DNA from: Bacteroidia bacterium
GTDB taxonomy: Bacteria; Bacteroidota; Bacteroidia; UBA7662
Direction: 5' to 3'
DNA length: 64,000 nucleotides
Assembly (NCBI GenBank): GCA_046291695.1
Contig: JBKBSO010000010.1
Location: forward strand, 40,319 to 104,318
Shown here: piece by piece, positions 1 through 64,000 of the stretch
Layout: each line of letters begins with the position of its first letter
Numbering within the stretch: the first letter of the stretch is position 1
Position numbers and translations under genes: made by a program
Notes under the pieces: model-generated
The model's input: the letters and a program-made list of their open reading frames with translations, nothing else
Database searches by the model: none
What the model was told of the DNA's origin: nothing

Positions 1-1006
1 AATTTATTGGGTATTTCCATTGCCCAACACCTACGGTCCGCTTTGGGCAAACTTCAACTCGCCGCTTTTGTGGGACGTATTTGCGATTTCGACCTATTTC
101 ACCGTGTCTTTGGTATTCTGGTATGTAGGTTTGATTCCCGACTTGGCCACCATCCGCGACCGTGCTGATGGGTTGCGCAAGAAGATTTACGGTTTGTTGA
201 GTTTTGGTTGGAATGGTTCGGCCAAGGCTTGGCAGCGTTTTGAGAGCGTATCGCTCATCTTGGCTGGTTTGGCTACCCCGCTGGTACTTTCGGTACACAC
301 CATCGTATCGATGGACTTTGCCACTTCGGTGATTCCCGGTTGGCACACCACCATCTTCCCTCCTTACTTTGTGGCGGGTGCGGTATTTTCTGGTTTTGCC
401 ATGGTACTTACGCTCTTGATCATCATGCGGAAGGTTATGCGACTGGAAGAATACATCACCGTCAACCACATTGATGTCATGAACAAAATCATCCTGGTAA
501 CGGGTTCGATTGTAGGTTCGGCTTACATCACCGAGTTTTTCATTGCCTGGTATTCTGCGGTTCCTTACGAGCGTTATGCCTTTGTAAACCGCGCCTTTGG
601 ACCGTATTGGTGGGCGTATTGGGCCATGATGACCTGTAATGTGATTACGCCACAGTTGTTCTGGTCGCAGAAGTTACGCCGGAACATCACTGCGGTATTC
701 ATCATTTCCATTTTTGTGAACATTGGTATGTGGTTCGAGCGCTTTGTAATTATCGTTACTTCGCTACACCGCGACTATCTACCCTCGAGCTGGGCCATGT
801 ATTCACCTACCTGGGTTGAAATCGGCATGTTCATCGGCTCTTTGGGATTATTCTTTACCCTCTTCTTCCTCTTCGCCAAGTTCCTGCCGGTAATAGCCAT
901 TGCCGAGGTGAAATCGATTGTGAAGACATCGGCCGAGGAGCACATTAAGAAGACTGCTGAAAAAGAAGGCATTGATTTGAAAGAAGTGAACCCTCAAATA
1001 GCTTAA
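1..1006 (+). CDS. actC: Alternative complex III subunit ActC (NrfD/PsrC-like polytopic membrane quinol-binding subunit); 5' end lies outside the window
   Basis: The reading frame is open back to base 2, so the TTG at 20 is not the real start. The product is a multi-TM NrfD-like protein. actD, actE and actF follow in the canonical ACIII order. Confidence 0.8.
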
Positions 1007-1010
1007 GCCA

Positions 1011-1532
1011 ATGAGTTTACAGAAATATATTATCGGAACCTTTAACGACGAAGAGCCTTTGCTCGAAGCCGTAAAAGAGGTACGTGCCACAGGCACCCCG
1101 ATTCACGAATGTTATACCCCATTTCCGGTTCACGGATTGGATGAGGCCTTAGGTTACAAGCGTAGCCGTTTGCCCAAAGCGGCCTTTATTTTTGGCTGCA
1201 TTGGATTCAGCTTGGCCTTGTTGATGCAAGCTTGGATGTTGGGTTTGAACTGGCCCATGAACATTGGTGGTAAGCCTGCTTTGGCTTGGCCCGACTTTGT
1301 TCCGGTGACCTTTGAATTAACGGTCTTGATCACGGCTTTGGGCATGGTAGGCACCTACCTGGTGGCTTCAGGTTTTATTCCGGGCAACGAGGCCAAGATG
1401 CCAGACCCACGGGTAACCAGCCACAAGTTTTGCATTGCCATTCCCAGCAATACGGCCGATTACGACATGATCAACAGCTTGTTGCTTCAGTTAGGTGCTG
1501 AGGAGGTAGAAGAGAAGGAGGTTGAATTATGA
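1011..1532 (+). CDS. actD: Alternative complex III subunit ActD (DUF3341 small membrane protein)
   Basis: 173 aa with two predicted TM helices. It sits between the NrfD-like gene and a cytochrome c gene with tight spacing, including a 4-bp overlap with the next gene. Confidence 0.7.
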   Translation: MSLQKYIIGTFNDEEPLLEAVKEVRATGTPIHECYTPFPVHGLDEALGYKRSRLPKAAFIFGCIGFSLALLMQAWMLGLNWPMNIGGKPALAWPDFVPVTFELTVLITALGMVGTYLVASGFIPGNEAKMPDPRVTSHKFCIAIPSNTADYDMINSLLLQLGAEEVEEKEVEL

Positions 1533-2122
1533 AAAAGCTCATGATATTAGGATTGGCTGTGGGCAGTTTGCTGAGCAGCTGTGGCATAATTGCCAATGAA
1601 AAAGATCCGGGTTGGGAGTTTGCACCACAAATGTATGTGTCGCATCCTTATGAGCCCTACAGCCAGGTAGGGTCGAATACCTTGAATGCGGATGGTAAAA
1701 ACATGCGTGAGCCTGTAAAAGGCACCATTGCCCGTTCGGGTGTAGGTTACGACAATACGAATATGTCGCTCATGTTCAACTATCCCATTCATAAAGACAG
1801 TTTGGAATTGGCTGCCCGCCTATTGGTAAATCCGTTGGAGAAGAATGCACAGCATTTGGAAAAGGGCGAATACTTCTACGGCGTATACTGCGCACCTTGC
1901 CATGGTAAAGAAGGCAAGGGCGAAGGTTCTGTAGGTCAGGTGTATGGAGGTGTGCCAAATTATCAGGCCAGCTATATTGTTAATCAGCCTTCGGGTCATA
2001 TTTACCACGTGATTACCAAGGGTAAGGGACGTATGTGGGCACATGGCTCACAAATCCGCCCTGAGGAGCGCTGGCAGATTGTAATGTATGTGAACAAGTT
2101 AAGAGGTTATACAGGAGAATAA
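1529..2122 (+). CDS. actE: Mono-heme cytochrome c lipoprotein, ActE of alternative complex III
   Basis: Signal peptide with a lipobox (LLSSCG). A single CxxCH motif (CAPCHG). ATGA overlap with actD. Confidence 0.75.
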   Translation: MKKLMILGLAVGSLLSSCGIIANEKDPGWEFAPQMYVSHPYEPYSQVGSNTLNADGKNMREPVKGTIARSGVGYDNTNMSLMFNYPIHKDSLELAARLLVNPLEKNAQHLEKGEYFYGVYCAPCHGKEGKGEGSVGQVYGGVPNYQASYIVNQPSGHIYHVITKGKGRMWAHGSQIRPEERWQIVMYVNKLRGYTGE

Positions 2123-2127
2123 GCACC

Positions 2128-3345
2128 ATGGGACATCATCATGAAGTAGCGGTACGAGAAGAAAAATTTGTTGTACCGGCACGTTTAAGAAATATTGCCT
2201 TTGGTTTGATGGGCATTGGCTTGGTGGCCATTGTATTGGGCCTGATGACTGATACGCATCGTTTTTGGGCGAATTTCCTGCTCAATAACTGGTATTTTTT
2301 GGGGGTAGCCTTGATGGGTACCTTGTTTTTGGCCACGCAAGCGGTAAGTAATGCGGGTTGGTCGGCCGGATTTAAGCGTATTCCTGAGGCCATGGCCAGC
2401 TATTTGCCGTATGCCTATGCTGGTTTCGCCATCATTATCCTGAGTGTATTGATGCACTGGAACCACACCTACCACTGGACGCATGAAGGCATCGCTGATC
2501 CTACACATCCTGAATTCGACGAGATTATAGCCGAAAAGGTGGCTTACCTGAACCTGCCGTTCATGATAGGTCGCACTGTGGTGATATTCTTGTTGTGGTA
2601 TCTCTTTAGCCGGGTTATGCGTAAAAACTCCCTGGAGGAGGATTTGCAAGGTGGTTACAAGAGCCTCAAGCGGAATAAAACCATGGGTGCCATTTTCTTG
2701 CCTGTATTTGCAGTGAGCTGGGCCATGGCCAGTTGGGACTTTGTAATGAGTATCGACACCCACTGGTTCTCAACCATCTTTTGGGTGTATCATTTTGCCG
2801 CGGCCTGGGTTACTGCCATCGCCATCATGACCTTTACGCTAATTATGTTGCGTAGGGCTGGTTATTTGTCGATTGTAAGTGACCACCATATGCATGATCT
2901 CGGAAAGTTTATGTTTGCTTTCAGCATTTTCTGGACATACATTTGGTTGTCGCAGTTCTTGTTGATTTTTTATGCCAACATTCCGGAAGAGTCGATTTAT
3001 TATCAGGAGCGTTTTGAGCACTTCAAGGCCTTATTCTTCATCAACCTCATCATCAACTTTGTGGCACCGTTCTTATTGTTGATGACCCGTGGTTCGAAGC
3101 GTAAAGAAGGAATGATGCTGTTTGTAGCCGTATTGTTGATTGTAGGTAAGTGGATTGATTTGTATGTAGGCATTATGCCGGGTACTGTAGGTGCTCATGC
3201 CCACATCGGCTTTATTGAAATCGGCATGTTCCTTGGCTTCATCGGCTTGTTTATGTTTGTGTTTACCCGCAGCCTCACCAAGGCTTCGCTGGTACCCACT
3301 AAGCATCCGTACATCAAGGAGTTTGTGACCCACGAGGTATTGTAA
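2128..3345 (+). CDS. actF: Alternative complex III membrane subunit ActF (quinol:cytochrome c oxidoreductase membrane protein)
   Basis: 405 aa polytopic membrane protein and last gene of the act cluster. A rho-independent terminator follows it. Confidence 0.65.
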   Translation: MGHHHEVAVREEKFVVPARLRNIAFGLMGIGLVAIVLGLMTDTHRFWANFLLNNWYFLGVALMGTLFLATQAVSNAGWSAGFKRIPEAMASYLPYAYAGFAIIILSVLMHWNHTYHWTHEGIADPTHPEFDEIIAEKVAYLNLPFMIGRTVVIFLLWYLFSRVMRKNSLEEDLQGGYKSLKRNKTMGAIFLPVFAVSWAMASWDFVMSIDTHWFSTIFWVYHFAAAWVTAIAIMTFTLIMLRRAGYLSIVSDHHMHDLGKFMFAFSIFWTYIWLSQFLLIFYANIPEESIYYQERFEHFKALFFINLIINFVAPFLLLMTRGSKRKEGMMLFVAVLLIVGKWIDLYVGIMPGTVGAHAHIGFIEIGMFLGFIGLFMFVFTRSLTKASLVPTKHPYIKEFVTHEVL

Positions 3346-3370
3346 ACAAAGCGCATAACTACATAGCAAA

Positions 3371-3398
3371 GGGCATCCAAACGGGTGCCCTTTTTTTT
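3371..3398. terminator. Rho-independent terminator after actF
   Basis: GGGCATCC-AAAC-GGGTGCCC forms an 8-bp stem with one G.U pair and is followed by T8. It lies between convergent genes. Confidence 0.65.
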
Positions 3399-3418
3399 GT
3401 TAATACTCAGCCAAGCTG

Positions 3419-4219
3419 CTAATCTAAACCTTCCAGCAAAGCCCGGACGATGAGGTCGGTGGTTTTGTGGTAGCCCGTTTTCGCCAGCATGTTCTTGTGA
3501 TGCGTTTGCACGGTGTGTGGCGAAATGAAGAGCTTCTCCGCGATCTGCTTGGTCGATAGGCCGGCAGCCAGGGCTTTGAGGACCTCCAGCTCCCGCTTGG
3601 TGAGCAGCCGCTGTAGCGCAATTTTCTCTCCGTTAGCATCCGAAGGGATCTCAAATTTGCCCTTTTCAGACGGAACATTGTAGTAACTGGGCCCATCACC
3701 CAAATGGATGAAGGAGATATCATGCTGGTTTGTTATGCGTAAATGACTTACGTCTGTGTGCGCATTGAGTACGTGTTCAATGTGCCTCGATTCGTCGACA
3801 GTTAAGGTGGTCGCCTGGTGCAAAATGGTGCGGGCCTTACCAGAAAGGTCTGTAATTTGAATCAGATATATGATTTTGTACTGGGTGATCTGTTCCGGGT
3901 GAATGTGGTTTTTGAGGAAGTCGAGCACCATACTTTCCTTACGCGCTATGGCTTCCATTTCTTTTGGAGACAGCAAGGCTAGAAAACTGCTAGCGGTAAG
4001 TTTGTTTGCAGGGATTCCTAGGATTTTTTGCGTGCCTTCGCTCACATATTCCATCTCCAAATTGCCAAAATTGACAATCCAATAATAGAAATTCCCCGGT
4101 GAAAAGAGCGCCGCAATGCGCTTGAAGTGCTCTGTTCCTTTAAAGGTGCGAGGTTCAAGTATGAAAGCAGATACCTCCTTTTTGTAGAAGTCGAGCAGCT
4201 GGTTTGCGTTGTTTGCCAT
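3419..4219 (-). CDS. LuxR/GerE-family HTH transcriptional regulator with an N-terminal PAS-like sensor region
   Basis: The C-terminus reads LTKRELEVLKALAAGLSTKQIAEKLFISPHTVQTHHKNMLAKTG, which is a LuxR-type HTH. Confidence 0.7.
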   Translation of the reverse strand: MANNANQLLDFYKKEVSAFILEPRTFKGTEHFKRIAALFSPGNFYYWIVNFGNLEMEYVSEGTQKILGIPANKLTASSFLALLSPKEMEAIARKESMVLDFLKNHIHPEQITQYKIIYLIQITDLSGKARTILHQATTLTVDESRHIEHVLNAHTDVSHLRITNQHDISFIHLGDGPSYYNVPSEKGKFEIPSDANGEKIALQRLLTKRELEVLKALAAGLSTKQIAEKLFISPHTVQTHHKNMLAKTGYHKTTDLIVRALLEGLD

Positions 4220-4484
4220 GTACGTGATTTATGTGCTTTTGCTGGGTAGCGTTTTTGTTGGTGTAGCCCGCCATCTCATGTCCGGCGGTGCCTGTCTCCC
4301 TTAATTCTAGACCGCTGGTTAAGTTAGAAAAAATGTATAATTTAAACTATTGGTGGATTAAAAATGACTCAGAGAAATTTTAATGCCAGGTTCAAGACTT
4401 CGTTGGTGCCTGTTAAGCCTCCTTGGATCGAGGAGTTTTGTTACACACGAGCTGCTTTAATCAGCATTGCCGACCAATTAAAAA

Positions 4485-4507
4485 GGCATCCCGCGGGATG
4501 CCTTTTT
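4485..4507. terminator. Bidirectional hairpin terminator
   Basis: AAAAA-GGCATCCCGCGGGATGCC-TTTTT is a perfect 8-bp stem with an A-run on one side and a T-run on the other. It sits just 3' of the minus-strand small ORF 4527..4724. Confidence 0.55.
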
Positions 4508-4526
4508 AATTTTTGGAGCTATTGAT

Positions 4527-4724
4527 TTATTCGGTGGCTGCCGGTGCTTGCTGTGGAAGCGCGCGCTCGAAGCGGGCTTTATCGCGGTCGGCTTGGTCAA
4601 ACTTTTCTTGCTGTTGTTTGGCAGCGGCATCGGCTGCATTTTTTTTGCTATTGCAGCTGCTTATGCCCAGCAGGGCTACGAGTGCCAGGCTGAGCAGCAT
4701 GAGGGGGGCATATCTTTTCATCAT
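4527..4724 (-). CDS. Small secreted lipoprotein, low-complexity and Ala/Gln/Lys-rich
   Basis: Signal peptide with lipobox MMKRYAPLMLLSLALVALLGISSC. A terminator lies downstream. No homology could be assigned. Confidence 0.35.
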   Translation of the reverse strand: MMKRYAPLMLLSLALVALLGISSCNSKKNAADAAAKQQQEKFDQADRDKARFERALPQQAPAATE

Positions 4725-4787
4725 CGTGAGGTTTTAGCGCTTATGGTCAATTTTCTTGCCAAAAAAGCCTGATTCCTAAATCAGTGC

Positions 4788-4964
4788 TTATTGGGTTTCG
4801 GTTTGTGTACTCGGAATGAGGGTTGCCGGCCTTCCGGTTGGAGGCGTGTTGTCGTTGGTATCTTCCACTTCAGCCGCCTGTGTGGGGGGTGTAGCCGTTT
4901 TGCAAGCTTGTGTACCCAGTGCGAGTAGCAGGAGCAACAAGTAAAGTTTTATTTTCATATCCAT
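4788..4964 (-). CDS. Small secreted lipoprotein. Only the C-terminal 59 codons of the 137-aa ORF are used, starting at MDMKIKLY.
   Basis: Signal peptide LYLLLLLLALGTQAC. The upstream 79 codons of the called ORF overlap the ABM-domain gene in another frame. Confidence 0.3.
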   Translation of the reverse strand: MDMKIKLYLLLLLLALGTQACKTATPPTQAAEVEDTNDNTPPTGRPATLIPSTQTETQ

Positions 4965-5014
4965 TGACTTATGCTGCAAGATACAGTTTGTACGGGAGTC
5001 GGCCAATGGCTTGT

Positions 5015-5302
5015 TTATTTGAGGCAATAGCGTTGTTCGGTGCTCCAGGCTTCGGCAGGTTTGGCAAAAAGCTTTTTGGTGGCAGGCCACACCTCCTGAA
5101 AAAGGGCCGAATGACGGTAATTTTCTAGGTCCTGTGCTTTTTCCCAATGGCTGTAGGTAAAATAGGTATGCCCGTCTTTGAGTAATTGCAGCTCGGTGCA
5201 ACCCGGGAAATTCCTGATTTGCTGATGGTATTTTGCAAAGAGGGCCTCAAATACAGGCACTTCTTCGGGTTTAAAGCTCATTTTAACTAATCGTACAATC
5301 AT
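5015..5302 (-). CDS. ABM-domain (antibiotic biosynthesis monooxygenase-like) small protein
   Basis: 95 aa with the ferredoxin-like ABM pattern (VKPE...F...IRNFPGC..L). ATGA overlap with the upstream gene. Confidence 0.55.
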   Translation of the reverse strand: MIVRLVKMSFKPEEVPVFEALFAKYHQQIRNFPGCTELQLLKDGHTYFTYSHWEKAQDLENYRHSALFQEVWPATKKLFAKPAEAWSTEQRYCLK

Positions 5303-6096
5303 GTTTTTTCAATAAATATGGGGTCATCAACCCGTAAGCCCAGCAAGCCCGAGGCATTGCCACCCCTGATGCTGATTTGCAATAAGTTGTTGTGTCCAAA
5401 AAAACAGGCAATTTCGCCCGGCCCCACCTCTTCGTAACTGTTTACAAGCTGCTCTACCCGGTTTTCGTGCTGGTATTTTTTCTTCAGGTGTATGATAAAC
5501 CCATTGTTGCCTTTGGTCAGCCGCCTGAAAGTTTGCCTGTCGATATTGGTAATCACATTTTCGTAAGCATCTACATGGATAACCCTTCCCTGTAAATTAT
5601 CGCCAGTGATGGCAGGGAGTAGGGGGGTAAGCTGGTTGTAGTTGACATGCACTTCGCCCAATACCTGTGCGGCATTTTCGCCCTGCAAAATGGGTTGCAA
5701 GGCCGGAAGCACATCAATCAACAAGCTAAAAGCATGGGGTTTGGGCCTACCCGATGCCGGGATGATGTAAGGCGAGAGTAAAGCATTTTCGGTAATTAAG
5801 CTGCAAATGCCGTTGTCGGGCATGATGAAATGATGCTCGTTGAAGCTGAAATAGATGAACTCCGAACTGTAGTGGCTGATGGATGCAACATCGAGCAAGT
5901 GCAAACTGTGGTCCGGAAAAAAATGATATGCATTTTTTAAAACGTATGCTGCCTGCTGCAGGTTATATTTGCTAATATTGTGCGCGATATCCACCAGCTG
6001 AATACCCGGCTGCTGACGCATTAAATGCCCCTTTACCGCAGCAACATAAGGGTCGCTGAGGCCATAATCGGTGGTGAGGGTGATGCAATTTATCAC
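5299..6096 (-). CDS. S-adenosyl-L-methionine hydroxide adenosyltransferase family protein (DUF62, SAM hydrolase / halogenase-like fold)
   Basis: N-terminus ITLTTDYGLSDPYVAAVKGHL is typical of this family. GTG start. Confidence 0.65.
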   Translation of the reverse strand: MINCITLTTDYGLSDPYVAAVKGHLMRQQPGIQLVDIAHNISKYNLQQAAYVLKNAYHFFPDHSLHLLDVASISHYSSEFIYFSFNEHHFIMPDNGICSLITENALLSPYIIPASGRPKPHAFSLLIDVLPALQPILQGENAAQVLGEVHVNYNQLTPLLPAITGDNLQGRVIHVDAYENVITNIDRQTFRRLTKGNNGFIIHLKKKYQHENRVEQLVNSYEEVGPGEIACFFGHNNLLQISIRGGNASGLLGLRVDDPIFIEKT

Positions 6097-6140
6097 GGCA
6101 TGTTTTGGATATCGGCAAATTTAGCTAAAAGACGAAGCCT

Positions 6141-7112
6141 TTGGTAGAATTTACTTTTAAGCTTGCAGATGTTAGTCCACTCGAATTTTTCGGGCCAAAT
6201 AACCTGCGTTTAAAAACTTTAAAATCGGCCTTCCCCGAACTGAAGTTTACGGCACGCGGCGATCAGTTGCTGGTAGGTGGCGAAACCTTGGCCCTTGAAC
6301 AGTTTCAACTCAAGTTTGAACGTATTATCAGCCATTATGCGCGGCATAATCGTTTGGCCGACGAAGACTTTGCCTTGTTGCTGCTCGACGAGGATGTACG
6401 CGCTTTTTCGCACCTAAACAGTGAAGAACCCATCGTTTTTGGTCCGAATGGACTGGTGGTAAAGGCACGTTCGCACAATCAGCGCCAGATGGTGGAGTTA
6501 ATTGGCCGTTCCGATATTTTGTTTGCCGTAGGGCCGGCAGGTTCAGGCAAAACCTATACCGCTGTAGCCTTGGCGGTGAGGGCGCTCAAAAACCGGGAAG
6601 TAAAAAAAATTATCCTCACCCGGCCGGCGGTAGAAGCAGGCGAGAGCCTTGGCTTTTTGCCTGGCGACCTGAAGGAAAAGATTGACCCTTATTTGCGCCC
6701 GCTTTATGATGCCCTCGAAGACATGATTCCACCCGCCAAACTGGCCAAATACATCGAAGACAACATCATCGAGATTGCTCCACTGGCCTTTATGCGTGGA
6801 CGAACGCTCGATAAGGCCTTTGTGATCCTCGATGAAGCGCAGAATTGTACCGAGATGCAAATCAAAATGTTCCTCACACGCATGGGGCCCACGGCCAAAT
6901 TCATCATCACCGGCGATCTTACGCAAATTGACCTGCCGCGTCATCAGCGTTCGGGCTTGCCACAAGCACTCCGATTGCTCAAAGAAGTAGAAGGCATCGC
7001 CCAGGTGCACCTCACGGCCTCCGATGTGGTACGCCACCGATTGGTGAAAGACATCATCAGGGCTTACGACAAACAAGAAGACAACCGCAACAGTACCCAA
7101 TCCGAAGCATAA
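6141..7112 (+). CDS. phoH: PhoH-family ATPase
   Basis: Walker [14 protein letters not shown] and Walker [12 protein letters not shown] start. Confidence 0.85.
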
Positions 7113-7113
7113 G

Positions 7114-8058
7114 ATGGCCTTAGCAAACAGTAATTTTTCTTTTACCGGACAAACTTCGCATTACCGCGGTAAAGTCCGTGATGTATATGGCATAGGTGAA
7201 CGCTACCTCGTGATGGTAGCTAGTGACCGCATATCGGCATTTGATGTGATTTTGCCCCGACCGGTGCCATACAAAGGACAGGTGCTCAACCAAACAGCGG
7301 CCTATTTTTTAAAAGCAACTGCCGATTTGGTGCCCAATTGGCTCATCAGCACCCCCGACCCCAATGTGGCCATTGGCTACCGGGCGACGCCATTTCCGGT
7401 GGAGATGGTGATTAGGGGCTACCTGGCCGGGCATGCTTGGCGCGAATACCGCTCGGGCAAACGCAGCATTTGTGGGGTAAGTTTGCCGGATGGTTTGCGC
7501 GAAAACGACAAACTGCCTGAGCCCATCATTACCCCGACTACCAAGGCGCATGAAGGCCACGACATGGACATCAGTCGCGAAGATTTGTTGCGACAGGGCC
7601 TCGTATCAGAAGCACATTACCTACAACTGGAAGCTTATACCCGTAGTTTGTTTACCCGAGGCACCCAAATGGCTGCTGATAAAGGACTCATTTTGGTAGA
7701 TACCAAATATGAATTTGGTTTATATGAAGGCCGGGTGTTGCTGATTGATGAGGTACACACGCCCGATTCGTCGAGGTATTTTTATGCCGATGGTTACGAG
7801 TTGCGACAAGCCGCAGGGGAAGAGCAAAAGCAGCTCTCGAAGGAGTTTGTAAGGCAGTGGTTAATCGCCAATGGGTTTCAGGGGCAGGAGGGTCAACGCG
7901 TACCGGCAATGGATGATGTTTGGCTCGAAACCATCAGCCAGCGTTACATGGAGTTGTATGAAAAAATTACGGGTATGCCCTTTGAGAAGGCCGACATCAG
8001 TGAGATGGAAGCTAGGGTTTATGGGCATGTGGAGGCGGCATTGCGGAGTTTGAAGTAG
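7114..8058 (+). CDS. purC: Phosphoribosylaminoimidazole-succinocarboxamide synthase (SAICAR synthetase)
   Basis: YRGKVRDVY...DRISAFD signature, 314 aa. Confidence 0.85.
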
Positions 8059-8065
8059 GGGTGCT

Positions 8066-8170
8066 CTTGGAGCTCGCTGGGGAGTGCTCGCTGGAGCTCG
8101 CTGGAGAACGTTCGCTTTGCTCACTGGGAAGTACTCGCTGGCGCTCGCTGGGGAACGTTCGCTGGGTTAA
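8066..8170. repeat. GC-rich short tandem repeat block of '..CTCGCTGG' units, locus 1 of 5
   Basis: Tandem 10-14 nt units each ending in CTCGCTGG, directly after the purC stop. The same family occurs at 30906, 32596, 35845 and 52861. Confidence 0.6.
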
Positions 8171-8183
8171 GGTGGGTTGCGAT

Positions 8184-8233
8184 TTTTTGAATTTTGAACT
8201 TTAAACTTTGAACCTGAACTTAGCAGTCGTATG
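8184..8233 (+). promoter_or_regulatory. Promoter and 5'UTR module TTTGAAC..TTTAAACTTTGAACCTGAACTTAGCAGTCGT-ATGCA; an almost identical copy precedes the DtxR-family gene at 32311..32368
   Basis: 35 of 36 nt identity to the reverse complement of 32313..32348. The TTTG and TAnnnTTTG spacing resembles Bacteroidetes sigma-A -33/-7 elements. Confidence 0.45.
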
Positions 8234-9532
8234 CAACTAACCAACCTCATTTTATCTGGTGGAAGCGGAACAAGGCTTTGGCCTTTGTCGCGGAAGTTAA
8301 GCCCCAAGCAGTTTTATCCCTTGCTCAATGGCCAATCATTATTTGAACTTACAGTAGCTCGGAATGCCCGACAAGCGAGGCGTTTTATGGTGGTCACCAA
8401 TCAGGATCAGTACTTGTTGGCCCACCGGCAACTGAACGGACATGCGGGAAGTTTTGTGCTTGAGCCGGTAGGCCGCAATACTGCTCCTGCCATCGCCTTG
8501 GCTTGTTTTATCCTTCCTCCCGAGGAGGTATTGCTGGTAACCCCATCCGATCACCTGATCAAAAAGCAGCAGGCCTATGAGCAAGCCGTGGCAAAGGCGG
8601 TCGATTTTGCACAACAAGGTTATCTCGTTACTTTCGGGATTCAACCTCACTACCCCGAAACGGGTTTTGGTTACATTGAGGCGGCCGGCAATGAGGTGCT
8701 TTCGTTCCGCGAAAAACCCGATGCGGCCACCGCTGCTGCCTACCTGGCCAGCGGCAATTATTACTGGAATAGTGGCATGTTTTGCTTTACAGCGGGCACT
8801 TTTTTGACGGAGCTAAAACTGCATAGTCCCGAAGTGTATGAAGCTGCAAAAGCCGCTGCTGCTCATTTTAATGCCGAAGATGAAATTAACGAGCCGGGCT
8901 ATGCGCAAATGATGGCCATTCCAGACATCAGCATCGACTATGGGCTCATGGAAAAAAGTAAGCGGGTTCGGGTGGTTCCGGCCGATATAGGTTGGAGCGA
9001 TCTGGGGAGCTTCGATGCGTTGTACGACGAATTTCCGAAAGATGCCTTTGGAAATACCCAGCAGCCTTATTGCCTGCCTATCGATTCGGGTAATAACCTG
9101 GTGATCAATGCTAGCAACACGGAATTGGTTTTGCTGGGCGTTGAGAATTTGTTGGTGGTGCAAACGGCTTCGGCCACGCTTATTGGTAAACGCGGAAGTA
9201 GTCAGGATGTAAAAAAGGCAGTTGATTACCTGAAGAAGCAAGATTCGCCTCTTTTGTTGGCCCACGAACAAATAGAAACCCCTTTTGGCAGTTCGCGCCT
9301 GGTGAGCAGCACCGAGCATTACAGCATCGAAGAGGCCCGCATTTTGCCTGGTCAGCAAATGGATGTGGAAGATGAAGGGGGAACCAGTTTGCAGTTGCTG
9401 CAAGGTTCCGAAATCCAACTCAATGAACGCCCTTTACATCAAGGGCAGTTGTATGCCTTGCAGGGCGAGGTGTTGGTGTCGAATGAATCGGCCAGCGAGA
9501 CGGCCCTGCTGCTGATAGTTCGAACCCACTAG
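8231..9532 (+). CDS. manC: Mannose-1-phosphate guanylyltransferase with a C-terminal cupin (mannose-6-P isomerase-like) domain
   Basis: LSGGSGTRLWPLSR...GRNTAPAI...PETGFGYI...EKPD...WNSGMF motifs. Confidence 0.75.
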   Translation: MQLTNLILSGGSGTRLWPLSRKLSPKQFYPLLNGQSLFELTVARNARQARRFMVVTNQDQYLLAHRQLNGHAGSFVLEPVGRNTAPAIALACFILPPEEVLLVTPSDHLIKKQQAYEQAVAKAVDFAQQGYLVTFGIQPHYPETGFGYIEAAGNEVLSFREKPDAATAAAYLASGNYYWNSGMFCFTAGTFLTELKLHSPEVYEAAKAAAAHFNAEDEINEPGYAQMMAIPDISIDYGLMEKSKRVRVVPADIGWSDLGSFDALYDEFPKDAFGNTQQPYCLPIDSGNNLVINASNTELVLLGVENLLVVQTASATLIGKRGSSQDVKKAVDYLKKQDSPLLLAHEQIETPFGSSRLVSSTEHYSIEEARILPGQQMDVEDEGGTSLQLLQGSEIQLNERPLHQGQLYALQGEVLVSNESASETALLLIVRTH

Positions 9533-9533
9533 C

Positions 9534-10799
9534 ATGAATGGGTTAAGCGGCATAATGGGTATGGGGCCAAAATCCGATTGGTTGTCAATGGGTTTTGCCT
9601 GTTTGGTAATCAGTGCTTTTTTTCCGGAATTTATAAGTTCCTACACCATCATGCTCTTTGTGGTTTTGTCGATTGTTCAATTTCGAAAAACCGGATTTCG
9701 ATGGCCTGCCCACGGCTGGGTGTATGGCTTAGCCTTGTTGTTTTTATGGCAGCTTGTGGGTATGGGCTACAGCTCGAACCCTGAACAGGGTTGGCCTTTG
9801 CTGGGCATGTCGTTGCTTATGGCCCTTATTCCCTGGCTCCTACACAGCCAGCAACTACAGGCCGAAAGGCTGGTGCAAAGCGGACTGCGCTGGTTGTGGG
9901 GCAGCACCTTGCTGGCTTCTTTTTATCTAACCGGTTTAGGCTTGGTCAAAATCATTTCTATTGGCGAGCATTACTGGTACTACTCGGGTTTTTACCTCTA
10001 TTATACCGGGCTGGCAGAACACCTTATGCACCCTACCTACTTGAGCTGCTTGGTGAGCATGGCCTTTATGGGAGCAGTATATTTACGCTGGAAGGGGCAA
10101 TTGCGCTCGAACCGGGTGTTTTACCTTTGCCAGGCTTGGTTGCTGTTGTTTTTGGTGATGCTTTCGGCCAGGATGACCATTCTGGCTTTTGTCCTAAGCT
10201 CGGCTTTGCTCTTGCTGTACCTGGCGCGTACGCATCCGCACCGCAAAAAATTGTACCGCCTGCTCTTGCTGATGCCTTTGGTGCTCTTGCTGTTGTTTTT
10301 GGCCTTGCCGGCTACGGTGCAAGAGCGATATACCAGCTTGCTCAATGCCGAATATGATATTGGTGCCCCGGAGCAACACGACTTTAATGGACTTACCATA
10401 CGGTTGGCAGAATGGAAAGGCGTGGGTGAAGCCATGCAGGGTCACTGGTGGTTGGGGCATGGCACCGGTGGCGGTAAACAAGCTTTGTTAGCGGCTTATG
10501 AGCGCATTGGGTTTGGTTTGGGTGTAGCGCTTGGCTATAATGCACACAACCAATTGCTCGAAACAGCTTTGGGGAATGGCTTACCGGGCAGCATGCTGCT
10601 TTTGCTTGTTTTTGTATTGGCCTTTAGGAAGGCCTGGTTAAACAACAATTGGCTGGCCATGTGGTTGCTGGTCTTCATCTTCATCAGCATGCAGTCGGAA
10701 AGTTTGCTTATTCGCAACCGGGGTGCCCTCTTTTTTGCCATGTATACCGGCTTGCTGCTGCTGCTGCCGCGTGCATCTTTACCCGGAAAAGCAGGCTGA
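9534..10799 (+). CDS. O-antigen ligase / Wzy-family polytopic membrane protein
   Basis: About 10 TM helices. HNQLLETALGNGLPG resembles the Wzy_C motif. Translationally coupled to the manC-like gene. Confidence 0.55.
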   Translation: MNGLSGIMGMGPKSDWLSMGFACLVISAFFPEFISSYTIMLFVVLSIVQFRKTGFRWPAHGWVYGLALLFLWQLVGMGYSSNPEQGWPLLGMSLLMALIPWLLHSQQLQAERLVQSGLRWLWGSTLLASFYLTGLGLVKIISIGEHYWYYSGFYLYYTGLAEHLMHPTYLSCLVSMAFMGAVYLRWKGQLRSNRVFYLCQAWLLLFLVMLSARMTILAFVLSSALLLLYLARTHPHRKKLYRLLLLMPLVLLLLFLALPATVQERYTSLLNAEYDIGAPEQHDFNGLTIRLAEWKGVGEAMQGHWWLGHGTGGGKQALLAAYERIGFGLGVALGYNAHNQLLETALGNGLPGSMLLLLVFVLAFRKAWLNNNWLAMWLLVFIFISMQSESLLIRNRGALFFAMYTGLLLLLPRASLPGKAG

Positions 10800-10875
10800 T
10801 TTTGCCCGAATTGATCAAAAATTGTGTTTCCGGCTGCTGTTAAGCTATATTTGTGCATAGCACCAAAACCAATGC

Positions 10876-13800
10876 ATGCACCCTTACCTGCGCACTAGTC
10901 TACGATTAATTGCCGGATGTTTCGTGGGCCTGCTCTCACTCATCGTGTTGTTGGTGCTGCTGCTACGCGTAGCAGGCGTGCAACAATGGGCTGCTGAAAA
11001 AGGCGCCCTTTGGTTGTCGGATAAAACCGATACGCACATCAGTATCCAAAAATTGCGCTTTAGCTACCGTGGCGATTTGCTCGTAGAGGGCTTGCTCATC
11101 CAATTCCCCGAAGGCGACACCCTGCTCTACAGCCAAAGCCTGCGCACCCAATGCAAATGGTGGGAACTTCCCGCCATATCGGTGCCTTTTGTCGACTGGG
11201 AAGGATTGCAGGCCAATATTCAACAAGACGCAGCAGGCAACTGGAATTTTGCGCGCTTGCTTGCGCCTTTTGTGGCCAAAGAAACGGATAGCTTGCCAGC
11301 CGAAGCAAAGAAAAAAAAGACTTCCGAAACCCCCGAATTGCGCATTGGCCCCATCCACCTAAGCCAATGGGAGCTGCGATATGGTTCAGCCACCGATAGC
11401 TTGCAAATGCAGCTGGCACTGGGAAATCTTGAACTTTGGGCCGATAGCCTGCTGCCCGATCAAAACTTCTACGGCCTGCAGCAATTTGCCTTGCACAATA
11501 GCCGATTTGAACTCCTCAGCAGCGGCAGCCCGGCAGCAGCCGATGACGACAGCAGCCAAAACGTATTGCCCAGAATTAGGATACACCGGCTCGATTTGGG
11601 TGGGCTCGATCTCCGCTACACCGACCTGCAAAACAGCTATGGGCTCGTCTTGGGCCGTCTGGCACTTGAATTGCCCGAACTGGATCTCGATCAACACAAA
11701 ATACGGGTCGATAGCTTTTTGCTGGCCGATAGCCGGCTGGATATGCTGCTGGCAGAAGCCGACAGCAGCGGCGCCCGGGCACCACAAGCTGATAACCAGG
11801 CTTTCGTTTGGCCCGATTGGCAGGCCGATATCTACCAAGTACACCTACTCAATACCCATTTGCTTTTTCAGCAAGGTGCTTCCGCGCCGCAACAGGCAAA
11901 TTTACAATCATTGGCTTCACGCTTGCACTACCGGCCTGGCATGGCGTCGATGGCGCTACAATTGACTAATCTGCGCGAAGGCGGTGGCCTTCAAATTAAC
12001 CATCTGGGCAGCCAACTCAGTTTGAGCAACGAGGCCTTACAGCTTAAGAGCTTGCAACTGCGGTCGGGGCGCTCCGATTTTGAAGCCAGCGGCAGGCTCA
12101 ACTACCCCAATATCGATGCCCTTTTATCGGCCGACAGCAGCCTGAGTCTTCAGTTGGCTTGCAAGTCAACAGGCATTTACCCCATTGATTTTGCCCGTTT
12201 TATGGGCGATATGGCCGAAGACGCACGACTAAAGCCCCTGTTGCCAGTTCCGCTTTCTTTTGAATTGATTACTGAGGGCGATATGCGGGAACTTAAGCTC
12301 GACAGCCTGCAAATCGATTGGGGCGATGGCACTCGGCTGGCAGCGAGTGGCAAACTCGTACAATTGCTCGACAGTGCTCGGATGCAGTTTAATCTGCCCC
12401 GCGTACAGCTGAGTTCGGTGCAAGCCGACTTGAACTTGCTCTATGCAGATACCTCCTTGGCTTGGCCTACCCATTTTTTGCTCGATGCCGGCGTACGGGG
12501 CAGCCGGAGCAGCTTGAGCAGTGGCATGAAGCTGCACTTGCCCGGAGGTACTGCCTTTATCATGGCTGCCGTTGAAGACACGGGCAGAGCGCATTTTACA
12601 CTCGATGCCGACCTGCAAGGACAGGCCTGGGCCGAGCTGCTCAAGCAGCCTGATTTTGGTAATGTGGAACTTGGTTTCAGGCTCGAAGGCAGCGGGCGAG
12701 ATTTGGCCAATCTGGAGATGAAGCTGGCTGGGGAGCTGGAGTTCATTGAATACTTAGAGGAACGATACGAAATGTTGCGGTTCGAAGGCGAATTGAAACA
12801 ACAGCAATTGCGGTTTGCTGCTGATATGAATCAGATGCCCCTTGCCTTCGATCTGAAGATGACTGCCCGGCTCGACAGCCTGGTGCCGGAGGCTGAGCTA
12901 AAGTTGCGCTTAATCCGTGCCAGTTTAAAGCGTCTTGGCTTGCGCGACGATGAGCTGGTGCTCCGCATGCAGCTGGATGCCGGATACCGTGCTCAGGGAG
13001 CAAGCCGCGAAGCGGAATTGCTGCTGACCGACGGCCTGTTCCAAACCGCTACGAGCCGCTATCCGGTGGATAGTTTACGCGCCTGGCTCCAATCCGACAG
13101 CCTGCATTTTGTGGCCGGCTTGCGGAGTGAGTTGGCCGGAGGCGAATTTAGGGCAAATGCCGGAATCGATGAATTGGTGTTGGCCATCAGGCAGCAGCTT
13201 CGCAACTATTTACCCCTGGCTGAAATCGACAGCCTAGAGCGGAAGGATATCCAATTGGCAGGCGAGTTGAAGCTATACGAAAACCGCTTGCTTACCGATT
13301 TGCTGGTTCCCGAATTGCGGCGGCTCGACAGCAGTTCACTCCAGTTGCAGTTCGACCAGGCAGCCGGCACATTACGCATCGATTTACAATCGCCGGCCAT
13401 TGACTATGGCGATGTTTCGGTACGGGGCATGTATATCGATTTGAATAGCAAGCCGGATAGCCTGGAAATGACCGCAGGCTTTGCACGTTTACAGCAAGCC
13501 GACCGCATAGATATACACCCAACGCGTTTGCAAGCCGAAATGCTGGGCGATACCGTACTTTTTGGCCTGCGGATGCAGCGCGAAGATGCCAGCACCTTGT
13601 ACGCCCTCGATGCCTTCATTAACCGCATAGCCGATACCACCCACATTCAGCTCTTGCCCAATCCTTTGGTGTTACAAGGGGTCAACTGGCAAATTCCAAA
13701 AGAGAATTACATTCGTTTTGCACCCGGCTACCTCCGTACCGAAAACTTCAGCTTGCAGCACCAAGAAGAACTGTTGGCCTTGAGCCAGGATGCCCCCGAT

Positions 13801-15819
13801 GCGCTCGATTTGCAATTCGAAGGTTTCCGTTTGTCGAATATTTCGGCCTTGCTCAATGCCGATTCGGTACCCTTGCGTGGTCGCTTGGAGGGCGAGGTGC
13901 AATTTGAGCATATGTTCAGCAACCCGGCTGCACAGGCCAGGTTGGCCATTACGCGCTTACGATTTGGCGAAGAATATCTGGGGAATATGCGCATTACTGC
14001 CACCAACCCAGCTGCCAACCGTTACGACTTTAGTATGGGACTGGCCGATGGAGCTATCCGCATGCGGCTCGAAGGGAATTACGAAGCAATAGCGGGCGAA
14101 CAACTGTTGAATCTTCAACTGCAGCTCGATACCCTGCAGTTAAGCATGCTTACCGCTTTCAGCAACAATCAGTTCAGCAATCCGCAGGGTTTCGTAAGTG
14201 CCCGTTTCGATATCAGTGGAAGTCTTGCCGCACCACAATACACCGGAAGCATGCGATTCCGCAATGCTGCCCTCACGGTAAACAAGCTCAACAATCGCTT
14301 TAGTTTGCCCGATGAACGTATTCGGATTGATAATGCGGGTATGGTGATTGAGCAATTTGAACTGCGCGACCCGCATGGGCACCGGTTGTTTGTATCGGGT
14401 ACCATCAAAACGCCAGAATTATTGCAGCCCGAGCTGGACTTGCGGCTGCGAGCCAACAATTTCCAGCTCATTGATGCCACGGCTAAAAACAACCCCATGT
14501 TTTATGGAAAGGCCAGCGTAACTACAGAAGCGCGTTTGCAGGGGAGTTTTAGCCGACCGATTATTGAAATGAAAGCCAGTTTGAACAAGGGAAGTAAGTT
14601 GTGGTTTGTGGTGCCCGAATCGCAAGCCGGCTTGGTGGAGCGCGAGGGGTTGGTATTGTTTACCGATATGCGTACTGCCTATTGGGACAGCCTTTTTGTT
14701 GGGCAGCAGCAGTTGCAAGACATCACCGGGATTACCTTGATGGCCGTTTTTCAGGTAGATCCGGAAACGGAGCTCACAGTAATTGTGGATGAGCGTTCGG
14801 GAGATAAGTTGCAGGTATCGGGCCGGGCCGATTTGCGCTATGAGCTTTTTCCCAATGGCCGCATGACTCTTTCGGGCGTGTATGAGGTAAACCGTGGGGC
14901 GTATGACCTGAGTTTATACGATGTGGTGCAGCGAAAATTCGAAATTAGCCAGGGCAGTACCATCAGCTGGCGGGGCGATGTGCTTGATGCGGCCCTTGAT
15001 TTGCGTGCCCGCTACCGGGTAAACACAAGCGCCATCGACCTGCTGAGTGAGCAATTGAGTGGGGTTGATGCCAGCACCCTGAGCCGTTATCGGCAGGAGT
15101 TGCCCTTTGATGTGTACACCAACATCCGTGGAGAGCTACTTAAACCACAGGTAAGCTTTTCGCTCGATATGCCCGAAAACCAGCGCGGAGTGCTCGACGG
15201 TAATGTGTATGCCCGGGTGCAACAGCTCAACCAGCAAGAAAGTGAACTGAACAAGCAGGTTTTTTCGCTTTTGGTGCTCAACCGCTTTCTGCCCGCAGGC
15301 GCAGGCTCACAGGTTGGGGCAAGTGCCACAACCCTGGCCCGTTCGAGCGCCAGCCAAGTTTTAAGCGGTCAGCTCAACAGTTTGAGTGCCCGCTACATCA
15401 AAGCAGTAGATGTTGACATGAACCTGAGTAGCTTTACCGATTACCAAGGGGGGCAGGCACAAGACCGCACCGTGGCCAATGTAAATGTGCGCAAAAATTT
15501 GCTCGACGACCGATTGGTAGTACAATTGGGTTCTCAGGTAGATTTGGAAGGGAATCAGCGTCGACAGCAAAATGCCAGTGACATCATTGGCGACGTAACC
15601 CTTGAATACCTGCTCACCGAATCGGGTGATTACCGCATCAGTGCATTTCGCCGGAACCAGTTTGAAGGCCTCATCGAAGGGCAGTTGATTGTAACAGGCA
15701 CCTCGCTGGTGTTTAGCCGTGAATTTAATCGTTTTTCGGAAGCTTTTAAGCGCCGGGCTGCCAGGCCAGAGCACGAAAAAAAGGCCCCACAACCCAAAAC
15801 TGAGGAGGTGGAGCCATGA
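10876..15819 (+). CDS. tamB: Translocation/assembly module TamB-like (AsmA/DUF490 family) giant periplasm-spanning protein
   Basis: 1647 aa with an N-terminal membrane anchor and long repetitive beta-rich sequence. Overlaps the downstream Omp85-family gene by 4 bp. Confidence 0.6.
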   Translation: MHPYLRTSLRLIAGCFVGLLSLIVLLVLLLRVAGVQQWAAEKGALWLSDKTDTHISIQKLRFSYRGDLLVEGLLIQFPEGDTLLYSQSLRTQCKWWELPAISVPFVDWEGLQANIQQDAAGNWNFARLLAPFVAKETDSLPAEAKKKKTSETPELRIGPIHLSQWELRYGSATDSLQMQLALGNLELWADSLLPDQNFYGLQQFALHNSRFELLSSGSPAAADDDSSQNVLPRIRIHRLDLGGLDLRYTDLQNSYGLVLGRLALELPELDLDQHKIRVDSFLLADSRLDMLLAEADSSGARAPQADNQAFVWPDWQADIYQVHLLNTHLLFQQGASAPQQANLQSLASRLHYRPGMASMALQLTNLREGGGLQINHLGSQLSLSNEALQLKSLQLRSGRSDFEASGRLNYPNIDALLSADSSLSLQLACKSTGIYPIDFARFMGDMAEDARLKPLLPVPLSFELITEGDMRELKLDSLQIDWGDGTRLAASGKLVQLLDSARMQFNLPRVQLSSVQADLNLLYADTSLAWPTHFLLDAGVRGSRSSLSSGMKLHLPGGTAFIMAAVEDTGRAHFTLDADLQGQAWAELLKQPDFGNVELGFRLEGSGRDLANLEMKLAGELEFIEYLEERYEMLRFEGELKQQQLRFAADMNQMPLAFDLKMTARLDSLVPEAELKLRLIRASLKRLGLRDDELVLRMQLDAGYRAQGASREAELLLTDGLFQTATSRYPVDSLRAWLQSDSLHFVAGLRSELAGGEFRANAGIDELVLAIRQQLRNYLPLAEIDSLERKDIQLAGELKLYENRLLTDLLVPELRRLDSSSLQLQFDQAAGTLRIDLQSPAIDYGDVSVRGMYIDLNSKPDSLEMTAGFARLQQADRIDIHPTRLQAEMLGDTVLFGLRMQREDASTLYALDAFINRIADTTHIQLLPNPLVLQGVNWQIPKENYIRFAPGYLRTENFSLQHQEELLALSQDAPDALDLQFEGFRLSNISALLNADSVPLRGRLEGEVQFEHMFSNPAAQARLAITRLRFGEEYLGNMRITATNPAANRYDFSMGLADGAIRMRLEGNYEAIAGEQLLNLQLQLDTLQLSMLTAFSNNQFSNPQGFVSARFDISGSLAAPQYTGSMRFRNAALTVNKLNNRFSLPDERIRIDNAGMVIEQFELRDPHGHRLFVSGTIKTPELLQPELDLRLRANNFQLIDATAKNNPMFYGKASVTTEARLQGSFSRPIIEMKASLNKGSKLWFVVPESQAGLVEREGLVLFTDMRTAYWDSLFVGQQQLQDITGITLMAVFQVDPETELTVIVDERSGDKLQVSGRADLRYELFPNGRMTLSGVYEVNRGAYDLSLYDVVQRKFEISQGSTISWRGDVLDAALDLRARYRVNTSAIDLLSEQLSGVDASTLSRYRQELPFDVYTNIRGELLKPQVSFSLDMPENQRGVLDGNVYARVQQLNQQESELNKQVFSLLVLNRFLPAGAGSQVGASATTLARSSASQVLSGQLNSLSARYIKAVDVDMNLSSFTDYQGGQAQDRTVANVNVRKNLLDDRLVVQLGSQVDLEGNQRRQQNASDIIGDVTLEYLLTESGDYRISAFRRNQFEGLIEGQLIVTGTSLVFSREFNRFSEAFKRRAARPEHEKKAPQPKTEEVEP

Positions 15820-18092
15820 GAAAATACTATTGGGCGGCTTTGCTCCTCGTATTGAGTGCTTGTGGTACCCTACGCAAATTGCCCGAAGGCGAGCAGTTGT
15901 ACCGTGGCACCGAAATTGTGCTGCACAGCACCGAGCCCATCGAAAACCGATCGGCGCTCCAGGCAGAACTGGCCAATGTGGTTTTCCCCAAACCCAATGG
16001 CCGTTTGTTTTGGCAGTACCCCGGGATTTATATTCACGAGCGTGCCAAAGCCGAAAAGGGTGCACGACTGTCGAAAAGGCTGAACAAACGCTATGGAGAA
16101 GCTCCGGTTTACCTGAGTCAGCTCAATAATGAAAAAATTGCGCAGCTCATGCAAAACCGGCTCGAAAATCGCGGCTATTTTGACCACGAAATTCGGCTTG
16201 TTAAACAAGGAAAAGGCCGCAAGGGCATACTTCGGGCCGAAATTCAGCTCGATCCGCCCTACCGTTTGCACCAGTATGCCTGGTATGGACCGCAAGACAG
16301 CCTTGCGCGGCTCCTGCTGCCTCAATTGCCCAAAGGCAAGCTACAGCCGGGTACACGCTACGATTTAGATGCCTTGCGAACGGAACGCGAGCGACTCGAT
16401 ACTTGGCTCAAAAACCGGGGATATTATGCCTTTTCGGCCGATTATTTCATTTTTAGGGCCGATACCAACCTCAACAATCGACAATACAACCTTTATTTGG
16501 GCATCAAAGCTGCGAGTCCGCCCGAAGCCTTGTTGCCCTACCGCATCAATAGTGTTTCGGTATTCCCGAATTACCAGGTTCAGGCCGACAGCGGGCAAAG
16601 CAGCAAGCTCGATACGGTAGTGAACCGTGGCATACAGTTTATAGAAGGCGTAGACAAGACCTTCTTGCCACATCACTTACAGCGCTATATTTTGTTGCAG
16701 CCGGGCCAATTGTATGAGCGCAATCGCGAGCTCATGACCAGCAACCGCATCAGTAACTTGGGCAACTTTCGGTTTGTAACCCTGCGTTTTTATCCGACCG
16801 ATTCGATAGTAGGTACTGATCATGCGGTGCAAACGCTTCAGGCCAATTTGTATCTTTCGCCCGCTAATAAGCGCCGTTTGCGATACGAAACGCAGTTTTT
16901 ATCCAAATCGAACAACTTTGTGGGGCCGGCCCTGAAAGCGGGTTACCAGAATCGGAATTTGTTCAAAGGAGGGGAGTTGCTTAACATTGACATGAACCTG
17001 GGCTTTGAAACGCAGTTTGCAGGAGGGCGGCAAACCGGTTTAAATTCCTACGAGGCTGGCATTCGAAGCGAATTGGTATTTCCCCGGGTGTTGGCGCCGG
17101 TTTCGCTGGGCGAAAATGTAAGCCATGGCATTGCCCGTACCCGCATGGTGGTGGGCGGAAGTTTGCTCAATCGGATGCAATTTTACCAGCTCCGTGCCTT
17201 TCAAACTTCTTTTGGTTACACCTGGAATACCAACCGTTTTGTGACGCACGATTTACAGCCGTTTTCGGTTAGTTTTACTGGTTTGGCGCGCACGTCCGAC
17301 GCTTTTGAAATCATATTGGCCAATAATCCTTTCTTGCGACAAAGTTTCGATCAGCGATTTATTGCCGGTATGGTATACCAGTTTACTTTTAGCGAGCTCA
17401 CTGAAAGCAAGCCCCACCGCTGGGTAGCGATTGCCTCGCTCGATATGTCGGGGAATTTATTGGGAGCTTTGAGTGGGAGTGGCCGTTTGTTTGGCGAGCC
17501 CCTGGCGCAGTATGTACGTATCGATGCCGATTTGCGCCACCATTGGGTGCTCAGCAAGGAACGTAGGCTGGTGTTTAGGGCCTTTGCAGGGGGGGGGTAT
17601 AGCTATGGCAATAGCCAAACTTTGCCTTACATTAAGCAGTATTTTTCAGGTGGCCCCAATAGTGTACGGGCCTTTAACATCCGCTCATTGGGACCGGGCA
17701 ATTACCGTCCGCTCGATTTTGATGCGGCTTCATTTTTTGATCAAGCCGGCGACATCAAACTAGAAGCCAACGTGGAATACCGCTTTCCGCTCTTGCCTTA
17801 CCTGAAAGGGGCTTGGTTTTTGGATGCAGGAAATATTTGGCTGCAACGCTTTAACCCGGCTCTGGGTGGCGGACAGTTTACGGCCAATTGGATGCAGGAA
17901 TTGGGTGTGGGTGCCGGCTTTGGCTTGCGCATCGATGCCGACATCCTGGTGTTTCGTTTTGATTTGGCGAGCCCTTTACGTAAGCCCTGGCTTCCTGCCG
18001 GCAGCCGATGGCTGGGCGATTTTGAACCGGGCAGCAGAAACTGGCGTCGCGAGAACCTGAACTTGGTATTTGCTATTGGGTATCCGTTCTGA
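15816..18092 (+). CDS. tamA: Omp85/BamA-TamA family outer-membrane protein (surface antigen D15 barrel)
   Basis: Lipoprotein signal LVLSACG, 758 aa. The C-terminal beta-barrel ends ...FAIGYPF with an aromatic last residue. Coupled to tamB. Confidence 0.65.
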   Translation: MRKYYWAALLLVLSACGTLRKLPEGEQLYRGTEIVLHSTEPIENRSALQAELANVVFPKPNGRLFWQYPGIYIHERAKAEKGARLSKRLNKRYGEAPVYLSQLNNEKIAQLMQNRLENRGYFDHEIRLVKQGKGRKGILRAEIQLDPPYRLHQYAWYGPQDSLARLLLPQLPKGKLQPGTRYDLDALRTERERLDTWLKNRGYYAFSADYFIFRADTNLNNRQYNLYLGIKAASPPEALLPYRINSVSVFPNYQVQADSGQSSKLDTVVNRGIQFIEGVDKTFLPHHLQRYILLQPGQLYERNRELMTSNRISNLGNFRFVTLRFYPTDSIVGTDHAVQTLQANLYLSPANKRRLRYETQFLSKSNNFVGPALKAGYQNRNLFKGGELLNIDMNLGFETQFAGGRQTGLNSYEAGIRSELVFPRVLAPVSLGENVSHGIARTRMVVGGSLLNRMQFYQLRAFQTSFGYTWNTNRFVTHDLQPFSVSFTGLARTSDAFEIILANNPFLRQSFDQRFIAGMVYQFTFSELTESKPHRWVAIASLDMSGNLLGALSGSGRLFGEPLAQYVRIDADLRHHWVLSKERRLVFRAFAGGGYSYGNSQTLPYIKQYFSGGPNSVRAFNIRSLGPGNYRPLDFDAASFFDQAGDIKLEANVEYRFPLLPYLKGAWFLDAGNIWLQRFNPALGGGQFTANWMQELGVGAGFGLRIDADILVFRFDLASPLRKPWLPAGSRWLGDFEPGSRNWRRENLNLVFAIGYPF

Positions 18093-18159
18093 TGAGGCGA
18101 AGCGAGGGGAAGCGCGGCAGTGCAGGTTTGCAACTACGTGCGCTTTAACAACATCAACG

Positions 18160-18362
18160 CGGTCCAAATGCCGTATTGCATGGATGCCGTTCATATGCCC
18201 AAGGCTTCTACTCCGCACCAGCCAGCTGTGGTCTGCGGTCCGCGGTCCAAATGCCGTATTGCATCGAAGCCGTTCATATGTAAAAAGCTTCTACTCCGCA
18301 CATGCCAGCCGCGGTCTGCGGTCTAATCGCCGTATTGCATGGATGTCGTTCATGTGTAAAAA
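18160..18362. repeat. Tandem repeat array 1, about 2.5 copies of the 76-83 bp unit
   Basis: The unit CGCCGTATTGCATGGATGCCGTTCATATG plus a variable half is the same family as the 19846..20455 array. Confidence 0.7.
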
Positions 18363-18443
18363 GCTTAAAACCTAGAACGGCTGTTTGTTACTGCAAGCTC
18401 ACGGCCATTATGACCACCTTGCTCATCCTTTTCACGTAAAGAT

Positions 18444-18685
18444 ATTTCGCCCTTTCAGGGCTTCGATTTTCGCGACTTGCACTTTACCGGGGCTTCACCC
18501 TGGCCTGTTAGCTGCCGCCCCTTCAGGGCTTTTAATGTGTTCGTTTTTGTGATGAAGCACGCCTCCTAAACAGCGCTGATGGCGCGTAATACATCAGGGC
18601 AGGGTGTAGCCTTGTCAGCATGGCCCTATGAATTTTGAGCGCTGAAGGTGCGGAATATACTCCCGTAAGCATTGGGCAATGCGAA
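18444..18685. repeat. Diverged ~230-bp direct repeat, copy A, immediately 3' of vapC
   Basis: About 80% identical to 19482..19705. Shared strings include CGATTTTCG, CACCCTGGCCTGTTAG and GAATTTTGAGCGCTGAAGGTGCG.AATATACTCCCG.AAGC.TTGGG. Confidence 0.6.
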
Positions 18686-18791
18686 ACAAGCTTAATAAGA
18701 TGTGTGATGGCTTGCGACGAATGATCGTTGAACAACACCTAGTAATCAACTAAAGTAAGCATAAACACCGCGATGCGACCAGTAGCCTTAG

Positions 18792-19196
18792 CTACTTTTT
18801 CCAATTTTCAACCTTTAACCCATTAATAGATTCGTAATGTCGCTCGTTATTGGTAATTAGCGTTAGTTCGTTTTCAATCGCAATTCCTGCTATCAAAATG
18901 TCTGATGTTCCAATGGTTATTCCTTTTTGTCTAAGGTCTGCATAAAGGTCACCAGATATTTTTGCTGATTCCTCTGAAATGTGAATGATTGTGTTATTGG
19001 CTACAAATTCTTCAAATTCTTTTATCTGCTTTTCAGCCTTTTTGAATTTGAGTCCACCAAGGACTTCATAATAAGTGATTATGGATATGTTGATGACATC
19101 GAATTCTCTCAAATAGTCGTTGAACCTGGCAACAACTTTTGAGTCTCCTTTGAAGTAGGAGGATAAAATATCCGTATCAACCAAAGATTCAGGCAC
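18792..19196 (-). CDS. vapC: PIN-domain toxin VapC
   Basis: 134 aa. Conserved acidic residues in the DTDIL...E...D...TND pattern expected for a PIN domain. Confidence 0.8.
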   Translation of the reverse strand: MPESLVDTDILSSYFKGDSKVVARFNDYLREFDVINISIITYYEVLGGLKFKKAEKQIKEFEEFVANNTIIHISEESAKISGDLYADLRQKGITIGTSDILIAGIAIENELTLITNNERHYESINGLKVENWKK

Positions 19197-19198
19197 GC

Positions 19199-19429
19199 TC
19201 AGCTGATTTGTCTATCGTTAGTCCTGTTGTCGTGAAGGCTTTTCGTCATTTCATGGAAAAAACTTTCATCAAGGTCTTTCCATGTCCCCGCAAGCTTTAG
19301 CGTCTTATCCTTAGATTTAATTTGGTCTTCAATTTTACTCAATAACATATTGATTTCAGTCAATTTGTCTGCTGACAGTTGCTGAAGTTTCCTAACCAAG
19401 CTGTTCCTAAGTCTGTTCTTCACATTCAT
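19199..19429 (-). CDS. Putative cognate antitoxin (VapB-like) of the PIN toxin
   Basis: 76 aa and 2 bp upstream of vapC on the same strand. The size and tight arrangement are typical of antitoxins. No family-specific motif was recognised. Confidence 0.5.
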   Translation of the reverse strand: MNVKNRLRNSLVRKLQQLSADKLTEINMLLSKIEDQIKSKDKTLKLAGTWKDLDESFFHEMTKSLHDNRTNDRQIS

Positions 19430-19481
19430 ATCTCAAAACTACAAAATTACTGTTACTAATTCCTTGTTCGGTGATGGGTTT

Positions 19482-19705
19482 CGATTTTCGTGGTCTTGTA
19501 TAATCAAGGGCTGCACCCTGGCCTGTTAGATGACGCCCTTTCAAGGCTTAAAGTGAGTTCGTTTTTATGATGTAGTACGGCTCCAAAACAGCGTTGAAGG
19601 CGCGTAATACAATAAGGCAGGGTGAAGCCCTGTCGTAATATGGCCCCACGAATTTTGAGCGCTGAAGGTGCGAAATATACTCCCGCAAGCTTTGGGTGAT
19701 CCGGA
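19482..19705. repeat. Diverged ~230-bp direct repeat, copy B, immediately 5' of the vapBC pair
   Basis: Aligns with 18444..18685. It is followed by a 22-nt GAAGCGCGGCAGTGCRGGTTTG block that also occurs at 18100..18125. Confidence 0.6.
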
Positions 19706-19845
19706 AGGAAGCGCGGCAGTGCGGGTTTGAAGCCTTGTACGTTTGAACAGCGCTAACGCGGTACAAGACCGCAGTCCGCAGTCCGCAGCTGGACGGTGCA
19801 TGCTTGACACGAAAAACGCTTGAACAGCTTTTACGCAGTTCAAAT

Positions 19846-20455
19846 AATGTATTGCATCATAGCCATTCATATGTAAAAAGCTTCTACTCCGCACATGCCA
19901 GCCGCGGTCTGCGGTCTAATCGCCGTATTGCATGGATGTCGTTCATATGCCCAAAGCTTCAAATCCGCACAAACCAGCCGTGGTCTGCGGTCCGCGGTCT
20001 AATCGCCGTATTGCATGGATGCCGTTCATATGCCCAAGGCTTCAAATCCGCACCAGCCAGCCGTGGTCTGCGGTCCGCGGTCCAAATGACGTATTGCATG
20101 GATGTCGTTCATATGGAAAAAGCTTCAAATCCGCACAAACCAGCCGTGGTCTGCGGTCTAATCGCCGTATTGCATGGATGCCGTTTATATGGAAAAAGCT
20201 TCAAATCCGCACAAACCAGCCGTGGTCTGCGGTCCGCGAATCGCCGTATTGCATGGATGCCGTTCATATGGAAAAAGCTTCAAATCCGCACAAACCAGCC
20301 GTGGTCTGCGGTCCGCGGTCCAAATGCCGTATTGCATCGAAGCCGTTCATATGGAAAAAGCTTCTACTCCGCACCAGCCAGCTGCGGTCTGCGGTCTAAT
20401 CGCCGTATTGCATGGATGCCGTTCATATGCCCAAGGCTTCAAACCCGCACCGGCT
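19846..20455. repeat. Tandem repeat array 2, about 8 copies of the 76-83 bp unit (minisatellite)
   Basis: Measured periods are 83, 83, 76, 79, 83 and 76 bp. The length difference comes from a 7-bp GCGGTCC indel. Each unit has a conserved half containing CATATG and a variable half present in two or three sequence variants. Confidence 0.8.
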
Positions 20456-20597
20456 AGCATCGCCCCGCGTTCCGTGCTGTTACGGATGCCGGCGGCGACT
20501 GTGGAAAATTCGGGCAAAAACAGCCGGCTTAACATTGCTTTTAAACCTTGTATTTGGGTGATAATTATTACTTTTACCCCCCTCAACATTTAATATT

Positions 20598-23156
20598 ATG
20601 CAAGCTAAGAACAACGATCCGGTTTGGAAGCGCGTTTTGGTGCGATCGGAAGTTCCCAAACAATTAGAACCCCTGCGAACTTTAGCGCAGAATTTATGGT
20701 GGTCGTGGAATTATCGCGCCATCGAACTTTTTGAATCTATAGATCCACTCATGTGGGAACGCTCGCAGCATAACCCCGTTTCGCTCCTCGAAAGCCTCGA
20801 TTTCGATCAATACCAGGCACTCATCAACAACAAGGGTTTTATGGCCAATATGCAGGCTGTACTCAAGGAGTTTGAAGCGTATATGAATACTCCAAAAGTT
20901 GCCAAAACCGCCAAAGTGGCCTATTTCTGTATGGAATACGGGCTGCATTCGGTAATCAAACTCTACTCTGGTGGTTTGGGGGTTTTGGCCGGCGATTACC
21001 TCAAAGAGGCTTCTGACTGTAACTCCGACATGGTAGCCATCGGTTTGCTCTACCGTTATGGTTACTTCAAACAAAGCCTTTCGCCCCATGGGGAGCAGGT
21101 GGCCAATTACAAGCCACAAAAATTCAGCTACCTGCCGGTACTTCCGGTGAAAGACAAGGATGGCAACTGGGTTAAAATCAACATTCAGCTCCCCGGCCGT
21201 ACTTTGCACGCCAAAATCTGGAAAATTCAGGTTGGTCGCGTGCCTTTGTACCTGCTCGATACCGATTTGGAAGAAAACCAGGAAGGCGACCGCAGCATCT
21301 CGCATCAGCTGTATGGTGGCGATTGGGAGAACCGACTGAAACAGGAAATCCTGCTTGGTATAGGTGGTGTAAAAGCCCTCGATGCTTTGGGTATTCAACC
21401 TGAGATTTGCCATATGAATGAAGGCCACGCGGCCTTCACCGGCCTGGAGCGGGTGAAAAAGCTGGTGCAGGAACAAGGCCTCAGCTTCCACCAGGCGGTA
21501 GAAGTGGTGAAATCATCGTCGCTCTTTACCACGCACACACCGGTACCGGCCGGACACGATGCCTTCAACGAAGATTTGCTCAAAACCTACCTCTACAACT
21601 ATTCCGAAATCTTCCAAATCAGCTGGGACAAGTTTATGGCCCTCGGCCGTATTCATGAGTTTGCACACGAGGAGCTTTTTTCGATGAGCCACCTGGCAGC
21701 TCGTTTGAGCCAAGAAATTAACGGGGTAAGCCGCATCCACGGGCGGGTGTCGCGCGAGATGCTACAGCCACTCTGGCCGGGCTTCGAGGAAGATGAACTG
21801 CATGTGGATTATGTAACCAACGGGGTGCATTATTACACCTGGACCAGCATCGCCTTCCAGAAGTTGTATGAAAAGCATTTCGGCAAAAATTTCCACCTCG
21901 ACCAAAGCAATACCAAACATTGGGAAAAAATCCACAAAGTACCCGATGATGAAATTTGGGAAACCCGATTGAGCCTCAAACGTCGACTCATTGAGTCGGT
22001 TACCAAAAAGCTGCAGCGCGATTTAACCCTGCGGCAGGAGAGTCCCGGTAAGATTCTAAATGTAGTTAACAGCCTCAATGAAAATGCCCTGATCATTGGC
22101 TTTGCCCGACGTTTTGCGACCTATAAGCGTGCACATTTGCTTTTCTCGAACCTCGACCGTTTAAGTAAAATGGTGAATAATGCCGATCGCCCTGTGCAAT
22201 TTATTTTTGCAGGGAAAGCGCATCCTGCCGACCAAGGGGGTCAAGCACTTATCAAGCGCATCATCGAGGTAGCGCAGATGCCTGAATTTGCCGGTAAAAT
22301 TTTCTTCCTCGAAAATTATGATATGGCCCTGGCGCGCCGCTTGGTGCATGGGGTTGACGTATGGTTGAATACGCCTACCCGTCCACTTGAAGCTTCAGGA
22401 ACCTCAGGCATGAAGGCCACCATGAATGGCGTGCTCAATTTGAGCGTGCTCGATGGCTGGTGGGCCGAAGGATATATTCCTGAAGGAGGCTGGGCCTTGC
22501 CCGAAGAGCAAACCTATGTGAACAAAGACTTCCAGGATGAGCTCGATGCCGAAACCCTGTACAACATTATCGAAACCCAGGTGGTGCCCGACTATTTTAG
22601 CCGCAACGAAAGCGGGATGTCGCCGGCATGGATGAGCCGCATTCGCCATACCATCGCTGGCATAGCGCCGCATTTCACCATGAAACGCATGCTCGACGAA
22701 TATTACAGCAAGTTCTACAATAAGCTGCAGGGTCGTGCAAACCTGATTTCATCCAAGTCGTATGCCAATGCCAAAGCCCTGGCCGACTGGAAAGCCAAGG
22801 TGTACTTTGGTTGGGATGGCATTCAGGTAATGGCCATCGACACTTTCGATACCTTTAACAATGCGCTACAGTTGGGTGAAAATTTCAATGGCAAAATCAC
22901 CTTGGAACTCAATCAACTAAGCAAAGACGACATTTCGCTGGAGGTGATTGTTGCTGAAAAGCAAGGTATTGAAGAGAAGCATGTGATTGTTCACCGCGAA
23001 GAAGTAAAAGCCAGCAAATCGTCGGGGAACCGGGTGATGTATGAACTCAATCTACCCATGAACCGCTCGGGGGTGTTCGATTATGGCTTCCGTATTACGC
23101 CGAAAAACAAATTGCTGGCCTACCGCCACGATTTTAACCTGGTGCGCTGGATTTAA
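20598..23156 (+). CDS. glgP: Alpha-glucan (glycogen/maltodextrin) phosphorylase, GT35 family with N-terminal DUF3417
   Basis: 852 aa. YFCMEYGL...GGLGVLAGD near the N-terminus and the pyridoxal-phosphate site GTSGMKATMNG. Confidence 0.85.
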   Translation: MQAKNNDPVWKRVLVRSEVPKQLEPLRTLAQNLWWSWNYRAIELFESIDPLMWERSQHNPVSLLESLDFDQYQALINNKGFMANMQAVLKEFEAYMNTPKVAKTAKVAYFCMEYGLHSVIKLYSGGLGVLAGDYLKEASDCNSDMVAIGLLYRYGYFKQSLSPHGEQVANYKPQKFSYLPVLPVKDKDGNWVKINIQLPGRTLHAKIWKIQVGRVPLYLLDTDLEENQEGDRSISHQLYGGDWENRLKQEILLGIGGVKALDALGIQPEICHMNEGHAAFTGLERVKKLVQEQGLSFHQAVEVVKSSSLFTTHTPVPAGHDAFNEDLLKTYLYNYSEIFQISWDKFMALGRIHEFAHEELFSMSHLAARLSQEINGVSRIHGRVSREMLQPLWPGFEEDELHVDYVTNGVHYYTWTSIAFQKLYEKHFGKNFHLDQSNTKHWEKIHKVPDDEIWETRLSLKRRLIESVTKKLQRDLTLRQESPGKILNVVNSLNENALIIGFARRFATYKRAHLLFSNLDRLSKMVNNADRPVQFIFAGKAHPADQGGQALIKRIIEVAQMPEFAGKIFFLENYDMALARRLVHGVDVWLNTPTRPLEASGTSGMKATMNGVLNLSVLDGWWAEGYIPEGGWALPEEQTYVNKDFQDELDAETLYNIIETQVVPDYFSRNESGMSPAWMSRIRHTIAGIAPHFTMKRMLDEYYSKFYNKLQGRANLISSKSYANAKALADWKAKVYFGWDGIQVMAIDTFDTFNNALQLGENFNGKITLELNQLSKDDISLEVIVAEKQGIEEKHVIVHREEVKASKSSGNRVMYELNLPMNRSGVFDYGFRITPKNKLLAYRHDFNLVRWI

Positions 23157-23411
23157 GCAGCGCCCAGGGCCTAAGTGGGATTCGAGGCGGGTGAGTCATT
23201 AAAGTGCTTTAATACAGCTCGTTGTGGCTTAACCGCAGAGGGGCTCTTTTTCCGTTGATCAGCAGTCACCTATCCGACTACTGAACTGCATAAACCAGCA
23301 TGGAATCAGTGCAGGCCCCAGCGACAGCCAGGCGCGAGGCAACGGAGCCTTTTGCCTCATAAGCTTCACTTATTCGTCGGAAGCCGCAGAGGCCGATTCT
23401 CTGCGCCCTCC

Positions 23412-23506
23412 GCTGGAAATGCGAAGCATGCCCCAGCAAAAGGCTCCGTTATCTCGCGGCCAGCCGAAGTTGCCAGTAGCACTTACAAGAAAGCTGTTCA
23501 AATGCG
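23412..23506 (+). promoter_or_regulatory. Conserved ~95-nt bipartite upstream element, copy 1. Box A is GCTGGAAATGCGAAGCAT..GCAAAAGGCTCCG and box B is TGCCAGTAGCACTTACAAGAAAGC.GTTCAA.
   Basis: Similar elements occur at 40555..40650 on the plus strand and 43468..43560 on the minus strand. This copy lies about 200 bp upstream of the 23706 gene and in its orientation. Confidence 0.4.
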
Positions 23507-23705
23507 CTAGGCTGCAAGCTACGGAAGTGGCTGTTCTACGTTACAAATTCCTCTGCATCTCTGCGGTAAAAACCCGCCGCCGGAGGCCGCCGAAGCCGAT
23601 ACTCCGCGCTTAAACCCCTATGCCAGAAATTAGCATCTTTAGCCACAAGAAAGCCTTAATTTAACAGCCGCAATTCGCAATTATACTCCACCAAATACGC
23701 CTCTC

Positions 23706-24050
23706 ATGTCTATTGTCAACGAATTTAACAGCTACCGCGCCCGCATGAATGAGCGCCTGCTCGTAGGAAAGAACAAAACCATCCAAAAGATTTACAATGC
23801 CGATGCCACCGCTTATCAAGATGGGGCTTTAGATGCCAAAACCAAGGAAATGCTGGGTTTGGTGGCCTCTATGGTGTTGCGCTGCGACGACTGCATCCGC
23901 TATCATGTGCAGGAATGCTACCGATTAGGCATTACCGAAGCGCAACTGCTTGAGGTTATCGGCATTGCCAATTTGGTGGGCGGCACCATCGTGATTCCGC
24001 ACAGCCGCAGGGCCATGGAGTTTTGGGATGCTTTGCAGGGAGAGGCTTAA
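23706..24050 (+). CDS. Carboxymuconolactone decarboxylase / AhpD-like family protein
   Basis: 114 aa with the AhpD-core CxxC-H motif (LRCDDCIRYHV). Confidence 0.7.
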   Translation: MSIVNEFNSYRARMNERLLVGKNKTIQKIYNADATAYQDGALDAKTKEMLGLVASMVLRCDDCIRYHVQECYRLGITEAQLLEVIGIANLVGGTIVIPHSRRAMEFWDALQGEA

Positions 24051-27022
24051 CGAATTAAGCGCACCGGGAAATCGCGCTCGATGGTTCGATCGCCACAAAA
24101 ACGTGCTTTGAGGCGCACCACGTAATCGCCCGACTCTACCAAGGCGGTACCGCTGCTGTTTTCGCCTCCCCAGCCTGTAACCGGATTGTTGGTGGTGAAA
24201 ATGTGCTGCCCCCAGCGGTTAAATACTTTGAGCTCAAAACTGTCGAAATCCTCACTTGGGAGCACCAAGCGGTCGTTTTTGCCATCGCCATTGGGGGTGA
24301 TTACATTGGTGGTTTCGCCAAAACAGCTCACCACAATCAGCCGTATGCTGTCTTCGCCTTCACAGCCATTCAAATCAGTCAACTCCAGTTTATACTGACC
24401 ACTTTCGGTGGGGAGCAGCTCGCGCTCGTTGCCTTGTACCGGCCCCAGCCAATTGTAGCTTTGCCCTTCGATATTCGAGCGAAGGAGCCAATTGTCTTCG
24501 CTGCACACGCAGGTATCGGGCGGGAGTTGTACTTCGGGTGGACCAAAAACCGTTACGGTTCGGCTCAGCGTATCGAAGCCATTGCAGGCATCGGGAGAAC
24601 TTATGCGTAAATTGATACGATAGGTCCCTGGTTCGGGGAAAGTAAAAACAGGATTTTGGGCTGTACTGCTTTGTCCGTCATTCACAGTCCATTCCCAGCT
24701 GGTATTGGCTACCACCCGGCTAAAATCTTCCATCTGTAGGCTAAGGGGTGCGCAATAGGTAGGTGGGTCTTGCCAGCCGAATAGCGCGCCTAAACCACTT
24801 TCGAGCTGAAAAGCCAATTTCACCGCCGCCATATTGCACCTCGTACTGCCATTGCTGGTAGCCCAAGCGCCGGGGGTAACCGGCAAATCGGAATTGCCGT
24901 GACAACCCGCGCAGATGGCCTGATACATCACCCCCCTTTTGTCGAAGCGACTGGTGCCGCCATCAACATGTTCCGGACTTTGGCTGCCCCCAAAATAGGT
25001 GGCGTACTGCAAGGTGAGCATATTGGGCGAAAAGGCTGCAAAGTAAAAATCGAAGCTATCGGTAGTGGTTTGAAAGGCGTTGTTGGTGAGTTGCAAATTG
25101 GTGGGGCCACGCCTTCCATCAACTTGCCGGCCGGTCCAGCCCGAAACGTAGATATTTCGGCACAAGTCCACCACAAATGCCGATAAACTCATATCGGGTT
25201 GGCGCGATCGGCTTCCAAAACGACCCAGCCAGCGCAACACACCCAATTGCGGACTCATACAGCCGATGTACTGCCCGGAATTGGGGTCGTTATAATTGGT
25301 GTTGAGGGTAACCAGATTGCTGTCGGTTTGGCCTGCAAAGTATACATCACCATTGCTGTGGATGTCGATGAAAAATATTTGATCGTAGCCCGGAGAGCCC
25401 AAAAAAGTACCGGTAATGCCTTGTCCGCTGTTGGCATCAAGGCGTAAGATCATCCCGTCTACTCCGCCGGCATGGGTCATTTGATACCCCAGCCCCGGTA
25501 AAGTCAGATTGGTGCTGTTGGTTCCTCCGGCCACCACCACTTCGCCCGAACCTCCTTCTTTAATGCTGAATAGCGCATCAATGCTGCTTCCGCCTACATA
25601 GCTGGCCCACCTTAATTGGCTGAGCGAGGAATTAAACCTTGCCACCAATCCATCTGTTAAACCACCCCCATAATTGGGTTGAAAAGTGCCAGCTGTTCCC
25701 AGGCCCGATGACTGTGTGGTGCTGGCCAGCAGCAGGTCGCCATTGCTGGCTATCACAATATCACCCCGGTATTCATCGGGCGAATCCCAGCGTGTAGGAC
25801 CACCTATATTGAGGCCGTCGGCCTGGGGCCCGCCAAAAAAACTGCCTGCCAGCAAACTGCTGCCATCGCTGCTAAGCTTGCTGATAAAAATATCGTAGTT
25901 TCCTGCAATGCTGCTTTGGTGGGCCGAGCTGGGCATAGGGAAATTCAAGCTGTTGGTAGCGCCCATAATGAGCAAATTACCATCGGCATCGGTAATCAGG
26001 CTGTGGGGCCGTTCAATCCGGTCGCCCCCCAAAAAAGTGGCATAGAGCAAATTGGTGCCCAGCGGATCGAACTTCATGATGGCGATGTCGAAATTTAGCG
26101 TGGCACCATCAAAACGATTACCGGCGAAAGTATCGATATAGGCTCCGGTGGTAATCGGGAAATCTGGACCGAACACAATGCCACCCAAAAACATATTGGC
26201 CCCTACATCGGTGCAGGCCGTAAAACCAAAATTATCGCTCTGCCCGCCTGAATAGGTTGAAAACACCAGGGTAGGGTCGATGGTGAGCGGGCGGCTTTTG
26301 TCGTAACTTTTGGGGAACTCAAAGCTGATTACACCCTGCTGCAGCACAAAGCGGCAGGGCACCTCCTCCTTCCGCCCGGCAATAAGCTGCCAAGCATACG
26401 GCACTTCTTCGTAATAATAACCCAGACTGGTACTCACCCGCAAACGGCCATCTACCAACTCCAGCTTATCGCCTCCGGTATAGCGCACTTTAATTTGGGC
26501 AGGAGCGGCCCCGGCGGCTACCACAAAATCGTATTTGAGCTGATGATCAGCACTGTACCAAAGCATATCGATACCATCGTATAAATTGGTGTACAGCAGT
26601 TGTTGACTGCCTTTTACGCTGGCCTTTCGGTCGCCCAAAAAATAATTGTACTTAGTTTTGGGCACTTCGCCATGGGCCGTTGGCTTTACGGTATGTGCCC
26701 CGGGAAAGTCGATACGTAACGCATGTTGTTTGAGCAGCACAGCTGTTTCAGCCGTGGTGCTACGATGGCTCAATTGGTGCACGGCATGGGCATCGTACAT
26801 GGCTATGCGCAATTCCGATGGCAGAAAAAACACCGCTGCATTGCCCACATTGGCCTGAAACAACTGTGGCCCTTCCCACTGGCCGGCATTGGGAATAAAT
26901 ACCAGAGGTGCATCGTCCGCTACTGCCCAGTTACCGTTGAACAAACAAAGCCAAATGGCTAATACAAAGGATGCAACCAACTTCATAAGCTTCGAAATTG
27001 CGAAAAAAATGCGGACTTGCAC
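24047..27022 (-). CDS. Large secreted beta-propeller (SBBP-like repeats) protein with a T9SS type B C-terminal sorting domain
   Basis: Signal peptide present. The C-terminus carries ...VITPNGDGKNDRLVLP...VFNRWGQHIF, the hallmark of the type B CTD. Confidence 0.7.
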   Translation of the reverse strand: MQVRIFFAISKLMKLVASFVLAIWLCLFNGNWAVADDAPLVFIPNAGQWEGPQLFQANVGNAAVFFLPSELRIAMYDAHAVHQLSHRSTTAETAVLLKQHALRIDFPGAHTVKPTAHGEVPKTKYNYFLGDRKASVKGSQQLLYTNLYDGIDMLWYSADHQLKYDFVVAAGAAPAQIKVRYTGGDKLELVDGRLRVSTSLGYYYEEVPYAWQLIAGRKEEVPCRFVLQQGVISFEFPKSYDKSRPLTIDPTLVFSTYSGGQSDNFGFTACTDVGANMFLGGIVFGPDFPITTGAYIDTFAGNRFDGATLNFDIAIMKFDPLGTNLLYATFLGGDRIERPHSLITDADGNLLIMGATNSLNFPMPSSAHQSSIAGNYDIFISKLSSDGSSLLAGSFFGGPQADGLNIGGPTRWDSPDEYRGDIVIASNGDLLLASTTQSSGLGTAGTFQPNYGGGLTDGLVARFNSSLSQLRWASYVGGSSIDALFSIKEGGSGEVVVAGGTNSTNLTLPGLGYQMTHAGGVDGMILRLDANSGQGITGTFLGSPGYDQIFFIDIHSNGDVYFAGQTDSNLVTLNTNYNDPNSGQYIGCMSPQLGVLRWLGRFGSRSRQPDMSLSAFVVDLCRNIYVSGWTGRQVDGRRGPTNLQLTNNAFQTTTDSFDFYFAAFSPNMLTLQYATYFGGSQSPEHVDGGTSRFDKRGVMYQAICAGCHGNSDLPVTPGAWATSNGSTRCNMAAVKLAFQLESGLGALFGWQDPPTYCAPLSLQMEDFSRVVANTSWEWTVNDGQSSTAQNPVFTFPEPGTYRINLRISSPDACNGFDTLSRTVTVFGPPEVQLPPDTCVCSEDNWLLRSNIEGQSYNWLGPVQGNERELLPTESGQYKLELTDLNGCEGEDSIRLIVVSCFGETTNVITPNGDGKNDRLVLPSEDFDSFELKVFNRWGQHIFTTNNPVTGWGGENSSGTALVESGDYVVRLKARFCGDRTIERDFPVRLIR

Positions 27023-27114
27023 CTAATTATAGGTGTTAATATTTTCCAAATATCCCGGCTGTTAGTTGAAATCTGAGTGGCAATCCTAAATTTGTACTGA
27101 TTACCCGCATACTT

Positions 27115-28542
27115 ATGAAAAAAATAACCCTTTTGTTGCTGCTGTTAACCTTGCTGTTTTCAGGCGCGCATGCACAACAAAACAACGAAGCCTGGACCCT
27201 GGAGCGCTGCATCAAACATGCCATGCGGTACAACCTCAATGTGTTGCAAACCGCTGCCCAATTGAACAATGCCGAAGCCGATCTGCTGCAGGCCCGTATG
27301 AACCGGGTCCCGACCTTAAATGCCAATACCAACCTTGGGCTGAATACCGGTCGTGTGATCGATCCTTTCACCAACACCTTCGACGAAAGGAGCATCGAGT
27401 CGAATCAGTTGGGCGCGCAAGCCGGTCTTACGCTCTTCAATGGCTTTCAGATCAATAATAACATCAAGGCAAATAAAATGGCCTTTATGGCCAGTCAGCA
27501 AGAGCTGGAAGTAACCAAAAACAACATCGCCCTGAGCGTGGCCAATTTGTATCTGCAGGCCTTACTGGCGCAGCAATTGCTCGAAGTGGCCGAAAATCAG
27601 CTTGAAATCACCCGCACCCAGGTCGATCGTACCGATCGGCTGGTGAATGCCGGCGCGCTTAGCCTCGATAACCTGCTGAACCTGAAAGCACAACTGGGGA
27701 ATGAAGAAGTGAACGTAATCAATGCACGTAACAACTTCATCAACAGCCTGGTGAACCTGGCTTTATTGCTCCAGCTGCCGGAGCCCGAAAATTTCGCCAT
27801 TGTGCCAGTGAGCAGGCTCGATCCGGGCATTAAGCTCGAAGCCGATATTCAGGGGGTGTACAGTTCGGCTGAATCTACACAGCCGCAAATCAGGGCCGCC
27901 GAACTCCGCCAACTGCAGGCCCGCCACAGCCTGGCCGCAGCCAAAGGCGCCCGCTCTCCCCGCTTGAGCGCCTTTGCCAATATGAGCACCGTATATGCCA
28001 GCACCAACCAACGTTTTACAAACGAGCGTATTATAGGTGAAATGCCTATCGGCTTTGTGCAAGGCACCAACGATATTGTGGTTAGGCCGCTCATTGCCGG
28101 CGATGCCGAGATTGTGCCCCGACTTACGCAGTTCAACAACAACTTTGGTTATGGAGTAGGGCTTAGCCTCAATATACCCATCCTGAACAACTGGCAGGTA
28201 AATACCCAAATCCGACGCGCTAAAAACAGCCTTCAGTTGAGCGAGTTGCAGTACGAAACCACCAAAAACCAGCTGTTTACCGACGTAGCCCGGGCCGTAA
28301 CCGACTATAAGGCTGCCTGGACCCGCATGCAGGCCAATCAAAAAAACATCGAAGCCCAACGCGAGAGCTTTAAGTTTAGCGAAGCGCGCTTCAACCAGGG
28401 CTTGCTGAATGCAGTAGAATACCTCAATACCAAAAATCGCTTGCAAATCGCAGAGTCGAATTTACTCCAAGCGCAATATGAGCTTTTATTCCGGGCAAAA
28501 ATCCTCGACTTTTACCTCGGTAAACCCATTGTCCTCGAATAA
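27115..28542 (+). CDS. TolC-family outer membrane efflux protein
   Basis: Signal peptide, 475 aa, with two tandem coiled-coil and beta repeats typical of the outer membrane factor family. Confidence 0.8.
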   Translation: MKKITLLLLLLTLLFSGAHAQQNNEAWTLERCIKHAMRYNLNVLQTAAQLNNAEADLLQARMNRVPTLNANTNLGLNTGRVIDPFTNTFDERSIESNQLGAQAGLTLFNGFQINNNIKANKMAFMASQQELEVTKNNIALSVANLYLQALLAQQLLEVAENQLEITRTQVDRTDRLVNAGALSLDNLLNLKAQLGNEEVNVINARNNFINSLVNLALLLQLPEPENFAIVPVSRLDPGIKLEADIQGVYSSAESTQPQIRAAELRQLQARHSLAAAKGARSPRLSAFANMSTVYASTNQRFTNERIIGEMPIGFVQGTNDIVVRPLIAGDAEIVPRLTQFNNNFGYGVGLSLNIPILNNWQVNTQIRRAKNSLQLSELQYETTKNQLFTDVARAVTDYKAAWTRMQANQKNIEAQRESFKFSEARFNQGLLNAVEYLNTKNRLQIAESNLLQAQYELLFRAKILDFYLGKPIVLE

Positions 28543-28543
28543 C

Positions 28544-29908
28544 ATGGCATTTGTATCAAAACTGAAACCCCTGCATTGGCTGTTGATTGTACTCGGCCTG
28601 CTGCTGGTACTGGCCATAGTAGGCAAAAAAGCCGGCTGGATTGGCCAGCGTGGTATCACCAAAATCAGTACCGAAGTTGTCGAAAAGCGTTTGATCGTAG
28701 AATCGGTTTTGGCCAATGGTAAAATTCAACCTGAGGTAGAGGTCAAGATGTCGTCCGAAATATCGGGCGAGGTCATTGGCTTGTTTGTATCAGAAGGCGA
28801 TTCGGTAATGAAAGGCCAGTTGCTCGCACGCATTAATCCCGAACTTATACTAGCGGCCATGGACCGCAATGAGGCAGCCATCAACAACGCCAGGGCCCAA
28901 CTGGCTTCGGCCAGGGCGCGGCTTAATCAGCTTAAAGCCAATTTCGACAACAACATCAAGCCCAATTATGAGCGCAATGAACGATTGGTCAAAGAAAAAG
29001 TAATCTCACAAGCCGAGTACGAAGGTAGTAAGGCCAATTACGAAGCTTTTTTGCAGGAAATGGAAGCCGGCAGACAAAGCATCATTGCAGCGGAGTTTAC
29101 CGTAAAAAGTACCGAAGCCACCCAAAAAGAAACCCGCGAACAATTATTACGTACCAATATTTACGCTCCTATTGATGGTATTGTTACCCGACTGGCAGTA
29201 GAAGTTGGTGAACGCGTGGTGGGAACCATTCAAATGGCAGGTACAGAAATGATGCGTATCGCCAACCTCAATCAGATGGAAGCCCGCGTGGACGTGAGTG
29301 AAAGCGATGTGGTACGGGTGAAAATTGGCGATAGCGTGCTCATTGATGTGGATGCCTATCCCGGCCGGCAGTTTCGCGGCCTGGTGCGTGAAATTGCCAA
29401 CAGCAGCAATGCCGGCCTCGCTGCCGGGGCCGATCAGGTGACCAATTTTGGGGTAAAAATTAGCCTCATCAATGCTTCTTATGCCGATTTAACGGCTGAA
29501 CGTGGATTCCCATTCCGACCGGGTATGAGCAGTTCCGTGGAAATCCTCACCAAACGAGTGAACGACGCCCTTTCGGTACCCATCACCTCAGTTACGGTGC
29601 GGGCTTTCGACGAAAGCGGTAAAATCAAAAGCGGTCGCAAACGCGCAAACCGCGAAACAGATGCCGAAGATGAGCAAAAAACCAGTTCGCGCGATGAATT
29701 ACGCGAAGTGGTGTTCGTGTATAGTGAGGGTAAGGTCGACGCGAAAGAAGTAAAAACAGGCATTCAAGACGATCGCTATATCCAGGTTTTATCAGGCCTC
29801 GAAGCAGGTGAAGAGGTAGTGGAAGCACCCTTTTCGGCCATAAGTAAATTGCTCAAAGACGGACAAACTGTTCAAAAAGTCAAAAAAGAGCAGTTATTTA
29901 GCAAATAA
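28544..29908 (+). CDS. HlyD-family periplasmic adaptor (membrane fusion protein). The start is moved to 28544 (MAFVSKLKP...).
   Basis: A TM anchor followed by coiled-coil and beta-barrel regions. The ATG lies 2 nt after the TolC stop. The earlier called start at 28478 overlaps TolC. Confidence 0.7.
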   Translation: MAFVSKLKPLHWLLIVLGLLLVLAIVGKKAGWIGQRGITKISTEVVEKRLIVESVLANGKIQPEVEVKMSSEISGEVIGLFVSEGDSVMKGQLLARINPELILAAMDRNEAAINNARAQLASARARLNQLKANFDNNIKPNYERNERLVKEKVISQAEYEGSKANYEAFLQEMEAGRQSIIAAEFTVKSTEATQKETREQLLRTNIYAPIDGIVTRLAVEVGERVVGTIQMAGTEMMRIANLNQMEARVDVSESDVVRVKIGDSVLIDVDAYPGRQFRGLVREIANSSNAGLAAGADQVTNFGVKISLINASYADLTAERGFPFRPGMSSSVEILTKRVNDALSVPITSVTVRAFDESGKIKSGRKRANRETDAEDEQKTSSRDELREVVFVYSEGKVDAKEVKTGIQDDRYIQVLSGLEAGEEVVEAPFSAISKLLKDGQTVQKVKKEQLFSK

Positions 29909-30906
29909 TGGAGCATAAAACCAAAGTTGCCGTACTGGGCGGAGGGAGTTGGGCCACCGCCATTGTAAAAATGTTGAGCGATAACCGTGTAGATGTTCGC
30001 TGGTGGATGCGCGATGTTGAATCGGTGCAGTTTATTAATAAATTCCACCATAACCCACGCTACATTCCCAGCGCTCAATTACGCCTCAAACGTGGATCGG
30101 TGAGTACCGACCTTACCAAATGCCTGTTCGCTGCCGATTATGTGGTGATGGCCGTACCTGCCGCCTTCCTTAAAGAAGCCCTTCAGAGCATCGACAGCCG
30201 TCACCTCGAAGGCAAGGTGATTGTATCGGCCATCAAAGGCATGATACCCGATGAAAACCTCCTGATTGCCAATTTTTTCTTCAAGTACTTTAATGTGCTC
30301 GAAAGCAATTTCTTGGTGATTAGCGGCCCCTGCCATGCCGAAGAAGTGGCCCAGGAAAAGCTGAGCTACCTCACCATAGCTGGTCAGGACGAACCCAAAG
30401 CAGCGCATTTTGCCTCACTTTTGCGCAACCGCTACATGTCAACCTCAACTTCCGACGATATTTACGGCACCGAATATTCGGCAGTGATGAAAAACATTTA
30501 TGCCATCGCCGGTGGAATTGCACATGGTTTGGGTTATGGCGACAATTACATCGCAGTTTTGGTGAGTAATGCAATCATTGAGCTAAAGCTGTTTTTACGA
30601 GAGGTATACCCGGTGCGCCGCGACATTAAAGGCTCCGCCTACTTGGGCGATTTGTTGGTTACAGCCTACAGCCAGTTCAGCCGAAACCGCACCTTTGGCA
30701 ATATGATTGGCAAGGGTTATTCGGTAAAATCGGCCCAGTTTGAAATGAATATGGTAGCCGAAGGCTATTATGCCGTGCGTTCAGTGCACAACCTCAATAA
30801 AAAACTCAAATGCGAGTTGCCTATAGCCGAAACGGTTTACCGCATTTTATACGAAGGGGCCAGTGCCCGGCAGGAATTTAAAGCGCTGAGCGAAAAACTG
30901 AAATAG
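29908..30906 (+). CDS. gpsA: NAD(P)H-dependent glycerol-3-phosphate dehydrogenase
   Basis: Rossmann N-terminus VAVLGGGSWATAIV and 332 aa. Confidence 0.85.
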   Translation: MEHKTKVAVLGGGSWATAIVKMLSDNRVDVRWWMRDVESVQFINKFHHNPRYIPSAQLRLKRGSVSTDLTKCLFAADYVVMAVPAAFLKEALQSIDSRHLEGKVIVSAIKGMIPDENLLIANFFFKYFNVLESNFLVISGPCHAEEVAQEKLSYLTIAGQDEPKAAHFASLLRNRYMSTSTSDDIYGTEYSAVMKNIYAIAGGIAHGLGYGDNYIAVLVSNAIIELKLFLREVYPVRRDIKGSAYLGDLLVTAYSQFSRNRTFGNMIGKGYSVKSAQFEMNMVAEGYYAVRSVHNLNKKLKCELPIAETVYRILYEGASARQEFKALSEKLK

Positions 30907-30955
30907 TACTCGCTTCGCTCGTGGGGAGCGCTCGCTGGCGCTCGCGGGGTTCGAT
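30906..30955. repeat. GC-rich CTCGCTGG-family repeat block, locus 2
   Basis: TACTCGCTTCGCTCGTGGGGAGCGCTCGCTGGCGCTCGCGGGG lies directly after the gpsA stop. Confidence 0.55.
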
Positions 30956-31257
30956 GCTACGGTTAGCTTGTTACGGAGCTCGAATGCCGAATGGCAATAT
31001 TCGCAGCCATGCACAACAGTTTTTGGATTGCTAACCGCTTTTGCTTGGCATTGCGCTTGATTACACAGAAGTAAGTGTTGCAACCCGGTACTTTTTCAAG
31101 TAACACATTGATTCGTTAACTAAACGACATTGAATTTCAAATTCGAATTGTGCTGTTCGAAGCTGTGCTCCTTGGGTTATGGTGCGCTCGAATCTTGAAT
31201 GCTGAATAACGAGTGCGATAGCACAGGCGATGAATCTTGAATTCCCCCGCCGTGCAT

Positions 31258-31650
31258 TCAACGCAGCGAATCAAACAACTGCGCAATCCGATCGCGCGGC
31301 AGAATTTTTTGTCCGGTGCGCCCCGAAGCCACCAACCTGGGGCCGGAATGTGCTTCCCAACTGCAAATCACTGCATGGCCATCTACCTTATCGAGTCGGG
31401 CGGTAAAGCATACTTCTGAACCAACCAAAGCGGGACTGTGGTGCTCAACGGTTACAAAGGTGCCTATCCCTTCTTCTTGAGGCTCCTTCATGGCGAGTAC
31501 AAACTGGCGGCAAGCCCATTCGGCTTCGCGCGCAACCGCAAAGGTGGCATATACCGGATGTACTTCTTCCCCTGCAAAGCAGGCGGTATCGCTTTCGCTT
31601 ACGCGATGCGTGATTTGTTTAATGGCACCCGGAGCAAAGGCCTGTATCAT
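31258..31650 (-). CDS. Hotdog-fold thioesterase family protein
   Basis: 130 aa. ATGA overlap with the upstream DtxR-family regulator gene. Confidence 0.55.
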   Translation of the reverse strand: MIQAFAPGAIKQITHRVSESDTACFAGEEVHPVYATFAVAREAEWACRQFVLAMKEPQEEGIGTFVTVEHHSPALVGSEVCFTARLDKVDGHAVICSWEAHSGPRLVASGRTGQKILPRDRIAQLFDSLR

Positions 31651-32315
31651 CCTTGTTTTTTTACGTAAATATTCCCGGCAATTTCACGCGAAATCTGTAA
31701 TTCGCGTCCATCGGTAAAGCGCAATTGCATAGATTGATCGTAGGCCATTTTGTCGATTACCTCAATCCGCTTGCCGAGGTTGAGGTTCACCTGATCGAGG
31801 TACTGCAAAAAAGCAGGACTGTGCTCAAAAACGGCAATTACCAGCCCCTTGTCGCCGAGTTCTAGTCGTGAGAGTAATATCTGGTCGCTTTCAGGCAATT
31901 CGCCCGATTCGGTAGGAATCGGGTCGCCGTGTGGATCGGCAGAGGGGTTGCCCAGGTATTCGGCCAAACGACGTATGAATTTTGGGTCCGAAACATGCTC
32001 CAGTTCCTCAGCGATTTCATGAATTTCGTCCCAGCCAAAATTGAGCTTTTGTACCAAAAATACTTCCCAAAGCCGATGTCGGCGCACGATAGACAAGGCG
32101 GTGAGCCGACCTGTTTCGGTTAGGGTAACGCCCTGATATTTTTTATAATAGATTAGTTCCTTTTCGCTGAGCTTCCGCAACATGTCGGTCACGGAGGCGG
32201 CCCGGGTTTCTAAGACTTCGGCTATGGCGTTGGTGCTCGCGCCCTTGGTTTCGCGATCGGTAATTTTGTAGATCGCTTTTAGATAATTCTCTTCAGTAAT
32301 TGTGAGGCGCTGCAT
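31647..32315 (-). CDS. DtxR/MntR-family metal-dependent transcriptional repressor with a C-terminal FeoA/SH3-like domain
   Basis: N-terminal wHTH (ENYLKAIY...) followed by a metal-binding dimerisation region and a FeoA-like tail. It is divergent from a HupE/UreJ metal transporter gene. Confidence 0.75.
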   Translation of the reverse strand: MQRLTITEENYLKAIYKITDRETKGASTNAIAEVLETRAASVTDMLRKLSEKELIYYKKYQGVTLTETGRLTALSIVRRHRLWEVFLVQKLNFGWDEIHEIAEELEHVSDPKFIRRLAEYLGNPSADPHGDPIPTESGELPESDQILLSRLELGDKGLVIAVFEHSPAFLQYLDQVNLNLGKRIEVIDKMAYDQSMQLRFTDGRELQISREIAGNIYVKKQG

Positions 32316-32368
32316 ACGACTGCTAAGTTCACGTTCAAAGTTTAAAGTTCAAAGTTCAAAGTTCAAAA
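32311..32368 (-). promoter_or_regulatory. Second copy of the shared promoter and 5'UTR module, with four tandem TTTGAAC repeats, driving the DtxR-family gene
   Basis: Its reverse complement CATTTTTGAACTTTGAACTTTGAACTTTAAACTTTGAACGTGAACTTAGCAGTCGTATGCA matches 8184..8235. Confidence 0.45.
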
Positions 32369-32595
32369 ATGGAGTACGAGTGAATCTAATGTGCAAGACG
32401 TAAATCACACGGTATTTTGGTTTAAAGTTCAAAGTCGTATAGGTAACAAATCCGTGGCTGAATCAAAAGTCCTTGATGGTGATGGTTACTTCAGCGCCTT
32501 CTAGCGTATTGCAAAGCAAAAGCGACTAGCTAAAAAAAGCTGTTCAAGCTGGCGAAAACAGAGGTTTAGCAATTGCTCATCAGAGGCAACAAAAG

Positions 32596-32690
32596 CCCCG
32601 TGCCCGCTCTGCCCCCAGCGAGCGAAGCGAGCGCTCCCCACGAGCGAAGCGAGTACTCCCCACGAGCAAAGCGAGTACTCCCTTCGAAAA
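32596..32690. repeat. GC-rich CTCGCTGG-family repeat block, locus 3, in inverted orientation
   Basis: CCAGCGAGCGAAGCGAGCGCTCCCCACGAGCGAAGCGAGTACTCCCCACGAGC... is the reverse complement of the locus 1 and locus 5 units. Confidence 0.55.
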
Positions 32691-32730
32691 ACAAAAATCA
32701 CTATTTTGGCAGCTTGTTAAAACCTGTACC

Positions 32731-33312
32731 TTGACTGATTTCGGCTTTTGGTTCGATACTGGCATGTGGCACATTGCCGACTGGCAAGCGTATGACCACA
32801 TCCTTTTTTTGCTGGCGCTGTGTGGCTTATACCGCTGGAGCGATTGGAAAAGTTTGCTCTTGTTGGTTACGGCTTTTACCCTTGGCCATAGCCTAACCTT
32901 GGCTTTAGCGGTGCTCAATGTGCTCCATTTTCCTTCAAGTGCGATTGAACTGGCCATCCCGTTAAGCATTTTGATTACTTGCCTGTATAATTTTGGACGC
33001 CTCAAGCAAAACAGCCGTAAAGCCGATGCAGTGCGCTACCTGATGGCACTTTTTTTTGGCCTCATTCACGGATTGGGTTTTAGTTTCCTGCTTAAAAGTA
33101 TGTTGGGGCAGGAGCATAGCATCCTCTTACCCCTTTTTGCCTTTAATGTTGGACTCGAAGCGGGCCAGTTGCTCATCCTAACCCTCATTTTGCTAGTCGG
33201 AAGCCTGGTGCGACGCTTAGGTGTAGCCGAACGCGATTGGCGGTTTTTTCTTTCCGCAGCTACTTTTGGCATAGCTCTGGTCATGAGCCTCGAACGTTTT
33301 ACCCACTTATAG
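32731..33312 (+). CDS. HupE/UreJ-family membrane protein (Ni/Co-type metal transporter)
   Basis: 193 aa with about 6 TM helices. His-containing TM motifs (TLGHSLTLA, GLIHGLGF). Confidence 0.65.
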   Translation: MTDFGFWFDTGMWHIADWQAYDHILFLLALCGLYRWSDWKSLLLLVTAFTLGHSLTLALAVLNVLHFPSSAIELAIPLSILITCLYNFGRLKQNSRKADAVRYLMALFFGLIHGLGFSFLLKSMLGQEHSILLPLFAFNVGLEAGQLLILTLILLVGSLVRRLGVAERDWRFFLSAATFGIALVMSLERFTHL

Positions 33313-33341
33313 GTTATCTTCTTTTGTATTCAACCCGCAGC

Positions 33342-35744
33342 ATGTATAAAAAGCTACTTACACTATTTCTGATGGCCGCCATGGGCAGTTTGCCTTTCGG
33401 TTCCCTGGCACAGAATATCCGAAACAACCCGAACTCGAACCATGGCAATAAGTTCGAACAGTTGGGTACCATTTTGCCCGACGCCAATACCTACCGAACC
33501 GCCTCTGGTGCTCCCGGGCATGCCTACTGGCAACAGCGCGCCGATTATGACATTGACGCCTTTTTAGATGAAGAGAAGCTGATTTTACATGGGAACGAGC
33601 GCATCACCTACCTCAACAATTCGCCGGATGCCCTGGATTACCTTTGGCTTCAACTCGATGAAAATCAGCATGATCCGGCGAATGAAGCCAATCATTTTAA
33701 TGAAAGTCGTTTGGGGCGCCGCCTGGGCACTCGCGATATTGACCGGTTAGACGTGTACAGCGAAATGGCTGGACATGGGGTAAAGATTGAATCAGTGACC
33801 GACGATAAGGGCAAAGCCTTGCCTTATGTAATCAACAACACCATGATGCGGGTTGACCTACCCAAAGCCCTTGCTCCGGGTAAAAAAATCAGCTTCCGCA
33901 TCCGTTGGCACTATCGTATTCCAGAGCGTTCGCGCATTGGTGGCCGGGGTGGTTATGAGAAGTTTGACGATGGCAATGCCGTATTTACCATTACCCAATG
34001 GTTTCCGCGCCTGTGTGTGTATAGCGATTATCAGGGCTGGAACAATAAACAGTTTACCGGCCGTGGTGAATTTGCCCTGCCTTTTGGAAATTACAAGGTA
34101 CGCATGAATGTGCCCGAAGATCACCTGATAGTGGCTACGGGGGAATGCCAAAATTATAGCAAGTTGCTTAGTAAAGATCAGTTGGCACGTTGGAAACAAG
34201 CCCAAAATGCTACTGAACCCGTGGAAGTAGTAACCTTAGCTGAAGCCATTGCACGCGAAAATAGCCCTAAAAAGGGCCGTAAACAATGGGAGTATGTGGC
34301 GCACAATGTGCGCGACTTCGCCTGGGGTAGCTCTCGTAAATTTGTGTGGGATGCCATGCCAGTAACCATCGAAGGCAAAAAAATCATGGCCATGAGCGCA
34401 TATCCTAAAGAGGCCTATGGTCTTTATCGCAAGTACAGCACCAAAGTTGTAGCCCATACTTTGCGGGTGTACAGCAAATTCACCATTCCCTATCCCTATC
34501 CGGTGGCCATTAGCGTGGAGGCCAGCAATGGCATGGAATACCCCATGATCTGCTTCAATTATGGCCGCACAAACGAAGATGGCACTTACAGCGAACAAAC
34601 CAAGTACGGCATGATTGGGGTCATCATCCACGAAGTAGGGCATAATTTCTTCCCCATGATCGTGAACAGCGATGAGCGTAACTGGAGCTGGATGGACGAA
34701 GGCCTGAATACCTTCGTGCAGTTTTTGGCCGAGCAGGAATTCGACAACAATTACCCTTCACGCCGAGGGCCGGCCCATAAAATCGTCGATTATATGAAGC
34801 TCGAGCCGGATGAGCTCGAACCCATCATGACCAATAGCGAAAACATCATACAGTTTGGCCCTAATGCCTATGCCAAACCGGCAACTGCACTCAATATTTT
34901 GAGGGAAACGGTTATGGGGCGCGAGCTGTTCGACTTCGCCTTTAAAACCTATGCCACCCGCTGGGCCTTTAAACATCCGAGCCCCGCCGATTTTTTTCGT
35001 ACCATGGAAGATGCTTCCGGGGTCGACCTCGATTGGTTTTGGCGTGGTTGGTTTTACGATATCGAGCCGGTCGACATCAGCCTTGATAGTGTGCTTGTGC
35101 TCCGGCCTGAACGTGGTCCGGAAATTGTGTTTTCGCCCAGTCGCCGTCGGGCCAATCGCAGCCCAGCGAATGAGGAGGAGTTTATACACATCAGCCGTTA
35201 CCGCAATAAGCAGGAGGGAATACCCTTTTTGGTGGATGTAGATACCAGCTTACGCGATTTTTATTACCATTACACGGCAGCGCAAAGACGCGAAGATGCC
35301 GAGGAAGCAGCATTGAGTCCGGTTAACCCATTTAGTGGCTGGGATACGCTTACTAAGGAGGAGTTTTTTTTCGGTGGCTACCAGCAGAAGTATGTGTATG
35401 AGCTGCATTTGAGCAATAAAGGGGGGCTGGTAATGCCCGTAATTTTACGATGGGAATATGAAGATGGCAGTACGGAAGAAGAACGGATAAGTGCGTATAT
35501 CTGGCGGAAGAATGAACATCAAATCGTAAAAACCTTCGTGAAGGCCAAGCCGGTAAAGCGTATTTTACTCGATCCCTGGCGCGAAACCGCCGACATTGAC
35601 GAAAGCAACAACTTTTGGCCGCGCGATGGCGAAACAGCCATGCCCACACCTTTGCAATTGTACAAAGCACGCTCCAACGGTCGCAACGCAGCTGCCGGCA
35701 GCGAAAATCCCATGCAAAAACGAAGGGTGAAGCGGGAAGAATGA
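33342..35744 (+). CDS. M1-family zinc metallopeptidase (aminopeptidase N-like), secreted. The start is moved to 33342 (MYKKLLTLFL...).
   Basis: Signal peptide present. HEVGH followed 19 residues later by E (WMDEG) fits the gluzincin HExxH-x18-E signature. Confidence 0.75.
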   Translation: MYKKLLTLFLMAAMGSLPFGSLAQNIRNNPNSNHGNKFEQLGTILPDANTYRTASGAPGHAYWQQRADYDIDAFLDEEKLILHGNERITYLNNSPDALDYLWLQLDENQHDPANEANHFNESRLGRRLGTRDIDRLDVYSEMAGHGVKIESVTDDKGKALPYVINNTMMRVDLPKALAPGKKISFRIRWHYRIPERSRIGGRGGYEKFDDGNAVFTITQWFPRLCVYSDYQGWNNKQFTGRGEFALPFGNYKVRMNVPEDHLIVATGECQNYSKLLSKDQLARWKQAQNATEPVEVVTLAEAIARENSPKKGRKQWEYVAHNVRDFAWGSSRKFVWDAMPVTIEGKKIMAMSAYPKEAYGLYRKYSTKVVAHTLRVYSKFTIPYPYPVAISVEASNGMEYPMICFNYGRTNEDGTYSEQTKYGMIGVIIHEVGHNFFPMIVNSDERNWSWMDEGLNTFVQFLAEQEFDNNYPSRRGPAHKIVDYMKLEPDELEPIMTNSENIIQFGPNAYAKPATALNILRETVMGRELFDFAFKTYATRWAFKHPSPADFFRTMEDASGVDLDWFWRGWFYDIEPVDISLDSVLVLRPERGPEIVFSPSRRRANRSPANEEEFIHISRYRNKQEGIPFLVDVDTSLRDFYYHYTAAQRREDAEEAALSPVNPFSGWDTLTKEEFFFGGYQQKYVYELHLSNKGGLVMPVILRWEYEDGSTEEERISAYIWRKNEHQIVKTFVKAKPVKRILLDPWRETADIDESNNFWPRDGETAMPTPLQLYKARSNGRNAAAGSENPMQKRRVKREE

Positions 35745-35844
35745 AGCGGGAAGAGGGAAGAGGGAAGTGAGAGGCCGAAGGAGAAGGATGAAGCGTGAAG
35801 TCAGAAGTTCATCTAAAACCGCAATGAATTGCGGTTCCCACCCT

Positions 35845-35900
35845 CCGAAGGACCCAGCGCGAAGCGCGCTCCCCACTCGCGAAGCGAGTCTCCCCAGTGA
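35845..35900. repeat. GC-rich CTCGCTGG-family repeat block, locus 4, in inverted orientation
   Basis: CCAGCGCGAAGCGCGCTCCCCACTCGCGAAGCGAGTCTCCCCAGTGAGCGCCAGCGAAC lies after the M1 peptidase stop. Confidence 0.5.
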
Positions 35901-35978
35901 GCGCCAGCGAACCCGAAACCAAAACTTCAAACCCTCACAATACTGACTTAATATTCCGGTAAAACCCGTAACTGTACT

Positions 35979-37697
35979 TTGTTGGTTATGAAGTTTTACG
36001 GGTATTTATGCCTCTTACTGCTCCTTCTTGGCCCGGTCAAGGTAAATGCCCAACCACTTACCGACAGTCTGAAAGCCGAATTGGACGGTTTGCTGCACCA
36101 GACCCCGGCAAAAGCCTTTAGCATTGCCCATTCGCTCATGCTGCAAGCCGATTCGGCCAGCCATCCCGAGCTGCAAGCCTGGGCACATGATGTGATGGGT
36201 GAAATCATGTACTATCGGGGCATGTATCAGCAATCCTTGTATCACCTCATCACCTCGCACACCATTTGGGAAGATTTGGGCGATAAACGGGCCACAGCCA
36301 ACAGCCTTTTGCTGCTCGGCCGGGTTTATTACTACACCCATCAAGCCGAATTGGCCGAAGAGAGTTACCGCGAAGCGCTCGATTTATACGAAGCCCTAAC
36401 CGATCGCGCCGGCATTGGTCGCGCCTTGGCATCGCTCGGGCATTTGGCCGAAAAACGTGGCGCTTACGATACCGCCATTCAGCTTCAAGAAGCTGCCCTC
36501 CAGCATTTTTTGTCCATAGCCGATAATGCGGGCGAGGCTGATGTGTATGAGCACTTGGGCAGCATATATGAAGACCTGGAGCAATTCCCATTGGCTGAGA
36601 CTTACTTTAGAAAGGCACTCGGCCTCAACCAAAGTCAGAATAACCGCCTGAAAGCCATCATTAACCTGAACAATATTGGCGATGTGTACCGTAAGACACG
36701 CGACTACCAAAAAGCCGAAATCTACAGCATGGCTGCCCTGCAACTGGCCGATTCCTTGAGGAACACTTACCAACTGCTAAGTGCCCTAAAAGACCTGGCA
36801 AAATTGGCTTTCGATCAGAATAACTATCAAAAAGCCTATTTGCTGCTCGACTCGCATCGCGTGGTGTACAACCGACTCTATAACGAAGAAAGCAGCTTGC
36901 AAACCAGTCTGCTTCAAACCTTGTACGAAAGTCGCCAAAAAGATAACCGGATTGCACAACTCATCGCCACCCGTCGGCAAAACCGCATGGTGATGTTGCT
37001 GTCGGGTTTGCTGGCCGTACTCTTGCTGCTGAGCACCTACCTGATTTTGAACCGCAAACGACTTCGGCTCGAAAAAGACAATAAGCTGCTGGCCAAAGAG
37101 CGCGAAATTGAAGAGCAACAAAAGCGTTTGGCCCTGGCCGATTTGCAAAATACCAAGTTGAACGAAGCCCAGCTCGATTCGGAACTCAAAATCAAACAGC
37201 TTCACGAAGAACTGCTGAACAAAGAACTGGAACTCCGAGGCCGCGAACTTACCACGCATACCTTGCAAATCATTCGCAAAAATCGACTGCTCGGCGAATT
37301 GCGCGATAAACTGCAAAAGCTGAGCAAATCGAACCCAAGCGAGCAGAAGCAAATTGTGCGCGATCTCGGCAAAAAAATCGACATCAGCCTGGTGCAGGAA
37401 AAAGAATGGGTATCGTTTAACAAATCCTTCGAGGAAGTCCATCAGGGCTTCTACAGCGTACTGCACAACCTGCACCCCGATTTAAGTGCTGCCGAAATCC
37501 GGCTGTGTGCCCTCATCCGCCTCAACATGAGCTCACGCGATATTGCCACCATCCTGGGCATTTCGGCCGATAGCCTGCGGGTATCGCGCTACCGATTGAA
37601 GAAAAAATTGGGCCTCGAAGCTGAAGCTAAGTTAACACCCTACATTCACGCCATAGCGGTTAAAAACGGAGTTAATTCGCTCATTAACAAAATATAG
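35979..37697 (+). CDS. TPR-repeat sensor-type regulator with one TM segment and a C-terminal LuxR-type HTH
   Basis: Signal peptide, multiple TPR-like repeats and a TM helix (MVMLLSGLLAVLLLLSTYLIL). A coiled-coil region precedes the C-terminal HTH (IRLCALIRLNMSSRDIATILGISADSLRVSRYRLKKKLGL). Confidence 0.65.
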   Translation: MLVMKFYGYLCLLLLLLGPVKVNAQPLTDSLKAELDGLLHQTPAKAFSIAHSLMLQADSASHPELQAWAHDVMGEIMYYRGMYQQSLYHLITSHTIWEDLGDKRATANSLLLLGRVYYYTHQAELAEESYREALDLYEALTDRAGIGRALASLGHLAEKRGAYDTAIQLQEAALQHFLSIADNAGEADVYEHLGSIYEDLEQFPLAETYFRKALGLNQSQNNRLKAIINLNNIGDVYRKTRDYQKAEIYSMAALQLADSLRNTYQLLSALKDLAKLAFDQNNYQKAYLLLDSHRVVYNRLYNEESSLQTSLLQTLYESRQKDNRIAQLIATRRQNRMVMLLSGLLAVLLLLSTYLILNRKRLRLEKDNKLLAKEREIEEQQKRLALADLQNTKLNEAQLDSELKIKQLHEELLNKELELRGRELTTHTLQIIRKNRLLGELRDKLQKLSKSNPSEQKQIVRDLGKKIDISLVQEKEWVSFNKSFEEVHQGFYSVLHNLHPDLSAAEIRLCALIRLNMSSRDIATILGISADSLRVSRYRLKKKLGLEAEAKLTPYIHAIAVKNGVNSLINKI

Positions 37698-37823
37698 CGA
37701 GGGGATGTTGTTGATTTGTTTGCGTTAAAAATCGCCCTTGTTAACGATTAGTAGCCCCCAGGGTAATCTTGAAGTAATGCCACGAGCCGAAACTTGCCGG
37801 AAATCTATATTTCCAACCGAAAT

Positions 37824-37998
37824 GAAAAAATCATTACTTCTTTTGAGTGCCGCAACACGCTTCAGCTTCAGCAGCCAAGCGAAAGCTTGCCCGGGAAGCG
37901 ACACCCTATTCAGCACGCCTGTTAGCCTGGCACTAAGCCCTGACTGGGTGACCGGTGATGCCGATTTTGTTCCCATAACAACTGGGAAGCCGCGATGA
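37824..37998 (+). CDS. Possible small secreted peptide of about 58 aa (MKKSLLLLSAATRFSFSSQA / KACPGSDTLF...)
   Basis: Signal-peptide-like N-terminus. It is contained within the called ORF 37738..37998. No homology was recognised, so it may not be real. Confidence 0.2.
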
Positions 37999-38134
37999 TC
38001 GGTAAAGGAGTGTGTTGGTCAAAGTCGCCAAGGACAATGGCGTATGGTATGCTATTCAGCAATCTACCCGTTTACCGATATCGGCAGCCGTTGTTTTTAT
38101 GAATTGATTATATTACGAAAAATTTAAAGCGTAA

Positions 38135-38310
38135 TGGCAAAGCACAACGAAAGCGCTTCAGGTGGCGCGGTTTATGGACTCGGTTTTATTGGTGCAGCGG
38201 TGTTCTACATTTCAACCGCCAAAGGATTTGTAATGGGCGTAGCCGGTTTTCTGAAAGCCTTGGTATGGCCAGCATTTTTGGTTTATGAGGCTTTAAAGGC
38301 CTTGCAATAG
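38135..38310 (+). CDS. Uncalled small hydrophobic protein of about 58 aa with a glycine-zipper TM region (GGAVYGLGFIGAAVFY...GVAGFLKALVWPAFLVY)
   Basis: ATG at 38135 and TAG at 38308. There are two predicted TM segments. It falls below the 60-aa cutoff of the ORF track. Confidence 0.3.
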
Positions 38311-38461
38311 GCATCTGTAAAGCTTCAAACAAAAGAAAGCCAAAACAAGCAGCCTGGTCATCGTTGGTGTGCGCATATTGATGCGAACACCCCCATTGAA
38401 CCAGCCAATGCTTTGCACAATCGCGCAGTCAGTTCCCCGCGCGAACAGAGCGAGCCGCTCT

Positions 38462-40435
38462 TTAGCCCGCCATATAAGCCCCTATCCGGGCAGCTACCTG
38501 CGCCGGCTTGAGTTCAAAATGCTCGGCCAGGGCATCGCCAGGTGCAGAATACCCGAAGGTATCAACGCCGATGTTCAGCCCGTTTAAACCGGTAAATCGC
38601 TGCCAACCTAAGGTTACACCAGCTTCTATGGATACCCGGTATTTGGCCTCGTTACTCATGAGATCGTTGCGGTAGGCCTCGTCTTGCTCGTCGAACAATT
38701 CCCAACAAGGTGTGCTCACTACGCGGATATTGCCACGACCTTCGGCCAGTTGCTGTGCAGCTTCTATGGCTACCCAAACTTCTGAACCACTGGCGTAAAT
38801 CACGGTTTCTACGGCTTCACCGGGCTGGGTTTCGAATTTCACATAGGCGCCACGTTCAATTTCCACCGGACCGGGCAGAGTAGGTACATTTTGGCGTGTT
38901 AAGGCAAGTAAACTAGGGCGATGCGACTCTTGCAGCCACTCAAGCATGCAAGCAACCGTTTCGCGGGCATCGGCCGGACGGAAAACCAGCAGGTTTGGAA
39001 TGGTACGCAAGCTCATCACATGCTCAATTGACTGATGCGTAGGGCCGTCTTCACCCAGAAAAATGCTGTCGTGGGTAAATACGTGCAATACTTGTAGCTC
39101 CTGAATGGCGCTCATGCGGATGGCATTACGGCTGTAATCGCTGAAGGTAAGGAAGGTGGCGCCATAAGGCAACAAGCCGCCATAAAGCGCCATGCCATTG
39201 CAAATGGCAGCCATGGGGAATTCGCGTACGCCAAAGGCCAGGTTACGGCCTGCGCGATTTTCAATGCTGAATTCGCCCACTGCCGCAGCAAAGGCTGCTG
39301 TATTGTTAGAGGGCTCAAGGTCGGCACTGCCCCCCATAATGCCCGGAATTTGCTTGCCCATATATTCCAACACCTTGCCAAAGGCAACGCGTGTGGCAAG
39401 CGAACTGCCTACTTCAAAGCTGGGCAACTCATCCAATGCTACCTTGCCTTCAAACAAACCACTGCAAAACTGATCGAATGCTGAATCGCTTTTACGACGA
39501 TTTTTCAAATTGATTTCCCAGGCATCGGCCTCGGCATGGTAACCCTCAAGTTTTTCGTTGAAATAGTCAATTACTTCTTCGCTCACTTGGAAGAATTGCT
39601 CGGGATCGAGCCCGAGTTTATGCTTGGTAGCAGCAATTTCCTCAGGCTTTAAAGGCTCGCCATGCGTTTTGTGGCTGCCTTCCATGGTGGCTGTACCTTT
39701 GGCCATGATGGTTTCGCCAATAATGAGCAAGGGTTTGCTGCGCTCGCGCTGTCCATGGTCGAGTGCGCTGCGGATGGCTGCATGGTCGTGACCGTCAATT
39801 TCTATGACCTCCCACTGCATGGCCTCAAAGAGTTGCCGGAAGTTTACAGAACTAACACGATTGGTTTTGCCCGAAATTTGAATATCGTTTTTGTCGTAAT
39901 ACACCACCAGGTTGTGCAAGCCGAGATGCCCGGCCAGCTGCATGGCACCTAATGCTACATCCTCCTGCAAGTCCCCATCGCCCACCAAACTGTAAATGCG
40001 GTTGTTAATCACATCACGGCCCAATACCTCTTGTTGATGCAAACTGGCAATGGCCATGCCCACCGCCATGCTTACTCCCTGTCCTAATGGGCCGGTAGTG
40101 GCTTCAACACCGGGGGTGAGGTGACTTTCCGGATGGCCGGGCGTAAGACTACCCAACTGACGGAAGTTTTCAAGCTCTTCTATGGGGAGTAAGCCCATGA
40201 AGTGCAGCAAGCTATACAACAACATCGATTCGTGACCGGCCGAAAGCACAAAACGGTCGCGATTGTGCCATTTTGGGTAACGCGGAGCAAACCGGAGGTA
40301 TTCGCGAAACAATATCACAGCGAAATCTGAAGAGGAAAAGGCTCCACCGGGATGGCCAGAATTGGCCTTGCGGGTGGCGTCCATTACCAGGCCTTTTAAT
40401 TCGGCGATTACGCGTTGGTCGAGTTGTGCTGACAT
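38462..40435 (-). CDS. tkt: Transketolase
   Basis: Thiamine-diphosphate motif GHPGG...GDG..EG and 657 aa from the MSAQLDQRV start at 40435. The 65 codons further upstream in the called ORF lie in the promoter region. Confidence 0.85.
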   Translation of the reverse strand: MSAQLDQRVIAELKGLVMDATRKANSGHPGGAFSSSDFAVILFREYLRFAPRYPKWHNRDRFVLSAGHESMLLYSLLHFMGLLPIEELENFRQLGSLTPGHPESHLTPGVEATTGPLGQGVSMAVGMAIASLHQQEVLGRDVINNRIYSLVGDGDLQEDVALGAMQLAGHLGLHNLVVYYDKNDIQISGKTNRVSSVNFRQLFEAMQWEVIEIDGHDHAAIRSALDHGQRERSKPLLIIGETIMAKGTATMEGSHKTHGEPLKPEEIAATKHKLGLDPEQFFQVSEEVIDYFNEKLEGYHAEADAWEINLKNRRKSDSAFDQFCSGLFEGKVALDELPSFEVGSSLATRVAFGKVLEYMGKQIPGIMGGSADLEPSNNTAAFAAAVGEFSIENRAGRNLAFGVREFPMAAICNGMALYGGLLPYGATFLTFSDYSRNAIRMSAIQELQVLHVFTHDSIFLGEDGPTHQSIEHVMSLRTIPNLLVFRPADARETVACMLEWLQESHRPSLLALTRQNVPTLPGPVEIERGAYVKFETQPGEAVETVIYASGSEVWVAIEAAQQLAEGRGNIRVVSTPCWELFDEQDEAYRNDLMSNEAKYRVSIEAGVTLGWQRFTGLNGLNIGVDTFGYSAPGDALAEHFELKPAQVAARIGAYMAG

Positions 40436-40554
40436 GCTTTTTAATTTGGCGCAAAGGTAGGGTTTTTTAATGAGACCGCTGAACCTCGCGGCAGCTGTCT
40501 CTTTTGCGCTTTGCTCCATGGCCTTTGGCCAAAGGCCTTTGCTCAGCGTACGCT

Positions 40555-40650
40555 GCTGGAAATGCGTAGCATACAATGCAAAAGGCTCCGTTGCCTTGCG
40601 CAAAACCATGGCTGCCAGTTGCACTGACAAGAACAGCCGTTCTAATGCAC
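40555..40650 (+). promoter_or_regulatory. Conserved ~95-nt bipartite upstream element, copy 2
   Basis: GCTGGAAATGCGTAGCATACAATGCAAAAGGCTCCGTT...CTGCCAGTTGCACTGACAAGAACAGCCGTTC lies about 200 bp upstream of the 40811/40835 gene and in its orientation. Confidence 0.4.
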
Positions 40651-40810
40651 TTAATTTTCAACCCACGGAATCAGCGGTTCAGGACTAAAAAAAGCCGCTG
40701 CGGCTTTGCGGTTAAATTTGAGCCGACTCTTGCAAACTGAAGGATTCAAAGAAGCATGAATAGCCTCCCCGCCCACACTGATAATCAGCTTAACGAACGC
40801 ATGCCTATAT

Positions 40811-41686
40811 TTGATTTTTAAAAGCATTAACACCATGCGGTATTTGCCATTATTCCTATTGCTCGCAGGCACTTTGGTTTTAGCTTGTAAGAAGGATAAA
40901 ACCTTGCCCGAAAACCCGCTTCAACCGGCTTTGCAGCTCACCAAAAATGTGCAGCACAATGGGGTAGCGGTAGATGTGGTGATCGATAAGCCCGAGGGAA
41001 ACCGCATGGATGCCGTATTGTTGTTTCATGGTACTGTTAGACGCGATAGTTTGGTTTTGCAAGCAGCAAATCAATTGCTGGGGCGCTTTAAAGATATTTT
41101 GCAACGCGATGATCTGCTGCTGATAAGTGTTGCCTATCCGGAAGAAAACTTGCTTTTTGGCGATAATCTGGCCCATTGCGAAGCAGCTTTGCTTTGGGTA
41201 AAGCAACAGGCCGAAGCAGAACTGGGCATTCAAATCCCTAAAATATACCTGGCCGGGCATTCGCAAGGCGGTTATTTGGCAGTACGACTCAATACCTTGC
41301 ACAGCACGGCCGGTGTCATTGCCAACGCTCCTGGACCTCTGAATTTGGTTTTCCGTTGCCAGCTCGAAGAAAACGGGCAGATTCCGCCAGCCATGGAGTG
41401 TAGCTTGTTAAATCAGGAATACGGCAGCACCTCCCAAAATGCATCAGCTTATTTTAACCGCTCGCTCCTGAATTTTACCGATGGCTTCAAAGCCCCCATG
41501 CTGCTGGTGCAAGGTTTAAACGATGGCCCCATCCACATGCATTCCTGGCCGCAATTCAAACAACAAGTGCAGGATTGTGTCGATTGTGCCAGCGTACAGA
41601 TCGTGGAAATTGAAGGAGCCGGACATGCCGACATGTTCGATACCGAAAGTGGCAGGCAAGCCCTTAACCAATTTATTGGGCCATAA
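40811..41686 (+). CDS. Alpha/beta-hydrolase fold lipoprotein (esterase / dienelactone-hydrolase-like). The true start is probably MRYLPLFLLLAGTLVLAC at 40835.
   Basis: Lipobox LVLAC. Nucleophile elbow GHSQGG and a late GAGHADM histidine, consistent with a Ser-Asp-His triad. Confidence 0.6.
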   Translation: MIFKSINTMRYLPLFLLLAGTLVLACKKDKTLPENPLQPALQLTKNVQHNGVAVDVVIDKPEGNRMDAVLLFHGTVRRDSLVLQAANQLLGRFKDILQRDDLLLISVAYPEENLLFGDNLAHCEAALLWVKQQAEAELGIQIPKIYLAGHSQGGYLAVRLNTLHSTAGVIANAPGPLNLVFRCQLEENGQIPPAMECSLLNQEYGSTSQNASAYFNRSLLNFTDGFKAPMLLVQGLNDGPIHMHSWPQFKQQVQDCVDCASVQIVEIEGAGHADMFDTESGRQALNQFIGP

Positions 41687-41710
41687 AAAAGGGACCGAAG
41701 TCCCCTTAGA
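41687..41710. terminator. Bidirectional hairpin terminator between convergent genes
   Basis: AAAAAA-GGGAC-CGAA-GTCCC-CTT. On the minus strand the hairpin is followed by TTTTTTAT. Confidence 0.5.
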
Positions 41711-41730
41711 TTGAATTCTTTTGAAATGCA

Positions 41731-43272
41731 TTAATGTTTAATAACACGGCTGCTAAACTGCCGATCGCCACTTTGCAATTGCAACAAATAGATGCCCGGC
41801 GCCATGGCTGGTGCTATTTGCCATTCGCGTTCGCCTGCACTTAACTGGCTTTGGTAAATCATGCGGCCGGTAAGGTCGTACAGGCGCAGCTTTCCGTTTT
41901 GCGAAAGGCTTTCTTCGAGCACAATGCGCAGTTCGTCATGAAATGGATTGGGATAAACCTTGGCTTGCAACTTCGAAGGCAGGGTTTTAGCACTGGCATA
42001 CAGCCCTTCGCAACTAAAGCTTTGGGCGTTGTACCAAGTGCGTACCGCATCGGCATGTTCGCGCATAACCGTAATGCTGTTGAGGTAGCTGTTACCACGA
42101 CCATACACATAAGCGAAATCAACACATAGTGAGGCACCAGCGGGCAAACTGAGGGCAGGCATCACGCCCAATCCCCTGCGATCGCCCGGGAGATTGCCCA
42201 AGCTGAGTTCATTGGAACCCGTACCTGCCACCGGATCGCCCGAAAACATAAACTGCTCGGGCAATGGCTGCCCGGCCAAATTCAGCCCCTGCATATAGGC
42301 ATACTTCTGCACAAAACTGCTTGGGTTTCCCAAAGCCGAAGTGTCGTTGTTGTAGTAAATAAAGCGGTTCATCGGATGCGACAAAAACAACACAGCTTGG
42401 GCCGGCGGGTTGGTGCCATAGCCGCCTTGGGTCGAATCGTCGTTGTTGGTGGCATTGTAGCCGTAATACATATCACGAGCAGGGTCGGAGCCCACAAAAT
42501 CGTCGGTATAGGCGCCAATGTCGAGGTCGGTCCAATTGCCGATGTACAAGGTATCGTAATTGCGACCCGATACATTATGCAACCTTGCGCGCACAAAAAT
42601 GGTGTTGTTCAGCGCTTCATTCCCGGGGATGTTTACCGCCCAGGTTTGGATACTCACATTCACATTCATGCGTGGATTGCCCGCTTGTTTGGCTGCCCGA
42701 CTATCAGAAGCCAAGGCATGCACACTTTGATCGCCCAGAATAACAGGAAAATCGCCATCGGCCGGGTCGTATAGCCCGTCGCCATTGGTATCGTGAAAAG
42801 GTGCGAGCACGGGTGATACACCACGACTGGTATCGCCGCTTCCGGGCCAGCGTTGCAAATCGAGACTAGGGGTATAACCGCTGTCGGCATAGCTCAAGCG
42901 GTGGCTGGCGATGTCGGAAGCATTCAGCTTGATGACCCGGTTGAAGGCTTGGCTCATCTGCCCCGGGGTATAGCTTCCAGAATCGGCTACCGGGCCAAAG
43001 TTGAATGCAGGGCCACCTTCGTTACCTTGCGCATAGGTTTGCGCATTAACGTAGAGCATGCCCTGATCGTCGATGGCGCCAATCCAGAGGTTAGCAGCAA
43101 ATATGGTGGTAAGTCCGCTTCCGCGCGGCACTTCAAAATTGCTAGCACTACCCGCCCAAAAGAGCGCGCCGTTCGGGAATACCCCTCCGGCTACGTTATT
43201 CAGGTCGAGTACCTGCGCCTGACTGCCATAACCCATTAGGCCAATTATAATAAGTAAAAAGTTCTTTTTCAT
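41731..43272 (-). CDS. Secreted protein with a T9SS type A C-terminal sorting domain
   Basis: Signal peptide MKKNFLLIIIGLMGYGSQAQ. C-terminus ...KVYPNPFHDELRIV...LYDLTGRMIYQ...GIYLLQL. Confidence 0.65.
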   Translation of the reverse strand: MKKNFLLIIIGLMGYGSQAQVLDLNNVAGGVFPNGALFWAGSASNFEVPRGSGLTTIFAANLWIGAIDDQGMLYVNAQTYAQGNEGGPAFNFGPVADSGSYTPGQMSQAFNRVIKLNASDIASHRLSYADSGYTPSLDLQRWPGSGDTSRGVSPVLAPFHDTNGDGLYDPADGDFPVILGDQSVHALASDSRAAKQAGNPRMNVNVSIQTWAVNIPGNEALNNTIFVRARLHNVSGRNYDTLYIGNWTDLDIGAYTDDFVGSDPARDMYYGYNATNNDDSTQGGYGTNPPAQAVLFLSHPMNRFIYYNNDTSALGNPSSFVQKYAYMQGLNLAGQPLPEQFMFSGDPVAGTGSNELSLGNLPGDRRGLGVMPALSLPAGASLCVDFAYVYGRGNSYLNSITVMREHADAVRTWYNAQSFSCEGLYASAKTLPSKLQAKVYPNPFHDELRIVLEESLSQNGKLRLYDLTGRMIYQSQLSAGEREWQIAPAMAPGIYLLQLQSGDRQFSSRVIKH

Positions 43273-43467
43273 AGTGTTTGATTTAAATGAAAGTCAATCC
43301 TACAAAGTAAAGGGCTTTGAAAGGGGTGTGCCATACCTAAATCAGGGTATTTTCAGCGGGTCCTTAGCCGAATGACTCCTAAAAGCATTGTCTTGCGTTA
43401 CGGTGCTGAGTCGCAGAGACATTTATGGCGGTTGATTGACCCTAGATGAGACCATCAACAGTATGCC

Positions 43468-43560
43468 CTTGAACTGACTTTTCTTATCAGTACTATGAAT
43501 GACTGCACCTAAGGCTGAGGTATCGGAGCCTTTTGCGGTGCATGCTTCGCATTTCCAGCT
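43468..43560 (-). promoter_or_regulatory. Conserved ~95-nt bipartite upstream element, copy 3, on the minus strand
   Basis: The reverse complement reads CAGCTGGAAATGCGAAGCATGCACCGCAAAAGGCTCCGATA...GTGCAGTCATTCATAGTACTGATAAGAAAAGTCAGTTCAAG. It lies about 200-290 bp upstream of the 43272 start and in that gene's orientation. Confidence 0.4.
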
Positions 43561-43737
43561 GTACCGACGATGCTGTCGGCATCTAATGAAGGGCACAGAG
43601 AACAGCGTTCGAAGCGCTTCATTTGATGCTTACATCCAAGGGCGGTCCCGCCTGGCTGTCGCAAGCCATGCGACTTAAAACAAGCAAGGTTATGCAGTTT
43701 TAGCCGAAGAATTTGCATTTGTTGATTAAATTGCTGC

Positions 43738-45114
43738 ATGAAAAATGCAATGCTTGGCTTGTTTCTCGTCCTGCTGTCGTGGGGCGCACAGGCCCAAACC
43801 CCCATTCAGTTGGGGAATACAGCAGTAGATACGCATACGGTTATTGGTGGCATCGACATTCCCTGGGAAATTGTATGGGGCCCCGACAACCACCTCTGGA
43901 TGACCGAGCGTTACGGCCGGGTAAGTCGCGTAAATCCTGAAAACGGACAGCAAGAGGTGTTACTGGTGCTTAACGACTGCCATGCGGTGGGGGAGTCGGG
44001 TTTATTGGGCATGACCTTGCACCCAAACTTCCCCGACTCGGCCTACCTCTACCTGGTGTACACCTATTTACAAGGCAATCAGATTCGCGAGCGGTTGGTG
44101 CGTTACACCTACAACAGTGGTGCGGGCCAGTTGCAGCAGGCTTTAATTTTGCTTGACGGCATACCGGCCGCTTCTACCCACAATGGGTCGCGTTTACAGT
44201 TTTTACCCGATGGCAGTTTGTTGATGACCACCGGTGATGCCCAAAACCTCAACGCTCCCCCAGATACCAGCTCGCTGCTGGGCAAGGTGCTCCGCCTATG
44301 GCCTGATGGCAGCATTCCTGCCGATAATCCGTTTCCGGGAAATTATGTGTACAGCTATGGTCATCGAAACGCCCAAGGCATGTTCCTGCATCCGAATGGC
44401 AAGATTTACCTGTCGGAACATGGCCCCGCCACCGACGATGAGTTGAACATCATCCTCCCCGGACGCCATTACGGTTGGCCTACGGTAAATGGCTACTGCA
44501 ACACGCCGGCTGAAGTGGCCTATTGCCAGGCCAACCAGGTGGTAGAACCCATCCGGGCATGGACGCCCACCATTGCCCCTGCCGGCATGATCTGGTATGG
44601 ATCTGGTCATTTACCTGTATTCGAAAACAGCATTATCCTTACAACCTTGAAAAACGAACGGCTGTACGTGATGCAATTGAATGCGAGTGGAGATAGTGTG
44701 CTGAGCGAAAATACCTACCTCTACGGTCTGTTTGGCCGCTTGAGGGCTTTATGCACCGACCCCTGGGGACGATTGTATTTGGCTACCAACGGGCCTAGTT
44801 GGTCGAATACCCAACCTTTTACCCACCGCATTGTGCGGTTGAGTGCAGCAGGGAGCCAGTTGGGCTTGGCGAAAAATGTACTTCACAGTCAAAGCGTTTA
44901 CCCCAATCCGCTCAATCAAGAGAGCAGGCTTGAACTTCCGGCCCATTTCGAAGGCCAAAGCTTTGGATTGTACGATGTCACTGGTCGATTGCTGCGCACT
45001 TACCAGTACCAGATGCCCTATTTACTCCTCCATGCCAGCGATTTGCCTGCCGGTGTGTATGTACTCAAACATCAATCTTCAGTTGCTCAGCTTAAACTTA
45101 TTAAGGCCCAGTAA
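43738..45114 (+). CDS. PQQ-dependent sugar (glucose/sorbosone) dehydrogenase beta-propeller fused to a T9SS type A C-terminal domain
   Basis: Signal peptide present. SGDH-like propeller motifs (PWEIVWGPDNHLWMTER.G.V) and a CTD reading VYPNP...LYDVTGRLL...GVYVLK. Confidence 0.65.
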   Translation: MKNAMLGLFLVLLSWGAQAQTPIQLGNTAVDTHTVIGGIDIPWEIVWGPDNHLWMTERYGRVSRVNPENGQQEVLLVLNDCHAVGESGLLGMTLHPNFPDSAYLYLVYTYLQGNQIRERLVRYTYNSGAGQLQQALILLDGIPAASTHNGSRLQFLPDGSLLMTTGDAQNLNAPPDTSSLLGKVLRLWPDGSIPADNPFPGNYVYSYGHRNAQGMFLHPNGKIYLSEHGPATDDELNIILPGRHYGWPTVNGYCNTPAEVAYCQANQVVEPIRAWTPTIAPAGMIWYGSGHLPVFENSIILTTLKNERLYVMQLNASGDSVLSENTYLYGLFGRLRALCTDPWGRLYLATNGPSWSNTQPFTHRIVRLSAAGSQLGLAKNVLHSQSVYPNPLNQESRLELPAHFEGQSFGLYDVTGRLLRTYQYQMPYLLLHASDLPAGVYVLKHQSSVAQLKLIKAQ

Positions 45115-45164
45115 GAGAAGGAGAATTCATCCTTTTTGCCTACATTCACTTCAAAATCTGACTT

Positions 45165-45569
45165 ATGAAACACCTTCAATATTTGGGCCTGCTTTGGGCG
45201 GTTATTGTACTGTATGCTTGCAACCCCGACCGCAAAGAGGTGACCTCCAATGACTGGATTCCGGTAAATGTGCGCCTGAACAGCAGCGACAGCTTGCGTA
45301 CTACCAGCAATATTTACACAATGAGTTTCGAAGGGCGTCGGAATTTCAACCTACAGCTTACGGTAAATACATGCGGCGGCAAGGTTGAATTTAAGCCCAA
45401 TAATGTGGTTCTGTTTAACGATATCGGCTGCACCGAAGCTTGTTGCGACAGCGAGTTTGCCGGCATGGTCCTGGAAGTTCTTAAAAATGTTAACCGCTAC
45501 CAGTTCAATGAAGAGTTCCTGAATATGAGTGGGAACAACGGCGAAGAAATTAGTTTCATTCGCAAATAG
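45165..45569 (+). CDS. META-domain (HslJ-like) lipoprotein
   Basis: Lipobox VLYAC. META pattern NTCGGKVEF...IGCTEACCDSEF...VLEVLKNVNRYQF. Confidence 0.5.
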   Translation: MKHLQYLGLLWAVIVLYACNPDRKEVTSNDWIPVNVRLNSSDSLRTTSNIYTMSFEGRRNFNLQLTVNTCGGKVEFKPNNVVLFNDIGCTEACCDSEFAGMVLEVLKNVNRYQFNEEFLNMSGNNGEEISFIRK

Positions 45570-45662
45570 CTTTTGGATGATTGAACTTTTGCCTGCCAAA
45601 ATGCCTTAACTTTGTGCGGTTTTTCGGCCATCGCCGAAAATTTAAACTAAAAAACAAATACA

Positions 45663-46076
45663 ATGGCATATCCTGAATTTATGGTAGCGCCCATGCGCAA
45701 AGATTTAACAGAGGTGGGTTTTACTGAGCTTAAAACTCCTGAAGAAGTAGAAGTGGCAATAAAAAAAGAAGGAACCACTTTGTTGGTGGTGAATTCGGTT
45801 TGTGGTTGTGCGGCGGCTAACGCGCGTCCGGCGGTAAAACGTGCCATTCAACATGCGAAGCATCCCCAACAATTAACCACGGTGTTTGCCGGCATGGAAG
45901 TGGAAGCAGTAACCGTTGCCCGCAATTATATGTTGCCTTATCCACCCTCGTCGCCCAGCATTGCGCTGTTCAAAGATGGTCAGTTGGTGCACATGCTCGA
46001 GCGTCATCACATCGAAGGCCGCTCGGCCGATATGATTGCCGCCAACCTGGTGGATGCCTTTGATGCGCATTGCTAA
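45663..46076 (+). CDS. Bacilliredoxin, BrxA/BrxB (YphP/YqiW, DUF1094) family
   Basis: VVNSVCGCAA redox CGC motif and ...SSPSIALFKDGQLVH...IEGRSADMIAANLVDAFDAHC, which aligns closely along its length with the Bacillus YphP sequence as I recall it. Confidence 0.8.
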   Translation: MAYPEFMVAPMRKDLTEVGFTELKTPEEVEVAIKKEGTTLLVVNSVCGCAAANARPAVKRAIQHAKHPQQLTTVFAGMEVEAVTVARNYMLPYPPSSPSIALFKDGQLVHMLERHHIEGRSADMIAANLVDAFDAHC

Positions 46077-46092
46077 GCTTCGGCTGTAATCG

Positions 46093-46133
46093 AAAAAAAA
46101 CCGCCTTTGACGTAAGTCAGAGGCGGTTTTTTA
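46093..46133. terminator. Bidirectional rho-independent terminator
   Basis: AAAAAAAA-CCGCCTTTGAC-GTAA-GTCAGAGGCGG-TTTTTT lies between convergent genes. Confidence 0.65.
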
Positions 46134-46212
46134 ATTAGCAGGCTTTTCACCGCAATCAAGAAAAGAAACATCTTTCACATGGGATGCGAGCCGGATAACG
46201 TCAACTGCCGAA

Positions 46213-46992
46213 TTAATTAAAGACGTTGGATTTGTTGGCCAAGGCTTGTTTGGTCGCAGCATAGCCTATTTCGTACATTTCCTCCCCTTTGTCGAGCGAA
46301 AAAAGATGGTAAGATTCCATCAGGGCAGGCTCGATGTACAAATCGCACATGGGAATGCTTTTGGCCACGTTGTTGTGAATGGCAATGTTCAGGATGCGTT
46401 CCATGCTTTGCATCCAGCCTTCAATTTTTTCAATTTGTCCCACCGGATTTACGTTAATGCCCACCAGTTGGTTGCATTGTCCGTGTATAGGACTTGCTGG
46501 CAGGTTGTCGGTAAGGCCGCCGTCTACAAACAGGCGCTTATCGTAGCGGATGGGTTCAAATAGCATGGGAATGGCGCAGGAGGCGAGTATAGGTAATATC
46601 AACTCTCCTTTATTGATGTAGCGCACTTTGCCCATGCTAAAATCGGTAGCGGCTACCCAGAGTGGGAGGTTAAGTTCTTCAAAGCTTTGGGCCCGAAGGT
46701 GTTTTTTTAAGGCTTTTTTTAAGCCAGCCGAACTGAGCAAGCCTGGGCTACTCCACTTAAATTTAACGAGATTGAAGTTTTTTTCTTCGTCGAAAATGTT
46801 TTTGATTTCGGCGGGTGTATGGCCATCGGCCAACAAGGCGCCAATGATGGCGCCTACACTGGTTCCCGAGATGATGTTGAAACGATAACCGGCCTCGTAT
46901 AAGGCAGCCAATGCTCCCAAATGGGCGTAACCCTTGGCAGCACCGCCCGACAGTACAAGGCCGGTTTCAAAACTATGTGCTTGTGCACTCAT
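46213..46992 (-). CDS. Patatin-like phospholipase family protein
   Basis: Oxyanion GGAAKG, serine nucleophile GTSVG (GxSxG) and catalytic DGG (FVDGGL). 259 aa. Its ATG overlaps the recA stop by 4 bp. Confidence 0.75.
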
Positions 46993-48020
46993 GCTTCTTG
47001 TTCAGCAGGGGCAGCGTTGGCTGCCAGTTTTGCTTTAAAATGATCTTTGATTTTGATTTCAATTTCATCGGCCAAATCTGGATTGTCGCTAAGAAGTTGT
47101 TTTACGGCATCGCGTCCTTGTCCCAGTTTGGTTTCGCCATAGCTGTACCAAGAGCCGCTTTTTTTAACGATGTTCAACTCGCTGCCGAGGTCTACAATTT
47201 CACCTACTTTCGATACACCTTCGCCATATACAATGTCGAATTCACACTGGCGGAAAGGTGGTGCCACCTTGTTTTTTACTACTTTCATGCGTACCCGGTT
47301 TCCGGTAACGTCCAAACCATCTTTGATTTGGCCAATACGACGAATGTCGAGGCGGATAGATGCATAAAATTTAAGGGCATTACCACCGGTGGTGGTTTCG
47401 GGATTGCCGAACATCACCCCAATTTTCTCACGCAATTGGTTAATGAAAATACAAACACAACCGGTTTTGTTGATGCTGCCGGTAAGTTTACGCAAGGCTT
47501 GCGACATCAGACGGGCTTGTAAGCCCATGGAGGAGTCGCCCATCTCGCCTTCAATTTCGGCCTTCGGCACCAAGGCCGCTACAGAGTCAATCACCAGGAT
47601 GTCGATGGCACCGGAACGAATCAGGTTGTCGGCAATCTCAAGGGCTTGTTCACCATTATCGGGTTGAGAGATCAGCAGATTTTCAGTATCAATGCCCAGG
47701 TTTTCGGCATAAGCCTTATCAAAAGCATGTTCAGCATCTACAAAAGCCGCTATGCCCCCCTTTTTCTGGGCTTCGGCTATGGCATGCAATGCAATGGTGG
47801 TTTTTCCCGATGATTCAGGACCGTAAATTTCTACCACCCGGCCCCGCGGAAAGCCACCTATACCCAAGGCAATGTCTAAACCCAGCGAACCGGTAGGAAT
47901 AACATCCACATTTACCACACGGGCATCACCCATCTTCATCACCACGCCTTTGCCATAGGATTTCTCCAGCTTGTCGAGCGTGAGCTGCAGGGCCTTCATC
48001 TTCTCATTCTGTGTACTCAT
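46989..48020 (-). CDS. recA: Recombinase RecA
   Basis: Walker [10 protein letters not shown] and L1/L2 loop regions. 343 aa. Confidence 0.9.
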
Positions 48021-48224
48021 ATCTGATTTATTAACTGTCGTTTCAGGCTTCTAATTTACGGACATATTTGCCCTCTTGGTTAACGCGTTTCCCGCATTCT
48101 TTTGCACAAATTGAACAATTGGATGTGACATCTTATGTCAATATTTCAAAATTTGTATTAAACGGTGGTTTAGTTTTATTCGTTCTGTAGACAAGATTGT
48201 TGTTGTGTACTTATCTTTGAAGGA

Positions 48225-48902
48225 GTGAAATACTTTATCACCATAGGTTTGCTGGCCCTGAGTTGTTGGGCTTCAGCGCAAAATAACGTGAACATATCCG
48301 ACCGTAAGCCCGTGCAACTCTCGGGTTTAACGGTGAGCGACGACAGCCTCGATATCGTGCCCTTTGTAACTATTTTGGTTAAAAACCGTTTTAAAGGCAC
48401 CATCAGCGATAATCGCGGCTTCTTTTCTTTTGTTGCCCTTTATGGCGATACCGTAGTGTTTAGTGCGGTGGGTTATAAGCCTTCGGCCATGGTGGTAGAC
48501 GATGAGGTGGTAGAAGACGATATTTTTTCGGTACTCATGCCGCTTACCCGCGATACCATTCAATTGCCCATGGCGGTCATCTGGCCCTGGCCAAGTAAAG
48601 AGGCGTTCAGGGCCGAGTTTTTGGCGCTTGAGCTGAAAGATGATGCCTATAGCCGGGCCGCTAAAAATTTGGAAGCCGAACTCCTGGCACAATTGGCGTC
48701 GGCCATGACCATGGATGCCTCCGAAAACCAGCGACTCTATATGCAAAAAACCATTGCCCAAACTTATTATGCCGGTGGGCAACAAAATTTTCACCAAATG
48801 GGTGGGCCAAATGCCATCCCCATACCCAGCACCTTGCTCAATCCGCTTGCCTGGTCGGAATTTGTGAAAGCCATCAAACGCGGCGATTTCAAACGTAAAT
48901 AA
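48225..48902 (+). CDS. Secreted protein with an N-terminal carboxypeptidase-regulatory-like (CarbopepD_reg) beta-sandwich
   Basis: Signal peptide present. The pattern GTVSD..G.PL..A.V......GT.TD.DG.F.L resembles the CarbopepD_reg domain. Confidence 0.4.
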   Translation: MKYFITIGLLALSCWASAQNNVNISDRKPVQLSGLTVSDDSLDIVPFVTILVKNRFKGTISDNRGFFSFVALYGDTVVFSAVGYKPSAMVVDDEVVEDDIFSVLMPLTRDTIQLPMAVIWPWPSKEAFRAEFLALELKDDAYSRAAKNLEAELLAQLASAMTMDASENQRLYMQKTIAQTYYAGGQQNFHQMGGPNAIPIPSTLLNPLAWSEFVKAIKRGDFKRK

Positions 48903-48973
48903 ACCATAGCCGAAACGCCCTCAACAGCAGGGCTGTTTAGTATTGGTGTTGGCTCCGAATCGGATTTTGATAC

Positions 48974-58199: not shown

Positions 58200-58535
58200 A
58201 TGGAAAATTACAACACCTTAGTACAAATGGCCATCGCCATATCAGTTGCTTATGTATGGATTTTTAGATTCCATAACGTAGAAAAGGAGTTTAACCAGTT
58301 TGGATTGAGTGTTACGGTGCGGAGCTTTGTCGGCGCCGCTAAAACCGCTTTGGCAACTTTGCTTTTAGTGGGCATTTGGTACCCTGAATTTATTATGATT
58401 CCCGCAGCGCTCATGGGCTTTTTTATGGTGTCGGCGCAATATTTTCACTTCAAGGCCAAAAATCCTTTTCAACAACGTTTGCCTTCGCTCATCCTTTTGC
58501 TTCTATGTTTGTTCTTAGTAGGAACAGCACTTTAG
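58200..58535 (+). CDS. DoxX-like small membrane protein, paralog 1
   Basis: 111 aa with 3-4 TM helices. It shares the KEEF(K/N)(R/Q)FGL motif with the adjacent paralog. Confidence 0.45.
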   Translation: MENYNTLVQMAIAISVAYVWIFRFHNVEKEFNQFGLSVTVRSFVGAAKTALATLLLVGIWYPEFIMIPAALMGFFMVSAQYFHFKAKNPFQQRLPSLILLLLCLFLVGTAL

Positions 58536-58545
58536 CAACTTCAAC

Positions 58546-58881
58546 ATGACCATCAACACTTTTTTGGCGTTCCTGTCAAGCGGAGCATTCTTTATCTATG
58601 GTATTTCTTACTTCGTAACGCCGCATATGAAGGAGGAATTTAAACGGTTTGGCTTAGAAAAGCTCGGCTTGATGACCATTATTTTGGAGTTTGCGGGGGC
58701 GGCGGGGCTTTTGGTGGGACTGATCTTCAATCCTTTGCTTATTTTTTCGTCTATGGGTTTGGCCTTGTTGATGTTTGCGGCTTTGGTGGTGCGGGTGCAG
58801 CGCAGAGACAGCTTATGGATTTCGTTGCCAGCCCTGTTTTTAATGTTTTTGAATGCCTACATCTGCTGGGCGGCTATTTAA
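58546..58881 (+). CDS. DoxX-like small membrane protein, paralog 2
   Basis: 111 aa tandem paralog of 58200..58535. Confidence 0.45.
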   Translation: MTINTFLAFLSSGAFFIYGISYFVTPHMKEEFKRFGLEKLGLMTIILEFAGAAGLLVGLIFNPLLIFSSMGLALLMFAALVVRVQRRDSLWISLPALFLMFLNAYICWAAI

Positions 58882-58958
58882 GAACGCGCATTTGGGTGTT
58901 TGTTGGCCTCGTTTTTTTCTGGTAAGGCAGGGCTTGGTGCAGACCGATACTTTGCCGG

Positions 58959-59942
58959 TTATATGCTAACCGCTCGCTGCAAACGGTCGTTGATGGCGCG
59001 GCCAAGCCCGTGTTCGGGCATGCGTTCTACCCGTATGAGGGCATAATCACTTTTGTCGAGTTCACGTAATAAGCCAAATAAACGCCCGGCAGCTTCAGCC
59101 AAATCGCCTTTGGCCGACAGCAAAAACTGGTGTTGGGGGTCTTCACCGGGCCAAAACGTATTGAAGCGTATGCGTGCAATCTGTGTCGGATCAATGTCGC
59201 TGGCGTCGAGCGGACTAGCTTCCCACACCATTTTTTTTGCGGGTGCATAATGTTTGAGCAACATGCCCGGGGCTTTGGGGTTCGAGCTACTGCCCTGAAC
59301 TTCGAGGCTTTGCCCCAAAGCTTCTTCCAGACTTTCGAGCGATAAGCCTCCCAAGCGCAACACCTTCGGCTGCTTGGTGCTAAAATCAATGATGGTACTT
59401 TCGAGCCCAACTTCGCAAGGCCCCCCATCGAGGATGTAGCCGATTTTTTCGCCCAATTGTTCGGCAACATGCCAAGCCGTGGTGGGGCTTACGTAGCCAA
59501 AAGGATTGGCGCTCGGAGCAGCCAGGGGAAAGTCGAGCAAATCAAGCAAGCCCAAACTAAGCGGATGGCGAGGTATGCGGATGCCTACCGTGGGATGCCC
59601 GGCTGTAACAATATCGGGGATAATGGCTTTTTTCGGCAAAATGAAGGTTAGTGGCCCGGGACAAAAGCGATTGGCTAACCGGCCTGCAGCTTCAGGAATA
59701 CGGTCACAATACAATTCGGCTACCGAAAAATCGGGCAGGTGCACAATCAGCGGGTCGAAGGAAGGACGTTGTTTGGCTTCGAAAATACCAGCCACCGCCA
59801 CGGGGTCGAGCGCATTGGCCGCCAATCCATACACGGTTTCCGTAGGAATGGCCACCAAGCCGCCCGAACACAAGTAGGCTACCGCTTTGGCTATGTCGGT
59901 TCCGATTTCTGCCATGACACAAAAGTAGCTGCTGGCTGACAT
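58959..59942 (-). CDS. tsaC: L-threonylcarbamoyladenylate synthase, Sua5-type with a C-terminal domain. The start is moved to 59942 or 59915.
   Basis: YrdC motifs PTETVYGLAANA and KQRP...PLIVH, plus a Sua5-type C-terminal extension. Confidence 0.75.
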   Translation of the reverse strand: MSASSYFCVMAEIGTDIAKAVAYLCSGGLVAIPTETVYGLAANALDPVAVAGIFEAKQRPSFDPLIVHLPDFSVAELYCDRIPEAAGRLANRFCPGPLTFILPKKAIIPDIVTAGHPTVGIRIPRHPLSLGLLDLLDFPLAAPSANPFGYVSPTTAWHVAEQLGEKIGYILDGGPCEVGLESTIIDFSTKQPKVLRLGGLSLESLEEALGQSLEVQGSSSNPKAPGMLLKHYAPAKKMVWEASPLDASDIDPTQIARIRFNTFWPGEDPQHQFLLSAKGDLAEAAGRLFGLLRELDKSDYALIRVERMPEHGLGRAINDRLQRAVSI

Positions 59943-59994
59943 TTTTTTGGCAATTTGTCGCTTTAGGTCTATTTTTAGAATCTGAAACTGTTGT

Positions 59995-60498
59995 ATGTGT
60001 CGAAAGTATGGCCGTATAGGCCTGTTAAGTCTCTTGGTTTGGAGTGCATTTTCCTGTAGTCGCAAGCAAGCCTTGGAAGCAGCTCAAGCAGCCCCTGAAA
60101 ATTTAGAGCCTTACGTACACATGATGTCCGACAAAGTGCCGGGTCCGGTATTCGAAATCAAATCAACCGCCGCTGAAATACGCAATGGCCGCCTAAACCT
60201 GGTTTTGGTATCCGAAAGCGGTAGCATGATTCAGATAAACGATTTGCCGCAGGCCGAAATTAGCAAGGGCACCAAATCCGGCGAGCTCTTTCGGCTCGTA
60301 TATATGCCGGGGGGTATGCAGCCCGCTTGTGTAGGGCAAAATCCTCAACTGAATGAAATGAAATTAAGCCATCTTCCCGATGGCCGTTGGCGCGTAAAAG
60401 GGAATGGACAAGTGCAATGTAGCGGCAATAAAAAAATGCTTACCTGGCAGTTCCTCTTCGAAATGCCTGAGCCTGAGTTTACTGCACCGAACAATTAA
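59995..60498 (+). CDS. Hypothetical lipoprotein
   Basis: Signal and lipobox LLVWSAFSC. 167 aa. Confidence 0.4.
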   Translation: MCRKYGRIGLLSLLVWSAFSCSRKQALEAAQAAPENLEPYVHMMSDKVPGPVFEIKSTAAEIRNGRLNLVLVSESGSMIQINDLPQAEISKGTKSGELFRLVYMPGGMQPACVGQNPQLNEMKLSHLPDGRWRVKGNGQVQCSGNKKMLTWQFLFEMPEPEFTAPNN

Positions 60499-60523
60499 GA
60501 GTGAAAATACGTTTACAAATCAT

Positions 60524-63500
60524 ATGAAGAAGTTGTTGGTTTTGACGGCCATGTTGATTGGCCTGTCGTTTTGGGGTTTCGCACAAGTGAATATGCCTGC
60601 GCTTTTACAATTGCAAGAGCAATTACAAGCCGATTTTGAAAAAGAAAAGGCCGAATTACGCGCATGGGCTAAAGCCCGCAAATTACCCCTACGTTTTACC
60701 GATCAGGAAGGTCGCGAAGTAGAATTGATGGGTGTTGACGAAACCGGTATGCCGATATATTATATGACCAATAATGTGGTGGCCGCCCACAGCACTTCTA
60801 CCTCAAGGGTTTGGACCGGCGGATTGCTGGGATATAACCTCAACGGGCAAGGCATGACGGTAGGCGAATGGGATGGAGGCGCAACCCGCCTAACCCACCA
60901 GGAGCTGGTTGGCCGTGCCATTCAGGTTGATGGTGCCACCACCCTGAGTAACCATGCTACCCATGTGGCGGGTACGCTCATTGCAGCAGGCGTACAACCT
61001 AATGCCCGGGGAATGGCCTGGCAGGCTAACCTGGCCACCCACGATTGGAATAACGACACCAACGAAATGAACGCCGCTGCCCAAAATGGGCTGCTGGTAT
61101 CTAATCACAGCTATGGGCAAATTGCGGGCTGGAACAACAGCAATGGCAGCTGGTACTGGTATGGCAACCCGGCCATAAGCCCTACACTCGATTGGAATTT
61201 TGGCTTTTACAACAGCAAGGCCCGCGATTGGGACGTGGTTTCCCGAAATAACCCGTTCTATCTTATTGTAAAGTCGGCCGGCAATAACCGCAATCAGGGG
61301 CCAAATCCCGGCACTACGCATTTTGTGCGTAATGCCAGTGGTACCTGGGTAAGCAGTACCGATGTGCGTCCACGTTCAGGCCCTTACGATTGCCTACCTA
61401 CCTATTCGGTGGCCAAAAATATACTTACGGTGGGTGCCGTTAACGACCTGCCCAATGGCTGGCAATCAGCTGCAGGGGTGAGCATGTCGAGCTTTAGCAG
61501 CTGGGGACCTACCGATGATGGCCGCATCAAACCCGATATCGTTGGCAATGGGGTGGGCTTGTATTCAAGCTATTCGGGCTCCAACACCCAATACAGCTCC
61601 ATCAGCGGCACCAGCATGTCGGGGCCCAATGTAGCCGGTAGCCTGATCTTACTGCAACAGCATTACCAGGAAGTGCGCGGCCAGTTCATGCGCTCCGCTA
61701 CCCTCAAAGCGCTGGCCATTCACACCGCCGATGAAGCTGGCCCCGACCCTGGTCCTGATTATATGTTTGGCTGGGGCATGATGAATACCGCCAAAGCTGT
61801 TCAGTTGATCGATAATTCTGACGGAGAGTCGTTACTCGAAGAGCATATACTCGAAAATGGGAATGAAATAACGGTTCATGCCTTTCATCCCCAGGCAGGA
61901 ACGCTAAAGGTGAGCATTGCCTGGACCGACCCTGCATCTACTCCACCACCGGCTTCGCTGAATAATCGCACACCATTGCTGGTTAATGACTTGGATTTAC
62001 GCTTGGTGCACCTGCCTACAGGCATTTCGTACGCTCCCTGGATCCTCGATCCCGACAATCCTTCGGCGGCGGCCAACCGTGGCGATAATATCCGCGATAA
62101 TGTGGAGCAAGTGTATGTCGAAAATGCACCTCCGGGCGATTATGCCATACGCATCAGCCATAAAGGCAATTTGCAAGGTGGAAATGCGCAACATTTTGGA
62201 CTGGTAGCTAGCGGCTTGGTTAAAGGAATCCAGGCAAACTTTGTGGCAGATAAGCCAATTAGCTGTGGCCCCGATAGCATCCAGTTCACCAACCTGAGCG
62301 GAGGCGCCAGCCAGTTCCTATGGAGTTTTCCAGGTGGTACACCAAGCACCGATACTTCGGTAAATCCGCGGGTATTTTATGCCAATCCGGGCGTGTATGA
62401 AGTGAGTTTGCGTGTAACAGGTGCCCAGGGAAGCGATAGCCTCACGCGTTTTGGCTTTATCAGGATTGGGGTAGGAGCACCACTGCCATTTTTCGAGGAT
62501 TTTGAAAGCGGTGAACCCACTACTCGCGGTTGGAGTATCGAAAATCCCGACAGCGCCACCAGCTGGGAGTTGTTTACTACAGGGGGAACCAGTCCGGGTA
62601 ACCAATCTATGCGCATGAATTTTTACAGCTACAATGCGGTAGGGCAGCGCGACCGGCTAACCAGTCCGGCCCTCAGCTTTATCGGCATGGATTCGGTACG
62701 CCTGAGTTTTCAGCATGCCTACCGAGCTTACAGTGCCAACAATAGCGATTCATTAATCATTAAGGTTTCCAATGATTGTGGACTTAGCTGGAACCGGGTG
62801 CTGTCGGTGGGTGGGCCTACTTTGGCAACCCTGGCCAACAGCACCTCCAACTTTGCGCCTACCCTCAGCAGCAGTTGGTGTGGTAATGGCAATAACCTGG
62901 CTTGTTTTGACCTGGATTTGTCGGCCTATTCGGGCGATAGCCTGGTATATGTTCAGTTTGAAGCCTGGAATGGTTATGGCAACAATCTGTATATTGATAA
63001 TATTCAGGTAGTGGGTAGTCCAAATGTAGCACCCATCGCCGATTTCCGTTCGAGCGCCAGTCGTATTTGTGCAGGAGGGCAGCTGCAGTTTTTTGATCAA
63101 AGTAACTTTTTACCCAATAGCTACTTATGGTCGTTTGCAGGAGGCACCCCAGCCAGCTCCACCGATGCCAACCCGGTGGTGAGCTATGCTACTCCCGGCA
63201 CTTATTCGGTGCAATTGATTGTACAAAATCAGATAGGCAACGATACTTTGCTCATGCCGGCTGCAGTGGTGGTGGATTCTATTCCTTCGGTAAGCTTGGC
63301 ACCCCTGGCGGCCATGTGCAGTACTGATGGTATCCTGAATCTTACGGCTGGCTCCCCAACCGGAGGGTATTATGCCGGAAATGGGGTTGTGGGTACTGAT
63401 CAGTTCGACCCAGCGCTTGCTGGTGCAGGACTCCACGACATTACCTACACCTTTACAGGGCCAAATGGTTGCGAAGCTACGGCCACACAACAAATCATGG

Positions 63501-64000
63501 TGACCAATACCCCGGCTCCTGTTTTTGGACTGGTATTGCCACAATGTGTCGATAACGCGGCCTACACCCTCGTAGAAGGCCAGCCTGCCGGAGGTACTTA
63601 CAGCGGGCCAGGCATTGTGGGGGGCAGTCAGTTCGATCCGGCTTTGGCCGGTGTAGGCACGCACCTCATCACCTACACCATCAACGATAATGGTTGCGTG
63701 GGTGCTGCCACGCGCAGCATTACGGTTACCGATGCACCTCAGGCCAGTATTAACAGCATACCACCTGTTTGTACAGGGCAGGGTACCATTTTGCTGGTGG
63801 GGCAGCCCATCGCCGGGCTCTTCAGCGGACCGGGCGTTGCCTTTGGGGTGTTTAACCCTACAGTGGCTGGTCCGGGTATCCACACCATTACCTATTTGGT
63901 CGATGTGAATGGCTGCAGCAGCACCGCACAAATTCAGGTGGAGGTAGGGGCAACACCTGCCCGTCCGATCATTAGTTTGCAAGGCGGCGACTTGGTGTCG
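60524..64000 (+). CDS. S8-family (subtilisin-like) serine peptidase with downstream PKD-like/Ig domains. The 3' end lies outside the window, and the gene is absent from the supplied ORF track.
   Basis: I translated by hand from the ATG at 60524 and found no in-frame stop through 63999. Signal peptide MKKLLVLTAMLIGLSFWGFAQ. Catalytic triad motifs DGG, HATHVAG and GTSMSGP. PKD-like repeats (PGTYSVQLIVQN, GLHDITYTF) follow. Confidence 0.8.
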   Translation, partial: MKKLLVLTAMLIGLSFWGFAQVNMPALLQLQEQLQADFEKEKAELRAWAKARKLPLRFTDQEGREVELMGVDETGMPIYYMTNNVVAAHSTSTSRVWTGGLLGYNLNGQGMTVGEWDGGATRLTHQELVGRAIQVDGATTLSNHATHVAGTLIAAGVQPNARGMAWQANLATHDWNNDTNEMNAAAQNGLLVSNHSYGQIAGWNNSNGSWYWYGNPAISPTLDWNFGFYNSKARDWDVVSRNNPFYLIVKSAGNNRNQGPNPGTTHFVRNASGTWVSSTDVRPRSGPYDCLPTYSVAKNILTVGAVNDLPNGWQSAAGVSMSSFSSWGPTDDGRIKPDIVGNGVGLYSSYSGSNTQYSSISGTSMSGPNVAGSLILLQQHYQEVRGQFMRSATLKALAIHTADEAGPDPGPDYMFGWGMMNTAKAVQLIDNSDGESLLEEHILENGNEITVHAFHPQAGTLKVSIAWTDPASTPPPASLNNRTPLLVNDLDLRLVHLPTGISYAPWILDPDNPSAAANRGDNIRDNVEQVYVENAPPGDYAIRISHKGNLQGGNAQHFGLVASGLVKGIQANFVADKPISCGPDSIQFTNLSGGASQFLWSFPGGTPSTDTSVNPRVFYANPGVYEVSLRVTGAQGSDSLTRFGFIRIGVGAPLPFFEDFESGEPTTRGWSIENPDSATSWELFTTGGTSPGNQSMRMNFYSYNAVGQRDRLTSPALSFIGMDSVRLSFQHAYRAYSANNSDSLIIKVSNDCGLSWNRVLSVGGPTLATLANSTSNFAPTLSSSWCGNGNNLACFDLDLSAYSGDSLVYVQFEAWNGYGNNLYIDNIQVVGSPNVAPIADFRSSASRICAGGQLQFFDQSNFLPNSYLWSFAGGTPASSTDANPVVSYATPGTYSVQLIVQNQIGNDTLLMPAAVVVDSIPSVSLAPLAAMCSTDGILNLTAGSPTGGYYAGNGVVGTDQFDPALAGAGLHDITYTFTGPNGCEATATQQIMVTNTPAPVFGLVLPQCVDNAAYTLVEGQPAGGTYSGPGIVGGSQFDPALAGVGTHLITYTINDNGCVGAATRSITVTDAPQASINSIPPVCTGQGTILLVGQPIAGLFSGPGVAFGVFNPTVAGPGIHTITYLVDVNGCSSTAQIQVEVGATPARPIISLQGGDLVS

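Follow-up and report, generated by a model that had tools for sequence, protein, structure and literature searches.

A vapBC cassette between hairpin repeats within a minisatellite upstream of glgP in a Bacteroidia genome

Introduction

The gap of 2505 bp between tamL and glgP (18093–20597) in the 64 kb of Bacteroidia DNA analyzed here (the window, whose numbering is used throughout) consists largely of repeats. A vapBC pair is found between two copies of a hairpin-forming element, R, and the whole lies between two arrays of a minisatellite. Such a layout raises the question of whether the interval was built by a mobile unit or by recombination among repeats. The first-pass annotation had considered both possibilities: a cassette-type mobile unit, MITE-borne or recombinase-targeted, or a recombination hotspot. 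We find that the parts of the island differ in origin. The minisatellite is resident, the vapBC pair is foreign, and R is host-like in GC content.

Results and Discussion

Organization of the tamL–glgP interval

The features of the interval are listed in Table 1. The blocks, arrays, R copies and genes described in the first-pass annotation were all recovered at or near their proposed places, and the repeats are not expected by chance. The left-hand gene had been called tamA; its identity as an Omp85/POTRA protein stands, while the name has to be replaced by that of the lipoprotein form, TamL, whose NCBIfam model it matches well above cut-off. GC content varies markedly from part to part: 36.9% in the cassette and 39% in its 74-nt tail, 53–54% in the arrays and 48–52% in R, against 49.6% for the window. 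No integrase or transposase was found among the Pfam-scanned window ORFs of at least 150 aa, or in the annotation of the matching contigs L003 and L043, and the earlier remark that the window contains none holds within this scope.

Table 1. Features of the tamL–glgP interval and its flanks (window coordinates).
Feature	Position	Strand	Basis or remarks
tamL, left flank	15816..18092	+	Omp85 + POTRA; NCBIfam NF052279 lipo_TamL, 713 bits vs cut-off 400
GAGGCGAAGCGAGGGGAAGCG stretch, directly 3' of tamL stop, overlapping block 1	18094..18118	.	TRF
Block 1 (22-nt block 18109–18130) and truncated inverted unit	18108..18167	+	exact match; repeat family D3 pairs it with 19707–19766, 77%
Array 1, ~2.5 forward units of 83/76 bp, last truncated	18158..18371	+	TRF, core count, anchored units
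81-bp perfect direct repeat, copy 1	18273..18353	+	exact match to 19866–19946
Unique spacer	18372..18440	.	no similarity to any fetched locus; 18367–18440 has 45% GC
R copy A (R_A)	~18441..18686	+	~220-nt imperfect palindrome, four stem-loops with TGAAG/CTTCA-type loops; GC 52%
Low-GC cassette tail	18687..18760	-	GC 39%, cassette-like
Cassette-homologous segment	18761..19478	-	blastn, 86–88% nt identity to L028–L042; GC 36.9%
vapC, PIN-domain toxin, 134 aa, intact	18792..19196	-	PF01850, E=3.3e-12, 47.5 bits vs cut-off 23.6
vapB-like antitoxin candidate, 76 aa, intact	19199..19429	-	directly upstream of vapC; no Pfam/NCBIfam family
Cassette 5' leader, AGTAAT TTTGTA..TTTGAG motif	19430..19478	-	kept across cassette family
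R copy B (R_B)	~19476..19706	+	lacks ~17 nt of the outer left arm of R_A; abuts cassette 5' end
Block 2	19708..19729	+	exact 22-nt match
~1.5 inverted units and inverted-to-forward junction	19719..19843	-	inverted repeats I1, I3, I5, I7
Array 2, 8 forward units of 76–83 bp	19845..20450	+	TRF, core count, anchored units
81-bp perfect direct repeat, copy 2	19866..19946	+	exact match to 18273–18353
Unique DNA upstream of glgP	20451..20597	+	154/158 aligned positions match L043
glgP (alpha-glucan phosphorylase), right flank	20598..23156	+	DUF3417 + Phosphorylase

The GAGGCGAAGCGAGGGGAAGCG stretch next to the tamL stop codon is also present in two relatives, L043 and L044. Visual comparison suggests that it is a GCTCGCTGG motif in reverse. 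This motif has 21 scattered matches in the window (1.3 expected); a search of the window with it gave no match at 18094–18118.

The minisatellite is resident and hypervariable

There are two copies of the 22-nt block and no more, at 18109 and 19708 (shuffled sequences predict none). The 29-nt core of the repeat unit is found ten times, all within 18169–18356 and 19921–20429, again with none expected. TRF detects a period of 83 in 2.0 copies at 18158–18323 and in 6.8 copies at 19904–20450. Counting units anchored on GTATTGCAT yields three for array 1, the third truncated, and eight for array 2, with lengths of 76–83 nt that are set by the number of 7-nt sub-repeats (GGTCYGC) within each unit. 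The three counts agree with the earlier description of two arrays of one 76–83 bp minisatellite with about 2.5 and 8 units. The 22-nt block does have two exact copies, as first described, and can be defined further: inverted repeats I1, I3, I4 and I5 show that a diverged copy of the 83-bp unit, in inverted orientation, begins with it. Each array is thus composed of one or more inverted units followed by forward units. R, vapBC, the second R and block 2 lie between the two copies of a perfect 81-bp direct repeat, which recur at a period of 1593 bp.

ORFs inside the arrays are spurious, since the periods are not multiples of three and a six-frame query found no homologue. A CRISPR array was considered and rejected: whole 76/83-bp units repeat with no unique part, the Pfam scans contain no Cas family, and there is no Rfam match.

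The closest counterpart is L043, a metagenome contig whose flanking genes are 97.0% (tamL) and 96.6% (glgP) identical to those of the window at the nucleotide level. Its tamL–glgP interval measures 736 bp, compared to 2505 bp here, and consists of the block, ~3 inverted and ~4 forward units; the window has 2.5 + 8 forward and ~0.5 + 1.5 inverted units. Both R and vapBC are absent from the L043 interval. Comparison of close relatives, proposed in the first-pass annotation, therefore reveals a presence/absence polymorphism. The block region is also found in L044, whose TamL is 88% identical at the amino acid level. As the array is present in L043, a relative without the cassette, it is resident, native DNA, and the earlier notion of a mobile island with the arrays as its outer brackets has to be abandoned.

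The array is also hypervariable and fast-evolving compared to its unique flanks. Between the window and L043, the block regions are 75–78% identical (78% for the block 1 region) and the units about 72–89%, whereas the unique intergenic DNA is 93–97% identical. Window 19719–19843 is collinear with L043 4446–4760 at about 75–80% identity, and in blastn, L043 from 4741 on pairs collinearly with the window from 20167 on. Simple deletion from the window array would not yield the L043 array, which has three full inverted units in place of the truncated one of array 1. The alternative raised earlier, a recombination hotspot, is supported by the divergence between genomes, 15–25% in the array units compared to 3–7% in the unique flanks, and by the perfect 81-bp repeat that brackets the insert.

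Like other bacterial minisatellites (VNTRs), the arrays are built from head-to-tail units, here of 76/83 bp, and the number and variant order of units differ between close genomes, in this case despite ~97% identical flanks. They differ from these in being arranged as a mirror, in which a fixed block by the tamL stop codon is followed by inverted units that face the forward ones, and in that no homologue was found outside this lineage, including by the six-frame query.

A foreign vapBC pair with intact genes

The vapBC pair is foreign to its host, with a GC content of 37% in a genome of 50%. NCBIfam VapC models match vapC with E=1e-23, yet below their equivalog cut-offs (84 bits vs 140). Two nucleotides separate the end of the vapB-like ORF from the start of vapC, and such an ORF is found immediately upstream of vapC in every fetched locus that covers this stretch. 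Its product has no Pfam or NCBIfam match, the best being PRTRC_E at E=0.021, below cut-off. Both genes are full length, with dN/dS values of 0.03–0.09 for vapC and 0.07–0.24 for the vapB-like gene, which show both to be under purifying selection. With two intact genes maintained by selection, vapBC most likely still works as an addiction or stress module. The leader probably carries the promoter; we read a match to the Bacteroidota -7 consensus TAnnTTTG in it.

The pair resembles type II VapBC systems in having a PIN toxin preceded by a small ORF at a gap of 2 nt, in being always co-inherited, and in the purifying selection on the pair. It differs from them in that the 76-aa partner belongs to no known antitoxin or DNA-binding family and in that VapC falls below the equivalog cut-off.

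The cassette family and its attC-like site

Homologues of this VapC number 608, and the listed clusters include 119 besides the window's own that are 79–92% identical. Named sources among the listed clusters are Cytophagales, Cyclobacteriaceae and Bacteroidia MAGs. One identical VapC protein is encoded, in different contexts, beside an aldehyde dehydrogenase, a cation-efflux gene and an IS110 transposase. Other copies of the cassette are located beside a sulfatase, a helicase or a PemK toxin–antitoxin pair, or inside a men operon. With the same or a near-identical pair in so many unrelated contexts, the cassette family is mobile, and in this respect the first-pass idea of vapBC as a mobile cassette is borne out.

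In the family, G↓TTGTGG marks the start of the unit and CCACAAC its end, after which comes a structured attC-like site of ~175 nt. The crossover appears to lie at G↓TT, so that a cassette takes the 5' TTGTGG along when it moves. Some cassettes are solitary and some occur in short arrays with others, including other toxin–antitoxin pairs, and the attC-like element recurs between the ORFs in a single orientation. AAC and GTT, which make up the three inner R-box pairs, are invariant in all ten sites compared (10/10), while the outer four R-box pairs vary with the next cassette. The L''/L' helix has changes on both sides in 8/18 pairs and keeps one mismatch in 10/10 sites; the spacers are 4 nt and 5–6 nt long. 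With the proposed partners, 86% of cells are paired, compared to 39–45% when the partners are slid, and the covariation score was reached by none of 500 shuffles.

The two ends of a cassette also match each other. In five of six distinct cassettes (6/7 entries), the cassette's own 5' and 3' ends pair over 14–15 of 16 nt, with a conserved mismatch at position 11; in the sixth, the ends pair at 10/16 as aligned. Mean pairing is 11.1/13 with a cassette's own ends and 6.2/13 with the ends of other cassettes.

No integron integrase or tyrosine recombinase was found among the genes called within ±4–10 kb of the fetched cassette contexts, and no integron integrase in the window. The term integron-like thus refers solely to the architecture of the site, by which the family elsewhere appears to behave like integron gene cassettes. 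In the homologous loci, ORFs are combined with a structured, imperfectly palindromic site. Its AAC/GTT triplets are conserved; R and L boxes are both present, the latter with a mismatch that is kept, together with a central spacer that does not pair and a variable central part. As with SALIN and CALIN cassettes and those of sedentary chromosomal integrons, the cassettes share one orientation, are solitary or in short arrays, and often encode toxin–antitoxin pairs. Background on attC features, CALIN and SALIN was taken from PMC4889954, PMC9024848 and bioRxiv 10.1101/2022.09.11.507474.

Several features set the family apart from integron cassettes. Its R' box is GTTGTGG and not GTTRRRY. The variable central part of attC sites spans 20–100 nt (Cury et al. 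2016, PMC4889954), whereas that of the ~175-nt site here is ~110 nt and so exceeds this range. The basal stem reaches 9 bp past the R box and is cassette-specific. Finally, no IntI was seen near any fetched copy, and the hosts are Cytophagales-type Bacteroidota; in complete Bacteroidetes genomes, IntegronFinder 2.0 reported just In0 elements and one complete integron (Salinibacter).

Decay of the cassette in the window

The window copy has lost these ends. Its 3' box is GGTCGCATC (CGCATC) instead of the family GGCCACAAC. The 5' GTTGTGG box is missing, with the end of R_B (ATCGAAA) in its place, and homology to the family begins exactly after this 7-nt box. Its own ends pair at 7/16, and an nhmmer search of the window with the family profile for an attC-like element gave just E=9, at 18760–18789. 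With no AAC/GTT boxes and no structured body after the ORF, the window copy falls outside the definition of an attC-bearing cassette. The low-GC tail (Table 1) is probably the decayed body of the site. As the 5' box is gone and the 3' box mutated, the cassette is probably past site-specific recombination and, judged by its ends, a fossil as a mobile element. The earlier suggestion that it was MITE-borne is not supported by the family, whose own ends are attC-like AAC/GTT boxes and not MITEs.

The hairpin element R

The two copies of R flank vapBC in direct orientation and are 81% identical, close to the ~80% first reported. Their cores (23 nt and 16 nt) occur within the 64 kb in the R copies only. 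Predicted folding energies are -95.4 kcal/mol for R_A (z=-2.5) and -94.2 kcal/mol for R_B (z=-3.2), and both copies fold better on one strand (-95 vs -83 kcal/mol for R_A, -94 vs -74 kcal/mol for R_B). Four stem-loops in R_A fit the pattern GCNC-TGAWR-GNGC, and each arm carries two of them in mirrored orientation; all five matches to this motif in the window are located in R (0.19 expected). The junction between R_B and the cassette falls within a shared GGG/CCC.

None of the other vapBC contexts contains R, nor do the 13.6 kb of L043 or 348 kb of fetched loci, and no full-length R emerged when 241 million metagenome records were scanned with 20-mers. Its absence from the other vapBC contexts and from L043 indicates that R is not part of the cassette, contrary to the earlier picture of an R-bracketed mobile unit. 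No target-site duplication, which the first-pass annotation had suggested looking for, was seen at the junctions read, including the edges of R. R is an unlikely candidate for a MITE or composite transposon end: palindromic arms are present, but no edge duplication was seen and R_B is truncated.

A contig from a second assembly (Logan L001) reproduces window 18324–19785 exactly, from the array 1 side through the spacer, R_A, the cassette and R_B to block 2, although it may share reads with the MAG and is therefore not a fully independent check. This contig runs unbroken through both R copies, which suggests that the sample holds no other near-identical copies (sharing 31-mers). One of its ends, at window 18324, falls inside copy 1 of the 81-bp repeat.

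Origin of the present layout

The explanation we favor, with moderate confidence, is that a resident, fast-evolving minisatellite upstream of glgP carries in this strain a ~1.5 kb module, made of two host-type R copies and a horizontally acquired, decayed vapBC cassette, and that homologous recombination between array units produced the layout. The base state would be the block followed by inverted and forward 76/83-bp units. The cassette would have been acquired horizontally from the family that is widespread in Cytophagales-type Bacteroidota, and the R–vapBC–R module would have been gained, or kept, in this strain. The perfect 81-bp repeat around the module, with its period of 1593 bp, argues for homologous recombination between units and not for transposition. 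Through RecA-type recombination between its two copies, the module can be lost or excised as a circle. The identity of the 81-bp copies could also stem from gene conversion instead of integration.

A tentative reading of R, which refines this explanation and is compatible with it, is that R is a REPIN- or BIME-like element, that is, an inverted pair of REP-type hairpins spread by a RAYT (REP-associated tyrosine transposase), and that a tandem pair of such elements was the place where the cassette inserted. The mirrored pairs of short GC-rich GCNC-TGAWR-GNGC stem-loops, found well above expectation, and the fold into a long hairpin are typical of this class. In addition, an alignment of 89 nt at 72% links the right arm of R_B to an element of the metagenome contig L007, located ~400 nt from the gene of a 175-aa IS200-like Y1 transposase (PF01797, E=2e-5) that has further palindromic repeats around it; similar hairpin clusters are present in L009, L012 and L013. 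However, the connection with a RAYT is drawn from a single unrelated contig, reached through a 20-mer, and the window has no RAYT or Y1 transposase. REP families are usually dense in genomes, whereas two copies of R are seen in 64 kb and none in the 13.6 kb of L043. REPINs are ~100 nt long with two hairpins, compared to ~230 nt and four hairpins for R.

It is unlikely that R–vapBC–R is itself a composite mobile element, with the R copies as MITE-like ends, mobilized by a transposase in trans, that landed in the minisatellite. The direct orientation of the R copies on either side of vapBC, their long palindromes with inverted ends, as in many MITEs, and the lack of the module in L043 despite ~97% identical flanks are what such an element would predict. 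MITE-flanked composites are known, e.g. integron mobilization units and TIME-COMP, and they share with this locus a small accessory module between two palindromic non-coding copies. Against this, neither a target-site duplication nor a transposase was seen in the window, and the structure has no second instance: R was absent from every other cassette context, the 348 kb of fetched loci and, at full length, the metagenome records, and the unbroken Logan contig points to no near-identical extra copies. Moreover, the R copies are 19% different, R_B is truncated at the cassette junction, and R, unlike the cassette, has a GC content of the host type.

The position of R, right before the 5' end of the cassette and again after its 3' end, is that of the attC-like element in other genomes, and R folds as a long imperfect hairpin, stronger on one strand. 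R could thus be conceived as a cassette recombination site particular to this lineage and analogous to attC, which we regard as improbable. All differences between R_A and R_B in the predicted stems do preserve pairing (10 one-sided, 1 compensatory and 0 broken of 55 pairs), but these counts come from a structure fitted to the same two sequences, with two copies only. R has no AAC...GTT pair in attC orientation, the order of its inner GTT/AAC is reversed, and nhmmer detects no resemblance between R and the attC-like element. The probable remnant of the cassette's own site is located between vapC and R_A, and the R_B–cassette junction lacks TTGTGG and is thus not a canonical crossover.

An assembly artefact, in which the 81-bp repeat served to join two strain variants, or the chromosome and either a small circle or an amplified unit, is conceivable, since an exact repeat of this length allows two paths, the source is a MAG and a natural variant with no insert exists (L043), but it is very unlikely given that the Logan assembly yields 18324–19785 exactly, that 81 bp is assumed to lie within ordinary short reads and the largest assembler k-mers, and that the L043 array differs throughout and so is not an alternative path of the same assembly graph.

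Implications for the cassette family

Beyond this locus, there is some possibility, though with low confidence, that vapBC marks an undescribed integron-like cassette system of Cytophagales-type Bacteroidota. Such a system would have a ~175-nt site, a cassette-specific terminal stem of 16 bp with a conserved mismatch, and solitary or short integrase-less arrays inside ordinary operons, and it may be moved by a non-classical recombinase or by an unsurveyed IntI lineage. The window may then show the end stage of such a cassette, its boxes lost, held between resident hairpins, and mobile only as a 1.6-kb loop-out unit through minisatellite homology.

Architecture and composition of the island

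The interval between tamL and glgP is a stack of three unrelated things: a hypervariable minisatellite that is resident, a host palindrome in two copies (R_A and R_B), and a toxin-antitoxin cassette, vapBC, that reads as a fossil. The layout described in the first-pass annotation was borne out, with all of the repeats, vapC and a 76-aa ORF present between the flanking genes. The upstream gene, however, had been named tamA, and is the Bacteroidota lipoprotein form, TamL; its N-terminus (...LSAC) looks like a lipobox. By composition, the foreign DNA is the ~790 bp between R_A and R_B, while R and the arrays look native.

Features of the island and of other parts of the window
Feature	Position	Strand	GC	Remarks
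tamL	15816-18092			Omp85/POTRA; NF052279, 713 bits
22-nt block, two copies	18109; 19708
81-bp exact direct repeat	18273-18353; 19866-19946			period 1593 bp
R_A	~18441-18686		48-52% (both R copies)	palindrome
Cassette-homologous segment	18761-19478		36.9%
vapC	18792-19196	-		PIN domain
74 nt behind cassette			39%
R_B	~19476-19706		48-52% (both R copies)	palindrome
Arrays 1 and 2			53-54%	minisatellite
glgP	20598-23156			alpha-glucan phosphorylase
~105-nt repeat	23387-23491; 40530-40633			first copy glgP-CMD intergenic
GCTCGCTGG(G/C)G-type arrays	8061-8165; 30930-30943; 32610-32682; 35722-35912; 52872-53026			periods 10-47
recA	46989-48020
tRNA gene	56423-56496
Fic/DOC-domain gene	56706-57785	opposite to tRNA
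ORF-poor stretch	60500-63120			~2.6 kb
Whole window			49.6%

The 29-nt core of the minisatellite unit occurs 10 times, every time within the two arrays (TRF periods 83 and 76). Anchored on GTATTGCAT, array 1, which precedes R_A, has three units, of which the third is truncated, and array 2, between R_B and glgP, has eight. The 22-nt block ahead of each array has exactly two occurrences (0 expected) and opens a diverged copy of the 83-bp unit in inverted orientation (inverted-repeat families I1 and I3-I5). Each array is therefore a mirror, with inverted units followed by forward units.

Several other identities were considered and rejected. Fold z-scores of the units (-0.4 to +1.5) and of the inverted-to-forward junction (-1.4) argue against structured RNA, and the arrays lack the unique spacers that CRISPR arrays have. 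A 1038-aa six-frame chimera of the arrays and R found no match among 5.8 billion proteins, a weak negative for coding repeats since such ORFs are seldom called. Rfam at gathering thresholds returned one tRNA only in the window, and a permissive scan of the island added nothing beyond Acido-Lenti-1 matches below threshold (23.6 bits vs 37), which leaves R outside that family. For a plasmid or phage origin, blastn gave no match in PLSDB or INPHARED; the unit, R and cassette-end patterns were likewise absent from IMG/VR.

Comparison with relatives

The first-pass annotation had proposed comparing this interval in close relatives, and the comparison finds R-vapBC-R present in the window and absent from L043, a 13.6-kb JGI contig whose TamL homologue is 97% identical in amino acid sequence. 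Nucleotide identity between the two is 97.0% in tamL, 96.6% in glgP and 97.5% in the unique 150 nt upstream of glgP. The tamL-glgP interval of L043 is just 736 bp and consists of the block, about three inverted units, the junction and about four forward units, with neither R nor vapBC. Thus, the minisatellite is resident, and R-vapBC-R is a presence/absence polymorphism. The block region is also present in L044 (88% aa TamL relative), after which the contig ends.

Block regions of the window and L043 share 75-78% identity and units ~72-89%, a divergence far above that of the flanks, which indicates that the array turns over fast. For block 1, identity to the L043 counterpart is 78%; a figure of 97% comes from the long alignment of coding sequence. 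Because the island differs between genomes with ~97% identical flanking genes, it is a natural marker of strain-level recombination.

No empty site was available among the nearest GTDB relatives, the best of which have TamL proteins of only 68% and 42% identity and are too distant to serve. The nearest, L004 (68%), is informative on synteny: it is without the island-glgP-CMD segment, and its tamL directly adjoins a 991-aa gene. At the right edge of this missing segment lies a ~105-nt repeat, whose two copies are 17 kb apart and share 77% identity. This interspersed element carries the palindrome GGAGCCTTTTGC...GCAAAAGGCTCC.

The R palindrome

R_A and R_B are 81% identical and are the sole copies in the 64 kb. 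Each is predicted to fold as a ~220-nt long imperfect hairpin, better on the plus strand (-95 and -94 kcal/mol) than on the minus strand (-83 and -74 kcal/mol). Differences between the copies in the predicted stems keep pairing in all cases, a weak observation from two sequences only. R comprises four stem-loops of the GCNC-TGAWR-GNGC type, with each arm carrying two and the arms mirroring each other, and within the window this motif occurs in R only.

Elsewhere, the right arm of R is 72% identical over 89 nt to an element in metagenome contig L007; ~400 nt separate this element from an IS200-like Y1 transposase, and it lies amid other palindromic repeats. Comparable hairpin clusters were found in L009, L012 and L013. 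A 20-mer scan of metagenomes (eight loci) yielded no full-length R, and at least two of the eight lie in apparent coding sequence and seem to be chance matches. We use "REPIN/BIME-like" as a loose working label, because no RAYT is present in the window. A relationship of R to the cassette, as part of it or as an attC-like relative, was ruled out by blastn and nhmmer.

In the L007 region 4250-5322, the transposase is a 175-aa IS200-like Y1 protein of the RAYT type with several ~100-nt palindromic repeat families on its flanks; CTGAAGG-loop hairpins there resemble the arm of R, and a HEPN-domain gene adjoins. The last ~20 nt of R_A (18665-18690) and R_B (19685-19706) read GC(A/T)TTGGG(C/T)(A/G)AT(G/C)CG and resemble the tamL 3' end GCTATTGGGTATCCG (18070-18092). 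This likeness could be chance, or a trace of R's arrival before block 2.

The vapBC cassette family and its attC-like site

VapC has 608 homologues, with identities of 79-92% for the 119 listed clusters besides the window's own protein; named sources among these clusters are Cytophagales, Cyclobacteriaceae and Bacteroidia MAGs. The 76-aa ORF, whose end lies 2 nt upstream of vapC, has no family match in Pfam or NCBIfam. In the fetched encoding loci, the 76-aa and 134-aa pair recurs in many unrelated contexts, next to an aldehyde dehydrogenase, a cation-efflux gene, a sulfatase, a helicase, a DUF2281/PemK toxin-antitoxin pair or an IS110 transposase, and, inside a men operon, alongside a Gp49/HTH toxin-antitoxin pair. 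In this last context (L045, 8989-10925; also L046-L054), the Gp49/HTH pair, vapBC and a 122-aa ORF lie between menB-like and menE-like genes, and the attC-like site of L045 is degenerate, with GTTGTGA present and CTGCAAC as 3' box. An apparent 284-bp indel after vapC in L019 is really a run of N.

Aligned flanks of the homologous loci reveal sharp, conserved cassette ends, upstream ...AAAC/GTTGTGGCCCATAGCC... and downstream ...GGCTACGGGCCACAAC/ACCGTGTTTATTTAATTGCGGGG... (slashes mark the boundaries). The reconstructed target of a solitary insertion in L028 is CTTCTAAACCGTTGAAAGGGCATTG. The mobile cassette suggested by the first-pass annotation exists as far as vapBC is concerned, while R and the arrays lie outside the mobile unit.

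A structured element of ~175 nt follows the downstream end of the cassette and recurs in a single orientation between different ORFs. Across 10 sites, its AAC and GTT triplets are invariant and its spacers measure 4 nt and 5-6 nt; in the 18-bp L''/L' helix, eight pairs are changed on both sides and one mismatch is kept in 10/10 sites. Paired cells amount to 86%, compared to 39-45% with the partners slid, and no shuffle matched the covariation score of the real sites. In about half of the sites, the four outermost R-box pairs are broken, as expected if crossover occurs at G/TT and TTGTGG belongs to the next cassette. In five of six distinct cassettes, the 5' end matches the 3' end of the same cassette in 14-15/16 base pairs, with a conserved mismatch at position 11 (the sixth pairs 10/16 as aligned). 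Mean pairing is 11.1/13 for own ends vs 6.2/13 for the ends of different cassettes, so the two ends are taken to make up a single site when the cassette is circular. The cassette's relatives show textbook attC logic: invariant AAC/GTT, covarying L boxes and cassette-owned ends.

For attC, Cury et al. (PMC4889954) list R and L boxes, spacers that stay unpaired, the conserved AAC/GTT triplet and a variable central region (20-100 nt). This element shows these features, except that its central part is ~110 nt and its basal stem 9 bp longer. No integrase was found within 4-10 kb of any fetched cassette context, as is the case for CALIN/SALIN elements (PMC4889954, PMC9024848, bioRxiv 10.1101/2022.09.11.507474).

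Short arrays of unrelated cassettes split by the one-orientation ~175-nt element occur in L029 (1-4936), L031 (1-1735), L022 (1-4700), L019 (1-3500) and L038 (600-1600); their cassettes include a GIY-YIG-like ORF, an HXXEE protein, a cation-efflux gene, DUF2281/PemK and vapBC. In L023, an IS110-family element (DEDD_Tnp_IS110 + Transposase_20; 1212-2510) is inserted 6 nt past the CCACAAC box of an attC-like site, and the target sequence continues at 2511. One IS110 subgroup targets attC sites, which provides a lead for L023.

The cassette copy in the window

The family homology in the window (86-88% identity by blastn) starts right after the expected position of GTTGTGG, where the end of R_B (…ATCGAAA) stands instead, joined to the cassette via a shared CCC. 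The 3' box is GGTCGCATC, the cassette's own ends pair at 7/16 positions, and nhmmer detected no attC-like body. Neither vapC nor the 76-aa gene is truncated, and comparison with five homologues gives dN/dS of 0.03-0.24. The dS to the nearest homologue, ~0.4-0.5, marks the window copy as a long-separated family member. A conserved leader upstream of vapB, AGTAATTTTGTA..TTTGAG, fits the Bacteroidota -7 promoter consensus, and the cassette probably drives its own expression. As a mobile unit, the window copy is a fossil; it belongs, in decayed form, to a family of cassettes whose architecture is integron-like.

Origin of the layout

Between the copies of the 81-bp exact repeat lie a spacer, R_A, the cassette, R_B, block 2 and inverted units. 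Since neighboring units differ by 10-25%, this exact identity indicates recent recombination or gene conversion. The recombination hotspot that the first-pass annotation had offered as its alternative is thus present, and recA is encoded in the window. Recombination between the 81-bp copies would delete the module or free it in circular form. R_A and R_B are 19% apart and the cassette boxes are decayed, so the R-vapBC-R module far predates the 3% divergence of the window from L043. A pre-formed module would either have reached the window recently through array-homology recombination or have been lost from L043 likewise; the three full inverted units of L043 imply that the two arrays are separated by at least two events.

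The junctions inspected showed no short target-site duplication. As noted in the first pass, the window has no integrase or transposase, either among scanned ORFs of at least 150 aa or as annotated in matching contigs. A misjoin across the 81-bp repeat is unlikely, on the assumption that a repeat of this length is reachable by ordinary short reads. A Logan contig (run SRR31360864) matches window positions 18324-19785 exactly; the central join is therefore reproduced by a second assembler, although this contig may be built from the same reads as the MAG.

Other repeats and accessory regions

A GCTCGCTGG(G/C)G-type motif forms short arrays between genes on both strands (21 matches vs 1.3 expected). 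Positions 18094-18118, right after the tamL stop, resemble the reversed motif, but the motif search gave no match there. The tRNA gene lies within ~200 nt of the Fic/DOC-domain gene, and this stretch could mark the border of a further accessory insertion. The ORF-poor stretch near the end of the window has no ORF of at least 150 aa and no Rfam match at gathering thresholds.

Implications

Neither the mirror-layout 83-bp array beside tamL nor the R palindrome is assigned a function. The cassette family is a more interesting lead than the window locus itself. Its attC-like cassettes sit in a phylum in which integrons are almost unreported in complete genomes, and their site is far longer than usual. 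If this holds up, it would broaden cassette-type gene capture in both its range and its structural limits, and would provide a concrete sequence set for probing integrase specificity.

Follow-up and report, generated by a model that had tools for sequence, protein, structure and literature searches.

The tandem array that lies upstream of the alpha-glucan phosphorylase gene glgP (array 2, Table 1) is probably the right arm, in expanded form, of a MITE-like foldback repeat element that is non-coding and restricted to its lineage. The basic element would be ~320 bp long and consist of two diverged inverted ~80-bp units followed by two direct ones, its ends forming an imperfect terminal inverted repeat. 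In the genome of the window (the whole 64-kb stretch of DNA analysed), the direct units appear to have been multiplied head-to-tail to eight copies, conceivably via replication slippage, unequal recombination or gene conversion. A second, truncated copy of the element (array 1) is present 1.6 kb upstream, and a VapBC-like module, presumably acquired horizontally and flanked by foldback repeats of its own, separates the two copies. The first-pass annotation had treated the array as an isolated minisatellite; it overlooked the foldback of which the array forms one arm, the inverted units, array 1 and a homologue at another locus in another genome.

Table 1. Genes, repeat features and open reading frames in and around the two arrays (positions are those of the window)
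Feature	Position	Strand	Basis or remark
TamB gene	10876-15819		upstream of Omp85/TamA
Omp85/TamA-like gene	15816..18092	+	array 1 follows its end closely
Left arm of array 1, one diverged inverted unit	18108..18167	-	direct-repeat family D3
Array 1: A1 (83 bp), A2 (76 bp), truncated A3	18161..18370	+	TRF, core matches, anchors, nhmmer
PAL1, ~230-bp foldback element, direct repeat of PAL2	18456..18686	+	families D2, D4; alignment
VapC-like PIN toxin	18792-19196	-	Pfam PIN, E 3e-12
Putative antitoxin, 76 aa	19199-19429	-	partner of the VapC-like toxin
PAL2, second copy of the 230-bp foldback	19475..19706	+	direct-repeat families, alignment
Left arm of array-2 element, two diverged inverted units (19707-19766, 19784-19843)	19707..19843	-	inverted repeats I1, I3, I5, I7; nhmmer
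Left terminal inverted repeat	19708..19751	.	pairs with 20418-20461; inverted repeat I1, MFE fold
217-aa ORF through array 2	19804..20457	+	judged artefact; frame use, searches, Pfam
Array 2, eight direct units U1-U8	19837..20469	+	TRF, anchors, alignment A1, nhmmer
155-aa ORF	19932-20399	+	judged artefact; frame use, searches
Further heptad tracts at unit junctions	19978-19999, 20061-20083	+	TRF, alignment A1
139-aa ORF	20174-20593	+	judged artefact; GenBank hypothetical protein ACK417_07990; searches
Nested heptad tract GYGGTCY x3 at a unit junction (example)	20299..20321	+	TRF period-7 rows, alignment A1
Right terminal inverted repeat, inside U8	20418..20461	.	inverted repeat I1, MFE fold
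Candidate glgP promoter, TTG-N18-TACTTTTA	20548..20576	+	downstream of array 2
Alpha-glucan phosphorylase gene glgP	20598..23156	+	Pfam Phosphorylase + DUF3417; downstream of array 2

Direct units of array 2 and their reading frames

The tandem structure of array 2 is real and far beyond chance. Tandem Repeats Finder (TRF) reports a period of 83 with 6.8 copies, 84% matches and a score of 751 at 19904-20450, and an additional 238-bp period (2.6 copies, 87%) at 19834-20450. Units U1 to U7 are full length, spaced by 76, 83, 83, 76, 79, 83 and 76 bp, and the terminal unit U8 merges into the right terminus ...CCGCGTTCC. The anchor GTATTGCAT recurs at 19849, 19925, 20008, 20091, 20167, 20246, 20329 and 20405, always on the plus strand, and the 29-nt core yields 10 matches with no more than three mismatches where shuffles expect 0; three of the 10 belong to array 1, at 18161-18370. 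The near-invariant 29-nt half noticed in the first-pass annotation is thus real, as is the tandem repeat itself. Mean column identity of the array (alignment A1) is 84%, and the units score E 3e-25 to 3e-17 against the nhmmer unit profile. Pairwise unit identity ranges from 63 to 95%, U2-U6 being mutually 86-95% alike and U1 and U8 more diverged. The columns adjoining GTATTGCAT vary between units. A higher-order repeat of trimers, to which the 238-bp period and the recurrence of a CAAATG junction every three units might point, was considered and rejected, the identity at lag 1 and lag 3 being 86.4% and 86.5%, respectively.

Two or three copies of the heptad GYGGTCY are found at every unit junction, and the gaps of alignment A1 (columns 77-83) coincide with the heptad position. 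The period is 76, 83 or 79 bp because the heptad is present in two copies, three copies or with a partial third. The 7-bp indel that had been proposed to switch the period between 76 and 83 bp is therefore confirmed, and both of these lengths do occur, but one unit measures 79 bp. Of the three sequence variants distinguished earlier within 19846-20455, the second was located at 20115, 20191 and 20270 and the third at 19874, but the first, CCCAAGGCTTCTACTCCGCACCAGCCAGC, is absent from that interval and has its sole occurrence at 18198, in array 1. The heptad tract at each junction may slip independently, which would generate the 76-, 79- and 83-bp periods. Both the variation in heptad number and the likeness of U2-U6 fit slippage and local homogenisation.

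Judged by its reading frames and by protein searches, array 2 is non-coding, and the three ORFs that cross it are artefacts, as the annotation had supposed. None of the unit lengths (76, 79 and 83 bp) is divisible by 3, one and the same ORF reads the 29-nt core in three frames (RRIAWMPFI, IAVLHGCRSY and YCMDVVHM), and no related proteins were found besides repeat-derived ORFs. The accompanying claim that all three plus-strand frames stay open turned out to be incorrect: across 19846-20455 the plus frames contain 0, 4 and 3 stops, and each minus frame contains 7. Long ORFs extend across the array because its plus strand is poor in stop codons. The searches (word-indexed against 5.8e9 proteins, and exhaustive phmmer against 1.84e9 representatives) returned the window's own ORF, a repeat-derived ORF (P0003) and P0002. 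When used as a query, P0003 matched only itself. P0002 is a repeat ORF of 987 aa that shares 28% identity; it was rejected as a relative and judged to be an unrelated satellite translation. A synthetic six-frame query of the minus strand had no match among the proteins. Apart from the ORF of the window itself, P0003 was thus the sole related match in the homology check for a real repeat protein.

It is extremely improbable that one of the ORFs encodes a real repeat protein. One plus frame does remain open for 217 codons, the 139-aa ORF has entered GenBank as a hypothetical protein, and the 217-aa ORF attains 30.8 bits against a cut-off of 27 for the Pfam family MDN1_4th. However, this score accumulates over repeated weak stretches that individually stay below the cut-off, neither of the other two ORFs has a Pfam match, and no Bacteroidetes -7 box is located upstream; the change of frame from unit to unit and the outcome of the two very large searches argue in the same direction.

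A CRISPR-like or diversity-generating array, in which a constant repeat alternates with diversified segments, is effectively refuted. The near-constant 29-nt core is indeed followed by more variable sequence in each copy, and an A state occurs in 8 of the 11 variable columns of the variable half. Still, the would-be spacers are homologous to each other and common to units and genomes, which, together with the lack of cas genes in the window, bears out the initial view that this is not CRISPR. Pfam searches of all sizeable ORFs in the 64-kb window revealed no cas, transposase, integrase, reverse transcriptase or RAYT gene, and PADLOC, applied to the toxin-antitoxin pair, the 217-aa ORF, a Fic protein and the HTH gene of the homologous locus L068 described below, gave no Cas match. 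An adenine bias of the DGR type was rejected, since over the whole unit 16 of 28 variable columns involve A, which is near expectation, and the region is non-coding.

Inverted arms, array 1 and a homologous element in another genome

Both arrays open with diverged inverted copies of their own unit. In the left arm of the array-2 element these copies give minus-strand nhmmer matches at 19718-19764 (E 1.7e-4) and 19775-19839 (E 0.008), and an inverted heptad tract, AGACCGC AGTCCGC AGTCCGC, is located between them at 19766-19788; heptads are accordingly present in both direct and inverted orientation. The terminal inverted repeats are 44 nt long and 77% complementary, i.e., long and imperfect, with no short crisp TIRs. 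The whole array-2 element, in the order left arm, eight units and tail, spans 763 bp (19707-20469), and the MFE structure of 19700-20600 shows long-range pairing with a z of -2.7 relative to shuffles.

The left arm of array 1 begins 16 nt past the Omp85/TamA stop codon and is 77% identical to 19707-19766 (family D3). TRF detects the array at 18158-18323 with a period of 83 and 2.0 copies, and nhmmer recovers its three units with E-values of 8e-25, 4e-24 and 3e-10. Array 1 lacks a right arm. In inverted repeat I4, its unit A1 (18186-18218) pairs with the D3 copy at 19719-19751 and not with the copy at 18108-18167. No further unit copies besides the two adjacent arrays were detected in the 64-kb window.

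A collinear element is carried by a contig of a Bacteroidota metagenome (JGI 3300075147, contig Ga0645785_05749; L068). It comprises two inverted and two direct units within ~320 bp. Its direct units are 76-83% identical to those of the window, with blastn E-values down to 2e-32 and nhmmer E-values of 9e-22 and 1e-19. The left arm of the array-2 element is collinear with L068:7017-7195 (the L068 left arm aligns with 19690-19850 of the window), with three left-arm heptads in the window vs. two in L068. The same left arm is thus followed by two direct units in L068 and by eight in the window. The ends of the L068 element pair likewise, and both elements form a common long imperfect hairpin; the L068 element folds at -135.5 kcal/mol (z -2.9) and is followed just 3' of the hairpin by a T-rich run. 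The two loci are non-orthologous: the L068 element starts ~15-20 nt past the feoB stop codon, between convergent genes and with no toxin-antitoxin module, vs. the tamA/glgP setting of the window.

GlgP orthologues with 87-90% identity are encoded in four relatives (L003, L004, L006 and L008), none of which contains a trace of the repeat; only ~100-150 nt lie upstream of glgP in these genomes. Since these relatives do not have tamBA upstream of glgP, they offer no empty-site comparison at the insertion. The different loci and the repeat-free glgP relatives suggest gain or spread of the element rather than an old local feature. We infer that it spread by transposition or recombination; only one homologue was found elsewhere, so that no more than two genomes suggest a dispersed or mobile character. 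The exact pattern GTATTGCATNGANGNCGTTNATNTG had no match in GTDB representative genomes or in IMG/VR and only one chance match (L001) in JGI metagenomes, and it is too strict for diverged members because the true homologous units of L068 fail it as well. A looser pattern gave six chance matches in IMG/VR, none with nhmmer support, and the 2.5-kb island had no match in plasmid and phage collections (blastn, 'distant' mode).

One may ask whether the element is real but assembled with a wrong number or order of units, given that short reads cannot resolve 600 bp of 84% identical sequence. In the Logan assembly, made independently from short reads of this strain (SRR31360864, the only sample found to carry it), contigs break inside units: L070 ends at 18199, L069 covers 18324-19785 and L002 begins at 20414. 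The number and order of units therefore rest on the single assembly of the window. The Logan assembly breaks at every array boundary and contributes no junction-spanning contig. However, assemblers usually collapse repeats and seldom inflate them, units that are 63-95% identical pairwise differ enough for unique paths at larger k, and the independently assembled L068 also has head-to-tail direct units. An error of this kind seems rather improbable.

Genomic setting, promoters and possible functions

The intergenic island between tamBA and glgP accommodates, between both arrays, the toxin-antitoxin pair (18792..19429), whose GC content is ~36% vs. ~51% nearby. Its -7 boxes, TAATTTTG at 19449 and TAGTTTTG at 19441, are on the minus strand, and array 2 is ~400 nt from the start of the operon. 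The two PAL repeats are outside the unit family; PAL1 folds at -95.4 kcal/mol (z -2.5), PAL2 has a z of -3.2 and directly adjoins the array-2 element on its left side. PAL1 also shows a sub-threshold Rfam match to Acido-Lenti-1 (23.6 bits vs. 37). Integron attC sites have the arrangement R''(RYYYAAC)...R'(GTTRRRY), are 57-141 bp long and have an integrase nearby. The PAL repeats were rejected as attC sites: GTTAGAT on the 5' arm gives the wrong box order (by eye), their length is ~230 bp vs. 57-141 bp, and there is no integrase in the window.

The Bacteroidetes -7 box TAnnTTTG does not occur in the units on either strand, and counts of sigma-70-type promoters and terminators are near those in shuffles. 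The candidate glgP promoter contains a TTAC(T/A)TTTAC box that is common to the repeat-free relatives. None of the three functions put forward in the first-pass annotation received positive support. The phase-variable tract appears unlikely because this predicted promoter is downstream of the array and the units have no -7 box.

Another suggestion was an array of protein-binding sites. The units would then constitute a sequence-specific cis platform (an operator, an insulator or a centromere-like site) for glgP or the toxin-antitoxin module, with the invariant CCGTATTGCAT...CATATG half or the GYGGTCY heptads as possible contacts. Several features are consistent with this proposal: GTATTGCAT is invariant in all 11 direct units of the window and in both of those in L068 (not in the inverted arms) with varying columns next to it, the heptads occur in both orientations, and the array is just upstream of the glgP promoter region and not far from the start of the toxin-antitoxin operon. 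The invariance could mean a sequence-specific function rather than neutrality. However, invariance of a 9-mer across two genomes is not statistically compelling, the spacing of 76, 79 and 83 bp has no helical phase, and the relatives keep glgP with a similar promoter-proximal region but without the array. In addition, the L068 element, situated between convergent gene ends, is upstream of no gene, and Pfam searches of the window found no partition, replication or dedicated regulator gene beside the array. We therefore regard a binding platform as unlikely.

It is likewise doubtful that the element acts as RNA. In such a case the foldback would be transcribed at the 3' end of the tamBA or feoAB operon, where it would terminate transcription or protect mRNA as a long REP/BIME- and ERIC-like hairpin, the extra units being loop passengers. 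Both independent insertions begin ~15-20 nt past the stop codon of a plus-strand gene in the same orientation, the whole element folds better than shuffles (z -2.9 in L068, -2.7 for 19700-20600), and the L068 hairpin is followed by the T-rich run; RNAalifold on the two-sequence foldback finds 73 shared pairs, four of them changed on both sides. The covariation is nevertheless not above the control, as 137 of 500 shuffles reach the observed level, and palindromic origin alone could explain the pairing. A T-run is missing at the right end of array 2, and array 1 has no right arm. Single units have almost no consensus structure, with predicted folds of -5.1 kcal/mol on the plus strand and -7.6 kcal/mol on the minus strand, and the earlier idea of a transcribed repeat RNA is, on these predictions, not favoured. 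An Rfam search over the array produced no match either at gathering or at E<=10, so the unit corresponds to no known RNA family. A foldback repeat with an expanded arm would account for the array best, and it probably serves no dedicated cellular function.

Relation to known repeat elements and significance

The closest known counterparts are BrickBuilt and MITEPgRS (MITE464), intergenic MITEs of Porphyromonas gingivalis (Klein et al. 2015, PMC4596501). In these elements a leader and a tail enclose a minisatellite whose copy number varies, and the ends are short inverted repeats; they occur strictly between genes, are confined to a species or lineage and have no BLAST matches elsewhere, and there are truncated copies missing one end, as well as hypothetical genes called across them by pipelines (PMC4596501). 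The sequences flanking the tandem repeats of MITEPgRS are repetitive as well, and promoter activity has been demonstrated for BrickBuilt (PMC4596501). The element described here belongs to the same phylum and resembles them in being intergenic and lineage-restricted, in its leader-minisatellite-tail order and inverted ends, and in its truncated copy and spurious gene calls. In contrast to them, its unit is 76-83 bp long vs. 23 or 41 nt, its leader is made of inverted copies of its own unit so that the whole element is a foldback, its ends are ~44 nt with 77% imperfect pairing vs. 11-12-nt IS5-like TIRs, and its units have no -7 box. As expected of a MITE, it is a non-coding element of <1 kb without transposase, with terminal inverted repeats and leader, repeats and tail, but no target-site duplication is visible on inspection of the flanks at 19700/20470 and, in L068, at ~7030/7340, the exact termini being uncertain. 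Two copies lie in one intergenic region of the 64 kb and one at the non-orthologous locus in the other genome.

Array 2 also has the head-to-tail units of ~10-100 bp that characterise a bacterial minisatellite (TRF period 83, 6.8 copies, score 751). MIRU-VNTRs and other bacterial minisatellites are tandem intergenic units of ~50-100 bp whose copy number varies among loci and genomes, and MIRUs reside within operons with short ORFs coupled to the flanking genes. The array is similar to them in unit size and intergenic location, and its copy number also varies (eight direct units vs. two in L068, although at different loci), but it has no consistent frame, unlike the MIRU ORFs in operons. BIME, REPIN and ERIC sequences of proteobacteria are extragenic, follow gene ends, form hairpins from inverted copies and sometimes occur in arrays. 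The element here is similarly placed just past gene ends, with inverted copies forming a hairpin. REP units are 20-40-nt extragenic palindromes (PMC3733652). The present units differ from REP and BIME in being ~80 nt and not self-folding; the array members are all direct, and there is no RAYT nearby. Among centromere-like arrays, sopC of F has 12 x 43 bp, and omega of pSM19035 binds heptad arrays. Direct tandem units, an invariant core, heptads in both orientations and a nearby toxin-antitoxin module are reminiscent of them, but the window has no partition or replication genes, the array is set among housekeeping genes of a chromosome, its period varies, and L068 has no toxin-antitoxin module.

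By analogy with Porphyromonas, the element would be of a kind already known, tidy and fairly ordinary. It accounts for the three spurious ORFs that overlap here (GenBank already lists one as a hypothetical protein), for a false above-threshold Pfam match and for breaks in short-read assembly. It may be regarded as a second Bacteroidota example of a foldback or MITE-like element with an internal minisatellite, distinguished by the unusual length of its unit and by its nested heptad tract. The array could serve as a strain-typing (VNTR) marker, and the element marks a rearranged intergenic island with a foreign toxin-antitoxin module. It bears on no long-standing question unless the units bind protein or act as RNA. 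We consider it improbable that the units are functional cis-acting modules, whether through a protein-recruiting CCGTATTGCAT...CATATG core with heptads or as a long hairpin RNA. In the protein-recruiting version, unit number could tune a nucleoprotein platform beside glgP and vapBC. If true, either functional version would make the units a new regulatory repeat family of uncultured Bacteroidota.

Anatomy of the arrays

The minisatellite described in the first-pass annotation turned out to be real and correctly placed: Tandem Repeats Finder returns 19904-20450 with a period of 83, 6.8 copies, 84% matches and a score of 751, along with an overlapping second period of 238 bp over the same array. 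The eight units of this array (array 2, U1-U8), anchored on the invariant 9-mer GTATTGCAT, start at spacings of 76, 83, 83, 76, 79, 83 and 76 bp. Ten matches to the 29-nt core are found at ≤3 mismatches, every one on the plus strand, and none appears in 100 shuffles. The proposed 7-bp indel does exist, as a nested heptad tract, GYGGTCY, with two or three copies per unit junction. The period is not limited to 76 and 83 bp, since a partial third heptad gives one unit a length of 79 bp. The first 'variant' string attributed to the array has its sole occurrence at 18198, outside it. A three-unit higher-order repeat is unsupported by identity at lag 3.

Nor does the array stand isolated: a second, shorter array (array 1) and inverted unit copies had been overlooked. 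Both arrays open with diverged inverted copies of the unit (repeat family D3, inverted pairs I1-I10); those of array 2 are matched by the unit profile on the minus strand with E values of 1.7e-4 and 0.008. Array 2 is thereby bracketed by an imperfect inverted repeat (19708-19751 vs. 20418-20461, 44 nt, 77%). In the minimum-energy fold of 19700-20600 the left arm is paired with the last units.

Repeats and associated genes located in the window
Feature	Position	Strand	Remarks
CAGCGAGCG/GCGAAGCGAG family	8061-8165, 18094-18118, 32613-32682, 35858-35896, 52872-53026		Five intergenic spots
Inverted unit, array 1 left arm	18108-18167	minus	
Array 1 (A1, A2, truncated A3)	18161-18370		Begins just 3' of the Omp85/TamA stop codon
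PAL1	18456-18686		230-bp foldback element
VapC-PIN toxin and small antitoxin genes	18792-19429	minus	Low GC
PAL2	19475-19706		Second copy, about 85% identical to PAL1
Inverted units, array 2 left arm	19707-19766 and 19784-19843	minus	Inverted heptad tract in between
Array 2 (U1-U8)	19837-20469		Direct units
tRNA-Met	56423-56497		Only tRNA gene of the window
Fic/DOC-domain protein	56706-57785		SoFic-like in PADLOC, E 4e-14; about 200 bp beyond tRNA-Met

Coding status

The array is non-coding and the ORFs spanning it are artefacts, as had been proposed, because the unit lengths are not multiples of 3 and related proteins are lacking. The claim that all three plus frames stay open was mistaken: one is stop-free across the array, stops number 4 and 3 in the other two, and every minus frame contains 7. 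A single 217-aa ORF (19804-20457) reads the same core DNA as RRIAWMPFI, IAVLHGCRSY and YCMDVVHM. Two very large protein searches found no relatives except repeat-derived ORFs. With the 217-aa ORF, word-indexed searches returned the window's own ORF only, and P0003, a 'hypothetical protein' of 106 aa, came in addition from exhaustive phmmer against 1.84e9 representatives. A minus-strand query found nothing.

Pfam assigns MDN1_4th (Midasin AAA lid) to the 217-aa ORF at 30.8 bits vs. a cut-off of 27. This is a false positive in which weak repeated stretches are summed, none passing alone, and it would pass an automatic pipeline; two ORFs overlapping the 217-aa ORF have no Pfam match. The reading as a repeat protein failed its defining tests. 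The 139-aa ORF at 20174-20593 is identical to a MAG-derived GenBank protein, 'hypothetical protein ACK417_07990 [Bacteroidia bacterium]'. That protein is a repeat-derived ORF, and its entry should be removed from the public record.

The island between tamA and glgP

The tamA-glgP interval (2.5 kb) holds, 5' to 3', the inverted unit with array 1, PAL1, the toxin-antitoxin genes, PAL2, the left arm with array 2, and about 130 nt of glgP upstream sequence. The PAL copies are direct repeats that fold into long imperfect hairpins, 1018-1020 bp apart around the VapBC-like module, an arrangement that resembles a cassette or a MITE-flanked unit. An integron attC reading of the PAL repeats failed its defining tests. 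PAL1 also carries a sub-threshold Rfam match to Acido-Lenti-1 (18486-18530; 23.6 bits vs. 37). The toxin-antitoxin pair has a GC content of about 36% vs. about 51% in the flanks, and its 76-aa putative antitoxin belongs to no Pfam family. Outside the island the window consists of ordinary chromosome (genes for ACIII subunits, PurC, TamAB, GlgP, transketolase, RecA, Def and RuvX), and the island repeats do not recur elsewhere in the 64 kb.

Logan contigs from SRR31360864, the same strain, match the window exactly but break off inside units, with L070 running to 18199, L069 covering 18324-19785 and L002 beginning at 20414. They give independent confirmation of the island's unique parts, but unit number and order rest on one assembly.

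In four GTDB representative MAGs with GlgP 87-90% identical, the region upstream of glgP spans only about 100-150 nt and shows no trace of the repeat. Their gene order upstream of glgP is unlike that of the window; a promoter-proximal TTAC(T/A)TTTAC box is common to the window and all four. One relative (GlgP 90% identical; L003) contains at 19196-19503 an unrelated 115-bp tandem repeat of 2.7 copies, including GCAGTCCGC...GCGGTCTGGGCTTTTTT and adjoining a tRNA gene. Minisatellites between genes may be widespread in this lineage. In the window, a second short-repeat family, CAGCGAGCG/GCGAAGCGAG with CCCC/GGGG, has periods of 10-24 nt in both orientations; one of its spots adjoins the left end of array 1, and it is absent from the examined loci of relatives. 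The tRNA-Met and Fic/DOC region may be a small integrated island.

A related element and the nature of the repeat

P0003 comes from a different Bacteroidota organism: it maps to a 27-kb JGI metagenome contig (L068), between convergent feoB and Cro/C1-type HTH genes, and an element (7017-7370) occupies this gap exactly. This element, of about 320 bp, is collinear with that of the window, two diverged inverted units being followed by two direct units with 76-83% identity to those of the window (blastn E as low as 2e-32; nhmmer E 9e-22 and 1e-19). Its left arm is alignable along its length to window 19690-19850, with one heptad fewer and a 27-nt central insertion, and the right ends are likewise alignable; the main difference is eight direct units in the window vs. 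two. The element thus constitutes a defined family whose ends are conserved and which occupies non-orthologous loci in two genomes. A T-rich run 3' of the right end in L068 overlaps the 3' end of the HTH gene.

No Rfam family matched the array, whether at gathering thresholds or with E relaxed to 10. Single units reveal almost no consensus structure (-5.1 and -7.6 kcal/mol for the two strands) and no meaningful covariation. In the window and in L068 alike, the whole element forms a long, imperfect hairpin, and RNAalifold gives 73 pairs common to both genomes, four of them changed on both sides. Covariation on the L068 structure is no better than in shuffles (137/500 reach it), so the pairing is explained by palindromic origin alone. 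Neither strand of the direct units contains a Bacteroidetes-type -7 box (TAnnTTTG). Such boxes occur at expected places: two directly upstream of the antitoxin gene (19441 and 19449, minus strand), and one of relaxed form 22 nt ahead of the glgP start.

CRISPR, REP/BIME, DGR and iteron/centromere array readings failed their defining tests; cas, transposase, integrase, RAYT and reverse-transcriptase genes are absent from the 64-kb window. We favour a non-coding, lineage-restricted, MITE-like foldback repeat with an expanded right arm, the expansion having probably proceeded via slippage, unequal exchange or gene conversion. Variable heptad copy number in both arms, middle units (U2-U6) 86-95% alike with more divergent end units, and the closeness of array-1 units to particular array-2 units (A2-U7, 95%; A1-U3, 92%) fit this reading. 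We infer spread by transposition; no target duplication is visible, and the element belongs only partly among MITEs.

The closest known counterparts, BrickBuilt and MITEPgRS of Porphyromonas gingivalis, are intergenic, are restricted to their species, and combine a leader, a tail and inverted ends with an internal minisatellite of 23 or 41 nt in 1 to about 23 copies; truncation is frequent among them, and spurious hypothetical genes are annotated across them (PMC4596501). In contrast, the window element has a unit of about 80 bp, a leader made of inverted copies of its own unit, and long, imperfect inverted ends. The feature is real; the kind of element is already known, and this example is new. 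Its residual interest lies in the invariant core common to both genomes, in the two independent insertions, which share one orientation and lie within about 15-20 nt past a stop codon, and in the adjoining PAL-flanked toxin-antitoxin module.
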